Positions 1 through 64,000 of a stretch of DNA of 64,000 nt are shown one piece after another (positions within the stretch are counted from its first letter, which is position 1; each line of letters begins with the position of its first letter). This stretch comes from Nitrosopumilus sp. GTDB lineage: Archaea; Thermoproteota; Nitrososphaeria; Nitrososphaerales; Nitrosopumilaceae. The stretch is from assembly GCA_965218785.1 (NCBI GenBank), contig OZ244650.1:864001-928000 (forward strand), written 5' to 3'. A program made the position numbers and the translations under genes. A model generated the notes under the pieces. That model saw only the letters and a program-made list of their open reading frames with translations, searched no databases and was not told the DNA's origin.

Positions 1-687
1 CTCTTAACACATGATGTTTTCATGGGGAGAACACCTGTTCGAACATATACCATGGTGGATTACCACTGGAACGAAATAGGTCTGAGATTCATTCAGCAAT
101 ACCCTGATGAATCTCTTGAATTTGCTGATAGATTGTTGGCAAGTATGGATAGTGAATCATCTCTTATTTCTCCTCATTCACAATCTTTGGAGGTATTGGA
201 TACTGTTGCTTCTAGATTACCAGATGAAGTATGGGATTTAATGACTAAATACATTGCATTACCTTTTGATAAACGTGGATATGCTATAATTAATTGGATG
301 CGGGGTAATCTATTTGCACCATCGAATAACTTTCTAGATAAGGTTGATTTTCAAAAAATTTTGGATTGGATTGATAATAATCCTCATAAATTGGCACCAT
401 ACATTATTGAACATGTACCACCAATTCTGACCTTTGATAGTTTAGCCAGAAAACTCCTAGTAAAATATGGAACTGAAAAAAGTGTAAAAATATCCCTTGT
501 TGCAAACTTTTCTACCGAAGGATTCTCTGGATCAGCCTCAACTCATTTCCAAGAAAAGAAAGAAAAATTACTTGTTTACAAAGAACATGATGATAACGAA
601 AATGTGAAAAACTGGATTGATTTCTATGTAAAATGTTTAGATGAGGATATTAATCGTGAAAAATTACAAGAAGAAAGGGAATTCTAA
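1..687 (+). CDS. C-terminal part of a hypothetical alpha-helical protein, 5'-truncated by the window; possibly a large defence-associated protein
   Basis: Frame is open from base 1 to TAA at 685-687; AT-rich; lies directly upstream of the RM locus. Confidence 0.7.
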   Translation, partial: LLTHDVFMGRTPVRTYTMVDYHWNEIGLRFIQQYPDESLEFADRLLASMDSESSLISPHSQSLEVLDTVASRLPDEVWDLMTKYIALPFDKRGYAIINWMRGNLFAPSNNFLDKVDFQKILDWIDNNPHKLAPYIIEHVPPILTFDSLARKLLVKYGTEKSVKISLVANFSTEGFSGSASTHFQEKKEKLLVYKEHDDNENVKNWIDFYVKCLDEDINREKLQEEREF

Positions 688-711
688 TGTAATTTATTGA
701 ATTTGAAAAAT

Positions 712-1121
712 TAATTCTCCCATATCCAATCCTTTCCGGTAATCTGGAAACCTACTAGCATTAGAATCTGTATAATTAAATTTTTAATTGTGTTTTTGAT
801 GATTTCTCTAATGTAATGATGGTTTTTCTGTTCTCAAATAATCTTATGTGAGTAAAAAATGAAATTTAGATGGCATTGGGAACGATCTTATCGATGAATC
901 TAAAGAAGATCTATATTTCATGTTTCATTTCTGGCATTAGATAACTTTAGAGCCACGAAGTGGATGCTGTCTAATGATCGAGATCTGAAATCACGATCTT
1001 CTCCTGATTGAAGCTTTGTATTTATTCTGCAATACATTTCGTTAAGATTCTCTTTATAATGAGGTAAACGATCTGGAAGAGGGTCTAAATTAAATACTGG
1101 CAAAATAAAGTCCCAATGCAT
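712..1121 (-). pseudogene. Decayed ORF of unknown function
   Basis: 67-aa ORF 918..1121 followed by further coding-like frames broken by stops; begins next to the 10-bp tandem repeat. Confidence 0.3.
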
Positions 1122-1126
1122 GAGTA

Positions 1127-1167
1127 ATCATTCCTTATCATTCCTTATCATTCCTTATCATTCCTTA
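1127..1167. repeat. 10-bp tandem repeat (ATCATTCCTT)x4
   Basis: Four exact copies, ending about 70 bp upstream of the Type ISP start and just before a TTATAAA box. Confidence 0.95.
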
Positions 1168-1235
1168 GATGCACAATATTATAAAAAATCTAAAGATTTT
1201 ACAAATTTCGATGATGTAAGTGATGGTGCCTCCGT

Positions 1236-4200
1236 TTGAGTGCCGTCCGAGACGGCGCATTTGAGATGGTATTAAAGAAGATAAGAACAGGATCCAAGAC
1301 TCCTGTAGATCTTGGCATTAAATTTGAAAAGATCATGTTTGATTTTTTTAAAACCGACAGCGTATACAAAAAACGATTTCAAAAGGTCTGGATGTGGAGT
1401 GACTGGGCTAGAGATAACAAGATCAAAGAAGAACTTGGAACTTCTCATGACCTAGGGGTAGATATCGTAGCTCAAGAATATGGCGGTACACTCTGCGCCA
1501 TCCAGTGCAAGTGTTATGACGATGACAATACACTTGGCAAAGAGGATATCGATAGTTTTATTGCAGCAGGAAAATCATATCATCTCTCCAACTATGTGCT
1601 GGCTTGTACAGGACCAATCAACGATAACGCAATGGCTATGCTAAGGGGTGTAAGATGCAATATAATCACAAAGCAACACCTAAAAAACAGCAGTGTAGAC
1701 TGGTCAGAGTACCCAAAGATTAAATCAAAAAAACCCAAGAAACTACGGGATTATCAACAGTTTGCAATGACTGATGTGGTACAAGGTTTTGAGAAATCAT
1801 CAAGAGGCAAGATGATAATGGCATGTGGTACGGGCAAGACGTTTGTATCATTAAAAATTGCTGAAAAACTGGCAGGCAAGGGAGGTATAGTTTTGTATCT
1901 GGTACCCTCGATCTCTTTGATTCTACAAAGTATGAGGGAATGGTCTGATAACTCTGGCATTCCACACTATTACATGGCAGTATGCTCGGACAAGAGCATC
2001 AGAAATTCAGAGAATGGAACCTTGACTGAATTGGAGACTCCGGCATCAACTGATATAACAGAACTATCAGAGAAACTGGCAAAAATATCCAACAATACCA
2101 TGAACGTGATTTTTTCCACATATCACTCAATCGAGGTAGTCATGAGCGCCATGACTGACAAAAAGTTTGATCTCATACTGTGTGATGAGGCTCACAGAAC
2201 TACGGGAATTGGAGATACAAAAAAAGAATCATTTATGACCATGGTTCATCATGAGCACAACATAAAATCCAAACGACGACTCTACATGACGGCAACCCCA
2301 AGAATATACACAGATATCATCAAAGCCAAGGCACAGCAAAAGGAAAAAGTAATCATCTCAATGGATGACGAATCTCTTTATGGTTCGGTCTTTCATAATC
2401 TGAGCTTTTATGATGCTGTCCACAAGTATCATGCCCTGTCTGATTTCAAAGTACGCGTAGCCATCATGGATGGTGATACCATGAGTAGAATGATCCAGCA
2501 TTCTACTGCCAATGATGAAAATCTGGTTCCACTAAATGAAAAAACATTGATGGCATCCGTATGGCATGCTTTGGAGTATCCTGGGAGTGGGGATGAAAAA
2601 GAGTTGCTACAGCGAGTTATAGTGTTTTGTGACATGATAAACTCATCCAAACTGTTTGCAGGAGAGGAACTGGTATACAAAAAAGACATTCGTGAAGATC
2701 CTGAAAAACTGGGTAAATCCAGAGAGATTGACAGGTATAGATCATTTGGCAAGGTAGTCGAGCATATCCAAAAGATAAAAAATGATCCTGATTCTACCAA
2801 ATCTGAAGTAAGGCACGTGGATGGGGGCGACAATGCCCAGAGACGGCGGCGGGAACTTGACTGGCTTCGAGACAGCCAGGATGATCCGAGCACATGCCGG
2901 ATTCTATCAAACGCCCGATGTTTATCTGAAGGCATAGATGTTCCCTCTCTGGACGGCGTAGTATTTATGAATCCGCGAAAATCAGTTGTGGATGTGGTGC
3001 AGGCTGTTGGTCGAGTCATGCGCCGATCGCCTGGAAAAGAATACGGATATGTTATACTTCCTGTTGCCATACCTGCCGGCATCAAAGTCGAGGAAGCCCT
3101 CAGTGACAGTAAACATTTCAAGGTGGTGTGGCAGGTACTCAACGCACTTCGATCCCATGATCCAAATCTTGCCGAAGAGATTAATCGACTGATACTGGAG
3201 AGACCCAATCCCAATGACAATGAGATAACAAACAGGATAATAATCAGACATGCAAACAGCCACAATCTCTATTCCCTTGACATGCCTGCTGATAAAATGA
3301 TAGAGGGTATTACTACCAAGCTTATTGAAAAGGTCGGTGACATTAATTATTTTGACAGGTATGGTCAAAAACTCGGGGATGCATCACATACAATCGAGGC
3401 AAGAATCAAAAATAAAATAGATTCATCTGATTCAATAAAAAACGAGATCGGACAGTTCCACGATTCCCTCAAGAATATGATAAATGACTCCATTACAATT
3501 GACTCTACAACACAGGTCATAGCACAGCATATCGTACTGTCAAGAGTTTTTGATGCGTTGTTTCAAGGCGAGTTTACATCACATAATCCAATATCCATCG
3601 AGTTTGATAAGATTGCAAAGAAACTGGGGTTAAAAGAAGAGCTTGAGGATCTAGAGGGATTCTATGATGACGTAAAAACAGAGTTAAAGGAGATAAAGAG
3701 CAGAGAGGCAAGACAGAATTTTATTAAAAAGATTTATGGAAACTTTTTTGAGAGTGCCAACAAAAAGGAAACAGAACAACACGGTGTGGTGTATACTCCT
3801 GTGGAACTGATTGATTTTATCATTAACAGTGTACAGTATCTCTTAAAGAAACACTTCAAGACGGAATTCAACCAGAGAGCGGTAAAGGTACTAGAACCGT
3901 TTGCTGGGACGGGCACATTTATCACCCGACTCTTGGAATCTGGTCTGATCACCGACAACCTGTATGAAAAATACAAAAATGATTTGTATGCAAATGAGCT
4001 TATTTTGCTGGCATATTACATTGCAACAGTAAACATAGAGACTACATATTCGAGTCTCCGAAAAGGTGGAAGATACGTTCCGTTTGATGGGATTAGTTAT
4101 ACAGATACACTACGGATAAATCCACAGTACCGGGATGATGAACGTCATAGACATGAAAAGACTACACTTGATGAGATATTCGAGATAGCTCATAAGAGGA

Positions 4201-5969
4201 TACGGCATCAGAGAGGAATCCATGTTCATGTACTTATGGGAAACCCACCGTATTCGGCAAAACAAAGCGACTATAATGATCAAAATCCGAATGTTTCATA
4301 TCCTGAATTAGATAAACGAATAGAAAATACCTATGTAAAAAAATCAAATGCAACCCACAAAGGTTCACTTTATGATTCCTATATACGCGCCATTCGTTGG
4401 GCATCTGACAGAATTGGCAAGTCGGGAATAATCGCGTTTGTCACAAACGCTAGTTTTATACGATCAGAGACAGCAGCAGGAATACGTGCCTGCCTTGCAG
4501 AGGAATTCAATGAGGTATGGTGTTTTGATTTGAGAGGAAATCAAAGAACTCAAGGTGAAGTTTCAAAGAAAGAAGGGGGCAAGATATTTGGTTCTGGTTC
4601 ACGTGCCCCCGTAGCAATAACAATCCTAATCAAAAACCCAAAAAAGAATGATTGCACCATACATTACAAGAATATTGGTAATTATCACAACAGAGAGAAA
4701 AAGTTGGAGATAATAAAAAATACAAAATCTGTACAAGGAATACGAGATTGGCAAGCAATAACCCCTGATAGACACAATGATTGGCTTGACCAGCGCGGTG
4801 ACGAGTTTTCAAAGTATATGTCTATTGGAAACAAGAATGTCAAGACAGGTAAAAGTGGAAGTGCTATATTTAGAATGTATTCACGTGGAATAGCAACAGA
4901 TCGTGATGTGTGGGCATATAATTCATCTGAAAAAGAATTATCAAATAACATGAAGTGCCATATTAATTATTGTAATAATCAAAATCCAGATAACCCCGTC
5001 ATCAATCCAAAACAAGGTAAATGGAGTAGAGGATTACGTAGTAAAATTAAAACAATTAAACCAAAATTTGAACAAAATAAAATTAGAATTGCTTTATACA
5101 GACCATTTTTCAAACAATATCTCTATTATGATTCTACAAGAATTTTTAACGAAGAAGTTTCTCAAATACCTAAATTCTTCCCAGAAAATTATTCAAAAAA
5201 CCTGATCATCATATTACCATACAAATCTACTGTATATTTTTCTACATTTGTAACTGATATTACACCTGATCTTAATATAATTACTGCCAATCAATGTTTC
5301 CCGCTATACACATACGAAAACAAAAAAGACAAGAAAATCAATATTATTGATTCCATACTACAACAATACCAGACACATTATAACGACAAAAAAATAACCA
5401 AAAAAGACATCTTCTACTATACATACGGCATCCTGCATCATCCAGCATACAAAAAGAAATTTGCAAACAATCTCATTAGAGAACTGCCGAACATACCAAT
5501 GGCTCCAGATTTTTGGAAGTTTTGCAATGCAGGAGAAAAACTAGTTGACTTGCATCTGAATTTTGATTCATGTAATAAATACAGTCTTGGTAAACCAAAA
5601 CATAAATTCAATAAATTCACAAAGATCTCATTTGGAACAAAAAAGCTCAAAAAAGATGGCAGAGACAAGACAGTATCGGATAAAACAAGACTCCGCATTG
5701 ATGGTGTCGAGATATTTGACAGTATACCGGAGATAAAATATTCAGTAAACGGAAGGACCCCTTTGGAGTGGATAATAGATAGGCACCGTATTACGACGGA
5801 CAAAGACAGTGGAATTACAAATGATTCCTGTTCTGGAGTTGACATTATATCAGTAATAAAGAGAGCCGTACATGTGGGAGTAGAATCTGATAAAATAATA
5901 TCACAACTGCCTAAAGAATTTGAACCAAAGAACTGGACTCCTGCAAAGACAGGTCTTGACAAATTCTAA
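1236..5969 (+). CDS. Type ISP single-polypeptide restriction-modification enzyme (LlaGI/LlaBIII-like): Mrr-type nuclease, SF2 helicase, N6-adenine MTase, TRD
   Basis: 1577 aa; D..IQCK nuclease motif, MACGTGKT, DEAH, NARCLSEGIDVP, QAVGRVMR, EPFAGTGTF, NPPY, C-terminal YRPF/NGRTPLEW ISP signature. Confidence 0.95.
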   Translation: MSAVRDGAFEMVLKKIRTGSKTPVDLGIKFEKIMFDFFKTDSVYKKRFQKVWMWSDWARDNKIKEELGTSHDLGVDIVAQEYGGTLCAIQCKCYDDDNTLGKEDIDSFIAAGKSYHLSNYVLACTGPINDNAMAMLRGVRCNIITKQHLKNSSVDWSEYPKIKSKKPKKLRDYQQFAMTDVVQGFEKSSRGKMIMACGTGKTFVSLKIAEKLAGKGGIVLYLVPSISLILQSMREWSDNSGIPHYYMAVCSDKSIRNSENGTLTELETPASTDITELSEKLAKISNNTMNVIFSTYHSIEVVMSAMTDKKFDLILCDEAHRTTGIGDTKKESFMTMVHHEHNIKSKRRLYMTATPRIYTDIIKAKAQQKEKVIISMDDESLYGSVFHNLSFYDAVHKYHALSDFKVRVAIMDGDTMSRMIQHSTANDENLVPLNEKTLMASVWHALEYPGSGDEKELLQRVIVFCDMINSSKLFAGEELVYKKDIREDPEKLGKSREIDRYRSFGKVVEHIQKIKNDPDSTKSEVRHVDGGDNAQRRRRELDWLRDSQDDPSTCRILSNARCLSEGIDVPSLDGVVFMNPRKSVVDVVQAVGRVMRRSPGKEYGYVILPVAIPAGIKVEEALSDSKHFKVVWQVLNALRSHDPNLAEEINRLILERPNPNDNEITNRIIIRHANSHNLYSLDMPADKMIEGITTKLIEKVGDINYFDRYGQKLGDASHTIEARIKNKIDSSDSIKNEIGQFHDSLKNMINDSITIDSTTQVIAQHIVLSRVFDALFQGEFTSHNPISIEFDKIAKKLGLKEELEDLEGFYDDVKTELKEIKSREARQNFIKKIYGNFFESANKKETEQHGVVYTPVELIDFIINSVQYLLKKHFKTEFNQRAVKVLEPFAGTGTFITRLLESGLITDNLYEKYKNDLYANELILLAYYIATVNIETTYSSLRKGGRYVPFDGISYTDTLRINPQYRDDERHRHEKTTLDEIFEIAHKRIRHQRGIHVHVLMGNPPYSAKQSDYNDQNPNVSYPELDKRIENTYVKKSNATHKGSLYDSYIRAIRWASDRIGKSGIIAFVTNASFIRSETAAGIRACLAEEFNEVWCFDLRGNQRTQGEVSKKEGGKIFGSGSRAPVAITILIKNPKKNDCTIHYKNIGNYHNREKKLEIIKNTKSVQGIRDWQAITPDRHNDWLDQRGDEFSKYMSIGNKNVKTGKSGSAIFRMYSRGIATDRDVWAYNSSEKELSNNMKCHINYCNNQNPDNPVINPKQGKWSRGLRSKIKTIKPKFEQNKIRIALYRPFFKQYLYYDSTRIFNEEVSQIPKFFPENYSKNLIIILPYKSTVYFSTFVTDITPDLNIITANQCFPLYTYENKKDKKINIIDSILQQYQTHYNDKKITKKDIFYYTYGILHHPAYKKKFANNLIRELPNIPMAPDFWKFCNAGEKLVDLHLNFDSCNKYSLGKPKHKFNKFTKISFGTKKLKKDGRDKTVSDKTRLRIDGVEIFDSIPEIKYSVNGRTPLEWIIDRHRITTDKDSGITNDSCSGVDIISVIKRAVHVGVESDKIISQLPKEFEPKNWTPAKTGLDKF

Positions 5970-6424
5970 TGTAAAGAAATATCAATCAAAGATATGACAT
6001 ACGAATTAAACTAAATATTACAAAGAAATTTCTAAATGTTCCATGCAAAGCTCTCCAATGTTTCTGAATGAAAGACAATAGTATGTGGAATCAAAGATAT
6101 TGTAAGGAGATCCTGATTTTTCAAACATCTATCAATAGCAACGGCACTTAATTTGATATATTATTGAAAAGTCATGTTGATTTAATCATGTGAATAAAAC
6201 CTCTTGATTCATCTCTGGGTTCTGTAAGAAATATTGCTAAAAGGAAGATTGGAATATGACGGATGAGGTAAGCAGGATCCTATGACTGCGTCATAGCCCA
6301 TAGATCGTCCAATTTGGAGAAGATCGTTATTTGGAATAAAATTTTGCAAAACACCCTAACTTTACAGCGCAGTCAAAATATCCACAACTTACCAGAGCGA
6401 TAAAAGAGAAAGTTTAACTGTATT

Positions 6425-6928
6425 ATGCCTGTATACGATCTAGGTGATGTATGGTTGCTATCACAGTTCATCAAATATCTGGAGGAAAACAAGCTCGTTG
6501 AATTTGAAATACTGGGAGACACCGAATCCTGTTTTCAAAACAGATTCAAGATTCAAAAGTATGTCTTTCTGGCCAAGCGTTTTGGACTGGAATTGCCTTT
6601 TGAACATGATATATATCTGTACGGACCATACTCCCAATCACTGATATCTGAATGCTATGCGCTGGCAAACAACCGCAAAGAATTGTACGATGCAGTAGAT
6701 GCCGTACTTCCAGAATCCTTTCAAAGTCAGAACTTTTTAAATCTGATACAAGACAAAAATATGGATTGGCTGGAAATAGCTACAACACTAATGAATAAAA
6801 AACACATTACAAAGAGAGATGACCTTGTGGAAAATGTAGAAAATACCAAAAACGGGTTTACACGGGAGTTTATCTCCGGTGTGTTAGATGATTTGAGTAA
6901 TACCAATCTTGTTACACTCGTTCAATGA
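6425..6928 (+). CDS. YwgA/Panacea (SocA, DUF4065)-like antitoxin-type protein
   Basis: RFKIQKYVFL...YLYGPYS..L and WLEIATT motifs. Confidence 0.7.
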   Translation: MPVYDLGDVWLLSQFIKYLEENKLVEFEILGDTESCFQNRFKIQKYVFLAKRFGLELPFEHDIYLYGPYSQSLISECYALANNRKELYDAVDAVLPESFQSQNFLNLIQDKNMDWLEIATTLMNKKHITKRDDLVENVENTKNGFTREFISGVLDDLSNTNLVTLVQ

Positions 6929-7375
6929 TTTTCAATTTCTCCTTTCTTAATCCTGCACCACTCAATTTCTTTTCATACTTGATGATTTTTGGATTATCCA
7001 GTAATTTATTATCTGGGGTGAGAAAGAATTTTGAACGGGGATCGATAAGCATGTGAGACAAAATCATAATATAGGTCACATCCAAATAGGTGTCTTTCTG
7101 CCGCAATTTTGTCATTATGGTAGGAGCATTATTGCCTAGTGGAGTTAGGCAAGTATTTGCGTCAATGCCATATTTCTGAATCATATTGCCAAATTTTTCC
7201 AGGCATTCATACAATTTTACATCATCATATTTTTGCAGTATCTTGGTCATTACTTCCCCTAGAATCATCTGAGGTATGATAATCTCAAAACTGCCTCTAC
7301 TGATTTCGGATAACAAATGTTCTACATCTTGTTTTGCTGGACCATTGACTATTATTTCTTTTATATGAGTTTGTT
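6912..7375 (-). pseudogene. PIN-domain (VapC-like) nuclease, N-terminus probably damaged
   Basis: IIIPQMILGEV, LDVT-x-IMIL and FFLTPDNKL resemble PIN motifs, but the N-terminal DTN aspartate is absent and a Tyr sits at a conserved Asp position. Confidence 0.5.
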
Positions 7376-7386
7376 TCTGTAATTTT

Positions 7387-7662
7387 ATGTGTGTGTTACA
7401 TCGTGATATTACCAGTCTTAGTCCCATAGTGTTCAAGATAAAAATTATCACAGATAGAAAATACCCTGACTGGTACATTGGCGTGACAGATCATCTTGAA
7501 GAGCGAAGAGCAAGACATGGTGATCCTGTAATCTGGCACGTATGGGAACCTTCCAACGAAGAAACATCTCGTGAAATAGAAAAGATTTTTCTCGATCTTG
7601 GCATGGATGGTGGCCCTGGTGGCTCCGGCAGTGCCAAATATGTCTACATCTACAAAAAATAA
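7387..7662 (+). CDS. Small minimal GIY-YIG-like protein
   Basis: WYIGVTD..ERR..H, SREIE..FL and GMDGGPGG..YVYIYK. Confidence 0.65.
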   Translation: MCVLHRDITSLSPIVFKIKIITDRKYPDWYIGVTDHLEERRARHGDPVIWHVWEPSNEETSREIEKIFLDLGMDGGPGGSGSAKYVYIYKK

Positions 7663-7780
7663 GGATTAAACCACACTCTTTTTTTATTATCGAAATGACT
7701 CGAACCCCGTATAATCACTGATTTTATAATCCTGAATACTAACTTTTTTACCTATTTTCTCCCATGATACACTGAATAAA

Positions 7781-8020
7781 ACCAAGATAGTCATAGTATT
7801 GTGCGTAAAATCCGTCATTCTTGTGATATCTGGTACATTGGCGTGACCGATAACCGAGTCAGATTATATCATTCATGATACTCCTGATATCTTGCATGTG
7901 TGGCATACGGATACTAGGGATGATTTCTACTATGTTTATACACGTTTTATCAACCAAGGTATGAGTTATGCTAGTCAGAAAAGTGGATGTGGCAAATACG
8001 TCTATATTTTTAAGAAATGA
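7781..8020 (+). pseudogene. Frameshifted tandem paralogue of the 7387..7662 GIY-YIG-like gene
   Basis: TGGTACATTGGCGTGAC is shared with 7471; WYIGVTD in one frame, HVWH...GM...GKYVYIFKK* in the +1 frame. Confidence 0.8.
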
Positions 8021-8704
8021 GTGTTTGGTTTGTTATTGTCGTTTTTATTACCTCGTTGATTTAATTTGATTAGTGGAAATTTAGTTTGTCTTTATGGTGT
8101 TGACTCGTAGGTTTTTACTCATTATACCCCTGTAATAGTTGTATAATCCGGTCAGTCTTTCAGAGGTGATATTTGCCTTGTATGTTTTGTTTTGAGACCC
8201 TGTTTTCTTGAATTAGGAATGTTATGCATTTTTGGACTTTGTATTTTTCTAGTTTTATGAACTTTGAGATATCACATATTTTCTGATCTAGTTTGTAATT
8301 TGAGAAAAACCAGTCCAGGATTTTGTACATTCCTTCTGTTGATAATAACCTCTCTAATGGAGTGTGTATTTTGATATGGTTTCAATTTGGGTGGTCATGA
8401 TGATTCGATTTTGATGTTATTTAACATAGATGTATCTGTCAAGCTTGCAGATGAGTTGAAATCTAAAATACCTTCATGGAAATTATCGTATATGGTATAG
8501 TCGACTTTGTGTTAAAGTATGTTGGGTGTAATTGCTAAAGATTTGATAGAAAAAAAGAGTTATGATGCCCTGATTTCAAAGAGTTTGGTAAACCTGTCTA
8601 AGGATATTTGATTCAAATATACAAAAACGGTTACCCGCTAGTCAAAATATCAAATATAATCATATAACCCATTATCTATAACGAGATACTTTGGAGAACA
8701 TACT

Positions 8705-9505
8705 ATGAGTAACAAAGAAAGTGATACAAATGAAGAAAATATGGATGTGAATAATACTGACAGAGATGAAGATAGCTATGAATGGGGGCAGGAACCTTTC
8801 TCATCTGCACAAAATGAATATAATCCTCTAGTATTAATTGAAGAAAATAAAATGTTACTATCAAAGTTGAAAATGGATCACTCTGAAGTTAAATTGGCTT
8901 CAAAAAACATAATTAATCCATTATACAGTATATCCGTGGTATTTCTTACCCTGTTTGGAATTGGTACATATTTTTCAGGTCTGGACCATAATGCACTGGG
9001 TTTTGAAATTTCTTTTATTATCGGAATACTCTTAATTTTAGCCGTTGGTTCAATTCTTCTAGTCTTTTGTTCTTTACAAAAGACATCCAACCCCAAACAT
9101 GATGAATTGAGGAAAAATATAGTCTACTACCAGAAAAAAATGCTCGAAACTGGATCATACATTCGTAAATACTATGCCAGCCATCCCAGATCAAACTCAA
9201 AGGTATTTACAGAGTTCTCTGACTTTCAAAACACACTTTACTCTGCAAGTATTTTTTTGATATCTTTCAAGTCTGAGAAAGTGTATAATAAATTAATTTA
9301 TGATTTAGATGAGAAAAATCTGAAAGATGGCAAAAATAATACTCGGGCAGATTCGAGAAAAATTCAAAAAATACTTGATGCCTATATTGTATCTAATGAA
9401 GAATACTGTAAAATATTACGTAGGCAACTAGGTGGAATTGAGGTTCGTTTGCAGAAAGCGATAACTGAACTAGGCGGCGGTTCTGAGAAAAATACGGAGA
9501 AATAA
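8705..9505 (+). CDS. Hypothetical membrane protein (2 TM, acidic N-terminus, helical C-terminus)
   Basis: 266-aa AT-rich ORF with two hydrophobic segments. Confidence 0.7.
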   Translation: MSNKESDTNEENMDVNNTDRDEDSYEWGQEPFSSAQNEYNPLVLIEENKMLLSKLKMDHSEVKLASKNIINPLYSISVVFLTLFGIGTYFSGLDHNALGFEISFIIGILLILAVGSILLVFCSLQKTSNPKHDELRKNIVYYQKKMLETGSYIRKYYASHPRSNSKVFTEFSDFQNTLYSASIFLISFKSEKVYNKLIYDLDEKNLKDGKNNTRADSRKIQKILDAYIVSNEEYCKILRRQLGGIEVRLQKAITELGGGSEKNTEK

Positions 9506-10033
9506 TCTTGTTAATCTCTGATTCATTTCAAATCCATAAAATCGATGATATTTTAGGACTTTCAGATCTGCCTATACATCATGTTCGCTAGTATTATCTC
9601 TGATCTACTGCTTTTTCTTCATTTGATCCTCAAAATATTTTAGGTCTCTACAACTTTTCAGTACCAATGCAGGGAAATATTTAAAAAGATTTTACATAGA
9701 AATAATTAAAGAAGATATGACAAACCCCCATGATGAATTCCTGCACAAATCCAAAACTGAAGATAAACGGTTGAATCAATCAATTGAGCAAAAAATAGAA
9801 TCAATCCAGTCCGGAAACTCCAAAGGCAAAAGATACACCATCCCGGAATATCTCGCACATATTGACCGGGTTCTACAAGAGAGTTAAAGCATGGTTTTGT
9901 AACTCTGTATGGGACATAACCATGACTGTATATCTTGAGATCATGGTTTTCCACTCCCGTTTTTTACGGCAAAAAGACCAACCAACAACATAAACCCCAT
10001 GAATATTATACCGAAAAATCAACAGTACTTTTG

Positions 10034-10921
10034 ATGCTTTCTGCATGGATTCGCATAATCAGGGTAAGATTCCTTCTTGCATCAGTAATTGCAGTATCTG
10101 CCGGACTGGCAATTAACTGGCGGCAAAACGCCACCCTAGACCCACTCGATGCGGCTCTGACGTTTGCAGGCGTGCTGGCACTGCACGCAAGCGTGGACCT
10201 GCTAAATGATTTCTGGGATTTTAAACGAGGCATTGACACGCAAACCAAGAGGACCAAAATGAGCGGCGGTACAGGAGTCCTACCAGAGGGATTACTCTCA
10301 CCATCCTCCGTATACCGTGCAGGAATCGCATTTTTGATAATCGGCACGATAATCGGAAGTTATTTTGTCATTACAGACGGTATTACCATCGCAGTAATCC
10401 TGGGATTTGCAATCATCTCAATCTATTTTTATTCGACTAAAATCGTCGATTCCGGACTGGGAGAATTCTTTGTTGCACTAAAAGGATCCATGATAGTCAT
10501 CGGGGCATCCTTTATCCAGTCAGGTCAGATCACCACAGAATCAATCCTGGGAGGCATCATCATAGGCATTCTATCCTCACTGGTTCTTTTTATTACATCA
10601 TTTCCTGATCATGATGCTGATAAATCCAAAGGCAGGAAAACTCTAGTCATCACCGCAGGAAAAAAGAGATCCGCAAAACTTTTCTGGCTGTTCCCACTAC
10701 TCTCATATACCGTAATCCTTACCGGCGTATCCACAAACCTGTTCCCGGCACTATCATTAATCACACTTGTTACACTCCCCATAATTATAAAATCCGGGCT
10801 GGAACTGCACAAAAACTATGACTCTGTTGAGGATATCATTCCTGCCATGTCACTAACTTTGAAATTCAGCAGAATCACAGGTGCGTTGTTTGTAGTCAGT
10901 CTCTTGCTGGATATAACATAG
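10034..10921 (+). CDS. menA: UbiA-family prenyltransferase (MenA-like)
   Basis: NDFWDFKRGID and FPDHDADKSKGRKTL aspartate-rich motifs; multi-TM; likely start MLSAW. Confidence 0.85.
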   Translation: MLSAWIRIIRVRFLLASVIAVSAGLAINWRQNATLDPLDAALTFAGVLALHASVDLLNDFWDFKRGIDTQTKRTKMSGGTGVLPEGLLSPSSVYRAGIAFLIIGTIIGSYFVITDGITIAVILGFAIISIYFYSTKIVDSGLGEFFVALKGSMIVIGASFIQSGQITTESILGGIIIGILSSLVLFITSFPDHDADKSKGRKTLVITAGKKRSAKLFWLFPLLSYTVILTGVSTNLFPALSLITLVTLPIIIKSGLELHKNYDSVEDIIPAMSLTLKFSRITGALFVVSLLLDIT

Positions 10922-10954
10922 TAGACATAAATTTAACGTCTCACAGGATACATC

Positions 10955-12058
10955 ATGATTTCAGGCTTTGCCACAGCAGAGGGAACCAGAAAATTTGCAG
11001 AAGATTCCGGTGTACCCAAAGCCAACTATAACACATTTGAAAAGCTGAGCCTCTCTAACGTAGGAATGGGAACATACCTTGGGGAACCGGACACAAACAC
11101 TGACGAACTGGTAAAAAACGCCGTAAAACAGTCTATTACATCTGGAATCAACATTGTGGATACTGCAATAAACTACCGCTCCCAAAAGGCAGAGCGCTCT
11201 GTTGGTAAAGCAGTATCTGAGCTGATACAAGAGAAAAAGATCACACGTGATCAGATATTTCTAAGCAGTAAAAACGGATACGTCACAAATGATGCAGATA
11301 TCAAGCTGGAGTTCTGGGAATATGTAAAGGAGGAATACACCCAAAAAGGAATCATCAAGGAAGGTGACATTACATCAGGGTACCACTGTATGACTCCAAA
11401 ATTTCTCTCTGATCAGCTGGATCGCAGCCTGAAAAATTTGGATGTGGACTGTATCGATCTGATGTACCTGCATAACGCAGTTGAGGGGCAGATAAAGGAC
11501 GTTACAGCAGAGCAGCTTTTAGGCAAACTAGAATCCGCATTCAAGTTATACGAAGAAAAACGCGCTGAAGGCAAGATCAGATTTTACGGAATGGCCACAT
11601 GGGAGTGCTTTAGGGTTCCCAAAGAGAATCCGCAGTACCTCTCACTTGAAAAGATGGTCCAGCTGGCGCGAAGATTCGGCGGTGAACACCACGGATTTCG
11701 ATTTATCCAGCTGCCATTTAACCTGTCATACGACCAGGCACTGCTGGCAAAAACCCAGGAATTTGATTGGAATTCCGTATCTGTTCTGGATGCCGCATCA
11801 AGACTGGGAGTCGGTGTGTTTACCAGCGTTCCATTTATGCAAGGACGGCTGCTGGCACCAGGGGTAATACCTGATTTTGCAGACCTGGCACCGCCACTGC
11901 GCGCATTACAGTTCATACGCTCGTCTCCCGGTGTACTAGCTCCGCTGGTGGGTCAAAAAACACCCAAGCACGTCTCAGAGAACCTTGAGATTATGGGGAT
12001 TCCACCAATACCCGAAGAAGAATTTCTGACACTTGTAAAAAGGCTCACCTCTTCCTGA
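10955..12058 (+). CDS. Aldo/keto reductase
   Basis: GMGTY, DTAINY, SSKNG and IDLMYLHN motifs. Confidence 0.92.
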   Translation: MISGFATAEGTRKFAEDSGVPKANYNTFEKLSLSNVGMGTYLGEPDTNTDELVKNAVKQSITSGINIVDTAINYRSQKAERSVGKAVSELIQEKKITRDQIFLSSKNGYVTNDADIKLEFWEYVKEEYTQKGIIKEGDITSGYHCMTPKFLSDQLDRSLKNLDVDCIDLMYLHNAVEGQIKDVTAEQLLGKLESAFKLYEEKRAEGKIRFYGMATWECFRVPKENPQYLSLEKMVQLARRFGGEHHGFRFIQLPFNLSYDQALLAKTQEFDWNSVSVLDAASRLGVGVFTSVPFMQGRLLAPGVIPDFADLAPPLRALQFIRSSPGVLAPLVGQKTPKHVSENLEIMGIPPIPEEEFLTLVKRLTSS

Positions 12059-12107
12059 TGTATATGGAAAGATAATAAATTAGGCAAATGTCTGGTAAAT
12101 ACGTAAT

Positions 12108-12473
12108 TTGTCTGATAAAATATATGACTATACTGGCATCTGTGATTCCATCTTATCCATTGATCCGAAAATCCGATTCGCAGGCGTGATCAACGAACGT
12201 GGCAGGCTGGTGGCAGGAGGCATGAAAGAGAATGTAAAACCGCTAGAGACAGAAAAAGACGATGAGATGATCTTCATGGAGCTTGCATTACGTGTAAAAA
12301 TGAGAAAAGAGTTTGATAAGCAGCTTGGTCCTGTGAACTTTGCCATGGCCTCACGCCAGCGCGCCCTTGCAATTAGCGTCATACTCAACGATGACATCCT
12401 GTATGTGGTATCAGAACCCGATGCCGATTATGGTTCCCTCCCAAAGAAGATTCTTGGAATAGTTGATGCGTAA
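12108..12473 (+). CDS. Thaumarchaeal roadblock-like protein (DUF6659-type)
   Basis: IRFAGVINERGRLVAGG...LGPVNF pattern. Confidence 0.8.
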   Translation: MSDKIYDYTGICDSILSIDPKIRFAGVINERGRLVAGGMKENVKPLETEKDDEMIFMELALRVKMRKEFDKQLGPVNFAMASRQRALAISVILNDDILYVVSEPDADYGSLPKKILGIVDA

Positions 12474-12554
12474 TTGTTTCTGTTTATTGGACGCATCTGT
12501 CATCTGAAAACCTGCTGACTCAATCTATAAATAGAATCCACCTATGGAAAATTT

Positions 12555-12701
12555 GTGCCAGTGGATCCCGTTTGTGGAATTGAACTTGATGAGGATATCG
12601 CATTACTACACGAGCATGACGGCAAAAAGTTCTATTTCTGCTGTAACGGCTGCAGGCGCATCTTTGTCAAAAAACCCCGCAAGTACAAAAACAACACCTA
12701 G
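12555..12701 (+). CDS. YHS/TRASH metal-binding protein (48 aa, not in the ORF track)
   Basis: GTG start; MPVDPVCGIELDED...KFYFCCNGCRRIFVKKPRKY. Confidence 0.9.
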   Translation: MPVDPVCGIELDEDIALLHEHDGKKFYFCCNGCRRIFVKKPRKYKNNT

Positions 12702-13642
12702 ATTGGAAACGCCCCGCACATTCTACAGAATCTGGAATCACCGACGTTATACCTGCAGTATGGACAGGATTCATCCGTGTTTTTGCCTGTTGGTACCCCG
12801 AATAATTTTTTAAAAATCTCGTAATAATGCATTGATTCCACGCTTTTGATGATTATGCCGTCGTTTTTCTCCACGGTCAGCTTTTTTTCAATGTATGACT
12901 CTGTATTTATTATCGATTCAAACAGGCCCGTCAGCCCGGCTGTTCCGGCGCCGTCCTGCATGGGTGATTTTCCCCTCCATGCGATCTTTGGGGGGATGTG
13001 TTTCTCAAACGTCTTGCGTAAAATCCACTTGCCGAATCTTTTTTCATTCTCATCTTTTACCTTCAGGTTTGCTGGGATGCTGCTGGCAATCTCTTTGATT
13101 GCATCGTCTAAAAATGGCGATTCGATGTTGACTCCCATGGCACCTGCTATCTTTTGTGCTGGAAAATGCATTACCGAGCAGACACGTTTTATCTCCTCTT
13201 CTAATTTATCTTCTGGTGCGTTGATCATAAAGCTATACCCTGCAAACAGCTCATCTGCCCCGTCTCCTGTAATGATGCCCCGCTCGCCGTTTTCCTTTGC
13301 CCACTTTACTGCCAAATACATTACCACGCTGTTGCGGATCTCAATATCGTTGAAGTTTTTTAAAATGCTGATCGTACCTTCTACTGCCTCTAGGATTGCC
13401 GCTGTTTTGACGCTGTAAATTGACAGGGGCAGCTGCATCTCTTTTGAAGCCATCTGGCAGTACGTCAGATCCGTTGAGACAAAATCCTCTGCAATCACCG
13501 CCACCGCCTTTGGGCGTCTCTCCCTTAGAAAATACGCTATGATGGAGCTATCAAGCCCGCCTGACAGTGAAATCAGGTTTGAGCTGCATGCGTTGCAGGA
13601 CTCTTTTAACGCGCTGTACAGTTTCTCGGAGATTTCATCCAA
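12698..13642 (-). CDS. Asparagine synthase C-terminal-domain (PP-loop) family protein
   Basis: LSGGLDSS, TGDGADELFAGY, KWILR; C-terminal CPYC..CRMC; likely TTG start MDEISEK. Confidence 0.88.
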   Translation of the reverse strand: MDEISEKLYSALKESCNACSSNLISLSGGLDSSIIAYFLRERRPKAVAVIAEDFVSTDLTYCQMASKEMQLPLSIYSVKTAAILEAVEGTISILKNFNDIEIRNSVVMYLAVKWAKENGERGIITGDGADELFAGYSFMINAPEDKLEEEIKRVCSVMHFPAQKIAGAMGVNIESPFLDDAIKEIASSIPANLKVKDENEKRFGKWILRKTFEKHIPPKIAWRGKSPMQDGAGTAGLTGLFESIINTESYIEKKLTVEKNDGIIIKSVESMHYYEIFKKLFGVPTGKNTDESCPYCRYNVGDSRFCRMCGAFPI

Positions 13643-13821
13643 TATCCCATGAATGGTCTTGAAATTAAAATAGATATGCCTGATATCATGAATAACGTGA
13701 TAGATTCTAGTCACACGCAAATATGAGATCAATTTTATCAAGCCAGGAACATCTGATCATATGGGCATCTTATCGGCTACACCGTGTAAACTTTAAATTC
13801 TTAACCAAAACCTTGGGAATC

Positions 13822-14238
13822 ATGCTGCTTCCAGCGGAGATCGAATCCAAGACCCTGATTCCCGCACTGCGGGCAATTCTTGCAAAAAAATTAGCCGAGG
13901 ATCACAATATCCGGGAAGAAGAGATCTCAAAGATGCTCGGTGTCACACAGGCAGCAGTCAGCAACTACATTCGTGGAACAAGGGGTGATCCGTCCCTGAT
14001 TGTAAAACTCTTGGCAGAAAAACAGGTTGCAACCATGATTACCGAGCTAAGCGACAGCCTCTCATCGGATATGGCCTACACCCCGTCAAGCCTTTCAAAG
14101 TTCATCGGCATGTGTAATTATATAAAGTCCAGTCTGTTCATATGTGAGATACATCACAACCTGGAATCAAACATTGATGAACAGGTGTGCAAGGAATGCG
14201 AAAACATGCTTCTTAAAGGACCTGGAAGCGTCTACTAG
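13822..14238 (+). CDS. Conserved archaeal HTH transcriptional regulator
   Basis: MLLPAEIE..PALR; LGVTQAAVSNY..G.RG; CEIH. Confidence 0.88.
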   Translation: MLLPAEIESKTLIPALRAILAKKLAEDHNIREEEISKMLGVTQAAVSNYIRGTRGDPSLIVKLLAEKQVATMITELSDSLSSDMAYTPSSLSKFIGMCNYIKSSLFICEIHHNLESNIDEQVCKECENMLLKGPGSVY

Positions 14239-14543
14239 TTTTTATTTAAAATAATCTCTATAGTCGATGTCATCCTGCCAATCCCCGCTGCCTCCTCCGT
14301 ATCTAGTGTGATCTTTTGAATGCTGGAGTTTCCACTCAGCATTTTTTCTGTAATTATGTTTGCTACTGCCACTGCGTTTGGAATCGAACCCCCGCTTGCC
14401 CTGAGAACGACCTTGCTCTTGCTTCCCAGCATTGATATAACATCGACTGCTACCTGCATTACTGGTTCATTTCTAATTTTTACGATGATATCCTTGGATT
14501 CGTCAACCTGCTCGTGATCCTGCAGATTAGTTGTTTCTTCCAT
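14235..14543 (-). CDS. albA: Alba chromatin protein
   Basis: VVLRASG.SIPNAVAVA and STIEIIL. Confidence 0.85.
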   Translation of the reverse strand: MEETTNLQDHEQVDESKDIIVKIRNEPVMQVAVDVISMLGSKSKVVLRASGGSIPNAVAVANIITEKMLSGNSSIQKITLDTEEAAGIGRMTSTIEIILNKN

Positions 14544-14599
14544 GAGCATTATCAACAATCAACAGGTTTTTCTTCTTTTAAGTTTTATCGACAAATGAT

Positions 14600-15079
14600 T
14601 CATTTTTCAAAGTATTCAATCGGAATATTCTGATAATCACCGTTTGGAAGCACCCTTCTAATGGTGATTGGGATTACCCTTTGTTCAAGCTCTTCCATCG
14701 AAATATCCAGTGAAATTCTTGCATCTTTTGGAATCGGGATAAATGGCGGCGCCCCCTGGGATAGCTGCAATGCCCTGGCACCCATAATTCTGGCTTTTTC
14801 AAATCTTGTCAACGTGGGTGGTCCGATTGTTATCTTTCCCTTTTCGCATGGAATCTCGACTGGTTCATGCTCTACTACTCTCTCGACTATCTCCCTGTCT
14901 TCGATCTCTTTGATTCTTTTTTCAAGGTTTTCCTGTTCCTTTTCTGTCAGTGTTTCTACCCCTTTCTTTTTCTCTATTATTTTTCGATAAGTATCAAGTG
15001 CCTTGTTTAATCCGACATTTTCTTCTATTACAGGTTCGGACTCCTCTACAACCAGCTTGGTTTTTTTAGCATCAGACAA
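14600..15079 (-). CDS. rpoK: DNA-directed RNA polymerase subunit K (Rpo6)
   Basis: LTRFEKARIMGARALQLSQGAP...PITIRRVLP. Confidence 0.96.
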   Translation of the reverse strand: MSDAKKTKLVVEESEPVIEENVGLNKALDTYRKIIEKKKGVETLTEKEQENLEKRIKEIEDREIVERVVEHEPVEIPCEKGKITIGPPTLTRFEKARIMGARALQLSQGAPPFIPIPKDARISLDISMEELEQRVIPITIRRVLPNGDYQNIPIEYFEK

Positions 15080-15652
15080 GTAAATTATTTTTCCTTAAAA
15101 ACGTTATTTAACTGCTCGCTTCATTGGTATGGCTGTTATCATTTCTCTTGGCTGGTATCTCAATGTGGGTCGTCTTTTGGCACGATATCATATGCAGATC
15201 CAAACAAATCTCAAACCAGTATCGTTTTTCGATGTTTCATCATAGGCACCATTAGTTGGGGATGAATAAAACCCCTAGCTTTTTTCATGTTTATAGAGGA
15301 TAATTCAGAATTCTACAAAGTTAGAATTTCAGACAGGCGGAATTTTTCAATCCGGAGAAGATCGTGATTTCATGTCTGATTCAGGCATTAATTCCATATC
15401 ACGATGATGTTACAGAACCTGGAAGATAAACAAATATTCATTTGGTCTTGGAATATTATACAATGTTTACAATAATGAACAAGGTGATATCTGAATATTT
15501 TAGGTTAACAAAATTCAGGTGGGATACTGCCAGTTATTTTTAAAAATCCTGCAAAAATCTTCAGGAACTTGAGCACCGCCGGTGTAAATGATCACACATC
15601 AATTGCTTTCCATATCGAAAATAATTTTAAGTAGGTCTGGTTTGCCTTAATC

Positions 15653-16024
15653 ATGACAGAGGGAAAATTTGCAACATCTGTGACTTGCATGGATGGAAGG
15701 ATTCAGACGCCTTTAGCGACCCGGATTAAAGGGAATTTTCCAGTTGATTTTGCTGATGTAGTCCCCGAGCCGGGAATTGACAAGATAATATCTGAAAACC
15801 AAAATCTGGACCCTATTAAAAATAAAATTGACATTTCAATTAATGCACATAAATCCGAACTAGTTATGGCCTCTGGTCACTTTGACTGTGCAGGCAATCC
15901 GGCATCTGATGAGGAGCACATTGCACAAATCAAAAAAGGCGTAAATGTTATCCCCACGTGGAATCCCAGTGTCAAAGTCATCGGTGTAGGGGTTGATGAT
16001 TCCCGGAATGTAAATCTTCTCTGA
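15653..16024 (+). CDS. Small beta-class-like carbonic anhydrase
   Basis: CMDGR and GHFDCAG zinc ligands. Confidence 0.8.
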   Translation: MTEGKFATSVTCMDGRIQTPLATRIKGNFPVDFADVVPEPGIDKIISENQNLDPIKNKIDISINAHKSELVMASGHFDCAGNPASDEEHIAQIKKGVNVIPTWNPSVKVIGVGVDDSRNVNLL

Positions 16025-16026
16025 TC

Positions 16027-17301
16027 ATGAATCCAATCAACGAAAAATTATCTCGACTTTCAAAGACTGCCGGTCCCGGAGTATTATTTGCGTGTACTGC
16101 AATCGGCGTCTCCCACCTAGTCCAGTCCACCAGGGCCGGGGCTGATTTTGGTTTGATGATTTTGGGGTTTGTGATTTTAATAATCCTGTTGAAATACCCT
16201 TTCTTTGAGTTTGGTTCCAGGTATGCCAATTCCACCCAGACAAGCATCATTGATGGATACAAAAAGCTCGGCAGGTCTGCCCTGTGGTTGTACTTTCTGC
16301 TGACTGTCGCCTCGATGTTTTTTGTAACTGGCGCTGTCGGATTTGTAACTGCCGGATTTTTTGAGAATCTTTTTGGAATTGATTTTCTTGGGGAGTGGAC
16401 TGTGGGCATATTATTTGCAGTATGTGTTGCAATACTGGCAATAGGAAAGTTCAATGTTTTTGATAGTCTGATTAAGATTATCGCAATGGTATTGCTGATA
16501 TCCACAGTCACTGCATTCTTGTTTGCACTGTATAACGGTCCAATAGAGCCCGTATCTGGATTCGAGCCAAAAGATCTTTGGGATATCTCTGGCATCTTTT
16601 TCCTGCTTGCATTAATGGGCTGGATGCCTACGGCAGTAGATCTTTCCAGCTGGAATAGTTTGTGGACATTGGAGAGAATGAAGCAGACAAACTACAAACC
16701 AAAACTCAAAGAAACCCTGCTTGAATTTAGATTGGCTTATCTGGCTACCGGGATTCTTGCAGTGATGTTTGTCGTACTTGGATCGTTTATCTTCTTTGGC
16801 TCAGGTGAGGAACTTCCAAACAATAATTCGGATTTTGCACACAAGGTGGTAACATTATACACTGAAACAGTCGGAGACTGGAGCTACATCATAATTGCAG
16901 CTTCTGCATTTACCGTGATGTTTGGAACCATAATTGCAGTATTGGATGGATACTCGAGGTCCCTGCAGAAAACAGTCGAGCTGATGTTTACTACAAAAGA
17001 AGGTAAAACGCGCACAAAATTCCGTGTGTTATATGTGATTTTCTTGGTTGTTTTATCCGTTGGTTCCTTTCTAGTAATATTTCAATTTGGAAGCAATCTT
17101 CGGGAACTAGTTGACTTTGCCACCGTGCTGTCATTTGTAATTGCCCCCATAATCGCCATCTTTAATTTCAGACTGGTTACTGGAAAATTCCTTGCAAAAG
17201 AACACCAGCCGTCTGTTCTGTTAAAAGTTCTAAGTGTTGCAGGAATTATCTTTTTGAGCGGATTTGCAATCTTTTTTTTAATTATTAAATTCCTTTCATG
17301 A
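16027..17301 (+). CDS. Nramp-like divalent metal transporter
   Basis: GPG....AIGVSHLVQSTRAGA, LMGWMP; about 11 TM. Confidence 0.85.
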   Translation: MNPINEKLSRLSKTAGPGVLFACTAIGVSHLVQSTRAGADFGLMILGFVILIILLKYPFFEFGSRYANSTQTSIIDGYKKLGRSALWLYFLLTVASMFFVTGAVGFVTAGFFENLFGIDFLGEWTVGILFAVCVAILAIGKFNVFDSLIKIIAMVLLISTVTAFLFALYNGPIEPVSGFEPKDLWDISGIFFLLALMGWMPTAVDLSSWNSLWTLERMKQTNYKPKLKETLLEFRLAYLATGILAVMFVVLGSFIFFGSGEELPNNNSDFAHKVVTLYTETVGDWSYIIIAASAFTVMFGTIIAVLDGYSRSLQKTVELMFTTKEGKTRTKFRVLYVIFLVVLSVGSFLVIFQFGSNLRELVDFATVLSFVIAPIIAIFNFRLVTGKFLAKEHQPSVLLKVLSVAGIIFLSGFAIFFLIIKFLS

Positions 17302-17470
17302 TATTTTTTGATTCCATGACCTGCATTTACTTGAAACTCATGTATCTTTTTCCGAATTTCACAGGGTTCTGGACTTGATTCCTCATGGACTGACAACACG
17401 TGGAATAACTGATGGATAATCTAGTCATATTTGAATAAATATACAAAGTTATATAAATCTCTTAAGATAA

Positions 17471-18136
17471 ATGTTATATATGAATACACAGTCAATATCG
17501 ATGTTCCGAGATGCCAGAATCATAAACATGGCCAAAGACGGAAACACGATATCCGGAATAGCACGTCAAACAGGCATTCCATTTCCAACAGTCAGACGTA
17601 CAGTTTATGCATTTGAAGATATTGGGATTATCAGATCTACAAAGATTGGAAAAACAGTAACTGTGAGGATAAACAGAGATCACCCTGTTGTAAATTCCAT
17701 GATCGAAACTGCCAGATGGATTGATACGGTAATATGGGATCCCAATACTTTCATAGTAAATATTTGTGAGGAAAACAAAATTAATTATGCCTTTGTTGGA
17801 ACCAGTAAAATCCGATATACCAAAAACGAATCACGAAATATGGTTCAAATTGCCATTGAAAAAAAAGATTTTGAAAGAGCAAAAAAGATAATTCAGCATA
17901 AATTCAGGAATACCGGTATTGAAACCACAGATGACCCACGTAAAACTATTGGTTATGCAATGTCTATAATATACATTAAATTCTTTCCAGTTGAAAAAAT
18001 AAAATTTAACGTGTATGAAACATGGACGGATTCTGGTAAAGTAATCCGGGCAAGGGTTGCAGATGATTCTACTGAAAGAAATGCAATGAGGAACAGTTCA
18101 AAGGTAGATCGAATGTTTATCCCATCTTCAATTTAA
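17471..18136 (+). CDS. wHTH protein with AbiEi-like C-terminal domain (putative type IV antitoxin)
   Basis: ISGIARQTGIPFPTVRRTV wHTH, then YAFVGTS...VQIAI; 17 bp upstream of a nucleotidyltransferase. Confidence 0.6.
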   Translation: MLYMNTQSISMFRDARIINMAKDGNTISGIARQTGIPFPTVRRTVYAFEDIGIIRSTKIGKTVTVRINRDHPVVNSMIETARWIDTVIWDPNTFIVNICEENKINYAFVGTSKIRYTKNESRNMVQIAIEKKDFERAKKIIQHKFRNTGIETTDDPRKTIGYAMSIIYIKFFPVEKIKFNVYETWTDSGKVIRARVADDSTERNAMRNSSKVDRMFIPSSI

Positions 18137-18153
18137 TGAGTTTCAACTGAGCA

Positions 18154-19125
18154 ATGAGAAAAGAAATGAAGGAAAAGATAGAACGAACGGAAATTGAGTC
18201 CAAGATATGGGTACCAGAAGCATTACGTTTTGGGAATATTTTGGGATCAAATGGAATAAAATATGCAATCTTTGGTGCAGGTGCATTGGCAATTCAAAAT
18301 GTCATGATGAGACCTACAATAGATATTGATTTTGTAGTAAAGGATTATGATATAGCCGTTTCAGTCATGCTAGAACAGCCAAATCTCAAATCAAGTAATC
18401 TTGAAAAAGAGAGAGATGGGATTCAAGTGGCTGATTTCTATTTTAAATCTGGAATTACCATCCAAATATGGGACAATAACATGTACTCACTCCCAATGAC
18501 TGAGGATTCATGGAGGCGTATAGTATTCAAGCCTGTAACTGGATATTCCATTTATAGTATCAGTATGGAGGATCTGATTGTTTCCAAAGTTGGGAGATCC
18601 ACTCAACAAATGACTGCAAGCAAATATGAGGCAAACAAGGATGTCCTAGACATTATTACAACAATGCAATATCTGACTAGACCTGATTTCAAATATGTTA
18701 TTCAAAGACTGGCAGAGGGAGCAAGAAGAGAAACTCTTGGAAAATCCTCTCAAACACATAACCTAAATTGGTATTTTGCAAAGGAAGTTGAAATTTATAG
18801 AAGATCAGCAGAATCTTTGGATCCTGCAAAAATAGGAAAATTTGTATCATCTGTACTGGTTCAATCAAAATCTTCCAATATGGAATATACCATGCTGCAC
18901 AGTATTAGAAAAGGAAAAAGCCTAAAGAAATTCAAATCTGATTTTATGCTGGATGAAAAAAATTATTCCGTATTATTGGCAAGATGGGATTCCTTCTTGG
19001 AAATTGATGGTGAGAATGTCAAAGTAACTGCAAAACAAATTCAGGATTATACTAAATTATTAAAGCCTGAACAAGTTTCAGATTATGCTAAAAAATTGAT
19101 ATTTTCAGGGAAACACCCCGCTTGA
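18154..19125 (+). CDS. Nucleotidyltransferase, AbiEii/MenT (DUF1814/DUF6036)-like putative toxin with a long C-terminal extension
   Basis: YAIFGAGAL, RPTIDID, EDLIVSK and KDVLDI motifs. Confidence 0.78.
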   Translation: MRKEMKEKIERTEIESKIWVPEALRFGNILGSNGIKYAIFGAGALAIQNVMMRPTIDIDFVVKDYDIAVSVMLEQPNLKSSNLEKERDGIQVADFYFKSGITIQIWDNNMYSLPMTEDSWRRIVFKPVTGYSIYSISMEDLIVSKVGRSTQQMTASKYEANKDVLDIITTMQYLTRPDFKYVIQRLAEGARRETLGKSSQTHNLNWYFAKEVEIYRRSAESLDPAKIGKFVSSVLVQSKSSNMEYTMLHSIRKGKSLKKFKSDFMLDEKNYSVLLARWDSFLEIDGENVKVTAKQIQDYTKLLKPEQVSDYAKKLIFSGKHPA

Positions 19126-19192
19126 TCTCCGTACGGTAAAAACAAGCCGGTGATTTAAAACGTTATATAATCAGACCGTCTTAAAGTACGAA

Positions 19193-19591
19193 TTGGACAT
19201 CTCATCGGTATCCCGAAAACAGCTGGTTTTGGAAATCAGAGGAAAGGCAAAGATCTCCTGCGATCTAAAGTCCCACCTGTCCCCGAGAACAGTTGGAACC
19301 ATCATGAGATCCCTGCCGCTAGAGGGGAATGCCCATCAGTTGGGAAAAAGCATCTTATATTTTGAAACCGTGATTGATTCTGGCATTGAGAGGGCAAGAT
19401 CAGAATTCAAAAAAGGCGATGTTGCCTTTTTACCCTCTACTGGAAGTATCTGTTTTTTTATACATGATGTGAGATCTGCAAAGACCATGACGCCCATTGG
19501 GACGCTGGGGGGAGATACTGATGTATTAACTGATGTAAAGTCCGGAGATACTTTTTGCATCTATGAGGATGTTGGGGATGATACCATTTGA
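19193..19591 (+). CDS. Cyclophilin-like fold protein (DUF369-type)
   Basis: LSPRTV..IMRSLP, GDVAFLP.TGSICFF. Confidence 0.8.
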   Translation: MDISSVSRKQLVLEIRGKAKISCDLKSHLSPRTVGTIMRSLPLEGNAHQLGKSILYFETVIDSGIERARSEFKKGDVAFLPSTGSICFFIHDVRSAKTMTPIGTLGGDTDVLTDVKSGDTFCIYEDVGDDTI

Positions 19592-19878
19592 TACAAATGA
19601 TGCCCTGAATAACCGCCTACGCGCTTTACGATTCCCTTAACTATGGATTCCTTTAGGAATGCATTGGCAGCTGAAGTTTTGACTCCCATCTGTCTTGCCA
19701 GATCCTGGACTGTGAGTACCTTGGAATTTTGAATAATCTTCATTGCCTGCTGCTCGTTTACCATTACTGTGATCTCTGCCTTTCTTGGCCCGCTTTCACC
19801 CTTGTCTTTTTTTGATTTTTTAGAGTCTTTACTGTCTTTTTTGTTATCTGACTGTGTCTGCTTTTTTCCCCCGCCCAT
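19561..19878 (-). CDS. rps25e: 30S ribosomal protein S25e
   Basis: MGGGKK...LTVQDLARQMGVKTSAANAFLKE; start is internal to the 227-aa ORF. Confidence 0.85.
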   Translation of the reverse strand: MGGGKKQTQSDNKKDSKDSKKSKKDKGESGPRKAEITVMVNEQQAMKIIQNSKVLTVQDLARQMGVKTSAANAFLKESIVKGIVKRVGGYSGHHLYQMVSSPTSS

Positions 19879-19994
19879 AAATTGAGAAAAAAATATTCCT
19901 CTTATAAACGATGAATCATTTTTAAAATGATTTCCCTGCTTTTTGGGCGATCTTTTCTTTTCAACTATAAATAACATCCTGACCTTTTGATTGT

Positions 19995-20207
19995 ATGGGA
20001 ATTGTCTCAAAAGGAGCAAAATGCAATGTTGAGGGATGTGACAAGGACGGCGCCCGATCCCTGAATACAACCAGGGTTGAAAACGCGGGACTGCGAGTAA
20101 ATTCCACAGGCAAGAAAACCGTTCTCTGCAAGGAGCACTATAAGGAGTGGAAGAAGGAATCCAAAGATGACCGGGAACTTGAACGTGCCAGATTTGACAA
20201 GTTTTAA
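19995..20207 (+). CDS. Conserved small zinc-binding protein
   Basis: CNVEGC...LCKEHYKEWKK. Confidence 0.8.
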   Translation: MGIVSKGAKCNVEGCDKDGARSLNTTRVENAGLRVNSTGKKTVLCKEHYKEWKKESKDDRELERARFDKF

Positions 20208-21292
20208 TCTCTCTTGATTCTGGCTCCATCCGTAGGATTCTCAAAGTAATCCCTGCTTAGTTTGTCATATAACGCCCCTAATTTTTTATACAGCCTTTTT
20301 GGTTTGCGTGTTTTTTGGTTGCTTAGCACGTATAACGCAAGAATGGGAAACGCAATTGTCGCATCTGCGTATACGGTTACCATTCCCTTATGCGCGTCTT
20401 GAACCTTGCCCCAGCTTTTCCCCTCCTGTAGTGTCGCACCAGACAGTCCCCCGGTGTCTGGCCGTGCATCAGTGATTTGTATTATGTAGTCCTGCCCCCC
20501 GTCGTCCCTTCTTAAAATCTGATCTAGTAGCGGGCCTGTCTGCTGTGCCGTATTTTTTGGAACGCCCCCGCCCAGCTCTACGATTCCTGATTTTTTCGAA
20601 TCATAGATAATTGCGGCCTGCTCGATAATCTCCCTGACAAAATCCAGATTGTATGCCTTGCCATGTAATCTGTGAACTGCCAGATTCAGTGCCAGCGATG
20701 AATCCTTTATCGTTGAGACGTACACCGGAACATCATATTCGTATGCAGCAGTGACAAAACTTTTCTCCGGATGTTTTGCGTGCTCCTTGCTCATCTTTCC
20801 CATCAGATTACAAAATTCCGCCGTTGTAAACGGCTTTTCTGGAAAATCCCCGCCAAACATCTTTTGAATGGCCTGATCTTCTGCTTCTAGCGTCTCGTAA
20901 AATTTTATGTATACGTCTCTAATCCGAACAATCTCGTTTTGATACAGCTTCATGTCATCCACATCGGAGCTTCCCTGCTTTATGGGCAGACCCCGGGCAA
21001 AGTGATCCTCGTGATATACATTTGCCCCCGTCGTGATGATCCAGTCAACAAAGCCCCTTTCAATTAACGTCTTGATTATTCCTCCAAAACCCACCGGCGT
21101 CATCGCCCCTGAAACTGTAAGGCAGATTGTGGCATCCTCTTTTATCATCCTTGCAAAAAGCTTTGCAGCCTCGCCAAGACTCCTTCCGTTAAATCCTGTG
21201 GCTGCAAACACATCAACCAAGTCCTCGATGGTCATATCCGGATCTAGTTTTATGTGCGGGATGTCTTTTCCATGAAATTCATGCTGGTTCAC
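20204..21292 (-). CDS. dys: Deoxyhypusine synthase
   Basis: TTGAN, GGGVPKN, GGLSGATLQEGKSWGK, DATIAFP. Confidence 0.95.
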   Translation of the reverse strand: MNQHEFHGKDIPHIKLDPDMTIEDLVDVFAATGFNGRSLGEAAKLFARMIKEDATICLTVSGAMTPVGFGGIIKTLIERGFVDWIITTGANVYHEDHFARGLPIKQGSSDVDDMKLYQNEIVRIRDVYIKFYETLEAEDQAIQKMFGGDFPEKPFTTAEFCNLMGKMSKEHAKHPEKSFVTAAYEYDVPVYVSTIKDSSLALNLAVHRLHGKAYNLDFVREIIEQAAIIYDSKKSGIVELGGGVPKNTAQQTGPLLDQILRRDDGGQDYIIQITDARPDTGGLSGATLQEGKSWGKVQDAHKGMVTVYADATIAFPILALYVLSNQKTRKPKRLYKKLGALYDKLSRDYFENPTDGARIKRD

Positions 21293-21462
21293 TTTTAAAA
21301 AACAGCTTTATGCTGTAAATAATACTTGCGCAGGGATATGGGATTAATTGAGGTTCTGGGTATTTAGTGATGACATACAAATCATGAAATATGGATCTTC
21401 TCCAAATTGGATTTCATCTGACTTTTGCTTCCCGTTGAATGATTTTGAGGAAATTGTTCTTT

Positions 21463-21580
21463 TTAGACCTTGTTGGTGCATTTTGGTAATTCATGACTCA
21501 TGAGTTTCGGGGGTTCAAATCCCTCTCTATACGCTAGATCCCGATAACTTCAGTAACCCTCAAGATGTATTATTGGTGTC
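21463..21580 (+). repeat. Internally deleted copy of the palindrome + tRNA-Leu-like unit at 36934-37130
   Basis: TTAGAC..TGGTGCATTTTGGT joined to ATGACTCATGAGTTTCGGGGGTTCAAATCCC...TCCCG.TAACTT, colinear with the 36.9-37.1 kb unit. Confidence 0.8.
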
Positions 21581-21792
21581 TGCCTGCATCCTATTCTCAG
21601 ATAATGGTTCGTGTTTTGTGGTACAAAACGGCAGGAAAAAATGCAGGTAAATGGAACGTGTAATCTTGCCTGTTTGAAAGATGGATTTTGACCAAAGACA
21701 TCGTGCTGGCTAACTCCAGACCATGCCATCCACAGACAATCAGAAGGCGGAATATTGACAATCTTAAAAACAAGGCAGGATACACCAGAATC

Positions 21793-22002
21793 ATGGAGAC
21801 AAGAAAATTCACCATACAGGTGATTAAATCATCAGAAGGTGGATATACCGGAAGATGCATTGAGTTGCCTGCAGCAATTAGTGAAGGGGATACAATGGAG
21901 CAATTAGAAACAAACATGAAAGAAGCTGTTCAACTAGTTCTAGAATACATTGAAGAGAAAACAAAATCAGATCAGAAGATAATCATAGAGATTCCAAATT
22001 GA
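21793..22002 (+). CDS. hicB: HicB-family antitoxin
   Basis: EGGYTGRCIELPAAISEGDTMEQL..NMKEAV. Confidence 0.9.
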   Translation: METRKFTIQVIKSSEGGYTGRCIELPAAISEGDTMEQLETNMKEAVQLVLEYIEEKTKSDQKIIIEIPN

Positions 22003-22106
22003 GTCTCAGAAACCACAATTGGCTAGATGTTGTAAAGGCATTAAGCAAGTTCAGTTATTGTGTAGACAGGCAAAGAGGTAGCACTATGAGATGTTTGCCG
22101 ACATGA
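21999..22106 (+). pseudogene. hicA: Truncated HicA toxin
   Basis: TTG start overlapping the hicB stop; MSLRNHNWLDVVKAL...RQRGS then broken at the GSH motif. Confidence 0.8.
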
Positions 22107-22341
22107 TACGTGCGATATCAGTTTTTCAGGACAGGAAGATTTGATCTTGACGTGATGGATATGTTGCACGAGAATCAATTATCCCAAAAACTTTTGATCG
22201 TCACTATAAATGGATTGAATCAGTAAGACACAACTTTTAGCAGATGCATACGATACAAAAGATCCTAGTCGATTATATGAAAGTTTCAAACAATTGCGTT
22301 ATATTACAACACCATATACTGAAACGTACGGCGGATAAAAC

Positions 22342-22746
22342 ATGATAAAACCACATATAGAAAAAACTGGAATAGAACAGGATATTTCTAGATTAGACTG
22401 TATAAGAAAAGAATTTCAAAATTCCACACATATTAATTCAGATGACTTTGCGTATCTGGGACTTGAATTATGCGGTTTGGTAGAAAGATTATTGGAAAAT
22501 AATGATGAGAAAATACAACAAATGATGGAAAGTTACGGTCTAGTCCAAATACAAGAAAATACCGGTAAAGACAACTTTGATTTAGATAAAGAAAGTGTTA
22601 AAAAAATAATATTAAAAGAAATTAGTATTGGTCAAATATTTTATCCAAGTGAGATATCTGATGAATATAATTTGGATCTAAAAATGGTAATGGATGTGAT
22701 CTCTGAATTAAAAGAAAATAAGCAAATCATTGAAAATATAGATTAA
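22342..22746 (+). CDS. Hypothetical protein with C-terminal wHTH-like segment
   Basis: YPSEISDEYNLDLKMVMDVISELKENKQI. Confidence 0.65.
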   Translation: MIKPHIEKTGIEQDISRLDCIRKEFQNSTHINSDDFAYLGLELCGLVERLLENNDEKIQQMMESYGLVQIQENTGKDNFDLDKESVKKIILKEISIGQIFYPSEISDEYNLDLKMVMDVISELKENKQIIENID

Positions 22747-22885
22747 CATGTCAACTCATTATAGTACAATGATTCCATAAAAGGTGAACGTATTGTATGT
22801 AGTTCAGAAAAATGAAACAAAAATACCCATGACCGGAAATCAGAGGTACATGATAATTTCTGGAAAGATCCATATTTCATGATTG

Positions 22886-22915
22886 TATGTCAGATCATTA
22901 TAACGCACCAGACTC
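22886..22915 (+). repeat. Right half of the 47-bp palindromic mini-element
   Basis: TCAGATCATTATAACGCACCAGACTC matches the consensus TCAGATCAYT....GCACCAGAAYC. Confidence 0.55.
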
Positions 22916-22944
22916 CTAACTGGGATGGATTTACTTATGTATGA

Positions 22945-23301
22945 ATGAGACATACTGATGTCGTGATAATCATTGATCTGCATGATCCCCGGCGTGTGGG
23001 AAAGACCCCTGATGATGTCAGGGTGCTGGTCTCTTCGGGGGATTTTCTTCAGGATGAATTTAAAATCTCCAAGGTGGAACTACGCCTTTACTTGGAGGGA
23101 ACCGATGAAAAATTAGGGGATTATTCGCTGATAACATCCTTTGTTGAAACTGACAGGGGCTCCATTGAAATGATTTATGATGAGGGATTCCGCGGCAAGG
23201 ACTCCCTTTTACGTGCGGCAGAGTTTCTCACTTCCAGTCTGGGAATATCCGGCCTGATTTTACGCTCGGTGATCTCCCTGCGTGAAAAAACCGGGAATTG
23301 A
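22945..23301 (+). CDS. Conserved hypothetical protein
   Basis: 118-aa ORF with core-like composition. Confidence 0.75.
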   Translation: MRHTDVVIIIDLHDPRRVGKTPDDVRVLVSSGDFLQDEFKISKVELRLYLEGTDEKLGDYSLITSFVETDRGSIEMIYDEGFRGKDSLLRAAEFLTSSLGISGLILRSVISLREKTGN

Positions 23302-23364
23302 AGATCTTGAAAATAACTCACGAACTTTGATTGTTACTATAGTAAAGTATGATCTTTGGTTTTA

Positions 23365-23944
23365 CTAAAGTATGTCAATACAGGCTCCCGTGAAACGCTT
23401 GCGGCCATGCGTCTGGTGCCGTATGTAGGTCTCTTCAAACCAGTCTTCCTGACAGTTTTTGTGACGGTAGGATCTATCTGAATGACTCGGTCTTGGATTG
23501 TGATGTAGTTTGTTGCGAGATAATCCTACATAGGACACCGACTTTCTTGTGCTTGTCTTTTTCATAATTATACTGGCCACAGTCATCTTATCCTTCCCTC
23601 CAACGTTTTTTTAAAAGCGTCTATGACTGGTCTGCTCACATATGATTCTCTTGAGGGTTTCATTCTCCTTTTGTAGCACGCGTTCTGGGCTCTGTTTGGC
23701 GGTTCCGATTACAGACATCTTGCCACCGTTGATGAACTTCCCCCTCCACTGATAGAATGTCTGGGGATGTATGTTGTACTTGCGACACAGTTCTGCCGTG
23801 CTGATCCTGGTGTTTATGGATTCCAGGATGATTCTTGCCTTTTCCTGTGGGGTGAATTTGCTCTTTACCATTGGTGTTTTACCTCTTAACCTGCTCAAAA
23901 AGTGTATGTATGCAAGCGGTCTCATTCTAGCGGGGTCCCCACCA
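23365..23944 (-). mobile_element. IS3-family remnant: left end, orfA (23611-23871) and decayed orfB start
   Basis: FTPQEKARII..STAELCRKYNIHPQTFYQWR HTH; A7 slippery run at the orfA/orfB junction; end begins TGGTGGGGACCCC. Confidence 0.85.
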
Positions 23945-23949
23945 ATATG

Positions 23950-24010
23950 CAGTCATGACTAATGGATCATGATGCTTTTATCTTGTTGATAAAATTGTGA
24001 GAATAGGTGA
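23950..24010 (-). mobile_element. Isolated end of the IS66-like element (paralogue of 46777-46835)
   Basis: CAGTCATGA.TAATGG.TCATG..CTTTTA.CTTG.TGATAAAATTGTGAG..TAGG is shared with 46.8 kb. Confidence 0.7.
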
Positions 24011-24019
24011 CTTCATACT

Positions 24020-24256
24020 TCATTTTATGTATCCATTGTTATAATCACGGGTAAATTTATCCCTGGTTATATTCACATCTTGCAATATTGCTAAAATCAT
24101 CCCTGTTTTTAAGATGTGATTGCCTGCCGATACAGTTGTAAAAAGATCATTGTGCCTTAATGTTACATGACTACCTTTTCTACTTTTTATAAAAAATCCT
24201 TTTCTAATCAAATATTTAATCATGGTGTTGCCAGAAATTTTGGGAATTTTTTTCAA
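24020..24256 (-). CDS. hicA: HicA-family mRNA interferase toxin (intact)
   Basis: GF...SRKGSHVTL...LKTGMILAIL. Confidence 0.9.
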   Translation of the reverse strand: MKKIPKISGNTMIKYLIRKGFFIKSRKGSHVTLRHNDLFTTVSAGNHILKTGMILAILQDVNITRDKFTRDYNNGYIK

Positions 24257-24462
24257 AATTTTTGGATTATATTCAAATTAAAATTATTTCGTTTATCTTC
24301 CGCTGCAAGTTCTATTGCCTCTTTCATGTTTTCCATTACTTCTTTATACGTCTCACCTTGTGAGTTGGCATGTAATTTGTTACATCTGCCAACAAATCCT
24401 CCATCATCCATGTCTTTAGTTATTACAACCGTGTAGGTTTTTTTCTGTATCAATGAACTCAA
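24253..24462 (-). CDS. hicB: HicB-family antitoxin
   Basis: DDGGFVGRC..LHANSQGETYKEVMENMKEAIEL; overlaps the hicA start. Confidence 0.9.
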   Translation of the reverse strand: MSSLIQKKTYTVVITKDMDDGGFVGRCNKLHANSQGETYKEVMENMKEAIELAAEDKRNNFNLNIIQKF

Positions 24463-24605
24463 TGTATACACAACTGTATACGCATATGGAATTATTAAAG
24501 GTATAGTTAGTTTAGGCGTTGTCCGTAAATTCACAAAAATCGCCAATTACGAGGCATCATAACCCATCAATGTCCTTGGATTTCGTGCCGATTCCTCATT
24601 CCAAA

Positions 24606-24665
24606 TGGTGGGGACCCCTCAGAATGAGACCGCTTGCATACATACACTTTTTGAGCAAGTTGGGG
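24606..24665 (+). mobile_element. Solo ~60-bp IS3-type left end / MITE
   Basis: Near-identical to the reverse complement of 23889-23944. Confidence 0.85.
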
Positions 24666-24729
24666 GAGGGGGCTGGTAATTAGATCAGTTTTGCATGAAT
24701 CCATTTTACACACATTAAATCTACGGGAT

Positions 24730-25184
24730 TCAATCAGGATTAAGATAACACTGCAAAGGTATGCTCCATTCTAACGTGGAAAGATCCACCCCCATAGCTA
24801 CGGCATCAGAAGGCCAGACACAAGGTCCTGCCAAAGTGCCAAAAACCAAGATAGAGATGATCATGTTACCTGTAAATCCGCCAATAATAAAAGACGCATC
24901 TATGCCTAAAAAAAATATAGGCTTGGTAATCCTCATGCCGCCAACACATATCCCCGGAATGAAGAGACATCATCGATAACAAGTAATGATTTTCATCAAT
25001 CATCGTATTTTTCCATTATTTTAAAGACATGCAGCATGTCTTTTTTTATAAAATCCGGTTGTTCTGATTCTTCTCTGGGTGTCTGCCGTACAAATGAATG
25101 CCTCATGCCAGAAAACGGCAAAATCATTGTAATAATCAAAGATGCAAACAATGCTGTTTTTGTTATTTTTTTGATGTTATTCAT
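24730..25184 (-). pseudogene. Fragmented secreted-protein gene
   Basis: Signal-like KTALFASLIITMILPFSGM, then short broken ORFs. Confidence 0.5.
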
Positions 25185-25414
25185 TTCTTACATCCCTATG
25201 TGTCCTTTATTATATGAGAAGATCTATGATGTCCTGCAAGTATACACTAACTTTCACAGATGAAGATCATCTTACATCATCTTGGGATCAAACATTTTAT
25301 AAAATTATACCATTTCATTGTGAAATCATCACTGATTTCTCTAACTGTCATGTTGGTAATACCTGGAATCATTTGATGGATACAATTAATAGAAATCCTT
25401 CAACGTGAAAAACA

Positions 25415-25711
25415 ATGATGTCTACTAGTACGTCTTTTTTTTTCCTCAGGGCAATTAACGCAATTGTCATCTTGCTATGTATGGGTTTTTTTGTAATGTT
25501 GATTTTGGTTAGCGGTGAATTTCCAATGTTCGGTCAAAGAGTACGGGGCCCTGGATTATACCTTTATCTTTTTACCATGGCCGGTAGTGGGATTGCACTA
25601 GCTATACTGCAACTAAAAAGTGTGAAACAAAGCGACAAATTCAGTATTTTATGGTATGCTGTAAATGGTATCCTGTTTTATGGCCATAAAATCATTCAAA
25701 CTGAATATTAA
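25415..25711 (+). CDS. Small membrane protein
   Basis: 98 aa with 2-3 hydrophobic segments. Confidence 0.45.
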   Translation: MMSTSTSFFFLRAINAIVILLCMGFFVMLILVSGEFPMFGQRVRGPGLYLYLFTMAGSGIALAILQLKSVKQSDKFSILWYAVNGILFYGHKIIQTEY

Positions 25712-25725
25712 TTCCGTACATCTAT

Positions 25726-25785
25726 TGGTGGGGGACACCCCCCTCAATGAGTACACGGATACCTGCACTTTTTGAGCAGGCTGGG
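25726..25785 (+). mobile_element. Diverged solo IS3-type end / MITE
   Basis: TGGTGGGGGAC...AATGAG...ATAC...CACTTTTTGAGCAGG.TGGG. Confidence 0.75.
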
Positions 25786-25969
25786 ATGAGAGAGAGACTA
25801 GACAATGACCTGATTCACTGCCTCAAAATGACTGCCGTGCCTGAAACCAACTCTGTGCATTGACTGTATGGTCAACCCCCACATTCATTTTCCTCCTTTA
25901 TTAAATAAAATATTCCAAATTTGCCCCAAAGTGAAAGATTTAATTCAATTGTGATCTGTCTTTGAGATT

Positions 25970-27835
25970 ATGCGCATACTGCAACTGCACTGTAACAGCA
26001 TCGAGTACACCCCCACACAAAAGGAGATCAAATCAGCCGAGAACATCGAGGATCCCCAAACCCGGATACTAGAGGAGGTCGTAGTCGCATTTGTCGCAAT
26101 TGAAGACGGTGATGACTCCTCAGTGGCTCAAAACGCGGTATCCCAAATAAAAGACTCGATGGGCAAAATCGGCTGTAAAAAACTACTACTATACCCTTAT
26201 GCACATCTTAGTTCCAATCTTGCAAAGCCATCTGTTGCCATGACCCTGCTTGAGGAAATGGAGTCTGCGGCATCGGATTTGCAGGTGTCCCACTCCCCGT
26301 TTGGCTGGACCAAATCATACAAGATACAAGTCAAGGGCCACCCACTAGCTGAGAGCTTTAAAGTTGTTACAAAAGATTCCAAAAGCCCCAAGGATGATGA
26401 GATCACCTCTGATGCATTAAAAGGCGAATCCAAGATCCGCTCCTACTGGAAGATACTCTCCCCTGACGGGACGATGACTGGCATTGAAGATTTTGATTTC
26501 TCAAAACACAGGAAATTGGAAATTCTGGCAAAGTACGAATCGGCAAAACAGCGGCGCGTAGACGAATCCCCGCCACACGTTGCATTGATGAAGAAAATGG
26601 CAATAGCTGACTATGAGCCGGCATCTGATTCTGGCAACATGCGTTTTTTCCCCAACGGACGGCTGATAAAATCACTGATTGAACGGCATGTTACTGACAG
26701 GGTAAAAAGATACGGTGGTTACGAGGTTGAAACGCCGATCATGTATGATTCCGAACATCCCAGCATGGTCAGTTATTTTAACAGGTTTCCTGCAAGACAG
26801 TACAACATTGATTCGGAGGGAAAGAAACTCTTTCTGAGATTTGCCGCATGTTTTGGGCAGTTTCTGATGGCAAACCAGTTTCAACTATCATACAAAAACC
26901 TGCCATACAGACTATACGAACTAACCAGATACAGTTTCAGACGGGAACAGTCAGGCGAACTCGTCGGTCTGAGGCGGCTTAGGGCATTTACCATGCCTGA
27001 CTGCCACGCATTCTGCAAGGACATGCCGCAGGCAGTAGATGAGATTATGACCCGGTTTGAATTATCACAAAGCGTACTCTGCGAACTTGGAATTGACGAA
27101 TCAGACTATACCATGGCAGTCAGATTCACCGAGGACTTTTACAATGAAAACAAATCCTCCATTGAGGCCCTGGTCAGAAAACACGGAAAACCGGTCCTAG
27201 TCGAGATGTGGAAGGAACGATTTTTTTACTTTGTCCTCAAATGGGAGTTTAACTTTATTGATAACCTGGGAAAGGCGTCTGCCTTATCAACAGACCAGAT
27301 TGACGTGGAAAACGGCGAACGATACGGCATTAAATTCGTCGATGAACACAACTGTGCCACGCATCCGATCATTCTGCATAACTCCCCTAGCGGCGCAGTT
27401 GAAAGAATCATTTACGCGCTGCTAGAAAAGGCGGCAACTGACTCCAAAGAGGGACGAAAACCCATGTTTCCGCTGTGGCTTGCCCCGACACAGGTGAGAA
27501 TCATCCCGTTAAAGGAAGAGTTTAACAGTTTCTGTGAAACCCTTTATGATAAAATTTCCTGCAACAACGTCCGCGTTGATATAGATGACAGAAACGAAAG
27601 CATCGGAAAAAGAATCCGCGAGGCAGAAAAAGAGTGGATAAGATACATCCTGGTAATCGGTGAAAAGGAGGCAGGCTCTGCAAATCTTAGTATTCGTGAC
27701 AGGGTATCAGGTAAGGTAGAAGAACTGCCATTTGATGACTTTATAGATAATATACGCAAACAGACTCAGGACAGGCCGTTTACCGGCTTGAATCTGCCAA
27801 AACATCTCTCAAAGCGACCCCAACTGATGGTGTGA
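25970..27835 (+). CDS. thrS: Threonine--tRNA ligase (archaeal type)
   Basis: YPYAHLS editing domain, FRREQSGEL..LRRLRAFTMPD, WLAPTQVRII. Confidence 0.98.
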   Translation: MRILQLHCNSIEYTPTQKEIKSAENIEDPQTRILEEVVVAFVAIEDGDDSSVAQNAVSQIKDSMGKIGCKKLLLYPYAHLSSNLAKPSVAMTLLEEMESAASDLQVSHSPFGWTKSYKIQVKGHPLAESFKVVTKDSKSPKDDEITSDALKGESKIRSYWKILSPDGTMTGIEDFDFSKHRKLEILAKYESAKQRRVDESPPHVALMKKMAIADYEPASDSGNMRFFPNGRLIKSLIERHVTDRVKRYGGYEVETPIMYDSEHPSMVSYFNRFPARQYNIDSEGKKLFLRFAACFGQFLMANQFQLSYKNLPYRLYELTRYSFRREQSGELVGLRRLRAFTMPDCHAFCKDMPQAVDEIMTRFELSQSVLCELGIDESDYTMAVRFTEDFYNENKSSIEALVRKHGKPVLVEMWKERFFYFVLKWEFNFIDNLGKASALSTDQIDVENGERYGIKFVDEHNCATHPIILHNSPSGAVERIIYALLEKAATDSKEGRKPMFPLWLAPTQVRIIPLKEEFNSFCETLYDKISCNNVRVDIDDRNESIGKRIREAEKEWIRYILVIGEKEAGSANLSIRDRVSGKVEELPFDDFIDNIRKQTQDRPFTGLNLPKHLSKRPQLMV

Positions 27836-28704
27836 ATATGAGCTTTGTCGATTTATACATGAACAAAAACCCCCTCATTACTGTATCTGATGAGGATTCA
27901 GAATCCGTGGCAACCGTGTTTGGCGTTCCGTTTGATGCCACCCATTCATACAAGCCCGGCTGCAGATTCGGACCAGACGTGATCCGTGATTCATTTAACA
28001 ACATCGAGGTCTTTCATCCGGATCTTCAGATGGACCTGGAATCCAAACACATCGAGGATCTCGGAAACACCCGCCACACTGCCGTCTCCTCTGAGATGGT
28101 CAACATGGTAAGAAAGATAACTGCCGAGCTTGCGGCAAAACAAAGACAGCTCTTCATTCTGGGCGGTGAGCACTCTATAACGTATGGCACATACGCGGGT
28201 TTTCCAAAAGAGACCGGCTATGTCGTGTTTGATGCACACTATGATTTAAGGGACGAACTTGCAGATACGAAACTAAGCCATGCCTCTTATCTTAGGCGGC
28301 TGGTGGAGGAGAGGGGCTCTCAAAACATCCTGCATGTGGGGGCCAGGGCGTTTGTTCGAGAGGAGCTGGAGTTTTTAAAAGAAAACAACATAAAAACAAT
28401 TTCTGACAGGCAGATTCGGGACGGCAAGGCGCCACAGCTCCTAAGGGATTACGTCTCGACGTTTGATACCGTATACTCTAGCTTTGATCTTGACGTGCTG
28501 GATCCCGCATTTGCCCCAGGTGTTGGCAATCCGGAGGCAGTGGGAATCACCTCCCGGGAACTATTTGAGATGATCTACGCCCTTGCAGAAACAAGGGTTG
28601 TTGGCGCAGATATAGTCGAGCTTAATCCATACCATGATAACGGCTCGACTGCAACAATAGCTGCCAAAATAATGTCCACTTTGATTGCCTTGAACCTGTC
28701 TTAA
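27832..28704 (+). CDS. speB: Agmatinase
   Basis: GGEHS, DAHYD, SFDLDVLDPAFAPGVG, DIVELNP. Confidence 0.95.
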   Translation: MNMSFVDLYMNKNPLITVSDEDSESVATVFGVPFDATHSYKPGCRFGPDVIRDSFNNIEVFHPDLQMDLESKHIEDLGNTRHTAVSSEMVNMVRKITAELAAKQRQLFILGGEHSITYGTYAGFPKETGYVVFDAHYDLRDELADTKLSHASYLRRLVEERGSQNILHVGARAFVREELEFLKENNIKTISDRQIRDGKAPQLLRDYVSTFDTVYSSFDLDVLDPAFAPGVGNPEAVGITSRELFEMIYALAETRVVGADIVELNPYHDNGSTATIAAKIMSTLIALNLS

Positions 28705-28819
28705 GACAGGTGATCTGCCGCTGTTACTGCAATTACCCCCTCCTACCGTTTCGTAAATCGGGGTTCTAGCCTGTTTTTCTCCTGCTCACTTTATTAGCTA
28801 GTGGTGTTGGGTTTATCAC

Positions 28820-29392
28820 GTGTTAAATAATCTAAGAGGCGCGCTAGGTCCATCACTTGAAAAAATCGGCAAGGGATTTGCATCCACGGGACTCTCTGCC
28901 AACTTTTGGACATGCGTCGGTCTTGTATTTGCCCTGGTGTCTGCCGCGGTGTATGGTCTGGGGTTTGAATTTGGGCTGATAGCCGGAGGAATCCTGCTGC
29001 TTGTTTCCGGATTCTTTGATGTAGTGGACGGGCAGGTCGCACGGGTTACCAACAAAACATCAAAAAAGGGCTCTTATCTTGATTCGATGTTTGACAAGAT
29101 AGCCGAGGTCGCAATATTTCTAGGAATTTTAATCGGAGGGTATGCAGAACCATACCTGGTGATGCTTGCCATAACCCTGTCGCTGTTAGTCAGTTATGCC
29201 CGGGCAAAATCCGACGCACTTGATGTGAAACTGCAGGGAATCGGAATCGGGGAGAGAGCCGAGAGGCTTTTGGTAATTGCAATAATTGGAATAATCGGTT
29301 TTATGGAGTATGCCGTACTGATCGTCGCAGTGATTGCCGGAATTACCCTGATTCAAAGGATGGTATTTACTGCAAAAAACATCAAAGAGTAA
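28820..29392 (+). CDS. CDP-alcohol phosphatidyltransferase (archaetidylinositol-phosphate synthase-like)
   Basis: DVVDGQVAR....S.KGSYLDSMFD. Confidence 0.93.
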   Translation: MLNNLRGALGPSLEKIGKGFASTGLSANFWTCVGLVFALVSAAVYGLGFEFGLIAGGILLLVSGFFDVVDGQVARVTNKTSKKGSYLDSMFDKIAEVAIFLGILIGGYAEPYLVMLAITLSLLVSYARAKSDALDVKLQGIGIGERAERLLVIAIIGIIGFMEYAVLIVAVIAGITLIQRMVFTAKNIKE

Positions 29393-29680
29393 CTATCGCA
29401 GTTTTCCGCGTTTTCTTCTACTGTCTGCAGATCTAATCTTGAGAATTTTAAAGTGAATCGCACATGAGATGCAGTACCATTTTAAAACAGTCGGCGATGC
29501 AATGTATGCCCCCTGTGCCCGCAGTTCTTTTGCCAGCGTGTGCTCTACTAGATTCAATCTAGATGTGACTTTTTTTGCCTTGTCTTTTGGAACAGTCTGT
29601 CCGCAGTTTGTACACTGGACTACCCCCGAGGATCCCTTGCCCCCCTTGGTCCTGCCTCTGCTTGCACGTTTTAGTGGCAT
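29393..29680 (-). CDS. rps26e: 30S ribosomal protein S26e
   Basis: VQCTNCG..VPKDKAKK...YCISCAIH. Confidence 0.97.
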   Translation of the reverse strand: MPLKRASRGRTKGGKGSSGVVQCTNCGQTVPKDKAKKVTSRLNLVEHTLAKELRAQGAYIASPTVLKWYCISCAIHFKILKIRSADSRRKRGKLR

Positions 29681-30188
29681 GAAAATAAACCAATTTGCCT
29701 ACTTATATTCTTGTTTGTATCATGCGCTATGGCGGGACTGCTACATGAGAACTCAGATACATGCGCTTTTTGAGCAATTGGGAGGTAAAACGTGGTAAAT
29801 GGCAAATTCACGCCACAGAAGGCAAATAATCCTGGAATCAAAACAGCAGAATCATACGGCAGCTGCCACAAGCATACTAAATCCTCTGACATATCATGGG
29901 GGTGTGGGAGGGGGGCATGTCTGCAGATAAAATCCACGCTTGAATCAGCTGATTTATTCTTGCAGATAACCCAAAACCCTTCTGACTCGTGCCTGAATCC
30001 AGACAAAAGATACCTTATGTTTTAATTCTAGATCGTAGAATATTATTTGATAGTCATGCTGGGTCTTTGCCACAAATGTCTGAGTTCTGGCGTCGAGCTG
30101 ATAGTATCCAAGGGTACGATACTCTGTCGTAACTGTCTTGATAAAAGCAATGCAAAAAACTAAATCCGTTGTTTTAACCATAAAAAGA

Positions 30189-31058
30189 ATGAAACTAGCA
30201 GTATACTCCCACTGTGCAATAGATTCGATTACCATCAATAATCACAATTACGAGCAAATCGGAGGTGCTGCCTGCTACTGTGGTATGACTGCAAGACAGT
30301 TTGATTTTGATGTGGATCTGTTTACAAAATTCGGTCCTGATTTTCCAAAACAGTACCTTACTCAAAGCAATCTTAATTTCATAAACTCAGAGTCTGAAAA
30401 AAAGACCACGAGGTTTGCCATCTCCATTAACGGCTCAGATAGAACCCTGAAGCTTGAAAACTCGTGTGATGAAATACCGTACGTTGATGCCGATGCTGAC
30501 TGCCATATGACAAGTCCGATTTATCACGAGATCTCAGATGAGACTTTTAAGAAGATTAAAAACAACTCTAACTTTCTTTTCGTTGATCCTCAGGGTTTTT
30601 TGAGACAGACAGACTCTCAAAACAACGTCGTCTTGGAAAAGACCGATCTTGATTTAACAGGAGTTGATGCGATTAAAGTCGGCCTGGATGAATCCCGACA
30701 GCTCGTCAGTGGCACCCCTGATGAAATGATGGTGGCATTACAAAAAAAAGGGGTGCAATACGTGCTGCTTACAGATAAGACGGACATCTCCCTCCTGATA
30801 AAAGATAAGATTTTTTCCATCACCCTGCCAAACAAGCAAATTCATGACACCACTGGAATCGGGGATATCTTTTGTACCACGTTTTGCTGTACCATGTTAA
30901 AGGAGAAGGACTTTTTATGGGCGTTTTGCTTTGCTGGCGGTGCCGCCCAGGCCGCACTTGATTCAAAGAACGTGGGACTGCAAAAAATTCCCAAAAGGAG
31001 CACCATTCAGACAAATGCCTCGTATTTTTACAATCTAGTTAAATTCAGGGATTTGTAG
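30189..31058 (+). CDS. PfkB-family carbohydrate kinase
   Basis: GGAACY, VDPQGFLR, DTTGIGDIF. Confidence 0.9.
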   Translation: MKLAVYSHCAIDSITINNHNYEQIGGAACYCGMTARQFDFDVDLFTKFGPDFPKQYLTQSNLNFINSESEKKTTRFAISINGSDRTLKLENSCDEIPYVDADADCHMTSPIYHEISDETFKKIKNNSNFLFVDPQGFLRQTDSQNNVVLEKTDLDLTGVDAIKVGLDESRQLVSGTPDEMMVALQKKGVQYVLLTDKTDISLLIKDKIFSITLPNKQIHDTTGIGDIFCTTFCCTMLKEKDFLWAFCFAGGAAQAALDSKNVGLQKIPKRSTIQTNASYFYNLVKFRDL

Positions 31059-31100
31059 AAGAACATTATTCTTTTATTGCATTGATAGTTTGTTTCTTTT

Positions 31101-32096
31101 ATGCAAATAGGCATTTACAGTTCCGGGTCTGCAGATATTGCGACAAAGACGATAAAAAAAATTCTGGCTTATTCTGAAATAAACTCGTTTTCTCTGACAA
31201 AATCAAAAAATAAGCAGGCTGACTGTATCATAGTACTGGGAGGAGACAAGGGCGTGCGAAACTATTTTCATCATACCTTTGATACCGTCCCGGTACTGGG
31301 GATAAGCGAGGGTGAATCCAGCGGATTTCTGGCACAGATAGATCTTCGGGAATTCTCATCTTATGTCGGTGTCTTGAAAAAACAAAATTACACCGTTGAG
31401 GAGGTGCCGCGTCTTGGCGTAAAAATAGACGGAAAAAACGTCTATCCGGTGTTAAATGATGTGGCGGTATTCTCCTCAAAGAGTGCAATGCTAATGGAGC
31501 ACACCCTGCGAGTCAACGGTGAAGAGGTATGGCATGATAACAGCGACGGAATTATCGTATCCACCCCGATTGGCTCTTCTGCCTACTCCATGTCTGCTGG
31601 CGGTCCCGTCCTGTTTCAGGACTCGATGGTATTTGAGATAATCTCCGTAAACTCCCTTGATGTTACCCGCAGGCCAATCATTGTATCTAATAGCAGTTCG
31701 ATTGAAATTGATGATATCTCTGCGCGACTTCACTGCGAGGTTGTTCTTGACGGGATGGACAGACACAAGGTAAACAAGACCGTCGAGTGCACGCAGTTTT
31801 TTCCTCCGGCAAAAATCATCCGCCTCAAAAAGGATTCCACTGCCATCTCGGCACTTGCAAAAAAGGTGCATCTTGCCGAAGATCTGCTCAGCATGCCTCC
31901 CAGCTCCAAGCTGCTCCTAAAGACACTAGAGTATGAGGGGGCATTGACACAAAAAGACCTGGCAAACAAAACACTTCTTCCTGATAGGACAGTCAGACTG
32001 GCCTTGAGCCACCTCTTGAAAAAAGGGTATGTAAAAAAGAAGATCTCAATTAGGGATGCCAGACAAAAGATCTATGAGATCTCAAAGATAGAGTGA
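31101..32096 (+). CDS. NAD kinase-family protein fused to a C-terminal wHTH
   Basis: GGDKG, LND, DGIIVSTPIGSSAYSMSAGG; LTQKDLA..TLLPDRTVRLALSHL. Confidence 0.88.
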   Translation: MQIGIYSSGSADIATKTIKKILAYSEINSFSLTKSKNKQADCIIVLGGDKGVRNYFHHTFDTVPVLGISEGESSGFLAQIDLREFSSYVGVLKKQNYTVEEVPRLGVKIDGKNVYPVLNDVAVFSSKSAMLMEHTLRVNGEEVWHDNSDGIIVSTPIGSSAYSMSAGGPVLFQDSMVFEIISVNSLDVTRRPIIVSNSSSIEIDDISARLHCEVVLDGMDRHKVNKTVECTQFFPPAKIIRLKKDSTAISALAKKVHLAEDLLSMPPSSKLLLKTLEYEGALTQKDLANKTLLPDRTVRLALSHLLKKGYVKKKISIRDARQKIYEISKIE

Positions 32097-32147
32097 GTCT
32101 TGTGCCGTGCATCCAAGGCTGCCAATAACAGCAGTACAACCCGGCAA

Positions 32148-33761
32148 TTACTTTTCTGATGCTGCCCTGATAAATTCCACAAATGACTCTTCTGGAAATC
32201 CGGGCCTGCTGTTAAATTCCGGATGAAATTGAACCCCGAGATAGAATTTATGTGATGGAATCTCAAGCATCTCCATTCTTTTCCCCCCGTCACTCTCGGC
32301 TGAAAATATCATCCCTTTTTTTTCAAATTCTGAAATGTACTCTTTGTTAACTTCGTATCTGTGTCTGTGACGTTTGCTGATACTCGACGAGTTGTATATT
32401 TTTTGTGCAACTGTTCCCTTCTTGATTGAAATTTCATTTGCACCCAATCTAAGGGATCCACCCATGCCTGAAACCTCCTTTTGTTCTGGAAGCAGGTCTA
32501 TTATGGGATTTTTGGCATCCCTCTTAATTTCAGTCGAATTTGCATCCTCGAGATTCAGCACGTTTCTTCCAAATGCGATTGCAGCTAGCTGAAATCCAAA
32601 GCATATTCCAAGGTATGGTATATTTTTTTCACGTGCAAAGTCGGCAGTTTGAATGATTCCCTCAGAGCCCCTGGTTCCAAATCCTCCGGGAACCAGAATC
32701 CCATCATAGTTTGACAAGACACCCCAGTCTGTGACTGTTTCTGAATCTATCCAGTCAATCTCTACTGCCTTTCTTATTTGGGCGCCTGCATGTTTTAGTG
32801 CGTGATTTACACTCACATAACTGTCTGCAAGTGTGACATATTTTCCCACCATTGCAATTTTTATCTTCTGTCCTTCGTAATTGATCATGTTCTGTACTAC
32901 CGTGTTCCACCTGTCCCAATTGGCAGAGGCGTTGACCATTCCTACCTTGCCAAACTTTGTAAACATTGAATCCATGATTCCCTGATCATAAAGCATTTGT
33001 GGCACCTCAAAGATTGATTTTGCATCATGACATGATAACACATTTCCCGTCGGTACGTTTGTAAACATTCCAATCTTCTTTTTTGTCTTTTCCTCCAGCT
33101 GTGTCGTACATCTGACTGCCAAAAAGTCCGGCTGAATGCCTATCCTTCGCAGTTCTTGAACGCTGTGCTGGGTCGGCTTTGTCTTTTGCTCCCCTACCAC
33201 GTCTAGTGACGGTGCTAGTGTCACGTGAATAAATATTATCCTTTGCTGCTCCTCCTCGACTTTCATCTGCCTGAGTGCCTCCAAAAACGGCAGTGACTCG
33301 ATGTCTCCCACTGTTCCACCGCACTCTACGATCAAAAAATCCAGTTTTTCATCGTCTGCGATTTTCTTGATTCTGTTTTTGATTTCATCAGTTACATGGG
33401 GAATAATCTGAACGCATACCCCCAGATACTCCCCCCTTCTTTCTGCTTCAATTACTGAAGAGTAAACCTGCGCCGTTGTAATGTTGTGGCTTTTTGGAAT
33501 ATTCTGATTGAGGAATCTTTCATAATTGCCAATATCCATGTCGCACTCCCCGCCGTCTTCTGTTACAAATACCTCGCCGTGTGCCACCGGATTCATCGTT
33601 CCGGCATCATAGTTCAGATATGGATCTATCTTGACACAGGAGACTTTTTGATCTGCCAGCTGGAGTAGTTTTGCAATCGAGGAAGTCGTTACGCCCTTTC
33701 CAAGGCCGGACATTACGCCGCCTGTGACAAAAATAAATTTCGTCTGACTTTGATTGTCCAT
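32148..33761 (-). CDS. pyrG: CTP synthase
   Basis: GGVMSGLGKG, KTKPTQHSV, GICFG, RHRHRYE, QFHPE. Confidence 0.98.
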   Translation of the reverse strand: MDNQSQTKFIFVTGGVMSGLGKGVTTSSIAKLLQLADQKVSCVKIDPYLNYDAGTMNPVAHGEVFVTEDGGECDMDIGNYERFLNQNIPKSHNITTAQVYSSVIEAERRGEYLGVCVQIIPHVTDEIKNRIKKIADDEKLDFLIVECGGTVGDIESLPFLEALRQMKVEEEQQRIIFIHVTLAPSLDVVGEQKTKPTQHSVQELRRIGIQPDFLAVRCTTQLEEKTKKKIGMFTNVPTGNVLSCHDAKSIFEVPQMLYDQGIMDSMFTKFGKVGMVNASANWDRWNTVVQNMINYEGQKIKIAMVGKYVTLADSYVSVNHALKHAGAQIRKAVEIDWIDSETVTDWGVLSNYDGILVPGGFGTRGSEGIIQTADFAREKNIPYLGICFGFQLAAIAFGRNVLNLEDANSTEIKRDAKNPIIDLLPEQKEVSGMGGSLRLGANEISIKKGTVAQKIYNSSSISKRHRHRYEVNKEYISEFEKKGMIFSAESDGGKRMEMLEIPSHKFYLGVQFHPEFNSRPGFPEESFVEFIRAASEK

Positions 33762-34103
33762 CTTGCTATCTTTTGTCTGGGACATATCAACTGTATTTTA
33801 AAGGACTTTTTAACATTTTTTGATGTGGGATCTGTCTGATGGATATGAAATACCATCTTCGGGATTGAAGTTTTGTGTCTGTTTGGCGCCTTTTTATTGA
33901 GGCGTTTTAAATGGGGTTTCCCATGGTTAACATCCTTGGGTGCTCAAATACAGGTCTTCTTGGAATTGATAGAGAGGTTCTGGTGTAAAATGGTGATTTA
34001 TATCACAAATATTGGATTTTATGTTATTTTGTCGATTTAAAATGAACTCTATTGTTTTTAGTACATCCCTTTACAAGGAAAATTAGGAACAAGATCCATC
34101 ACG

Positions 34104-34119
34104 ATAACCCGACAGAACC
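34104..34119 (-). repeat. Orphan IS6-type inverted-repeat tip
   Basis: ATAACCCGACAGAACC matches the outer 16 bp of the TIR of the 34173-35781 element. Confidence 0.7.
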
Positions 34120-34324
34120 ATGAATGTAAATTAATAAATCATAGTATTTCTATATAAAAACACGGAATCTGGGGTTCTGTCAGGTTATAGACACCTGAAA
34201 AGATGTCCAAGGCTCCAAGTGCATTCATAACCAGCAAAATATGGAAACGATTGATTTAGAGTTTGTAAATTTACAGAATTTCCACAGGTGATGATTTATT
34301 AAGTTGGATTTTTGATATTCGTAA

Positions 34325-34768
34325 ATGGAACAATGGAATCTGGGAATTTTTACAATTATGTCTGCAATGGTTACGGTAATAGGAATTATTCTAGCTTCTC
34401 GTTTTGTATATGTAGATAATAGATACAGTAACATAATTAAAAACAAAGAAGTGGAGGTGCAAAAATTAAATGAAGTCAGAGATAAATCAGAATCTGATAG
34501 TCAGGAGATTATTACGAAACAATTGATGATTAACTTGATAATAGGAGAATACAAATCTAAACGTAAAGATAATAGAAGAATTGGAATAATATTGGATCTG
34601 ATTTCTTTATTTGCCATCATAATATTGGGAACAGTGACTACTTTGGGTTATTTTGGAAATTTTTATAATTTTATATTACTTATCATCTTATTGATATTCT
34701 TGTTTTCCCTACCAACACTGAATTTTTTGTTCTATGTAAAACATGTAAACAAATATTCGTCAATCTAG
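34325..34768 (+). CDS. Hypothetical 3-TM membrane protein (transposon cargo)
   Basis: 147 aa, very AT-rich, three hydrophobic helices. Confidence 0.7.
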   Translation: MEQWNLGIFTIMSAMVTVIGIILASRFVYVDNRYSNIIKNKEVEVQKLNEVRDKSESDSQEIITKQLMINLIIGEYKSKRKDNRRIGIILDLISLFAIIILGTVTTLGYFGNFYNFILLIILLIFLFSLPTLNFLFYVKHVNKYSSI

Positions 34769-35242
34769 TGAATTTTTTATTGTACTATTGACGGTGTATT
34801 TTGGATATGCCTCATAAATCTGTTTTAACATTTCAATGAAATTCATGGTTTGTAATTGTCTAATCTTGTCATTAATTTTCATCATTTCGTCTGTGGTGTT
34901 GTAGAATAATTTGCGCCATTTAGTACGTCCTTTAAGTGTAAGCGTATACTGGTTGTAGTTTCTTTCTTTATCAATTATCTTTTTAGCTAATATCTCATCT
35001 GTAATACATTCATCAATATCTTGGTTTAACTGTTTACTGTATGGTCCAAAATGATGAGGTATCCAATCATCATAAAAATTAAAAGTAGGATAGGTTTTTT
35101 TTAATTTTGTTAATTCCTTTTGATATTGTTTGAATAATAAAAAACCATATTTTTGAAATCTTGTAGAACCTCGTATGATATTGTCATTGATTATGAATAA
35201 TACTCGCTCTTCTGATTTTAATACAATTGTATTTGTTTCCAT
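34760..35242 (-). CDS. Panacea/SocA/YwgA-like wHTH protein (transposon cargo)
   Basis: GSTRFQKYGFL, FGPYSKQL..DI, YTLTLKG, IYEAYP. Confidence 0.75.
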   Translation of the reverse strand: METNTIVLKSEERVLFIINDNIIRGSTRFQKYGFLLFKQYQKELTKLKKTYPTFNFYDDWIPHHFGPYSKQLNQDIDECITDEILAKKIIDKERNYNQYTLTLKGRTKWRKLFYNTTDEMMKINDKIRQLQTMNFIEMLKQIYEAYPKYTVNSTIKNSLD

Positions 35243-35364
35243 TATTTATTCGTCCACACCAGTAATTGCCTTTTATCTTTGATTTTTTGCATGTCTAGAA
35301 TATGTATTATTATGCTTATGTGCTTTGTGCATTAATACACATATTCCGATGAATGCGGCGAGGA

Positions 35365-35411
35365 GATTCTGGTGCAAAACAATGATTAGATTACCAAAAT
35401 GCATCAGAATC
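35365..35411 (-). mobile_element. 47-bp palindromic IS6-type mini-element
   Basis: GATTCTGGTGCA...TGCATCAGAATC; same length and core as 36942-36988. Confidence 0.8.
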
Positions 35412-35550
35412 GATCATTAGATAGAATCACAAGCAGGAATTCTTTTAAAATGTCTAATTTACTGAAATTCATTAAATAAGATGGTTTTACCCATTTTAGC
35501 ATTAATTTGTCCTTACAATAGCCCAAGGTCTAATAGCATTAAGTAGCGAC

Positions 35551-35595
35551 TCCAATACAGTAGAATCCAACACAGTGGAATTCAATACGGTAGAA
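35551..35595 (+). repeat. 15-bp tandem repeat x3 (encodes SNTVE) in a small frameshifted ORF (about 35481-35685)
   Basis: TCCAATACAGTAGAA / TCCAACACAGTGGAA / TTCAATACGGTAGAA. Confidence 0.7.
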
Positions 35596-35781
35596 CCCAT
35601 TAGATCATATTATGAAAATGGAAAATTAACAACTGAATTTCATATTGGAAAAAAATATCAGGGTAGTAAATACATAAAAAAATAATCAAGTCAAAATATT
35701 ATTAATAATCTAGTCTATTTTTTAATAATCTTTATTGTGCATAAAAATCATCTTTTCAGGTGTCTATAACCCGACAAAATC

Positions 35782-35997
35782 GAATCTGGCAATACTAGTA
35801 AATTTACTATTCATATTCAAAGAGAGGATGATGGCGGATATAGCGGTCGGTGCCTAGAAATTCCGGCGGCTATAAGTCAGGGCAATTCATTAGATGAATT
35901 AAAAAAGAATGTGCAAGAAGCCATACAACTATCTTTAGAATATTTAAAAGATAAAGCCAAAAAAGAAAACAAGGAATTAATCGAGATTTATACATAA
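35782..35997 (+). pseudogene. hicB: HicB antitoxin separated from its 5' end by the transposon insertion
   Basis: ESGNTSKFTIHIQREDDGGYSGRCLEIPAAISQGNSLDEL; the TSD lies in codons 2-4. Confidence 0.88.
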
Positions 35998-36000
35998 TAA

Positions 36001-36216
36001 TTGACTCTTAGAAATCACAAATAGCGTGATGTTTATCGGGTTTTAGTTGATCATGGATTTTATGTTGATAGACAACGAGGGGATCACATGCACATGATCA
36101 ACTCTGCTGGTAGACATGTTGTTCTTGTAAAAACTAGTCCGATTAAAATCGGCACTTTGAAAAATATCTTAATTCAGGCTGACATAACACAAGAAGATTT
36201 TATTAAAGAAGTTTAG
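36001..36216 (+). pseudogene. hicA: HicA toxin with a premature TAG at codon 8
   Basis: MTLRNHK*RDVYRVL..GFYVDRQRGDH...IKIGTLKNIL; the paralogue at 21999 has Trp (TGG) at this position. Confidence 0.9.
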
Positions 36217-36369
36217 AAAAATTCAAATTCATTTAATCCAATATTGATAATTTTTATAATAATACTGGTAGAATGAATAGTAAACTGTCAATTCATCCTG
36301 TATCTAAAATATTTTCTGCCGTATTTAACATCAGGCTGTGCCGCCACATTTGATATTTTCCGGTCTGCG

Positions 36370-36710
36370 TAGTGTAGACAGTTTGGTCTTTTCTTTGACT
36401 TCCATTTCACTGCTAAATGACTAATTAACAAAGATGGAACAGTTGTACAGATTTCTTTTGCTTCAATTGGAGGAGTTGCATCATTTCTAATGTGAGATGC
36501 TGCAACTGTAACATATCCCATTGCCTCACCTTTAATTTTTAGCTGATACATTCGAATTATATTCTCTAACATCACCTAAAGAAATGTTTTGATAGTAATC
36601 TGTAAATTCTGGTACATCGGATTCAAAATCATCCTCTAACAAATCTGATTCTTGAACTTGCAGTATTCATATTCTATTGAATTGAAATCTATCTTTGGTA
36701 AAGATAATTT
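36370..36710 (-). pseudogene. GNAT acetyltransferase toxin remnant (frameshifted)
   Basis: DFESDVPEFTDY..., then GYVTVAASHI and VPSLLISHLAV in another frame; the acetyl-CoA motif is lost. Confidence 0.65.
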
Positions 36711-36717
36711 TTAAAAA

Positions 36718-36867
36718 TTAGAAATTTGATTTAGGATTGGCTTTTTCTACGTGTTCTTGAGCTCTTTTCAAATTTGCCATCTGTTCGGGGGTTGCTCCTG
36801 TTTTCAAGTTTTCTTGTAATTTTCTAGTTTGCATTTTATCAAATGGTTTAACGTCTCGCAATGCCAT
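36718..36867 (-). CDS. 49-aa protein, putative antitoxin of the GNAT module
   Basis: MALRDVKPFDKMQTRKLQENLKTGATPEQMANLKRAQE..., directly upstream of the GNAT remnant, with a TATA-like box upstream. Confidence 0.55.
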   Translation of the reverse strand: MALRDVKPFDKMQTRKLQENLKTGATPEQMANLKRAQEHVEKANPKSNF

Positions 36868-36941
36868 AGTAATATGAATATAAGAAATGTTATAAAAAAA
36901 TACTATGAGATTATCGGGATCTGATTATATAGGTTAGACTT

Positions 36942-36988
36942 GATTCTGGTGCATTTTGGTGATCAGATCACTAGAATCCACCAGAACC
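36942..36988 (+). mobile_element. 47-bp palindromic IS6-type mini-element
   Basis: GATTCTGGTGCATTTTGGTGATCAGATCACTAGAATCCACCAGAACC is an imperfect palindrome. Confidence 0.85.
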
Positions 36989-36990
36989 AT

Positions 36991-37082
36991 GCAGAGGCTG
37001 TCTAGTCTGGTATGTCGTTTGCCTTAAGAGTGGATGACTGTCATGAGTTTCGGGGGGTTCAAATCCCCCCTTCCTCTCTGCG
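36991..37082 (+). pseudogene. Decayed tRNA-Leu(TAA)-like sequence
   Basis: GCAGAGG...CTCTGC acceptor ends, TAGTCTGGT D-loop, CTTAAGA anticodon loop, long variable arm, GGGGGTTCAAATCCCCC T-arm; stems mismatched. Confidence 0.75.
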
Positions 37083-37112
37083 TCAGCTCCCGCTAACTTA
37101 CCGGAGCATCCT

Positions 37113-37152
37113 AGGATGTTTTGGTGATCAGATTATCATTTGTATCAGAACC
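37113..37152 (+). repeat. Degenerate second copy of the 47-bp mini-element
   Basis: TTTTGGTGATCAGAT...TGTATCAGAACC. Confidence 0.65.
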
Positions 37153-37211
37153 ACATAAAATTTCAATCTGGAGAAGATCATATTTTGTGCCATATCTGCA
37201 TACTTGGTACC

Positions 37212-37401
37212 TATATCGCTATTAGAAATAGTATTTAAAACAAAACGATATATCGCTATCCAAAATAGTATTTAAAACAAAACGATATATCGCTATCCAA
37301 AATAGTATTTAAAACAAAACGATATATCGCTATCCAAAATAGTATTTAAAACAAAACGATATATCGCTATCCAAAATAGTATTTAAAACAAAACGATATA
37401 T
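37212..37401. repeat. 37-bp tandem repeat x5 in a promoter region
   Basis: Unit TATATCGCTATCCAAAATAGTATTTAAAACAAAACGA; GTATTTAAAA recurs at 37231, 37268, 37305, 37342 and 37379; no spacers. Confidence 0.97.
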
Positions 37402-37434
37402 TTTTATTAAAAATGGTGTCTAACAAACCACATA

Positions 37435-38058
37435 ATGAAAAAGGAGATCCGTACTAATATCAAAGATAGGGTGGCAAGAATACTGTTTAATGAACCGGGC
37501 GGAACACTGACAAAATATCAAATAGCAAAATTAGCAGGTAGTGGGTATCCGTGGATTCATAGTCTTTTGAAAAAATTAGAACAGCAGGGAATCATTCAGA
37601 AAACCAAAGTAAAGAATTTTGAATCATTGATGGAATGGTGGAAACAATGTCAACCCATTCCAAAAAATAGAGAATATATGATTCAAAGACCGTTAGAATT
37701 ATTAAAACAGACCAATCTGGAATACGCCCTTACAACATACCAGGCAGAAAATATGGTACAAAATTACCTATTTCCAACACGAACCGATATCTATATCCGT
37801 CAATCAGACAAACTAAAGTGGCACAAACTGCTAGTTCAAAACGGACTGGTCGGTAGGGGAAACATGAGGATTTTCATTGGAGATGATCATGTATTTTACA
37901 AATCGTTCAAAGTAGACGGCTTTTCACTGGTGTCAGTACCTCAAATAATGTCTGATTTGTATCGGGAGGGCAATGTTGGTATCGAGGCAGCAGATATGCT
38001 GTTAAAAAAGGTGGAGAAAGGCGCTCTGCAAAATCAAGTCAGACATATCAAAATATAA
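37435..38058 (+). CDS. AbiEi-like type IV antitoxin / wHTH regulator (no cognate toxin downstream)
   Basis: N-terminal wHTH; YALTTYQAE, TDIYI, GNMRI, VSVPQIMSDLY..G...EAADML. Confidence 0.78.
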   Translation: MKKEIRTNIKDRVARILFNEPGGTLTKYQIAKLAGSGYPWIHSLLKKLEQQGIIQKTKVKNFESLMEWWKQCQPIPKNREYMIQRPLELLKQTNLEYALTTYQAENMVQNYLFPTRTDIYIRQSDKLKWHKLLVQNGLVGRGNMRIFIGDDHVFYKSFKVDGFSLVSVPQIMSDLYREGNVGIEAADMLLKKVEKGALQNQVRHIKI

Positions 38059-38219
38059 TTTAATCAGTGCTTTCAATACTTTTTTTCTAAACATTTTAAA
38101 CAAATTATCGGATGTAATTAACCCGAAAAGATTCCCGTCCGGTACTGCTTAAATTGAAATATCCGTTACCCGTCTGCTATTTCCGTATGTCTGCTTTTAG
38201 GATTTTGATGAATATGTAG

Positions 38220-38759
38220 TTATACCATGCCGGCTTCTGCATTTGAATCTACAGAAACCGAAATAGACGTATTGTGGATGGCGTGAATTATGGGATCTCC
38301 CAAATCATTACTATACTCCGGATACAGATAAGCCGTATTAAGCGTAGTTTTAGTTCTTAACATGACGGGTGTCTCCCCCTGTAATACATATTCATTCCAG
38401 GGTTCATCTGTTTGTTCTTTTATTATATATGAAAACAGATCTTGTTTTTTACTGGAATTGATAAACTGAGGCTGCCAACGTTTTGCGGATTTTATTTTTT
38501 CACCCTGATTGACATATCCCACCATTGGATGATAGGATATAAAATATCTCATATGATCAGGAATGTTTACCATGTTGGGAACATTTGCAAATTTTTCATC
38601 ACGAACTTTTAAAATATTGATAGGTATGTTTGCAACACGCAAAAACCCCTTTACTGATGGATGTTCAATTTTGTACATATTGTATTCGAATTTTTTAACC
38701 TTAAACAGAATTGAATCTGCATCCTTTTTGGGATTGATGGAAATAGAGCGGTCTGACAT
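38220..38759 (-). CDS. Hypothetical protein with an internally duplicated beta-rich module
   Basis: FEYNMYKIE...FLRV and EPWNEYVLQ...MLRTK...LGDPII. Confidence 0.7.
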   Translation of the reverse strand: MSDRSISINPKKDADSILFKVKKFEYNMYKIEHPSVKGFLRVANIPINILKVRDEKFANVPNMVNIPDHMRYFISYHPMVGYVNQGEKIKSAKRWQPQFINSSKKQDLFSYIIKEQTDEPWNEYVLQGETPVMLRTKTTLNTAYLYPEYSNDLGDPIIHAIHNTSISVSVDSNAEAGMV

Positions 38760-38762
38760 TTC

Positions 38763-39152
38763 TCATTGACCTGGTTTTATCATGGGTTTCTGCAGATGTT
38801 TTAGATCCGTTGTGGATTCTCCGGTGAATTCTTTATCATTATACTTTGAGATATTTTCAGAAATATTGGATGTAATCTCTGCATCAAAGGAATCAAGAAA
38901 AACAGTTTCCCCATCCACGCTGACCTGAGCCGTTCTCTGTATTGTACCTGCCTGATATGCTGATCTTTGCAAATCCTCATATTTTTTCTCAGAGAACATG
39001 CTATAATGACACATTGGGCAGCGCAAACCATCAAAAGCACCCAGAAAACTACCATCCTCAAAATAGGGTACAAGACTTTTAGCAAGTGCGGTTTTACAAT
39101 CCGGACAACCAAATGCCCCTGATTTTAACTGAATTGGGTCTTTTTGTGTCAA
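38763..39152 (-). CDS. YgiT/MqsA-type zinc-finger protein
   Basis: CPDC...F.G.FDGLRCPMC..SMF. Confidence 0.7.
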   Translation of the reverse strand: MTQKDPIQLKSGAFGCPDCKTALAKSLVPYFEDGSFLGAFDGLRCPMCHYSMFSEKKYEDLQRSAYQAGTIQRTAQVSVDGETVFLDSFDAEITSNISENISKYNDKEFTGESTTDLKHLQKPMIKPGQ

Positions 39153-39463
39153 GTTGCTAGTCCTACTATCTCAGGTAATTATTTAATATAAATGGTTTTT
39201 AAAAATAATTTACAGGTGTATTGAGAAGCATTACAATCAAGCCTGATTTTATCCGATAAGCACATTTTTTATTTTTGTCGCCTTGAAGTACATCCTACTT
39301 TTGTTTTGGGATGCCGTGTTTGATTCTGACAGGATTTTATTTAACGCGTCTGGCAGCATGTCATAAACAACATGCAGATCGTATTTGGCTACCTGGATCC
39401 CAAGCATGATTGTCAAACCCGCCTCAATAGATTGCGATCATAGAATCTGCCAAAATGATCTTA

Positions 39464-39610
39464 TCATTTCAAGATCTTTACAACTGTAAAAAAATCCCTT
39501 GTTTTTTTAACGACTATACAGGATTTCAGAGGATCTTTTTTATTTTTCCAATGCGTATCATACATGAAGACCTCGAGTTCGGTGGCCATATCTGGGGTGA
39601 CCTCCATCAT
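39464..39610 (-). CDS. Small hypothetical protein
   Basis: MMEVTPDMATELEVFMYDTHWK..., just downstream of trpA. Confidence 0.4.
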   Translation of the reverse strand: MMEVTPDMATELEVFMYDTHWKNKKDPLKSCIVVKKTRDFFTVVKILK

Positions 39611-39632
39611 ATCAGATAATTTGGCCGCCACT

Positions 39633-40448
39633 CTATGACGATTCAAGCATTGTCTGTCTCTTGAGACTTTTTGTAAATGATGCAATTTTTGCCTCCAGTT
39701 TATTTTGGGGTGTTTTTTCAATCAGTTTCAAGTATGCACTTCCGACGATTACCGCATCTGCACCGGCACTGATGTATCTTTTTACATCCTCCGGAGTTGA
39801 GACGCCAAAACCCACCCCCACCGGGAGTCCTCCTCCTTTCCTGGTGTATCTTTTGACATCCCTGATTGCCTTTAGCGTGTAATCTTTAATCCCCGTCTTG
39901 ACACCTGTCGTTCCGTAAACTGCTACAAGGTATAGAAATCCAGTCGATGCCTTGGCAATCTCCCGTATTCTTGTCTTTGTGGTATTGGGCGATATCAAAA
40001 ATATCGTGTCTGCCTTGTTCTTTGCCGCGTGCAGGTACTCTTTTGACTCCTCTACTGACATGTCTGGGAGAATAAACCCGTCAATTCCCGCCCCTGTCGC
40101 TTTTGAAATAAATTCCTGATATCCCATGTGATACAGTATGTTGGTGTACGTCATTAGTACCAGTGGGATATCAGTCTCCTTTCTGATCTTTTTTACAAGA
40201 TTCAGAAACTTGTCCACAGTAGTGCCTTTTTCAAGTGATACGGTACCTGCATTCTGAATTACCGGTCCGTCTGCCAGGGGATCTGAAAATGGAAAGCCCA
40301 GTTCTATGATGTCTGCCCCGCCCTTTACCAGCCCCCTTACTGCCGTAATTGTCGCCCTCTCATTTGGGAATCCGGCCATGATATATGAAATCAGCGCCTT
40401 TTGATTTCCTGCCTCCATCTCTGCAAACTTTTCCTTAATCTTTGACAT
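39633..40448 (-). CDS. trpA: Tryptophan synthase alpha chain
   Basis: [33 protein letters not shown]. Confidence 0.98.
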
Positions 40449-41625
40449 TTTTATTCAGATAATTTTGAACCTCTTCGACATCCTTGTCCCCCCGTCCTGA
40501 AAGTGTTACTACTATTGATTCTGATGCCCTTCCCTTTTTTGCCACCTTGAGTGCCTCTGCTACTGCGTGAGCTGATTCCAATGCCGGAATAATCCCCTCT
40601 GTTCTAGTCAGCATCAAAAACGCGTCAATTACCTCGGCATCAGTGGCCGAGTGATACCTTACACGTTTTGTATCTTTAAGGTAGGAATGCTCCGGACCGA
40701 CTCCGGGGTAATCCAGTCCTGCTGAAATGCTGTGTGTCTGTGCAATCTGTCCCTCTTTATCCTGAAGCAGGTATGTCATCATGCCGTGTAGCACCCCCTT
40801 TGTTCCCTTTGATAGCGTGGCCGAATGCAATCCTGATTTTAATCCTTGACCTGCGGCCTCTACTCCGATAATCTCTGCGTTTGTATCTATTAATGGATAA
40901 AACGTCCCGATTGCATTGGAGCCTCCGCCAACACATGCTATCACGTTGTCCGGTTCCCTGTTGTTGATTTTTTTCATCTGTGATTTGATCTCCTCTCCTA
41001 TCACACTTTGAAAATCCCTTACCATGACCGGGTATGGGTGCGGACCCACGGCTGATCCTAGCAGGTAATACGTTGTCTCTACATTTGTGATCCAGTCGCG
41101 AATTGCCTCGTTGATTGCATCCTTTAGCGTCTTTGAACCTGATCTTACCGGATGAACCTTGCAGCCAAGAAGGTCCATTCTAAACACGTTGAGCTTTTGA
41201 CGAATCGTATCTTTGTATCCCATGTATACCTCGGTCTTTATCCCCAGTGCCGCGCATGCCATGGCAGTTGCAACGCCGTGCTGGCCTGCACCAGTCTCTG
41301 CAATGATCCTCTTTTTTTTCATCTTCTTTGCAAGCAGCGCCTGGCCCAGCGTGTTGTTGATTTTGTGTGCGCCTCCGTGCAGCAGATCCTCCCGCTTGAG
41401 ATAGATCCTAGAGCCTCCGATTTTCTCTGACAGGTTTTTTGCATAGTATAACGGGGTTGGCCTGCCGGCATAGACTCTGAGATAGTAATCCAGTTCCTTT
41501 TTGAAGTTTTTATCATTTTTGTATTTGAGATAATTCTCTTCTAGCTCCTCGATGGCAGGTACCAGCGTCTCGGGAATGTACCTTCCGCCAAATTCCCCGA
41601 ACCGTCCGTTCCTGGGATATCTCAG
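40435..41625 (-). CDS. trpB: Tryptophan synthase beta chain (probable CTG start)
   Basis: Frame is open 101 codons upstream of the track ORF: [29 protein letters not shown]; then [22 protein letters not shown]. Confidence 0.96.
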
Positions 41626-42401
41626 TATGCCCCCACCAACTCTTTTACCTGCCTCTTGATATCACCGCTTTTCATTATGCTTGAGCCTATCAAAAACGCA
41701 GCTGCACCACACCTTTTTAGATACCGGATATCCTCGACACTCTCAATACCGCTTTCTGAAAGAATCGGTCTTGCGTCATCATCATATCCTTTTAGAACCA
41801 TCTCCGTATTCTTCAAATCAATCCCCAACGTATCTAAATTTCTATTATTAATGCCGATAAGATCGGCATCAGTCCTTAACGCATTCTCAAATTCCTGTTT
41901 TGTGTGGACCTCGAGAAGGATTTTTAATCCTTTTTGGTGTGCATACCTGACAAATTCGTCAATCCCGCTGAGAAACCCCCGGTCAAAGAGCGACTGAATC
42001 AGCAGGATATAGTCTGCCCCGATCTTCTCTGCAGCGTCAATTTGTACCTTATCTATCATGATATCCTTCATCAGTAACGGAACATCCACTGCATTTCTGA
42101 CTTTGATAAAGTAATCCGGTGAGCCATGAAACAGGTGCGGCTGTGTCAGTACAGATAACGCCCTTGCACCACCCGAGATCATCTGCCTTGCAATGCCTGC
42201 AGGCTCTGCAGTGGTCCTGATTTTTCCAAGGGACGGTGATGCGAATTTTATCTCGGTGAGCAGCGTTGGATGGGGATTTGTATTTATAATTTCAATGAGA
42301 TCCCTGCCTGATTTTTGCAGGTTTACATCAACGTCATATGTGCCATCATCAATTGCCATCTGTGAATTATTTACCAGTTTTTTTAGGATGTTTTCTGCCA
42401 T
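41622..42401 (-). CDS. trpC: Indole-3-glycerol-phosphate synthase
   Basis: [25 protein letters not shown]. Confidence 0.97.
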
Positions 42402-43444
42402 TATCTCATCTCCGCCAGTCTTGCAGCATCCCCGGTATCTGCCACAAAGTTCTCCAAGTGTCTGAATGCCTTTCCATCTTTGATTGTGTTTAATGCGATC
42501 TCCACCCCATCCTCAAAGTCATCTGCGATGTTTGCGACAATCAGCCCGCCTGCCGCATTTAGCGCCGTGGTTTCAATCATTGCCTGGTTTGCAGTATTAT
42601 TAAGAACGCCCACAAAGCATTTGACGGCATGCTCTTTTCCTTTGACTAGTATGTCTTTTAGCGAGGATTTATGCAGTCCCACCGCCTGGGGATCCACCGT
42701 ATCTGTTGATATCTCCCCGCCATCACGCATGATGCATACCCTGTTAACTGAACTAGTTGAAAATTCATCCATTCCATCATCAGAGCGCACCGTCATTATA
42801 TTTTCTGCCTTTTTTCGTTTGAGGATTGCCGGCAGCCTCTGAAGATACTCGCTTGAAGACACCCCTATCAGCTGGTTTTTGACTCCTGCCGGATTTGACA
42901 GCGGACCTAAAAGATTGAACGCCGTTCTTTTACCTGCCTGTTTTCTTGCCGCTGCAACGTGCCTCATTGCCGGATGAAATTTCTGTGCAAACATGAAACA
43001 AATCCTGTGTTTTTCTAAAATGTTTGCAATGACTGCCGGCTCTTGATTCAGATCATATCCGAAATATTCAAAAATATCCGCGCTTCCTGATGCGCCCGAG
43101 CTTGAGCGGTTTCCATGCTTTGCAACTGTTCCTCCCGCGGCAGCTACTACAAACGAGGCGGCAGTCGACACGTTAAACGTGTGCAGTCCGTCCCCGCCCG
43201 TCCCACACATGTCGATGAGTGCCCCGCAGTTCTCAGGCTCGATCTTTAGGGATATCTCCTGCATCTTATCTAGCATTCCCAATAATTCGTCATCTGTCTC
43301 CCCCTTGACTGCAAGACTGGATAGAAAATCCGTGTTCTCCTGCAGGGTGGTGTTTCCTGAAAGAATCTCTGCAGTGACACTGTTTATCTCATCGTATGTC
43401 AGGTCCGTCTTTTCCTGCAGTTTTTTAACGATCTCTGAGATCAT
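42401..43444 (-). CDS. trpD: Anthranilate phosphoribosyltransferase
   Basis: DMCGTGGDG..TFNVST, KHGNRS, FNLLGPLSNP. Confidence 0.97.
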   Translation of the reverse strand: MISEIVKKLQEKTDLTYDEINSVTAEILSGNTTLQENTDFLSSLAVKGETDDELLGMLDKMQEISLKIEPENCGALIDMCGTGGDGLHTFNVSTAASFVVAAAGGTVAKHGNRSSSGASGSADIFEYFGYDLNQEPAVIANILEKHRICFMFAQKFHPAMRHVAAARKQAGKRTAFNLLGPLSNPAGVKNQLIGVSSSEYLQRLPAILKRKKAENIMTVRSDDGMDEFSTSSVNRVCIMRDGGEISTDTVDPQAVGLHKSSLKDILVKGKEHAVKCFVGVLNNTANQAMIETTALNAAGGLIVANIADDFEDGVEIALNTIKDGKAFRHLENFVADTGDAARLAEMR

Positions 43445-44031
43445 CTCTCTCTTACCTGCCTTGTGAAATTCTCCAGGATTTTCTTGCCACCTTCAGTCAT
43501 TATTGACTCGGGATGAAACTGCACCCCCTCGATGAGGTATCTCCTGTGTCTTACTGCCATGACTTCCCCGTCATCTGCGGCAGTGGCAGTCACTGCCAAC
43601 ACGTCTGGAATTACCGTCTTGTCTCCCACCAGACTGTGATACCTTGTCGCCCTAAACGGGTTTTTTACCCCCTTGAACAGCTCTGAATTTTCATGACGTA
43701 TCATGCTTGTCTTTCCATGTCTTACGCGTCCTGCATTAGTCACCCTTCCGCCAAAGGCATGAATGATTCCCTGGTGTCCCAGACAAACTCCCAGTATGGG
43801 AGTTGTTGCCCCCATCTCCCTGATTACCTTGCCGCACACCCCAAAGTATCTTCGGTCTTCGGGTGTCCCGGGCCCAGGTGAGATTACTATGGCGTCATAA
43901 CCGCCTTTTTTGATCTCCTCCAGGGTGATCCTGTCATTTCTGATGACCTTTGATTCCACTCCGATCTCCCCGAGATACTGTGCAATGTTAAATACAAACG
44001 AGTCATAGTTGTCGATAATTAAAAATTTCAA
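43441..44031 (-). CDS. trpG: Anthranilate synthase component II
   Basis: IDNYDSF, SPGPG, GVCLGHQ, RYHSL, QFHPES. Confidence 0.96.
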   Translation of the reverse strand: MKFLIIDNYDSFVFNIAQYLGEIGVESKVIRNDRITLEEIKKGGYDAIVISPGPGTPEDRRYFGVCGKVIREMGATTPILGVCLGHQGIIHAFGGRVTNAGRVRHGKTSMIRHENSELFKGVKNPFRATRYHSLVGDKTVIPDVLAVTATAADDGEVMAVRHRRYLIEGVQFHPESIMTEGGKKILENFTRQVRER

Positions 44032-45377
44032 CTTGATGCCTCCGTTAATGCCTGCAGCATCGCCTTTGCCTTGTGCTCTGTCTCTTTGAATTCGTGCTCG
44101 GCTACTGAATCTGATACGATGCCCGCACCTGATTGAACAAACCCCCTGCCGTCTTTTAGGAATATGCTTCTGATGGCAATTGCAAAATCACAGCATCCGT
44201 TAAATGAAAAATATCCCACGGCCCCCGCATACGGCCCCCTGCCCTCATCTTCCAAGTCGTCGATTATCTCCATGGCCCTGACTTTTGGCGCACCTGATAC
44301 CGTACCTGCCGGAAACACCGCCTTGAATGCATCAAACATGTCATTTTCAGGCGCCAGATTACCTGCCAGGTGGGTGACAATATGCTGAACATGGCTAAAC
44401 CGTTTTATCTGCATTAGTGATTCGGGATGGACCGTACCATACCTGCAGACCCTGCCGATGTCGTTTCTTCCCAAATCCACTAGCATGGTATGCTCTGCCA
44501 GCTCTTTTTGATCGCAGAGCAGCTCTGCTGCCAGCCTTTCGTTGTCTTTTTCATCATCGGTAATCTTTCTGGTTCCTGCAATCGGAAATGTTTCCACAAT
44601 ATCATCTGTTATTCTGACTAGCATCTCCGGTGATGCCCCTATGACTGTCTTTTTATCCTGTTTTAGATGATACATGTAGGGGGAGGGATTCAGTTTTCTC
44701 AGCGTCTTGTATAACGTTAAATCATCCCCCGTCACATCAAATGTGAATTTTCTTGACAGTACCACCTGGAAAACATCGCCGTCATGAATGTATTTTTTTG
44801 CCTTGCCTACAATGTCTGCAAACTTTTCCTTATTCATGTTTGGAGTGACACTGCCGGAGTGAAACTCCCCAAACTCGTCTTTGCCGATCTTCAGGCGCTC
44901 AAACCTGTTCTCATCATGATAAAAATAAAACAGTTTCCTGCGTACATTGTCGTATAATATCCCGTCATCGTATATTCCAAATTCCATTAATGGCTGCGAT
45001 GAGACATGGGCATCTGGAATGTCTTCTACCAGTCTGACTGCGTCATAGTTTACAATTCCCACGGCTCCTCCGAGATACCTGTAACTTTGATCCTCTGACT
45101 TGCCTACTAGTTTTTTCAGCTCTTCAAACGGGTCGCGTGTCTGAATGGTTTGCGTCTCCCCGTCTTTTGTTATCTCCACCCTGTCGGCGTATCCTTTGAA
45201 AATGATTTTTGGATCAAAGCCCATCACGGATGTTTCAGCTAGAACCTCGGGGCCAGTCAGTGATTCAAAGAGAAATGAATGTGAATAATTTTTAGAAATC
45301 CTGTTATATGTCTGAAACTGGTTTTCAGATAAATCTAGTGGTACTACTGTTACTTGCGAGTTTCCAAAGGCATCCAC
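44028..45377 (-). CDS. trpE: Anthranilate synthase component I
   Basis: LFES, GASPE, PIAGT, AEHTMLVDLGRND, PAGTVSGAPK; likely GTG start. Confidence 0.96.
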   Translation of the reverse strand: MDAFGNSQVTVVPLDLSENQFQTYNRISKNYSHSFLFESLTGPEVLAETSVMGFDPKIIFKGYADRVEITKDGETQTIQTRDPFEELKKLVGKSEDQSYRYLGGAVGIVNYDAVRLVEDIPDAHVSSQPLMEFGIYDDGILYDNVRRKLFYFYHDENRFERLKIGKDEFGEFHSGSVTPNMNKEKFADIVGKAKKYIHDGDVFQVVLSRKFTFDVTGDDLTLYKTLRKLNPSPYMYHLKQDKKTVIGASPEMLVRITDDIVETFPIAGTRKITDDEKDNERLAAELLCDQKELAEHTMLVDLGRNDIGRVCRYGTVHPESLMQIKRFSHVQHIVTHLAGNLAPENDMFDAFKAVFPAGTVSGAPKVRAMEIIDDLEDEGRGPYAGAVGYFSFNGCCDFAIAIRSIFLKDGRGFVQSGAGIVSDSVAEHEFKETEHKAKAMLQALTEASS

Positions 45378-45544
45378 CCATAGACAGAATCCTGATGGTT
45401 TATTATTTAAATTGATGAGTAGGATTTCCCGTGTTATCCCTCTGAAATATCTGATTTCAGGCATGAATAATTACGGTATGGTACGGTACCTTTATATCAT
45501 ATTTGATCGTACATCTTGCAATGCCTAGAATACACAGAGCAATC

Positions 45545-45712
45545 ATGCAGGATATGCAGGTTATCAGGGAATCACCCAGTATACAATCTAGCGTTCAGGC
45601 AGTCGAGTGCTATGTGTGTGGGAAAGGACTAGCAGACGGCCACTGCATTACTGCAAAAACACTGGCAAACGGGATAGTTTTATTTTGTGACGTCCATTAT
45701 TCATTACAATGA
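45545..45712 (+). CDS. Small zinc-ribbon protein
   Basis: CYVC...FCDVHY. Confidence 0.65.
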   Translation: MQDMQVIRESPSIQSSVQAVECYVCGKGLADGHCITAKTLANGIVLFCDVHYSLQ

Positions 45713-46519
45713 ATTATTTGGATTGTCTCTTTTCATATTTTGTCGTGATGGATTACTGAAATGACGAGTCATACATCCAAGAATTCTTACACTGCTTTAG
45801 ATCACGCCGGCACAAACACTTTTCTCAGGCGTAGCATGCAAAAATTACTTTAGCTAAAAGTAATTTTTTTTAATCCCGATTTTTTAATTCAGAGATCGTT
45901 TTTTAGTTATTGAGTCAGAGACATCTTGCGGTGTTAGCTGGGTGGGCCCTAATGCTCACATAAACTAGTTAATACATGGTCTCCAAAGTAATGGAGACTG
46001 ACTTTTTTTTCTGCGATCATATAATCAATGTGGTTACCTACCACTAAAGTCCTAGTCATATCTCCCCTACGATATTTTTTCATGCGTCATCCATGTTTAA
46101 TTACAATCACTACTGGATTCACTGCTTGGATGACTGGGAATTTTTATCACGATGGTGAATGAGAAATAAACGAGGATGAGACACAAAAAAAGCGATCTCA
46201 TTTACTGGATTATTCCATACCTGGGAAAAAAGATCACTAAACTAGGCATATGATAAAATTCAGAGAAAACAGTGTTATTGATACTTGCTAAAAATCTGGC
46301 GAAGAATGGCATGAGACTCTTTTTCAGTTATAACCAACCCATCACCAATGGTAACAGATCTGAGTTTTAGTTTTTTCATAGAAATATTATATGACATCAT
46401 AATAAAAGCATTTCATGGTCAAACATGGAATTACAAGAACAAATCATAAAACTGTCTAGTCAGTTTTTCCATGTCAGGATAAAATTAGATATGTAAAAAC
46501 AGAATTTTCAATTATGGCA

Positions 46520-46835
46520 TCTTTTTTGGCAGTGTCATCGTCTTTTCTCTCTGGTGTACCTCCTGCTTTCCCGCTTTCATGTCAGTGAGTCAGACATGGG
46601 TGGGTTTGGATTTTCATAATAATTCAGCTTTGCGGCAAGTGTGTCGATCTGACTTTGCATCTGTAATTTGAAAAAACCGTCAATCCGGTTCTTTTGCCTG
46701 ATATGATGTTGTTGAATATTTGAGGGCAATCTACATTTTCCTGCATTCGGTCTTTTGCCATTCATGGCTGGAATAACAGTCATGATTAATGGCTCATGCT
46801 TTTACCTTGCTGATAAAATTGTGAGGGTAGGACCT
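46520..46835 (-). mobile_element. IS66-family (ISBst12-like) remnant: one end and decayed transposase N-terminus
   Basis: Coiled coil then LAAKLNYYENPNPP.SDS; end sequence repeated at 23950-24010. Confidence 0.55.
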
Positions 46836-46888
46836 CATATAATCAAATATGGAAGGTATAATTATGGCGTTGAATGTTGACGATATAA

Positions 46889-47752
46889 TTGTCAAGATAT
46901 GAAAATCCAAAGGTCAATGTTAATGTAGGGGCGGCCAAAGCCGTCGTAGGTGTAATTATTGCGTTAATCGTAGCCGGTGTTATAATAGCTTCTTCTATTC
47001 AAATCGTGGATGCTGGGCACAGGGGCGTTTTACTTCATTGGAGTGCAGTTGATACCTCTGTTCCTCCTCTGGATGAAGGACTACACTTTGTAGCTCCATT
47101 TGCAGACACTGTTGTGAATATAGAGGTTCGAACACTAAAGTATGTAAAATCAACGTCTTCGGCATCCAAGGATCTTCAAACCGTCACGACTGCAGTCACT
47201 GTCAACTATCATCCTTCTCCAAACTCGATTCATCATCTTTACAAAGAAATCGGTCTTGATTATGAAAACAGAGTCATCCAGCCGGCAATAGAAGAGGTCG
47301 TAAAACAGGTTACTGCAAATTATAATGCCGAAGAATTAATCACAAAAAGACCATTGGTAAAGTCCGACATCGAGGCCGAGATTAGCGTACGACTGACTGG
47401 ATTTAACATCATTACCGAGGTCATCTCAATTACCGACTTTCAATTCTCACCACTTTTTGCACGGGCAATCGAAGATAAGGTAGAGGCAGAACAAAAAGCC
47501 CTCAAAGCAGAAAACGATCTGAGACGAATTGAAGTGGAGGCAAGACAGCACGAGGCACAGGCTCAGGGTATTGCAGGGGCAAACATTGCAGAGGCGCAAG
47601 GTGAGGCAGAGGCAATTAGAATTATCAATACCGCACTGGCAGACAATCCAAATTATCTAGAGTGGTTGAAAACACAGGCCTGGGACGGACGATTACCTCT
47701 AGTAGTCGGCGAGGGTGGAACACCTTTTATTGAAATACCAACGCAGCCTTAA
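46889..47752 (+). CDS. Prohibitin/SPFH (band 7) family protein
   Basis: V.AGHRGV, GLHF..PF, SKDLQ.V, F..AIE.KVEAEQ. Confidence 0.94.
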   Translation: MSRYENPKVNVNVGAAKAVVGVIIALIVAGVIIASSIQIVDAGHRGVLLHWSAVDTSVPPLDEGLHFVAPFADTVVNIEVRTLKYVKSTSSASKDLQTVTTAVTVNYHPSPNSIHHLYKEIGLDYENRVIQPAIEEVVKQVTANYNAEELITKRPLVKSDIEAEISVRLTGFNIITEVISITDFQFSPLFARAIEDKVEAEQKALKAENDLRRIEVEARQHEAQAQGIAGANIAEAQGEAEAIRIINTALADNPNYLEWLKTQAWDGRLPLVVGEGGTPFIEIPTQP

Positions 47753-48093
47753 TCTCTTTTGTTACATACAAGATACGATACGACAGATAAGACGGTTCTA
47801 GTAAATTTGTGATCTGTAGCACAAATCATGAAATACACATATCCTCCAAATTACGATGATCAGTTCGAATCCGTTCTTCTCTGGCGACGTTTTTCATGAC
47901 ATATCTAATGGAAATCATATTTGCACTTTGGATATTGCCTTTTTTATTCCAGTTCTTTATTGCAGGCAGCAGAAACGTCATACTTGTTATGTTCAGGGTT
48001 TGCGTGAGATCGACTGCATAAAATTCTCAGTTCAGATACAATCGGAATTTTTGATCAAAAACAAAAAGTAAAATGTCCAAGTTTGATATAATG

Positions 48094-48582
48094 CTAATCT
48101 TTTTTACTGTCTTCTGATTTACCGTTTTCTGATTTACTGTTTTCTGATTTACCACTTTCTGATTTACTGTCTTCTAATTCACCACTCTCTGATTTACCAC
48201 TCTCTGATTTACTGTCTTCTAATTTACCACTCTCTGATTTACCACTTTTTAATTCACCACTCTCTGATTTACTGTCTTCTAATTTACCACTCTCTGATTC
48301 ATCCCTGATGGAATCATACATTGCAAGGAACTGTTCAGGCTCGTGCTGTCTGTAGCGTTTTTGCATCTGTGAAATCTCCTTTTCTGAAATCTTCTTTCCT
48401 TTTTTAATGTGAAATTCTTTTATGATCTGGAACTGGGTTTTTTTAATATCGTATTTTCGGAGTGTTTGATTGACTGTTCTGTTGCAAAAATAATCATAAA
48501 GTACAAAACGATATGTCAAATAACCGATTATTCCGGCAATGACGACTAGGGTAAGTGGTATGATGATGATTGCGATTGCCAT
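48094..48582 (-). CDS. Membrane-anchored protein with an expanded charged repeat tail
   Basis: N-terminal TM; C-terminal KSESG/KLEDS pentapeptide repeats. Confidence 0.8.
   Translation of the reverse strand: MAIAIIIIPLTLVVIAGIIGYLTYRFVLYDYFCNRTVNQTLRKYDIKKTQFQIIKEFHIKKGKKISEKEISQMQKRYRQHEPEQFLAMYDSIRDESESGKLEDSKSESGELKSGKSESGKLEDSKSESGKSESGELEDSKSESGKSENSKSENGKSEDSKKD
48100..48300. repeat. 15-bp-unit coding minisatellite (about 13 units)
   Basis: Variants of TTTACCACTCTCTGA and TTTACTGTCTTCTAA. Confidence 0.9.
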
Positions 48583-48714
48583 ATTCTTGTTAATTTACAT
48601 GCTATTTAAAAACGAAGAGGAAAAACCTGCTGGAATCGTGTTTTATCATGTTTGACAAATTTATTCGTAATAATAGTAGGATTGCGATGGATAATCCGAT
48701 ATATTCATCATGGA

Positions 48715-49932
48715 TTAGAACAACCTTTCAATTTCATCATAATGCATTTGAGATATGTCCCATCCTCTTTCTAATAATTTTATAGAGGTTTCACTAGTAA
48801 TACATGCGATGTTTTGAGTGTTTGTATTTTTCATAAGGACGTATTCTTTTTTACATTCAATATCATCTGGATGAATTCCCATATCCAGCTGTTGCTTTGG
48901 GGATACCTGTTCGGCAAAATCTAAAACACGGGTCGTAGCAAAAGATGTCCCGTCAAGTATTCCACTATCGTATGAAATATCCTCCTGATTTATTATCCCT
49001 CTCCACTGTGTGTTCATTTCTTTTGTTTTGACTAGTACTAGATTCTGTTCAATTTTTTTTGGATCAAAATCTATACTCATACGCAATAACCACTTGTCCA
49101 AAGGATCATACTGGATTAACGAGGGTGGAAAGTCAGTATACGAATATCTATTATTAGAAAACTCTTCCACAAATACCGTATCCACTCCTGGAACAAAATA
49201 TGGCAAGTCTGAAAGTGTGTATAAAGTGAATCTCATCTCCTCCATATCTGATGTCATTGATCTAAATGGCAGCATTGGATATTTGCTTGGAAAAGTAAAT
49301 TCAATCGGACGTAATTTTCCATCAATGTTTCCATTCCCGTCAATTTTTGCTTCATTCATGTTGACCTTAAAGACCACAAAAAAATAACCGCCTTTTTGGA
49401 TATAGTAATCAAAATTTTCTTCATCCCTTTCAGTATACACGAATTCATTTTCATCCAACCAGTTTGTCATGGATGAATTATTTTCGGCAGTAAGGGTAAC
49501 AGTACTATAATCTCCGACATCTTTGGTATCAATTATTGTTATTCCTAAATTCCCCGATACCCCCTCCGCTGCCATCGATAGGCTTTCATCACTTTGAGGC
49601 ATTGCAAGCTGTGGTGTTGTAATAAGTTCAAGATCCTTAAAAATATCTTCGTTTGTTTCAGTTATTGTTGGTTTTCCTGGCAGCGGCAAGACCAACCCGA
49701 ACTCTTTTGCTGTGCCATGAAATGAAGGCTGAATTACCAGCGTCTCCATTTTCTCAAATTCATCGTAAGAAATCAAGACCTTTGTATTGTCATCGGGCAT
49801 TATTGTAAGTTCCATCGGTGCAAATCCTGCCGGACACGCGGCAAAGGCAGGGCTAAAAAATAGGGATATGCCAATTATGAATGAAAAGAAAATAGAAAAC
49901 TGTTTGGAGATATTTTTTGAAAAACACTGCAC
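48715..49932 (-). CDS. Secreted DUF2330-like protein with a thaumarchaeal C-terminal Cys module
   Basis: Signal peptide, then CP; ETLVIQPSF.G.AKEFGLVLPLP; C-terminal SPKQQ..GI....I.C...AC....LLERGW. Confidence 0.7.
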   Translation of the reverse strand: MQCFSKNISKQFSIFFSFIIGISLFFSPAFAACPAGFAPMELTIMPDDNTKVLISYDEFEKMETLVIQPSFHGTAKEFGLVLPLPGKPTITETNEDIFKDLELITTPQLAMPQSDESLSMAAEGVSGNLGITIIDTKDVGDYSTVTLTAENNSSMTNWLDENEFVYTERDEENFDYYIQKGGYFFVVFKVNMNEAKIDGNGNIDGKLRPIEFTFPSKYPMLPFRSMTSDMEEMRFTLYTLSDLPYFVPGVDTVFVEEFSNNRYSYTDFPPSLIQYDPLDKWLLRMSIDFDPKKIEQNLVLVKTKEMNTQWRGIINQEDISYDSGILDGTSFATTRVLDFAEQVSPKQQLDMGIHPDDIECKKEYVLMKNTNTQNIACITSETSIKLLERGWDISQMHYDEIERLF

Positions 49933-50079
49933 GATATGCTGTTGATTAATTGAGATATATATGTTAAAGTAAAATGATTTAAATGGTTCTATTTAACGCT
50001 GGATCAACTAAATTGAAATTAAAACATCGTCGTAATAAAATTAGAAAATTAATAAAACCTGTTATGGAAGGTATTTGAT

Positions 50080-51003
50080 TTGAGAACTGGTAAAATTCTT
50101 GTCCTTGTCCTAATCTGTATTGTTTCAAGTATTATAATTACGACAATCTCATTACGATATGACAGTGTTGATGAAGTATTGATTGCTCGAGATTTCATAC
50201 ATGAACAACTAGAATCTCAAAATGCGCCAATATTTTTTAAAATACATCCCCTGGAGAACCCTGGGCAATACCTGGTGTCCTACTGCTATGCTGCAGTGGA
50301 TATTACCGGCTCCACGAGAAGCCATCTTATTGATATAATAATTCAAGATCAAATAGTTACTGCCGGATATGTCGATGGGCAATGGGATGTTTTGAAAAAT
50401 TCAGTAATTGATGGTAATGAATACATCGATCCGTCTTTTTGTGATCCTATACTGGCTGGAACGTTTTCAGATTTTTATGAAATTATATTTGATATTTTGC
50501 AAACATTAACAAAACTTTTGATATACACTCAACTTGGAACATTGATATTTATTGCATTTGTTGGAATTGTAATTTACAAAAATTTTATAGGTCGAATTAG
50601 AAGCAGATATTCCCGTAATACCCAGACGACGTTATTTGATTATTCTCTAGGTCTTTCAAAAAATATTGGCCAAAGAATTCCCTTGTTGACAATTACCCCG
50701 TCACTTTTTGGCATCTGTGGCGTGGCACAGCTGTACAATAGGCAGATACGAAGGGGCATTTTTATCATGATTTCGGGGATGATCCTGTTCACATTCTTCA
50801 TAGTTGTTGCAAGTTTTAGTTTTAACCTGATATGGAATTTTCACATTTATGATTTAGATGATTTTCCACAGTGGGATATTACTGAAAACCCTGGACTAGT
50901 CATCAACACAATTACTGTTTGGACATTGGCGTATGTTGTATTTTTTATATGGCAGTACTTTGACTCTAGAAAATCAATTCAAAAGAAAAAAAATTACATG
51001 TGA
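50080..51003 (+). CDS. Hypothetical membrane protein
   Basis: 307 aa; N-terminal anchor plus C-terminal TM block (GVAQLY..QIRRG). Confidence 0.7.
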   Translation: MRTGKILVLVLICIVSSIIITTISLRYDSVDEVLIARDFIHEQLESQNAPIFFKIHPLENPGQYLVSYCYAAVDITGSTRSHLIDIIIQDQIVTAGYVDGQWDVLKNSVIDGNEYIDPSFCDPILAGTFSDFYEIIFDILQTLTKLLIYTQLGTLIFIAFVGIVIYKNFIGRIRSRYSRNTQTTLFDYSLGLSKNIGQRIPLLTITPSLFGICGVAQLYNRQIRRGIFIMISGMILFTFFIVVASFSFNLIWNFHIYDLDDFPQWDITENPGLVINTITVWTLAYVVFFIWQYFDSRKSIQKKKNYM

Positions 51004-51161
51004 ACCTGAATCATCACGATTTACAGTCGTCTGGTTTTGACTGCGGATCATTTCATATGTGGTGGTCCTCTCAACAGGTTTTGTTTTGTTAAATCCGAAA
51101 TCCAGATTAAAAAACGGCCATCTGAATCATTATCTGTCAACTAACCGATTATTTCATGCCG

Positions 51162-51512
51162 TCATTCTTCCCATACCGGCTGTGTTTTAAGCCATGCAAT
51201 CAGATCCTGATACAACTTGCTTTTTTGCATGTTTAATACCCCTATTTCCAGATTGGTGGATGATTTGACTGTTTTTGCATATTTTTCGTGTTTTGCAAAA
51301 ACTATCTTGTCCAGGTACATCTCACCTTGCATCTCCTTTTTTGCCAGTTCCTCGGATTCTGTCATGGCAAAGCTTGCAAACAGCACGCCGTCTACCCAGT
51401 ATCCGCTGGCCCCCTCAAGTGAGGACATCATTCCTATGAGATCATCTAGGCTCAACTTTACCATGTCACGAACAAAAATCCGTTCATATGGTTTGTGGAT
51501 AAAATCTGCCAT
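51162..51512 (-). CDS. Conserved hypothetical protein
   Basis: 116-aa ORF with YWVDGVLF and core-like composition. Confidence 0.8.
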   Translation of the reverse strand: MADFIHKPYERIFVRDMVKLSLDDLIGMMSSLEGASGYWVDGVLFASFAMTESEELAKKEMQGEMYLDKIVFAKHEKYAKTVKSSTNLEIGVLNMQKSKLYQDLIAWLKTQPVWEE

Positions 51513-51581
51513 GAAATCTGTTTTTTGTAGAGTTTAATGAGTATTTGTAAATTTTATAACTGGTTTTTTTTAAATCATCTT

Positions 51582-51818
51582 ATGGCCGGCAAATCTGATG
51601 ATCTCTCCGAACATGATCTATTCATCACGGAATTTCCAAAAAGCGGATACAGCATCATAGACTATCTTCAGGGAAGGGTTCACTTTGCTTTACTTGATCA
51701 GATGAATCTCATGGCCACGTCTGGCATGAAACAAACCCAAATTAAAGAAACAGTCATTGCCAATGTGACTGAAATTATAAATAATTTTGAGCCCAAAAAA
51801 GACTCAAAAAGTCCTTGA
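51582..51818 (+). CDS. Hypothetical protein
   Basis: MAGKSDD..., downstream of a TTTTATAA box. Confidence 0.65.
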   Translation: MAGKSDDLSEHDLFITEFPKSGYSIIDYLQGRVHFALLDQMNLMATSGMKQTQIKETVIANVTEIINNFEPKKDSKSP

Positions 51819-51954
51819 TTCCATTCTTGCTGATTCTGCCATGATGATTTTGTGGCATCTGCAATAGCAGTTAGCATGGGGCATGTCGTTTTGATTTCTA
51901 TATTTGCACTCTTTTGTGTGCTCTATTGTTGACATTTTTCAGGGGTTTTGATCA

Positions 51955-52347
51955 TTATTCCCTTGTCGGATCCCGGCTTAGTATGTTCAGTACGTGCTCT
52001 ACGATCTGCTTTTGACCTCCGGCATGAAGATCAGTCCGCACCTCGTCTGAACCCAGACTCACAAAAATTAGATTGCTATCCTCCAGCGGGAATGTCATTC
52101 TTGTAATTTTTTCAAACGCCGCTACTGCATACAACCCCCTTCCGATTTTTGGACCAAGCGCCTTTCTTCCCTTCCACGCGCTTGCGGCTCTTTTGAGGGA
52201 TGCTTCTGTTTCTTCCTGGGACAGATAATTTCTGATCCCCTCCCGATGGCTTGTGGCAAGTATGTTTCCTTCGTTATCTGTAACTATGCTGTGTCTGATG
52301 TTGATATCCGACTCCATTATCCTCTTCAATAAATTCTCAAAATCCAT
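51955..52347 (-). CDS. Roadblock-like (DUF6659-type) protein
   Basis: IRHSIVTDNEGNIL...IGRGLYAVAAFEKITRMTFPL. Confidence 0.8.
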   Translation of the reverse strand: MDFENLLKRIMESDINIRHSIVTDNEGNILATSHREGIRNYLSQEETEASLKRAASAWKGRKALGPKIGRGLYAVAAFEKITRMTFPLEDSNLIFVSLGSDEVRTDLHAGGQKQIVEHVLNILSRDPTRE

Positions 52348-52414
52348 TGATTATACTATCACAGAATATTACTTAAGGGATCCTAAAATCGATTCTATAG
52401 TGTTATCGTGATAT

Positions 52415-52471
52415 TGGGGTCCCTCTAGAATTGTAACGCTGCGATACATACGCTTTTTGAGCAGGTTGGGG
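52415..52471 (+). mobile_element. Diverged solo IS3-type end / MITE
   Basis: TGGGGTCCCTCTAGAATTG...ATACATACGCTTTTTGAGCAGGTTGGGG. Confidence 0.75.
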
Positions 52472-52699
52472 TACTGTCGAATCGTTCCACAAGACACTCA
52501 AAAAAAAAATATTTGCAGCCGCGCGAGTTTGCAACTATCGGGAGGCAGAAGTCATTGCAGAGCCGTATCTGGATTACAATCACTTGATCCACTTGGCACC
52601 TGGATATGTGACTCGGGAAATTCTTATCAGACGGGATGTGAGAAATAAATAATGACGATTAAACATGCAAAGGCGTTCTTATTTGGGAATCCGCCCCGG

Positions 52700-52918
52700 T
52701 TATCTCCAAATTTTAACGCAGATAAAAACTAGTATGACACTAATTGCAAAAACAAAAACAGAACTGCCTATCCCAATAAATTGTGCTGTCTGAGGAGGGG
52801 GTTCTACAATAACATAATTTAGTAAAAGATAGCGAAAGGGTTCAACAAGTATTAGGTAAAGAAGAACGGGACTGAATATTATGAAAATTTTCATGATCTT
52901 TTTTTGTGAAAGCAACAT
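52700..52918 (-). CDS. Small 2-TM protein
   Basis: 72 aa, hydrophobic. Confidence 0.45.
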   Translation of the reverse strand: MLLSQKKIMKIFIIFSPVLLYLILVEPFRYLLLNYVIVEPPPQTAQFIGIGSSVFVFAISVILVFICVKIWR

Positions 52919-53209
52919 ATTTCACAAACCATATGCTAGTAAAAAAGGGATTCTGTAAAGTTACGGAGATCTTAAATCATGATCTGTTCGTGATTGAAAT
53001 TTTATACCTGTTGAGAACTTTTGTTCAGTGAGACATTTGAATGGTATTCCAAAAGTGGGAAATAATCCTTCAGATGCAGCGTTAACAAGGCTGGCTGAAT
53101 AGACACAGATTAATCCGGAGAAGATCATGATTTCATGTCTCATGTCTGGCATCAGATGACTTTGGTACCTAATCTGATCCATTTTATTAGATAGTACATG
53201 ATCCCAACT

Positions 53210-53824
53210 ATGACAAAATTAACGACGATAAACCCATTGCCTGCAATTGTATTGCTTGTTTCAACTGGCATGAATTATTCATTTACACGGCAAACGCCAT
53301 GAGAAAAAAAACCTTACAGAGATTTGCCCGTAACTAACGTTAATGAACAAACGGATATTCTTGGTAATAGGGGAGCCGAAATATTTGGGTTATTGGAAAA
53401 CACGACAGATAAACAAACAACCAATGAACTAGAAACAGAACTTGAAAACATCAAAGCTACTTTGATAACACATGGTATACCGACAGTTGAGGAATATGAC
53501 TCAGATAAAGCATATTGGAGACAAATAACTGCACAGCATCATTTATCTAAAGAAAAAGATCAATGATTTATTTCCAATGTACGTTATGCATTTCATGGAG
53601 TGATGTGTGTAATTTCACTCCAAAAGTTGTTTCCAATCAGACTAGATTGCTATGGATTTGGTGGAATGTCATGTATCTCCTCTGGTTGGAAAAATCTTCA
53701 AGATGTAGAAAACGGTGATCAAACATTAATTGCTGGTAATCTACTACCCAATCAGCGCTTTTTAATCTTACACCAGCAATTGGGGCTGCATTCGGGGTTG
53801 GAATCGGACATTTTACTCATCTGA
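53210..53824 (+). pseudogene. Fragmented secreted-protein gene
   Basis: Signal-like start followed by successive short ORFs (53324, 53600). Confidence 0.4.
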
Positions 53825-54071
53825 AACAAGCCATGATAATCCGATGACATCCTCCCACACCGGCTTATAATCGTCATCTTGCATATTTTGTTGTGGCAAA
53901 ATTCCTATTTAACACTGATGAATGATTCATCAGTGTATGTGTGTACCACCGGATATGACCTGATTTTTAATTATCTGCCAAGCAAAAGTACGGCAGCGGC
54001 AGTAATTACAACAACAACAACCGACACGATTCAAAATTCATTAGACTAAACTCGTCGCTTTGATTTGGCTG

Positions 54072-54533
54072 TTAGGAGCTTGCTGCTTTTTCATAAAAAA
54101 ATTCCTGCTTTTTCAAATCTTTTTCAGAAATAATCCTGCACTTTCTCATGGGAACCAGTCTGGAAATCTGCTCGTACGTGCTCATGTCCCTGACATCTGC
54201 GGCATACGCGATTTGTAAAAGCGGTGATTTTTCCTCAATCATGGGCTTTGCCTGCTCATATCCGCTGCTCTGTCTCATACCCGTCCTGAATAATCCTATA
54301 CGCCTGTCACTTTTTGATATTTGTGGATCCTGATAGCAGCAAATTGCAAACTCATCATCGTCTTTTTCAATAATTGTCAATCTGGTGAATTTATCACTCC
54401 AATCTTCTATCTCTTCTGCAATGGATGCTGCCACTTTCTTGTCCTCAAAAACCATGGATACGACCAGTCGGTCCTTCTCATATGCCCATGAAATTCCAAA
54501 AAAATCCCGGTGCCAGTCAATCTCAAATGACAT
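54072..54533 (-). CDS. Hypothetical protein
   Basis: 153-aa ORF. Confidence 0.75.
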   Translation of the reverse strand: MSFEIDWHRDFFGISWAYEKDRLVVSMVFEDKKVAASIAEEIEDWSDKFTRLTIIEKDDDEFAICCYQDPQISKSDRRIGLFRTGMRQSSGYEQAKPMIEEKSPLLQIAYAADVRDMSTYEQISRLVPMRKCRIISEKDLKKQEFFYEKAASS

Positions 54534-54795
54534 GTATCATGTAAAAAAATTCTCAAATTAATGCCTTTAAATCCCGTTGATCGTATCAATATCTTGATTC
54601 ATTTTCAAGGAAACGGTGACTGGAGGCAGTCTGTCCAATTACACGGGGGTTAATCCTGTCTTTTCAACAGCGCCTCTTCTGGGGTCTTTTCCTTATTTGA
54701 CTCCATATGCCAGTTATGATGTTTTTTCCAGTGCGTTTCTAATTCTGCCGTAGTCGGCTCCTTTCCAAGCGGAGTACCGCATAATTTACACTGTT

Positions 54796-55233
54796 TCATT
54801 TTCTCTCTCTGCTGATTTTTTCTTTTTTGGTTTTATTGCCCTGCGATCCTGGGGGAAAACTCCTGCCACCTTCCGTTATCTTTGTCCTTTTATTATTATT
54901 ATTATTCCTCCTAAACGAACCTGGCTTCTCCCTTTTTCTTTTTCTTTCCAAATCCATGATTGCATATGTCTGCCCTGTTGCACACAGTTTCATCTCCCCC
55001 GTGGCTACATTGTGACTTGATTCTAGCACTCCGTCTACTAGCAACTCCCCTACGACATCCCACGCCCTGCTTTCTGAAATTTCAAACTTGTATGGTATTG
55101 TAGATACCTTGGTGAAAAAACCGTTATTTGAATTTCTAAGAATAAACTCTTGTATCTTTTGCTCTATTGTCAGTACGGGTTCTCTTTTCTTAAACTTTCT
55201 AAACGGTCTTCTTTCTGACATTATTCTTTTCAA
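54796..55233 (-). CDS. Basic hypothetical protein with a wHTH-like core
   Basis: 145-aa ORF, K/R-rich termini. Confidence 0.7.
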   Translation of the reverse strand: MKRIMSERRPFRKFKKREPVLTIEQKIQEFILRNSNNGFFTKVSTIPYKFEISESRAWDVVGELLVDGVLESSHNVATGEMKLCATGQTYAIMDLERKRKREKPGSFRRNNNNNKRTKITEGGRSFPPGSQGNKTKKEKISRERK

Positions 55234-55250
55234 TCCTTTCGGTATTTTAT

Positions 55251-55386
55251 CTGTTATTTTGCCTGTTATTTTGCCTGTTATTTTGCCTGTTATTTTGCCT
55301 GTTATTTTGCCTGTTATTTTGCCTGTTATTTTGCCTGTTATTTTGCCTGTTATTTTGCCTGTTATTTTGCCTGTTATTTTGCCTGT
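55251..55386. repeat. 12-bp VNTR (CTGTTATTTTGC)x11
   Basis: Eleven exact copies plus a partial copy. Confidence 0.98.
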
Positions 55387-55967
55387 AACGTATCTGGATC
55401 ATTGTTTCCAGGCAGATATCTGTCTCCGAGCTTGAGTTTCATTTTTTGATCAAACTCTTCTTGGAGTCTTGTAAGATAGATCTCCGCCTCTGTCTCATCT
55501 TCTGGAACGCCCGTATCTGCATCATAGTTAAAACCCGTAGCCAGATGATAAAATTCCTCAAAAAATTCCTTACAGTCAATGACGTCTGCCCTGAGATCCA
55601 CTGACATTACCAGACAGTCATCCTCCATTCTAAAATTGAGGCCCGTTTCATCCTCAATCATAACGTCTGCTGTGACTGCCATAAGATATGGCACGTGTCT
55701 TTGTTCCAGACCGTCCTGCCCCCTGCCTGTAATACGCAGCTCATATCCGTCTGTAAGATGATCAAAGGTCTTTTTTATCACGTCTCGAATCTCCGAGTCC
55801 CGGTAAACTGATTTTGCATTCCATGATGATTCTGCCTGATAGTCTTTTGGCTCAACGCACAAAATGTCAAATGTCAAGCCTTTATTTTTTTGTTCAAATT
55901 CCCAGATCTGTTTGTTGGTCCACATCGGTGAAAGACTGTCGATTAATTTTTTTGTTTCCTGCTCCAT
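55374..55967 (-). CDS. Acidic hypothetical protein
   Basis: 197 aa; stop codon lies within the VNTR. Confidence 0.75.
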   Translation of the reverse strand: MEQETKKLIDSLSPMWTNKQIWEFEQKNKGLTFDILCVEPKDYQAESSWNAKSVYRDSEIRDVIKKTFDHLTDGYELRITGRGQDGLEQRHVPYLMAVTADVMIEDETGLNFRMEDDCLVMSVDLRADVIDCKEFFEEFYHLATGFNYDADTGVPEDETEAEIYLTRLQEEFDQKMKLKLGDRYLPGNNDPDTLQAK

Positions 55968-56006
55968 TCAAATCCTTTGTATCCCTTCTGTTTAATCTAT
56001 TCTGAT

Positions 56007-56213
56007 TCAGTTGTTGACCCCTGATTTGAGAAATTCCAGCGTGCATTCTGCAAGCTGCTTGTTGCTGTGTTCTTTGATTTTATGTCTGCAATTAGGACAG
56101 ATTCCTGCATCTTCTTCTGTAAATTCCCCGCCCACCTGTTTGATGCAGCATTCCATCAATTCTGATGTTGAATGCGATTCCATCGAAAGCTTGCATGTGG
56201 GGCACTCTGTCAT
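56007..56213 (-). CDS. Small double zinc-finger protein
   Basis: CPTC......H...EC and CPNC......H...EC. Confidence 0.75.
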   Translation of the reverse strand: MTECPTCKLSMESHSTSELMECCIKQVGGEFTEEDAGICPNCRHKIKEHSNKQLAECTLEFLKSGVNN

Positions 56214-56434
56214 TTGTCTCTGTTTTATAGAAAATTAACAGCTAATAAAATATGATGATCGATGATTTGCCAGTCATACTCCTAAAACAGATCTGAATTG
56301 AATTTCATCCACAACCAGTACACGATGTTAAATGAAAAGCCCGGCACCGCCAAATCTGCCTGCCTGTCTGGCAGTTCACGTATTTGCAAGCTTTCAAACC
56401 CGAATAAAACAATATTTTTGGCAGGGGAGAAAAA

Positions 56435-57307
56435 TCATAGATATTTTTTATTTTCCCTCAAGTATTTTGTCACAAACCATTTTACAAATATAAAATCGTT
56501 ATTTTTTAGGCAGGACGACTCTAGTTTTTTGATGTATGTTTGTTTTTCTTTTGGCAGAATATTCATCATGGGATATCTGTTCCTGTGCAATACCCGCAGC
56601 ATCAACATCCTTCCGATCCTCCCATTTCCATCAATAAACGGATGTATCAACTCGAATCTTTTGTGAAATATTGCAGATAACTGTACTGGATTAACATCCG
56701 TCTTGACTTTGTCGTACCATTTTAGCAATTCCCCCACGTCTGAAATGACATCTGCCCATGGAGCATACTCTGTCTTCCCCGGATAGGGTGCCACATCTTC
56801 TCTTCTAAAACTTCCTGCGTTGTTGGTGTCTGTCCTTTCAAATAATTTTCCGTGCCAGTCAAGAATCAATTTTTTAGAAATATCCTTGCTGGGATTTAGC
56901 ATGTCATCGAAAATTACTGCCATTTGTTCTGCCTCTATAATATCCTCGGTGGATGTATCTTTGGGTGACAGATGATCCTCCAATAACTTTTTTGTCTGCC
57001 CTAACGTCATGGTACTTCCCTCAATTCTTTGCGTGCTGTAGATGTGGATAACTTTGAATCCATGATGTTCTGATTTGAGGATTTTCGGATCAGTTTTTTT
57101 AGAAAATCCAGAATATTTTTTTTTAATTTTTTCTAACAGTGGGTTTTTTTCATCTTGAAAAATCCCCCCTTCAAATTCTTTTTCCAGTCGTTCTAGATTG
57201 TCAGGTATTTTTCTGCCCAGATATCTTTCATATTGTTTTATGCCTGTCTTGTGAATTAGATAATAATATTTACCATTACCTTTAGTTCGTTTAATTGTTG
57301 ATACCAT
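56435..57307 (-). CDS. Fic-family AMPylase (class II-like)
   Basis: HPFIDGNGRIGR catalytic motif; TQRIEG matches the (S/T)xxxE(G/N) inhibitory motif. Confidence 0.93.
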   Translation of the reverse strand: MVSTIKRTKGNGKYYYLIHKTGIKQYERYLGRKIPDNLERLEKEFEGGIFQDEKNPLLEKIKKKYSGFSKKTDPKILKSEHHGFKVIHIYSTQRIEGSTMTLGQTKKLLEDHLSPKDTSTEDIIEAEQMAVIFDDMLNPSKDISKKLILDWHGKLFERTDTNNAGSFRREDVAPYPGKTEYAPWADVISDVGELLKWYDKVKTDVNPVQLSAIFHKRFELIHPFIDGNGRIGRMLMLRVLHRNRYPMMNILPKEKQTYIKKLESSCLKNNDFIFVKWFVTKYLRENKKYL

Positions 57308-58184
57308 GATTTACTTGCCCAGAATATATTAATATATTTTGTAAAATTGCAATAAAACGCTGGGTAATAATTTGATATGCTGTTTTATAAAAAATAAAAA
57401 ACCAGGTTTTACGCTCAATGACACCCTCATCAATGACATGCCCTGCGTAATCTGATGAATACCCCTTTTGAAAGCAGACATCAAATGCTCTGTGACGTAA
57501 ATTACCTGCTGAAAATTAATGCAACGGCATCAACTGAGACCCTCAGTTGCATGCACGCCAGATTCAAGTAATTACCATCCAAACAGTATGATGAATCCTG
57601 CCGCTGATGCCATTATTGAAATTCCCATCCAGACATAGAACTTCCCCATCATACTACGTGGTGGAATTCACTAAAATTAATAGTTTGGAATTTGGAAAGC
57701 AAGCAGTATGATATCTTTTTTTGTATCGACTCTTTGGGAGTCACGACCAGATATCAAACCGGCAATCATCTCGCTTCCAATGTTTGTAATACCCTGTATC
57801 CTGAAAAACTCTTAAAATAAAACATGTCTTCAAATTTGATCAAAATGGGTGGAAAAAATGATCCTTTTTTCAAGGAATCAAGCCTCGACTTGGTGTCTGC
57901 ATTGTTGTACCTATCTGTTGATTCCCCGTTACGGCGTTTTATGCTTGCTTTGAAGAAACGCCTCCGAATCCGGGTCTTGCTGCTGGAAAATTTTTTTCAA
58001 TTAAGGATCATTGGGCATTCTTGATAGTGTGCAGGGATTCAAAATAACCAGACATGAGCATCCCAAATACCTGAATCTGATCCACTCTTGGCTGACCTCA
58101 TGCCCAATCACCCCGTAAATTTGACAGAATGACAAAAACGGACCTGATCTTAATAATTTTATTCCACTAACTGACAAGACAGAC

Positions 58185-58721
58185 ATGGGCGAGAATAACG
58201 TCGTAACCTGGTCAGAGAACACATTTCTCAAACAGTCTGATTTTCAAGCAGAATCCAACCCCGCGGCATTTGAGGACTCGCACAGTATAATCAAATACCG
58301 ATACACCTGGACTGTCAATTCTGACGAGATAAAAGACCGGATTTTGTTTTTTATTGAAAACATCCTGATCTCAGTCGAATTCCATCCGCTCCTGTCATGG
58401 GTTCGGTCTTCCCAGTACGATGATGCGTTGTTAAAGCATGAGCAGGGGCATTTTGATCTAGCTGAATTAGTAAAGCGGGAAAGCTTGGAACGGATTCAAA
58501 ACGAATTTACTGACAAACAATTTCCAACCAGAGGTAAAAACGAGGAACAAAGAAAGCAGTTTGCAAGGGAGGATTCCGGTAGGATGATTGCCAACGAAGT
58601 TGAGAAATTAAGCGTGCTTTTTCTGCAAAAAAAACAAAAATATGATCAGGAAACAAACTTTGGCAAAGACCCGACCAGACAGTCGGAGTATGATTCAATC
58701 TTTGAGCGGCTACGGCTCTGA
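58185..58721 (+). CDS. DUF922-like putative zinc peptidase
   Basis: W..F, SWV, LLKHEQGHFDL, YDQETNFG. Confidence 0.8.
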   Translation: MGENNVVTWSENTFLKQSDFQAESNPAAFEDSHSIIKYRYTWTVNSDEIKDRILFFIENILISVEFHPLLSWVRSSQYDDALLKHEQGHFDLAELVKRESLERIQNEFTDKQFPTRGKNEEQRKQFAREDSGRMIANEVEKLSVLFLQKKQKYDQETNFGKDPTRQSEYDSIFERLRL

Positions 58722-58982
58722 TCATTTCCCGATGATCTTGTTTTCTGGAACCGAACTGATATAATTTACCAGACTTCTATAATATTTCAAATGAAAGTCA
58801 AGATCCCTTATCTCAGTCTGTTTCAACTCTTCGAGTTCTGGTCCAAAATCCCTCTTGTCTGTTTGAATCTGGTTTAACGTATTTTCATTTATCTCTATCA
58901 TGTGAAACAGGCTGTGAAGCACGTCCCCCTTTGTGAGGGTGTTTTGGCACGATTTTTCCAGTAACGCTTCAACCCAGCTCAT
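58722..58982 (-). CDS. Hypothetical protein
   Basis: 86-aa helical ORF. Confidence 0.6.
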   Translation of the reverse strand: MSWVEALLEKSCQNTLTKGDVLHSLFHMIEINENTLNQIQTDKRDFGPELEELKQTEIRDLDFHLKYYRSLVNYISSVPENKIIGK

Positions 58983-59262
58983 ACCTTTGAACCCTGAATT
59001 ATTATATCTGGATCTGAATTTGATTAATTCCTGTCTTTACTCTATTTTTTTTAGTTGGACCAAAATGATCATTGTTTTTTGGCACGTTTTTTCCGGTTCA
59101 TAATCTCCCTGTTTCTTTCCACGTCTGAATGAACCTCGAGATGCTCGTATAGCTGCTCTTTTGAATCAAATATCTGCTCACAGTAATAACATTGGTGCAT
59201 TATATAATCACGTCAGTCTCGAATTAATCACTTTCTATTTTTAACCGTCTTTCCAAATTATA

Positions 59263-59580
59263 CTAGGGGGCTTTCAGCTCTATTTCAGAATTACATGTGG
59301 GCAGATTGCCTGACTCGTCCCTGAATTGCTGGATTAACCGAATCTGGCGTTCTTTTGGATTGTCTGTAAACTCCCTTTGATATGACTGGGTTTTTTGCAT
59401 GCATTCGTTTCCCTCAAAATCCGTATCCACGTATTTTGTGAATCTCTCTTGCAGGTTTTCTGACTGGCCAATGTATATCACCTCTTTTTTCCTGTCATAC
59501 AATACGTATACGCCGGGAATTGATTTTACAAATTTGGCACTCTCCAGCCAAATCCTCATTTTATCCTCAAGTAACTGCAT
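59263..59580 (-). CDS. GIY-YIG nuclease family protein
   Basis: PGVYVLY..VIYIGQS.NLQERF...LPTCN. Confidence 0.85.
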   Translation of the reverse strand: MQLLEDKMRIWLESAKFVKSIPGVYVLYDRKKEVIYIGQSENLQERFTKYVDTDFEGNECMQKTQSYQREFTDNPKERQIRLIQQFRDESGNLPTCNSEIELKAP

Positions 59581-59851
59581 ACTATGCGATACTTCTACTA
59601 GATATTAAACTAAGGTACAATATACCTGATATCTGACTTTTTTAGCACCGAAGATCTGTATCTTTTGCTTTTTTGATTTTGTAATGTCAAATAATGATTG
59701 GTAATCTTGATCTAAAACAAACCTTGCAACAAAACATGCCTGATCTGAAATAACGTTTTGGAGCACCTGCGACGTAGTTTTGCCCCGTCGATCCCTTGAC
59801 CATCAGAACCGATTTGTACCATTCAACCATTCTGATCTTTGGGCTGCCACA

Positions 59852-60301
59852 GGTTCTGTGGATTCTAGTGATCTGATCCCCAAAATGCACCAGAACTCTC
59901 CATTACGACAAATACAGGTTTTAGAGGCGTAATAGAGAGAGAAAGTCAGTTGGAAATAGTGTGGACTGGGAATCGAACCCACGCCTAAGAGGTTTTAACT
60001 CATGATGCTACCATTACACCAAGAGCCCACCAGGTTTATTAAAAAATACAAAGTAATAATGTTGAGGTTTCAACTCTAAAACGCGCTAATTACATTGGCC
60101 TGGTTTTCCTTTCTGCCATCAGCCCACAGCTTTTGAAGAGAAAGGAAAACAAATTTTTGTTATATCTGAGGATTTGATGCAGGGTAGGTTGTTTCAACTA
60201 GTAAAAGATTGTCACAAACCGGCCCTGCAATTTTTCTCTATCTGGTTTTATTCCCAGGTTCTGTGGATTCTAGTGATCTGATCCCCAAAATGCACCAGAT
60301 C
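59852..60301. mobile_element. Miniature pseudo-compound transposon: two direct mini-elements around 360 bp of cargo
   Basis: 45 identical bp at 59850-59894 and 60255-60299; flanks CTGCCACA (59844-59851) and CTGTCACA (60302-60309) match at 7/8. Confidence 0.82.
59959..60028 (-). pseudogene. tRNA-like sequence lacking a matching 3' acceptor strand
   Basis: GGGCTCT TG GTGT AATGGTA GCAT C ATGAG TTAAAAC CTCTT AGGC GTGGG TTCGATT CCCAG gives a canonical D/anticodon/T-arm layout. Confidence 0.7.
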
Positions 60302-60444
60302 CTGTCACATTCTTTTCTAAAGAAGATCGGCCATGTTTTAAATCCTGCCGCATATGCTGATCCGGATTGAAGCCAAACCCTGCAAAATCCCTGATATCAC
60401 AAGAACCTTCATACTTTTAATATTGTGAAAAAACATGATTAATA

Positions 60445-62124
60445 CTGTCCCTTTTAAAAAAATTCCCTGAAGCGTTTACTCCTAGAGAAATTCAAAAAGA
60501 GATCATCTCAGAGATCGAAGAAAAAATCGAGTCAGGATATAAGAAAATTATTTTATGTGCGCCCACCGGCGTTGGAAAATCCCTGGTGGGCGCCACCATC
60601 TCCAGACATTTTGACAGCTCCTTTACCGTGACTGCGTCAAAACACCTGCAGGATCAATACATCAAAGACATTCCCTTCCTTAAACCGGTAAAGGGCAAAC
60701 AGAACTTTCCCTGTCTCAAACTAATGTCCTCTGAAAAAGTTGACAGCCCCGTACAGGCCATGAGTTGGAGACTGACATGTGAAAAGGGACAGTGCCAGGA
60801 GAGGACAAGTAAAAATGGAAAGCAGGTAGTCGAGGTCTGTAAATTCAAACCGACAATCAAGCAGGTTGAAGAAAACACTCAGGACCCGCAGTCCTGCCAT
60901 TATTATCTGCAAAAATATCAGGCCCTTGCATCAAAACATTCCTTGTGGAATTATCATGCCTTTTTTCAAATCATGAAATTCAACAAAAAACTTTTTGAAA
61001 AATACCTTGATAGAAAGGTCTCCATTTTTGACGAGGCACACAAGATAGAAGATCAGATAATACAGTTTGTCGGGTTTGATATTTTTAGCCGCCAGATTGA
61101 TGAATGTAATCTGAATTCTGAAAAATATGATTTTACAGATTTGGATTCGATGATTCAACTAACTGACGATGTTGCCTATTCTTATGCCAATAAAATCAAG
61201 GACATAAAGGAAAGCCCCGCCTTTGAGAATAAACCTGATTATGAATTAATTACAAGCTTGGAGAGGCGTTATGACAGGGCCGCACAGGCAAAAATTGACA
61301 TCCTGTCTGATAAGGAGAATTTCATCGTAAATGATCCCGTAAAAGACCTGAATGGAAATTTTAGAACCATCTCTGTAAAGCCGATCGACGTTTCAAAATT
61401 TGCAAGTACTTTTTTTGACACCGAATATCAGATTTTCATGTCTGCCACTATTGACAAATCCAGTTTTTGTGATAACATGGGTCTAAAAAAAGACGATGTC
61501 GCATTCGTTGATACTCCAAAATCACCGTTTCCAATCGAACACAGAACAATCAGTCTTTTGAATGTCTGCCGCCTCAGTTATGGCTCTACTGAAGACGATG
61601 AGATTAAAGTCATAAAGGTAATTGATGAAATTTTAGACGAGCATTCAAATGAACGGGGACTGATACTGACTTCCTCCATTCCCCGGTGTCAGAAAATTCT
61701 TCGATACCTCTCACCAAAGAACACCAAAAGAATCAGAATCTGCCATAGTAAAAACAGAGACGGAAAGACACAGGATGAAATTATCTCCGAACATGCCTCT
61801 GATACTACGAGTGTTTTGCTGTCCTCCTCCCTGTGGGAGGGAGTGGATCTAAAAGATGATTTGTCAAGATTCCAGATTATTGCAAAGGTGCCATACCCAA
61901 ATTACAAGGAAAAGAGAACAAGGGCAAAAATGGATAAATTTCCCACGTGGTACACATCTAAAACCCTGACCAAACTGCTACAGGGATTTGGCCGTTCAAT
62001 TAGGAGCAACGATGACTGGGCCAAGACCTATGTTCTGGATGCTGCTGTCAATAACGTGTTTTTTAAGGCACAGCAGATGATTCCAAAGGCATACTATGAC
62101 GTTTTAGGAATGGAGGATCCCTAG
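60445..62124 (+). CDS. XPD/Rad3/DinG-family helicase (probable CTG start)
   Basis: Q motif PREIQ and Walker A APTGVGKS lie upstream of the track start; Cys cluster, DEAH, SAT, LWEGVD, QGFGRSIRS. Confidence 0.93.
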   Translation: MSLLKKFPEAFTPREIQKEIISEIEEKIESGYKKIILCAPTGVGKSLVGATISRHFDSSFTVTASKHLQDQYIKDIPFLKPVKGKQNFPCLKLMSSEKVDSPVQAMSWRLTCEKGQCQERTSKNGKQVVEVCKFKPTIKQVEENTQDPQSCHYYLQKYQALASKHSLWNYHAFFQIMKFNKKLFEKYLDRKVSIFDEAHKIEDQIIQFVGFDIFSRQIDECNLNSEKYDFTDLDSMIQLTDDVAYSYANKIKDIKESPAFENKPDYELITSLERRYDRAAQAKIDILSDKENFIVNDPVKDLNGNFRTISVKPIDVSKFASTFFDTEYQIFMSATIDKSSFCDNMGLKKDDVAFVDTPKSPFPIEHRTISLLNVCRLSYGSTEDDEIKVIKVIDEILDEHSNERGLILTSSIPRCQKILRYLSPKNTKRIRICHSKNRDGKTQDEIISEHASDTTSVLLSSSLWEGVDLKDDLSRFQIIAKVPYPNYKEKRTRAKMDKFPTWYTSKTLTKLLQGFGRSIRSNDDWAKTYVLDAAVNNVFFKAQQMIPKAYYDVLGMEDP

Positions 62125-62714
62125 ACCACATAAAAATTCATCATCTGGATTGACTGCCATGTAAGAATCATAAATGATGCCGACACGGGTTTCATTTAAT
62201 ATTCTAGCATTCAGGCAGAATCACATTGTTGTAAGATGCCTGAAATCCGATACGTCATATCTCATTCTCAAACCGGTCTCATATCTAAAGCCCTATGTCT
62301 CATGGCTCCAACATGAAGCCATATCTGACTTGATGTATTATTCGGAGACAGGCAACACACGCTTTTCCTGATGGATCTCTGTTTGAGGATCGGGAATCGA
62401 GGATCAGATATTCAAACTGTGTGAGATCTCTTAGGGCTCATGATGAGTTATTCCTGTAAATCATGTATTATATTGGGAATGGCAGAATCTGCATGACATC
62501 CTGGATATGGCGTATAATTGCTGATTTTTGTAAATTTACAGACAATACCCACCAATCACAATTTAATATATAAAACATCAATCTATTTTTCTATGGTATG
62601 TATACTTGCCGATTTATCTCAAACCAATTGTTGTTGGGATGGTGTAGGACTAAAATGAGGGGTGAAGAATGAATTGCGAGTAAATCCCGCATATCCTACT
62701 CTTTATCATACCCC

Positions 62715-64000
62715 TTGAGTCCTGCATCTGCTGCAGTCATTTGCGTGCTAGCCCTCTCCCTCTCTGCCGGACTGGTATTAGATGCACATGCCCAAGCAAT
62801 TCATCAAATATACAATATAGACTCCCTTGACCTCCCAGACAACGGATACCGGCACAATCTGACACATCTGACTGGTAATTATTACGTCTCCTCACACACT
62901 GTAATCACTCCTGACACCACCCCCACACAACTGGATTCGGCAGTCACCCTCAGATTATACAGCATCATTAATGAGCACATCACGCTGATTGGCAGCCAGG
63001 TAATACAAAACAACGCCCAAGACAAAACCCTGTCACTACACGAACTTTCAACAGAACCCAAATCAACTGCCCTCACCCGCGTGGATGATGATACAATCGC
63101 AGTCTCATATGTAGTTGGCAGTACGTCCAGTACCGTTACCACATATGATGTTGATACCGGTTCTACCACACCGTTTGGTAATCCTAAAAGTGCGGACTTT
63201 AGAGATGGTACCAACGGCGAACAGACGCAGAACCATTCTCTAGTAACACTTGATGCAAACAGGCTGCTAGTTGCATATTCGTATCCGAACAGTTCTCCCA
63301 CCGGCTTTATGCATGTCATCACCATTGATCCCAACACCGGTGCCCTGAGTGCCGGTACCCCCGCACCAATCACTGCCAACCAAGGGCTGTACCCGTCCAT
63401 GGTAAAGCTCGATGATGACACGGTGGTACTTGCATACAGGGGCAACTCTGCACATCCATTCATACAGACATTTGATGTTTCAGCTGATAACACCATTACT
63501 GCCGGAACCGCATATGATATCGAGGATAGAATAACGGCATACAACTCTCTTATCCGGGTCGATGATGACACGGTGGCACTCGCATACTCTGCGATTGGTG
63601 CCAGCACATCCGCATCTGTCGGGCACGGCACCATCAAGGTATTTGATGTCACCTCAGCCGGCGTCATTACTGAAACGGACAGCCAAACGTATTACGGTGC
63701 TGCCGCAGACGCAACATTTGAAGAACAGGTACACCTCAACTCGCTGGCACTGCTGGATTCTGACACTATTGCCCTCGCATACAGGGGAGATGCTGCAGAC
63801 GGCTTTATCCGATTATATGACATTGATCACACCACGGGCACCCTGACGGCAGCAGGCATACCATTTGAGCATGACCAGGCAGACGGTTCATTCAACTCGC
63901 TTGTACGAGTCGATGATATCACACTGGCACTCGTGTACGGAGGGGATCTTTTGGCTGCCATGCCGGATTCCACTGCAACCCCCAACAGAATCAAGACACT
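62715..64000 (+). CDS. Large secreted/surface protein with beta-propeller-like repeats (runs off the window)
   Basis: Signal peptide ending DAHA|Q; six repeats of about 50 aa of S/ALxRVDDDTVALAY.G; no stop before 64000. Confidence 0.88.
   Translation, partial: MSPASAAVICVLALSLSAGLVLDAHAQAIHQIYNIDSLDLPDNGYRHNLTHLTGNYYVSSHTVITPDTTPTQLDSAVTLRLYSIINEHITLIGSQVIQNNAQDKTLSLHELSTEPKSTALTRVDDDTIAVSYVVGSTSSTVTTYDVDTGSTTPFGNPKSADFRDGTNGEQTQNHSLVTLDANRLLVAYSYPNSSPTGFMHVITIDPNTGALSAGTPAPITANQGLYPSMVKLDDDTVVLAYRGNSAHPFIQTFDVSADNTITAGTAYDIEDRITAYNSLIRVDDDTVALAYSAIGASTSASVGHGTIKVFDVTSAGVITETDSQTYYGAAADATFEEQVHLNSLALLDSDTIALAYRGDAADGFIRLYDIDHTTGTLTAAGIPFEHDQADGSFNSLVRVDDITLALVYGGDLLAAMPDSTATPNRIKT

Follow-up and report, generated by a model that had tools for sequence, protein, structure and literature searches.

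Mobile insertion cassettes (MICs) are elements bounded by insertion sequence (IS) ends that carry passenger genes and no transposase, as exemplified by MIC231 of Bacillus cereus. MICs carrying qnr have reportedly been found as well. The IS6 family is characterized by 8-bp direct repeats, GG tips and a cTGT motif, and the available text of its review lists two MITEs without an ORF (227 and 336 bp) along with the transposase-bearing passenger element ISDsp3, with no transposase-less, gene-carrying member among the entries given there (PMC7986276). Archaeal IS6 members have longer terminal inverted repeats (TIRs), GG or GA tips and mostly 8-bp target site duplications (TSDs), one of the TIRs reaching 33/34 bp, according to the accessible part of PMC6807381. 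A survey of ammonia-oxidising archaea catalogues IS elements in a main text that, in its available portion, does not use the word MITE, and 35 occurrences of 'IS6' are found for thaumarchaeal genomes in the corresponding part of its supplement table (PMC6563490). The mobilome of these archaea is poorly charted.

Here we describe a 1,609-bp segment (34173-35781) of a 64-kb window, by which we mean the whole stretch of DNA analyzed. We consider it likely that this segment is a non-autonomous transposon of the mobile insertion cassette type, most plausibly moved by an IS6-type enzyme, that has captured a conserved pair of genes. The features on which this reading is built are collected in Table 1.

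Table 1. Features of the element and its immediate surroundings (positions within the 64-kb window).
Feature	Position	Strand	Evidence or remark
Partial mini-element / IS6-like tip GGTTCTGGTGTAAAAT	33976..34008	+	nhmmer E 0.034
Solo end, tip GGTTCTGTCGGGTTAT	34104..34119	-	53 bp left of element; repeat and pattern search
Left TSD copy, GAATCTGG	34165..34172		Read directly; exact flank repeat, offset 0/0
Left 33-bp TIR, tip GGTTCTGTCAGGTTAT	34173..34205	+	Repeat search, shuffle test; tip like IS6-family inverted repeats
ORF147, cargo gene 1, 147-aa membrane protein, three hydrophobic helices	34325..34768	+	ORF calling, hydrophobicity
ORF160, cargo gene 2, 160-aa divergent Panacea (SocA-like) winged-helix protein	34760..35242	-	Homology, structure
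Nested 47-bp palindromic mini-element, IS6/IS240-like tips GATTCTGGTGCAAAAC...	35365..35411	+	Without TSD
15-bp tandem repeat, 3.3 copies	35551..35599		Lies in the element's 506-bp non-coding part
Right 33-bp TIR, tip GATTTTGTCGGGTTAT read inward	35749..35781	-	Read directly, repeat search
hicB-like remnant (target context)	35770..35997	+	HicB_lk_antitox E 2.2e-5, 25.1 bits, under the 27-bit cut-off
Right TSD copy, GAATCTGG	35782..35789		Read directly; exact, offset 0/0
hicA-like gene (target context)	36025..36216	+	HicA_toxin E 2.8e-13, 50.2 bits

Terminal repeats, target duplication and affinity of the ends

The left arm reads GGTTCTGTCAGGTTATAGACACCTGAAAAGATG and the right arm, as its reverse complement, GATTTTGTCGGGTTATAGACACCTGAAAAGATG. 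Read directly, the two differ at positions 2, 5 and 10 and agree at the other 30 of 33, and an automated repeat search returns an inverted repeat of 31 nt at 94%. Within the 3-kb region, the top-scoring 33-nt inverted pair has 30 matches; in 60 shuffles, the scores averaged 22.7 and never rose above 25. The 23-nt inner core of the TIR occurs at just two sites in the 64-kb window, the arms themselves, with no further copy (expected 0.01; two sites are reached in none of 100 shuffles). The exact 8-bp direct repeat GAATCTGG abuts both arms without a gap. Among the six end-bounded units checked, the 1.6-kb element is the only one whose flanks share a repeat of at least 4 nt. A blastn search of the whole element against plasmid and phage collections gave no match. 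A preliminary description of this DNA, made from its letters, had proposed 33-bp repeats at 30/33 identity, a perfect 8-bp duplication and movement as a unit, and all three are borne out by these results, the exact octamer adjoining both 33-bp arms. The common start that it gave for the repeats fits the left arm, which begins GGTTCTGT, and not the right arm, which begins GATTTTGT.

The tips of the element (GGTTCTGTC...) agree with the inverted repeats of three annotated IS6-family copies, read directly as GGTTCTGTTGCAAAGTT, GGTTCTGGTGCAAAAA and GGGTTCTGTCGCATTAA. The window tips compared with them were GGTTCTGTCAGG, GGTTCTGTCGGG and GATTCTGGTGCAAAAC, and GGTTCTGTCG shows 10-base identity to the right inverted repeat of one annotated copy. 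Both the GG tip and the cTGT motif of the IS6 family are present in the left arm and in a nearby solo tip, which share GGTTCTGT; the right arm has a GA tip and two further changes, with TGT kept. IS6-type transposases exist in the lineage, and one lies 0.8 kb from a homologue of the cargo module in a related locus (L006). Ends matching the element were not found around that transposase, nor was a convincing TIR. Tip agreement, the 8-bp duplication and the presence of such transposases in the lineage uphold the earlier assignment to IS6. We call the ends likely IS6-type and go no further, because no cognate transposase or sister copy was found in the window.

One alternative keeps the same anatomy and assigns the ends to another DDE family that duplicates 8 bp, of the ISL3, IS1595, IS256 or IS66 type, which would move by cut-and-paste or copy-paste without a cointegrate. 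The ISL3 family has 8-bp repeats and long TIRs that begin with GG. Cut-and-paste yields a clean, TSD-flanked single insertion directly; on the IS6 route, such a product depends on a second step, by recombination. The TIR of the element, at 33 bp, is also beyond the usual IS6 length of 15-20 bp, agrees with IS6 inverted repeats over no more than its first 10-11 bases and reads ...TGTCAGGTTATAG..., without the 'caaa' motif (compare the family features in the available text of PMC7986276), and ISL3-type rows stand beside IS6 rows in the accessible part of the thaumarchaeal IS table (PMC6563490). The length of the repeat is, however, matched among archaeal IS6 elements, whose TIRs reach 33/34 bp with GG or GA tips in the accessible part of PMC6807381. 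The 10-base identity of GGTTCTGTCG and the mini-elements resident at the same locus, in which 14 of 16 positions, 'caaa' included, agree with an IS240-type IS6 repeat, likewise speak for IS6. We regard the assignment to another family as rather unlikely.

For the preferred, IS6-type reading, the element would consist of two IS-type ends (33-bp TIRs with IS6-like tips) enclosing passenger DNA without a transposase. Both ends would be bound by a DDE transposase whose gene lies elsewhere, and the whole 1.6-kb unit would have inserted through 8-bp staggered cuts of the target. This enzyme would most likely be of IS6 type, as in related Nitrosopumilaceae, and the IS6-type route would proceed through a cointegrate, followed by resolution by recombination between two element copies. 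Before insertion, the empty site would read ...ACACGGAATCTGGCAATACT... with a single octamer. The locus already carries mini-elements whose tips are related, as well as a solo end. Packaging between IS ends would thereby render the gene pair transposable. The preliminary description spoke of direct evidence for non-autonomous movement; the anatomy does fit such movement, and it is from this anatomy that we infer mobilisation in trans.

End fragments and the insertion site

Pattern search and nhmmer confirm that additional end fragments lie at the locus. Palindromic mini-elements of 46-47 bp, with IS6-like tips and containing GCAAAA, form a family in the window. The copy nested in the element, already noted in the preliminary description, is a genuine member of this family, and its comparison with a B. 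mycoides IS6 inverted repeat (IS240-type) gives the 14 of 16 matching positions mentioned above. None of the four full copies has a TSD, and none was found at a 144-bp relic (33976-34119), of which the solo tip may be the right end. This solo tip had been described as a third copy of the repeat tip. It is real, fitting the pattern GGTTCTGTCRGGTTAT with 0 mismatches, and is identical to neither arm, with one difference from the left-arm tip and two from the right-arm tip. With three mismatches allowed, the pattern has three hits in total, which are not significant by themselves because 5 of 100 shuffles also reach three.

The insertion lies in an island of low GC, flanked by pyrG and trpA. The element has a GC content of 28.8%, against 43-47% in the adjoining core genes, and the GC3 of its cargo is 25-28%, against 45-51% in five neighbouring core genes. 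The element DNA is foreign by base composition. On its right side, the element ends 13 nt upstream of the first residue of the HicB profile, and the frame of the hicB-like remnant has no in-frame ATG, GTG or TTG ahead of the HicB domain. The hicA-like stop-to-stop frame that follows spans the full HicA profile, with its first in-frame start at residue 22. This hicB/hicA pair beside the insertion is decaying. An Rfam search of positions 33000-40000 gave nothing above the gathering thresholds, the sole relevant match being a 17-nt T-arm of the tmRNA model, and the 64-kb window is free of tRNA genes according to ARAGORN.

With end fragments so abundant, the structure could also have arisen without transposition of a unit, from two independent solo ends or mini-elements that flank a resident gene pair, the octamer being coincidental or a preferred target motif. 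The octamer GAATCTGG is over-represented in the window (nine copies versus 2.9 expected) and resembles the mini-element tip, so that the odds of a flank match by chance are a little better than 1 in 65,536; there is also a tip-like stretch at 34228-34243, about 55 bp inside the left arm. Such an origin nevertheless appears improbable. The two arms have in common a perfect 23-nt inner core that occurs nowhere else in the window, identical octamers abut both of them exactly, and the low GC spans the entire segment and not the genes alone, as compared with approximately 35% for the remainder of the island. In addition, the pair is missing at this position in the comparable loci examined, and where its nearest relative at the DNA level occurs, the context differs. 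Insertion as a unit accounts for the boundaries in our preferred reading.

Cargo genes and their relatives

Nothing in the element resembles a transposase. Among its stop-to-stop frames of at least 25 aa, a Pfam scan matched transposase families in 0 of 36, and tblastn with 10 transposase queries (four of them IS6-type), the check that the preliminary description had itself named as able to refute its view of a transposase-less element, gave a best E of 0.85 within the element. An IS6 transposase was not detected in the 64-kb window either, and the two long ORFs of the element belong to non-transposase families. The same description had listed a small decayed ORF, for which the sole support is a weak MORN_2 match (E 0.046) in a 59-aa frame (35506-35682), and we do not retain it. 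Three other element types were considered. A dead IS is ruled out, as there is no transposase remnant inside; a compound transposon with a full IS copy on each side is ruled out by the absence of flanking IS copies, and an integrase-type island with att sites by the absence of an integrase and a repeat of just 8 bp.

Both cargo ORFs are intact, conserved and unrelated to transposition. They are convergent, with 3′ ends that overlap by 9 nt. ORF147 shows three hydrophobic segments, in keeping with the three transmembrane segments first proposed, and its AF2 model (pLDDT 87.2) has three long helices. Compared with the PDB by Foldseek, this model gave no match at E <= 0.001 (best E 0.6), and the top score of an Atlas search, 0.75, was too weak for use. 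SLATT_1 is matched weakly, below threshold, by two of nine ORF147-family members.

The Panacea-like character that had been proposed for ORF160 finds support from transitive homology. In a direct Pfam scan ORF160 reached no family, and none of 50 members of its family matches Pfam, whereas PF13274 (Panacea) is matched by 15 of 93 distant ORF160 relatives, six of them above the cut-off. A profile search for the family yielded 2,192 hits. In an Atlas cluster matched at score 0.95, 21% of members carry SocA_Panacea. Further matches point to PADLOC PDC-M19A (E 3.6e-11), to the DarG C-terminus in NCBIfam (E 0.03) and, as the top Foldseek match, to chain 7yk3_B of a DarTG complex (E 0.012). The ORF160-family profile matched solved structures weakly and through MarR-type winged helices alone (best E 0.12), and a search for literature on 'PDC-M19' found none. 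A structure-based test of ORF160-ORF147 binding, run without controls, gave 0.27 against a mark of 0.32, and we base no reading on it.

A word-indexed search yielded 50 members for the ORF160 family and, with the ORF147 profile, at least 11 proteins, a family that is larger than this judging by the loci. As a comparison set we used seven related Nitrosopumilaceae loci carrying ORF160 homologues, the closest of which is 66% identical. All seven have a convergent ORF147 homologue beside the ORF160 homologue, with 3′ overlaps of 9-34 nt, and the DNA similarity of the window to its closest locus is limited to the two ORFs. None of the seven has a TIR tip or bracketing inverted repeats around the homologous module (tip matches with up to four mismatches occur at chance rate, about 1.5 per 20-kb locus). 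The presence of the pair in all seven loci without these repeats argues for a pre-existing module that was captured between IS ends. The cargo is accordingly best described, on present sequence comparisons, as a putative conflict-type module that the element did not build. Defence candidates adjoin the module in three of the seven loci (PDC-M33A/B, SIR2 and PDC-S18), and transposases lie near it in four.

It is very improbable that the element is autonomous in a non-canonical manner, with a protein of its own such as ORF160 mediating or guiding mobility and the TIRs as binding sites, since the winged-helix fold of ORF160 with its MarR/PadR-like neighbours, the frequent proximity of homologues to transposases (the four loci above) and the longest contig of at most 2.3 kb for 16 of 50 homologues, which could reflect repeat-bounded units, are set against homologous modules that lack these tips or repeats in 7 of 7 cases, the absence of a detectable catalytic nuclease or recombinase domain, and a family tied by sequence to Panacea antitoxin domains.

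As to what the captured pair might do, it looks like a PanAT-like toxin-antitoxin or defence module, in which a candidate membrane-acting toxin would be paired with a Panacea-type neutraliser. Among nine validated PanT toxins, the membrane is the target of three (available text of PMC8832971). A more specific proposal, which we put forward tentatively and hold to be possible at best, is that the convergent pair represents a so far undescribed module of archaea, of toxin-antitoxin or anti-virus type, with genes perhaps coupled via overlapping transcripts and freshly packaged between IS6-type ends. If so, this would be the first transposase-less IS6-type cassette that moves a conflict module in ammonia-oxidising archaea. 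The conserved two-gene module is a good candidate when new toxin-antitoxin or defence systems of archaea are sought.

Comparison with known systems

Much like PanAT, the module is found in mobile and defence-island settings, and ORF160 is tied to PF13274 by transitive homology and accompanied by a small membrane-spanning partner, as in three of nine validated PanAT pairs (available text of PMC8832971). The differences are that ORF160 itself falls under every Pfam threshold, that the host is archaeal and that toxicity and neutralisation are putative here. Additionally, PanAT and type II toxin-antitoxin pairs classically form a bicistronic operon, whereas this pair is convergent with overlapping 3′ ends, in the window as in all seven related loci.

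With the IS6 (IS6/IS26) family, the element has in common the 8-bp duplication, the GG tip, the cTGT motif, tip identity to three copies and the clustering of ends at one locus. It differs in having no DDE_Tnp_IS240 transposase, in its length (1,609 bp versus about 800 bp) and in a 33-bp TIR without 'caaa'. The element would give the IS6 group a gene-carrying, transposase-less form. MITEs are likewise non-autonomous and TIR-bounded, and the window also holds 46-47-bp mini-elements with related tips, which differ from the element in lacking a TSD. The element is not miniature or non-coding, because it carries two intact genes; identity with MITEs, which are non-coding and range from tens to a few hundred bp, is rejected for a unit of this size.

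The closest fit is to the mobile insertion cassettes. Here, too, IS-type inverted ends and an abutting TSD enclose intact passenger genes unrelated to transposition, no transposase or remnant is present, and mobilisation in trans is presumed. The element differs from described cassettes in its Nitrosopumilaceae-like archaeal host, in IS6-like rather than IS4/IS231-type ends, and in a cargo composed of a convergent Panacea-like and membrane-protein pair. The element thus fits a known class, with the host group and the cargo being new. As a clean, datable cassette insertion, it suggests that IS ends alone can carry host-range-relevant genes in streamlined genomes.

Ends, limits and composition of the element

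The element is real and cleanly delimited. As the preliminary description had it, the left arm and the reverse complement of the right arm are identical at 30 of 33 positions (mismatches at positions 2, 5 and 10, with a perfect 23-nt inner core), and GAATCTGG directly abuts each arm. The core is found at only two places in 64 kb, the two arms, compared with 0.01 expected, and none of 100 shuffles had two or more copies. Likewise, the top 33-nt inverted pair within the surrounding 3 kb agrees at 30 positions, against a maximum of 25 and a mean of 22.7 in 60 shuffles. Among six end-bounded units checked in the window, only the element has a flanking repeat of at least 4 nt. Caution applies to the target-site duplication (TSD), as GAATCTGG occurs nine times in the window against 2.9 expected (reached in 0/100 shuffles) and is a single mismatch away from the mini-element tip GATTCTGG. 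This excess and likeness may reflect target preference at insertion, and the copies themselves may be preferred targets or marks of degraded ends. The third tip, left of the element and previously read as a sign of repeated activity, is indeed present: it fits the pattern GGTTCTGTCRGGTTAT with 0 mismatches and is one position off the left-arm tip and two off the right-arm tip. However, the three tip matches obtained in total at the 3-mismatch setting are not significant alone, because 5 of 100 shuffles reach three.

The element had been described as lacking a transposase, and a decayed copy detectable by tblastn had been named as the finding that would speak against this. We found 41 stop-to-stop frames of at least 25 aa overlapping 34100-35800. 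A Pfam scan at E <= 1 of 36 of these (all but the two long ORFs, scanned separately, and three frames to the left of 34138) matched no transposase family, and its four rows were all weak or irrelevant: Phage_Gene47 (0.053), NSUN5 (0.11), MORN_2 (0.046) and a HicB-like frame starting in the right flank. Ten transposases from the loci fetched (four IS6-type, IS3 OrfA and OrfB, three DDE_Tnp_1-type and one DDE_Tnp_4) gave a best tblastn E of 0.85, over 18 residues, in 33900-36000. Since neither search recovered a transposase in the element, the outcome for a decayed copy is negative. Across the whole window, the sole find with these queries was an IS3-family remnant.

The element is foreign in composition. 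The window itself is archaeal and seems to come from the ammonia-oxidising Nitrosopumilaceae: its genes include ThrRS with an archaeal editing domain, DUF6659 proteins, Alba and deoxyhypusine synthase, and the proteins closest to those of the cargo carry the names Nitrosopumilus, Nitrosopumilaceae or Cenarchaeum. Between pyrG and trpA, a low-GC stretch (about 33900-39600, 33% GC) houses the element, which itself has 28.8% GC; pyrG, trpA and their neighbours have 43-47%. GC3 is 25-28% in the cargo genes versus 45-51% in core genes. At the target site, hicB-like and hicA-like frames lie in tandem, neither of which has a canonical start codon where its N-terminus should be. The first HicB-profile residue is 13 nt downstream of the element, and the flanks offer hicB no in-frame ATG, GTG or TTG at either the occupied or the conceptual empty site. 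The HicA match begins at the residue directly after a stop codon, with the first in-frame start at residue 22. This toxin-antitoxin pair looks already decayed.

Features of the window and of related loci (L002, L005, L006)
Feature	Position	Strand	Remarks
Left arm	34173-34205		
Right arm	35749-35781		
Duplicated octamer	34165-34172, 35782-35789		GAATCTGG
All octamer copies	3936, 12728, 20680, 34165, 34336, 35782, 57558, 58865, 59340		GAATCTGG
Third tip	34104-34119		
ORF147	34325-34768	+	Cargo gene
ORF160	34760-35242	-	Cargo gene
pyrG	32148-33785	-	One flank of low-GC stretch
trpA	39633-40448	-	Other flank of low-GC stretch
IS3-family remnant	23385-23925	-	OrfA with HTH_Tnp_1 (E 2.4e-13); OrfB match a 30-aa fragment only (tblastn E 1.1e-4)
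hicB-like frame	35770-35997		E 2.2e-5, 25.1 bits, slightly below cut-off
hicA-like frame	36025-36216		Downstream of hicB-like frame; E 2.8e-13, 50.2 bits, whole Pfam profile
Full mini-elements	35365-35411, 36942-36988, 59852-59897, 60257-60302		
Partial mini-elements	33976-34008, 22890-22914, 37119-37152, 21474-21490		
tRNA-like remnant	36990-37112		
37-bp tandem repeat	37212-37401		5.1 copies, 98% identity
Helix-turn-helix ORF	37435-38058		207 aa; HTH_Crp_2, E 4.9e-5
Type ISP enzyme	1236-5969	+	1,577 aa
Fic/DOC-domain protein	56435-57307	-	E 1.6e-19
GIY-YIG fragment	59263-59580	-	
PDC-M33A/B	L002: 6541-9098		Adjoins module; PADLOC E 1e-72, 3e-38
SIR2 protein	L006: 6381-7496		Adjoins module; PADLOC E 5e-29
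PDC-S18	L005: 1610-2035		Adjoins module; PADLOC E 1e-27

A conserved convergent module as cargo

A word-indexed search with ORF160, one of the two convergent cargo genes, returned 50 relatives of about 150-175 aa, forming a strongly conserved family (8 invariant and 23 nearly invariant columns) in which 0/50 members matched a Pfam family. For 16 of the 50 the longest contig is only 1.1-2.3 kb, near the size of the element; such contigs could stem from fragmented assemblies, or could be mobile units bounded by repeats in other populations. The AF2 model is confident (pLDDT 92.6), and its best PDB neighbour is 7yk3_B, chain B of the DarTG toxin-antitoxin complex (E 0.012, probability 0.99), followed by MarR/PadR winged-helix proteins. 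Searched against 1.84 billion representatives, the ORF160 profile reached 2,192 relatives at E <= 0.001, of which 376 remained at E <= 1e-10. We sampled 93 of the more distant relatives (P0090 onward among the 150 matches listed, most short fragments omitted); 15 matched PF13274 SocA_Panacea at E <= 0.001, and 6 scored above its 25.7-bit cut-off. The NCBIfam lead (DarG C-terminus, E 0.03), the Atlas cluster (score 0.95; Panacea on 21% of members) and PADLOC (PDC-M19A, E 3.6e-11) agree. We take ORF160 to be, in all likelihood, a divergent member of the Panacea superfamily, in line with the earlier guess. The companion gene likewise fits its description as a 3-TM protein: ORF147 has three hydrophobic segments and a model of three long helices (pLDDT 87.2). 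SLATT_1 matches in its family are all sub-threshold (2/9 members, best E 0.0044).

The cargo is a pre-existing, conserved module. Scanning genome contigs with the ORF160 alignment matched 32 stretches, of which 8 encode relatives, at 7 distinct loci; the best locus is only 66% identical. In all seven, a convergent membrane ORF homologous to ORF147 follows the ORF160 homologue, with 3'-end overlaps of 9, 9, 9, 17, 12, 34 and 17 nt (9 nt in the window). The terminal inverted repeats (TIRs) are specific to the window's copy, because none of the seven loci has a tip adjoining the module (elsewhere in them only chance-level matches with up to 4 mismatches occur) or an inverted repeat bracketing it, and because DNA similarity to the closest locus, L001, is limited to 34332-34425 and 34541-35209, inside the two ORFs.

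The module's context in the other loci is mobile or defence. Transposase genes lie about 3 kb away or closer in 4/7: IS3 and DDE_Tnp_1 in L002, a DDE_Tnp_4 IS in L003, adjacent to the module and carrying 20-nt inverted repeats that match perfectly (10847-10866 and 12320-12339), a DDE_Tnp_1_5 fragment and an IS6-type gene in L006, and DDE_Tnp_1 in L007. Defence or defence-candidate proteins adjoin it in 3/7 (PADLOC). Three of nine validated Panacea-neutralised toxins are reported as membrane-disrupting, one having a coiled-coil N-terminus and C-terminal transmembrane helices (PMC8832971); the main text of that paper makes no mention of a convergent layout. The captured, conserved convergent pair of Panacea-like and membrane proteins is the most interesting lead.

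Affinity of the ends and of nearby repeats

The ends had been assigned to the IS6 type. A 355-aa ORF in L006 has DDE_Tnp_IS240, and the plasmid genes that it matches carry the annotation 'IS6 family transposase' in 1,182 records. Repeat finding on fetched plasmid sequence gave inverted repeats for three such copies: GGTTCTGTTGCAAAGTT (Enterococcus faecium), GGTTCTGGTGCAAAAA (Bacillus mycoides) and GGGCTCTGTCGCATTAA / GGGTTCTGTCGCATTAA (Escherichia coli). The first 9-10 bases of the big TIR tip (GGTTCTGTCAGG) and the solo third tip (GGTTCTGTCGGG) are those of the E. coli copy; the nested mini-element tip GATTCTGGTGCAAAAC and the 33976 tip GGTTCTGGTGTAAAAT each match the B. mycoides copy at 14/16. 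The IS6 family is described as making 8-bp target repeats and having inverted repeats of 15-20 bp that show GG at the tips, with cTGTt and caaa as conserved motifs (PMC7986276). Archaeal members are reported to have longer TIRs (33/34 bp in one from Sulfolobus), with GG or GA at the tips and TSDs that are mostly 8 bp (PMC6807381), and 'IS6' stands 35 times in a supplement table (file 4) of a thaumarchaeal mobilome survey (PMC6563490). The shared tips and 8-bp repeat argue for the assignment; against it, no 'caaa' occurs in the big TIR, whose length is 33 bp and whose right tip is degenerate, and tblastn and Pfam found no cognate transposase in the window. These points would suit ends from another family with an 8-bp TSD, which we consider rather unlikely. 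On balance we lean towards IS6-type ends.

The nested mini-element recognized earlier in the cargo belongs to a family of 46-47-bp palindromes with two arms of about 23 nt and IS6/IS240-like tips (GRTTCTGGTGCA...). None of its four full copies has a TSD in the flanks, and the window has 18 copies of the heptamer GGTTCTG versus 6.7 expected. Between a full and a partial copy lies a remnant resembling a tRNA, in which the T-arm (GGGGGGTTCAAATCCCCCC) is perfect and the loop reads CUUAAGA; ARAGORN made no tRNA call here, and Rfam gave nothing beyond 17 nt matching the T-arm of tmRNA (E 0.0058). The remnant may be an integration-site relic. Further on, a 37-bp tandem repeat directly upstream of a helix-turn-helix ORF resembles iterons with an initiator, such as a degraded plasmid or virus would leave. 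The window also encodes a Type ISP restriction-modification enzyme as a single polypeptide (Mrr_cat_2, ResIII, ISP coupler, N6_Mtase and Type_ISP_C). The Fic/DOC and GIY-YIG area, with two mini-element copies nearby, is another conflict/mobile gene patch.

Insertion mechanism and class

A transposase supplied in trans would have inserted the unit. An IS6-type enzyme would have done so by cointegrate formation followed by recombinational resolution, the mechanism described for that family (PMC7986276). The cargo was probably captured from a chromosomal or mobile context, either through two ends arriving on its two sides or through loss of the transposase from an IS that carried it as a passenger. 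For IS6, the review names just two MITEs, of 227 and 336 bp, and a single IS with a passenger gene, ISDsp3 (PMC7986276).

The overall picture of a real, delimited and transposase-less feature is borne out. With its TIRs, TSD, absence of a transposase, foreign composition and intact conserved cargo, the element has every structural hallmark of a mobile insertion cassette. It is a further example of this already known class, whose members include MIC231 of Bacillus cereus and the qnr-carrying MICs.

Follow-up and report, generated by a model that had tools for sequence, protein, structure and literature searches.

Structure of the locus

The window, meaning the whole 64,000-nucleotide stretch that was analysed, spans C1:864001-928000 of the 1,994,795-base genome of Nitrosopumilus sp. 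(40.6% G+C). Between genes for a GIY-YIG protein and an XPD-like helicase, both conserved in nearly all 150 genus genomes, lies an insert of ~770 bp that contains two direct copies of a 46-bp element with cargo between them. In window coordinates, the features of this locus are:

59266-59580, minus strand: GIY-YIG protein gene (Pfam)
59618..59633 and 60383..60398, plus strand: imperfect 16-nt direct repeat (88%) bounding the ~770-bp insert; one copy in relatives
59621..60393, no strand: lineage-specific insert of ~770 bp containing the 451-bp unit
59801..59811, plus strand: third right-hand tip remnant CATCAGAACC, 40 bp before copy 1 (weak nhmmer match at 59800-59814, minus strand)
59844..59851, plus strand: left putative 8-bp target duplication CTGCCACA, 7/8 identical to 60302-60309
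59852-60302: 451-bp unit, two direct element copies (both plus strand) with cargo
59852..59897, plus strand: mini element copy 1, 46 bp, with tips GGTTCTGTGG (left) and CACCAGAACT (right); nhmmer E 1.2e-13
59898..60256, no strand: cargo, 359 bp, without an ORF of 60 aa or more wholly inside
59962..60028, minus strand: decayed accessory tRNA-Phe gene (Rfam tRNA, 27.8 bits, E 0.0081)
60029..60061, minus strand: A+T-rich conserved stretch upstream of the tRNA-like gene, near-identical in the paralogue at C1:1344535-1344700 and in genome G151
60257..60302, plus strand: mini element copy 2, 46 bp, equal to copy 1 save the last three bases
60302..60309, plus strand: right putative target duplication CTGTCACA, its first base being also the final base of the tip

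An exact 45-nt direct repeat (59850-59894 and 60255-60299, 405 nt from start to start) brackets 360 bp, just as a sequence-only reading of this DNA had described. At three or fewer mismatches it occurs twice in the window, a number of matches reached in 0 of 100 shuffles, and the whole genome holds only these two occurrences. The same reading had called the repeats palindromes; this description applies to the terminal 7-10 bases and to a central GATC-type core, but not to the rest of the element, and single-stranded folding was no better than that of shuffles (z -0.97). An ORF search found none in either 46-bp copy, and the flanking copies encode no transposase. A left tip short of one G and the reading ATCCCC set both copies apart from the rest of the family.

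The reading had also placed an 8-bp target duplication around the unit. Both 8-mers lie where claimed, but they agree at 7 of 8 positions only with a 1-base offset (6 of 7 without it), the right one starting on the final base of the family consensus tip. It is the outer flanks of the unit that match in this way; the two flanks of each individual copy do not.

A multicopy family of ~47-bp elements

Sequences related to the repeat occur beyond this locus, in the same genome and in other genomes of the genus. An nhmmer profile search (E<1e-3), made after a short-word BLAST, located 40 sites of a ~47-bp family genome-wide, 37 of which lie outside ORFs of at least 100 aa. Both ends of the element are IS6-type tips (GGTTCTG.. 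and ..CAGAACC), in agreement with the sequence-only reading; a typical copy (C1:1360118-1360164) starts GGTTCTGGTG, finishes CACCAGAACC and has a GATC-type core mid-element. With one mismatch or fewer, the 12-nt tip was counted 71 times and its reversed control 6 times. The family comprises two subtypes that differ at about seven bases of the left half, and the window holds further members:

35365..35411 (C1:899365-899411), plus strand: family member of the second subtype
36942..36988 (C1:900942-900988), minus strand: full-length family member close to the consensus

Being short, non-coding and multicopy, with transposon-like terminal inverted repeats, the element resembles a MITE in these respects. 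Its distribution in the genus is patchy: of 150 other genomes searched with a degenerate 47-nt pattern, 14 contain the family, with many copies in G151, G158, G144, G154 and G145, and the centre and both arms of the element are conserved across species. A strict 40-nt pattern (three or fewer mismatches) gave 0 matches in 24 same-genus and 16 same-order genomes. Elements also cluster locally, with five inside 3 kb at C1:816-819 kb.

Identity of the cargo

The tRNA-like sequence that had been reported within the unit is present at 59962-60028, but it does not amount to a tRNA gene. Its score lies below the Rfam gathering score of 29, its 3' acceptor strand is unpaired and lacks 4 nt, the anticodon position reads AAA, not GAA, and ARAGORN called no tRNA over the whole window. 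Several genus genomes have tRNA-Phe loci homologous to positions 59898-60158, and the homologues in G161, G157 and G154 were called as tRNA-Phe(GAA) with 57-60 bits. The cargo of the 451-bp unit is thus a dead copy of tRNA-Phe and not a functional gene. Since the host's own tRNA-Phe (C1:1043326-1043400) is unrelated to it in sequence, the cargo derives from an accessory, A+T-rich family of tRNA-Phe genes; the A+T-rich stretch at 60029..60061 is probably the promoter of the tRNA-like gene. A second decayed copy in this genome (C1:1344535-1344700) adjoins a degenerate element half. G151 has a decayed tRNA-Phe copy as well; an element borders it at almost the junction seen in the window, and another element lies 1.1 kb off.

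A tRNA-derived sequence lying between exact direct repeats of typical att length could also indicate that the 45-nt repeats are attL and attR, produced by integrase-mediated integration into or beside a tRNA gene. The 16-nt imperfect direct repeat that bounds the ~770-bp insert, single-copy in relatives, would suit such an origin. We nevertheless regard it as extremely improbable, given that the 45-nt repeat belongs to the 40-site family and does not overlap the tRNA-like sequence, that the tRNA-like gene shows no sequence relationship with the host tRNA-Phe, and that no integrase gene is present in or beside the unit.

Paired elements and target duplications

Element boundaries were set by the best fit of two 10-nt tips. 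For each pairing, the octamer just beyond the left tip of one element was compared with that just beyond the right tip of the other, a shift of ±1 base being permitted. Flanks matched at 7 or more of 8 positions in 7 of 27 pairings within 6 kb, compared with 5 of 1490 control pairings of non-neighbours, none of which reached 8/8. By hand count, 6 of the 17 consecutive pairs in this genome match and 11 are without a duplication. Among other species, at loci chosen for having neighbouring hits, 2 of 12 consecutive pairs match. Other pairs with duplications, which the sequence-only reading had anticipated, thus number five in this genome and two in other species, with 7-8 of 8 outer flank bases in agreement. 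Together with the unit in the window they are:

C1:15268-18200: direct pair, 2,933 bp, flanks 7/8
C1:37123-38356: inverted pair, 1,234 bp, flanks 8/8 (GCGCCTGA)
C1:631120-631747: direct pair, 628 bp, flanks 7/8
C1:818525-818617: two abutting elements, 93 bp, flanks 7/8
Window 59852-60302: direct pair, 451 bp, flanks 7/8 with the 1-base offset
C1:1414681-1416973: inverted pair, 2,293 bp, flanks 7/8
G158 unit: direct pair, 2,361 bp, flanks 8/8 (CGAAAACC), carrying an ArsR-type HTH protein
G154 unit: direct pair, 700 bp, flanks 7/8

Six of these eight units are direct pairs. Partner elements tend to have private variants in common, and the physical neighbour is the nearest or joint-nearest sequence for 9 of 19 elements. 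Between paired elements, whether or not their flanks match, lie unrelated accessory genes. Among their products are an AbiJ-type abortive infection protein, an AAA ATPase, a ClpP-like SDH protease, a GNAT protein and several proteins that match nothing in Pfam.

Single elements behave differently from an ordinary MITE, which should have a target duplication: their own two flanks agree at 7 or more of 8 positions in 0 of 40 cases in this genome and in 0 of 21 at the chosen loci of other species. Intramolecular events must therefore explain the absence, and the extracts of PMC7986276 consulted here describe single IS6 copies as often lacking duplications after such events.

Alternatively, local duplication of, or gene conversion between, two older elements may have produced the pair in the window, with no transposition of the unit and with the CTGCCACA/CTGTCACA match arising by chance. 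The imperfect flank match and the offset that it needs would fit this account, as would the absence of an empty site at the level of the unit (see below) and the local clustering of elements, for example at C1:816-819 kb, where most of the five are without flank matches. We consider it improbable, because matches of this quality arose in so few of the 1490 control pairings and because the pattern recurs at the seven other pairs, two of which have exact 8/8 duplications; tandem duplication is further countered by the fact that only 45 of the 405 bp are repeated.

A transposase and larger transposons with like tips

The IS240-type DDE domain (Pfam) occurs twice in the genome. One occurrence is an intact transposase gene (C1:1217304-1218698) that encodes 464 aa with DDE_Tnp_IS240, SWIM and zinc-binding/HTH parts; its DDE_Tnp_IS240 match scores 45.4 bits (cut-off 27) over profile positions 4-137 of 139. 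The best NCBIfam model for this protein is the IS6 family transposase, at 107.5 bits and under the curated cut-off of 125. The gene occupies the right-hand end of a transposon of 6,050 bp (C1:1212865-1218914), whose 24-bp inverted repeats are perfect and start GGTTCTGTG, and whose target duplication is exact over 8 bp (CCCGTCAT, 8/8). As cargo the transposon carries genes for an N6/N4 DNA methylase and a bPH/SHOCT protein, and a 369-aa ORF. This intact transposon lies ~290 kb from the 451-bp unit in the same genome, so that an IS6-like transposase with the same tips, which the sequence-only reading had proposed to look for, is indeed encoded here, and like transposons are present in related archaea.

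Scanning the 464-aa protein against one genome per species gave 74 related loci, nearly all in Nitrosopumilus, Nitrosopumilaceae or Thaumarchaeota records. By script, 21 of the 74 were found to hold tip pairs 1.1-7.0 kb apart with 22-24 of 24 matching inverted-repeat positions and 8/8 duplications; two further loci combine 19/24 inverted repeats with 8/8 and 22/24 with 7/8. Because 21 loci hold such tip pairs with exact duplications, we take the transposons to be an active, cargo-carrying, IS6-like family; this family in Nitrosopumilaceae is large and apparently undescribed.

According to extracts of PMC7986276, the IS6 family has 8-bp repeats and GG-starting tips with cTGTt (and caaa) motifs. 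The inverted repeats of the transposons begin GGTTCTGT, with the GG start and cTGTt, and caaa is found in only some of them, for example at locus L148. They depart from the compact 700-900-bp, single-gene IS of that family in their length (1.1-7.0 kb) and in having passengers; the same extracts name only one passenger-carrying IS6 member. The element tips GGTTCTGGTG and CACCAGAACC agree with the inverted repeats of the transposons over their first 7-9 bases. Past these bases the inverted repeat diverges from the element halves, and by a by-hand count the transposon end at locus L120 agrees with the right half of the element at ~19 of 24 positions.

No GGTTCTGGTGCAAAA-type ends (three or fewer mismatches) were present within 1.5 kb of either DDE gene; the ends of the intact copy are situated farther away. 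Around the broken second DDE copy (C1:1739899-1741097), GGTTCTG tips were absent within 2 kb, and three near-identical DDE-gene copies in G144 have in common a 2,120-bp segment without GGTTCTG ends, loci of ±1.5 kb being too short to take in whole transposons.

The transposons bear on whether the 47-bp sequences are mobile at all. They could be host intergenic signals, such as protein-binding sites, REP-like hairpins or terminators, with pairs marking gene ends: 37 of the 40 sites are intergenic, single copies have no target duplications, and the centre and arms are conserved across species. We find this very improbable. The tips are those of true transposons that make 8-bp duplications, pairs are surrounded by flank duplications, and the family is confined to 14 of 150 genus genomes. 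Moreover, the element folds no better than shuffles, and the genes between pairs (AbiJ, AAA ATPase, ClpP-like protease, GNAT) are unrelated accessory genes.

Possible capture of neighbouring DNA, and empty sites

The direct unit at C1:631120-631747 records how cargo may be acquired. Its 534-bp interior is 89% identical to DNA of G151, compared with 72-82% for the flanking core genes. In G151 the homologue of this cargo lies beside one degenerate element at the same junction, and the homology breaks off precisely at the start of the second element of the present genome. A match that ends at the second element is what would be expected if one element had been excised along with neighbouring DNA and then re-inserted.

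This comparison also helps to weigh a second route, in which the whole 451-bp unit moved as a non-autonomous compound transposon through its two outermost tips, with the same elements and transposase but no circle, the identity of the two copies then stemming from earlier duplication or gene conversion. Each 47-bp element has a tip at both ends, so internal orientation need not matter, and the inverted units at C1:37123-38356 (8/8) and C1:1414681-1416973 (7/8) are explicable only by outer tips. For the unit in the window we nevertheless think this route unlikely. The IS26-type route predicts direct pairs, which account for six of the eight units whose flanks match, partners in direct pairs have private variants in common, and the G151 homologue of the C1:631120-631747 cargo, which lies beside one element and extends past the point of the second, fits capture by a single element.

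An empty allele in relatives, which the sequence-only reading had foreseen, exists for the ~770-bp insert and not for the 451-bp unit alone. In at least nine relatives the GIY-YIG and helicase genes abut, with 6-15 unaligned bases between them, and a depth-3 contig from sequencing run X3 joins 59620 to 60394, the empty form of the same insert. Among 150 genus genomes, none showed an empty site for the 451-bp unit by itself, and the flanks of the unit (59634-59851 and 60303-60382) have no counterpart save short unrelated matches; nor does the ~770-bp insert have a counterpart at the loci of seven relatives. As the rest of the insert is without a counterpart in the genus, the pre-insertion site of the unit was not found. 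As regards insertion polymorphism, the family is present in 14 of 150 genomes and the ~770-bp insert is missing from at least nine relatives; a clean empty site was seen neither for a single element nor for a unit, the intergenic DNA of the nearest species being too diverged for such a comparison. At the G154 site corresponding to C1:37123-38356, for example, the gene flanks are conserved and the spacing fits, and the intergenic DNA is too diverged to align.

The structure from 59865 to 60284, both junctions included, was recovered as contigs in runs X1, X2 and X3, which come from two studies. Neither a circle nor a 405-bp excision joint was seen in the assembled contigs, which break at repeats. 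Two contig joints, from 59896/59897 to 60263, have short sides and probably stem from other family copies.

Proposed mechanism

The observed element family and its tips, the pairs with duplications, the transposon family and the identity of the cargo are probably best explained by a miniature, non-autonomous IS6-like element that is mobilised in trans and forms pseudo-compound capture units; we are less sure of the exact route. The ~47-bp element consists of two IS6-type ends back to back with only a shared GATC-type core between them, and encodes nothing. We infer that it is recognised in trans by the SWIM/HTH/DDE (IS240-type, IS6-like) transposase of the larger cargo-carrying transposons, and that it moves replicatively through a circular intermediate. 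The 451-bp unit would then be an IS26-type pseudo-compound transposon, with a target duplication of 8 bp that is imperfect.

Direct pairs with outer duplications suggest cointegrate-type replicative transposition, for which the translocatable-unit model of IS26 offers a template. A single element may first copy itself nearby, giving rise to a small circle of one element plus adjacent DNA; the donor element would then border on a new flank and be without a duplication. The circle may then fuse with a new target by copy-in transposition, in which the element and 8 bp of target would be duplicated. At ~47 bp, the element would be too short for efficient homologous recombination, and the fusion would stay as element-cargo-element.

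Several observations sit uneasily with this scheme, among them the single elements and the 11 of 17 consecutive pairs that have no duplication, the divergence of the transposon inverted repeat past its first 7-9 bases, and the failure of the genomes and contigs to show an empty site for the unit or a circle. The duplication at the 451-bp unit is imperfect, at 7 of 8 positions with a 1-base offset, and the inverted pairs with duplications (C1:37123-38356 and C1:1414681-1416973) do not fit a simple cointegrate, which suggests that whole units may also move by their outer tips.

Overall, our data support the proposal of the sequence-only reading that a reduced element captures DNA with a transposase supplied in trans. 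What it had named beforehand as contrary evidence is not what we found: the genome encodes an IS6-like transposase with matching tips, other pairs have duplications, and relatives have an empty site at the level of the insert. Movement in trans is itself inferred.

Relation to known systems

Extracts of PMC7986276 describe IS6-family pseudo-compound transposons as always having direct copies. The units described here are like those of IS26/IS6 in bacteria in their direct copies around cargo, 8-bp outer duplication and GGTTCTG tips. They differ in that the flanking copies are geneless and 46-47 bp long, whereas those of IS26/IS6 are ISs of ~800 bp with a transposase. The presumed transposase is likewise distinct: it is archaeal and 464 aa long, with SWIM and zinc-binding parts towards its N terminus (107.5 bits against the cut-off of 125), and, unlike that of IS26, it would have to be supplied from elsewhere.

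Two IS6-family MITEs, of 227 and 336 bp, are listed in ISfinder according to extracts of PMC7986276, and extracts of PMC6807381 give the names MITEBth2 and MITEHarch3. Like the present element, they are non-autonomous and have both IS6-type ends and no transposase (PMC7986276, PMC6807381); compared by description only, they are five to seven times longer. The extracts of these two papers make no mention of cargo-carrying pairs. Composites bounded by MITEs are known in bacteria, namely the TIME-COMPs of Tn3-derived elements and the 439-bp MITEs around an Acinetobacter integron (extracts of PMC13367494, PMC4133298 and PMC3934969). There, too, two miniature elements bracket cargo and are thought to be moved by a transposase in trans, but the elements belong to Tn3 or other families, measure hundreds of bases and are bacterial, whereas those described here are 47 bp long, IS6-like and archaeal, and their cargo consists of defence-type genes and a tRNA pseudogene.

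Archaeal MITEs are similarly short, non-autonomous elements in intergenic DNA; the extracts of PMC10969869 list them from Sulfolobus, Halobacterium, Haloquadratum and Desulfurococcus and name no member from Thaumarchaeota. The word MITE and, as a whole word, IS6 are absent from the text of a 2019 survey of thaumarchaeal mobile elements (PMC6563490). A full-text literature search returned nothing on such elements in Thaumarchaeota, though supplementary tables (PMC6563490, PMC13343696) may list IS6-like ones. The novelty claimed by the sequence-only reading thus holds for the size of the element and its capture behaviour, but not for IS6-derived MITEs as such, the extracts of PMC6807381 already listing MITEHarch3 and MITEBth2. 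New here are an element much smaller than the known IS6 MITEs, its occurrence in archaea and the repeated evidence of gene capture; IS6 MITEs and MITE composites were already known.

Implications

If the proposed reading is correct, an IS6-like transposase would require no more than ~23 bp per end. Elements of ~47 bp fall below the size limits of most MITE finders and may be routinely missed elsewhere. Capture in the style of IS26, known from bacterial antibiotic resistance, would also operate in archaea, with a transposase acting in trans. The units would then correspond, in archaea, to the translocatable units of IS26, and their repeats would not be long enough for resolution by homologous recombination.

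The Nitrosopumilus group of ammonia-oxidising archaea ranks with the most abundant marine microbes, and to our knowledge little is known of gene exchange among its members. Defence-type genes (AbiJ, AAA ATPase, protease, restriction-modification) and tRNA genes would be among those moved. We tentatively put forward, as a possibility somewhat short of an even chance, that the 47-bp two-tip sequence is the minimal working substrate of an archaeal IS6-like transposase, and that one-element circles may be re-inserted as element-cargo-element packets that carry defence genes and accessory tRNA genes from one Nitrosopumilus species to another.

Genes and repeats around the insert

The lineage-specific insert of about 770 bp (59621-60393) ends shortly before an XPD-like helicase gene whose open frame begins at 60440. 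The earliest ATG, GTG or TTG in that frame is at 60586, within the Walker A region, and the ATG at 60436 lies in another frame. Since the spacing does not differ in relatives, the arrangement is probably explained by an unusual start codon rather than by a frameshift. Within the insert, 27 nt at 59670-59696 recur as copies of 93% identity at unrelated locations; the genus has over 20 further genomes with such a copy. Upstream of the tRNA-like gene, the cargo enclosed by the two mini elements (the short non-coding repeats with IS6-type tips) carries an inverted repeat (60103-60150) whose 12-bp arms match perfectly and are separated by a 24-nt loop.

tRNA genes, transposons and transposase remnants

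Several genomes of the genus hold one to three copies of an accessory tRNA-Phe(GAA) gene, which is 72 nt long, A+T-rich and unlike the host-type tRNA-Phe.

Accessory tRNA-Phe(GAA) genes at three loci (positions within each locus; the family has additional copies beyond these loci)
L084, 1504-1575, accessory tRNA-Phe(GAA)
L087, 1546-1617, accessory tRNA-Phe(GAA)
L091, 1502-1573, accessory tRNA-Phe(GAA)

In G154, a genome of the genus, such a gene lies approximately 50-95 bp from a mini element. On C1, the genome sequence containing the window, the mini element at 1043132-1043178 is 148 bp from the host tRNA-Phe gene (1043326-1043400), and that at 1481412-1481456 is 159 bp from a tRNA-Arg gene (1481615-1481690).

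Among Nitrosopumilaceae records, 74 loci (L094-L167) represent a large transposon family, with elements of 1.1-7 kb encoding SWIM/HTH/IS240-type transposases. These have 24-bp inverted repeats beginning GGTTCTGT and exact 8-bp duplications, and several genomes contain at least five copies. Elsewhere on C1, a match to the C/D-box sRNA family sR1 of Rfam (C1:1343549-1343623, or 1550-1624 of locus L032; 28 bits, under the threshold of 45) adjoins a transposase fragment (C1:1343298-1343499), and the second tRNA-like copy is about 1 kb away from this match; a short open reading frame with a tandem WRLTS peptide repeat (C1:1741630-1741854) adjoins the broken transposase copy.

Flanks of the mini elements

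Two unrelated sites (59812-59827 in the window and C1:1416974-1416990) share an identical 13 bases, TTTGTACCATTCA, one to two bases past the right-hand tip, which could reflect either target preference or carried-over flank. At C1:55311-56237, an inverted pair of mini elements encloses an AbiJ-type gene. The outer flanks of this pair show no direct match to each other, and the same 14 bases, AGATTGAAATTAAA, lie outside both left tips, as if the element had been duplicated in inverted orientation together with its flank.
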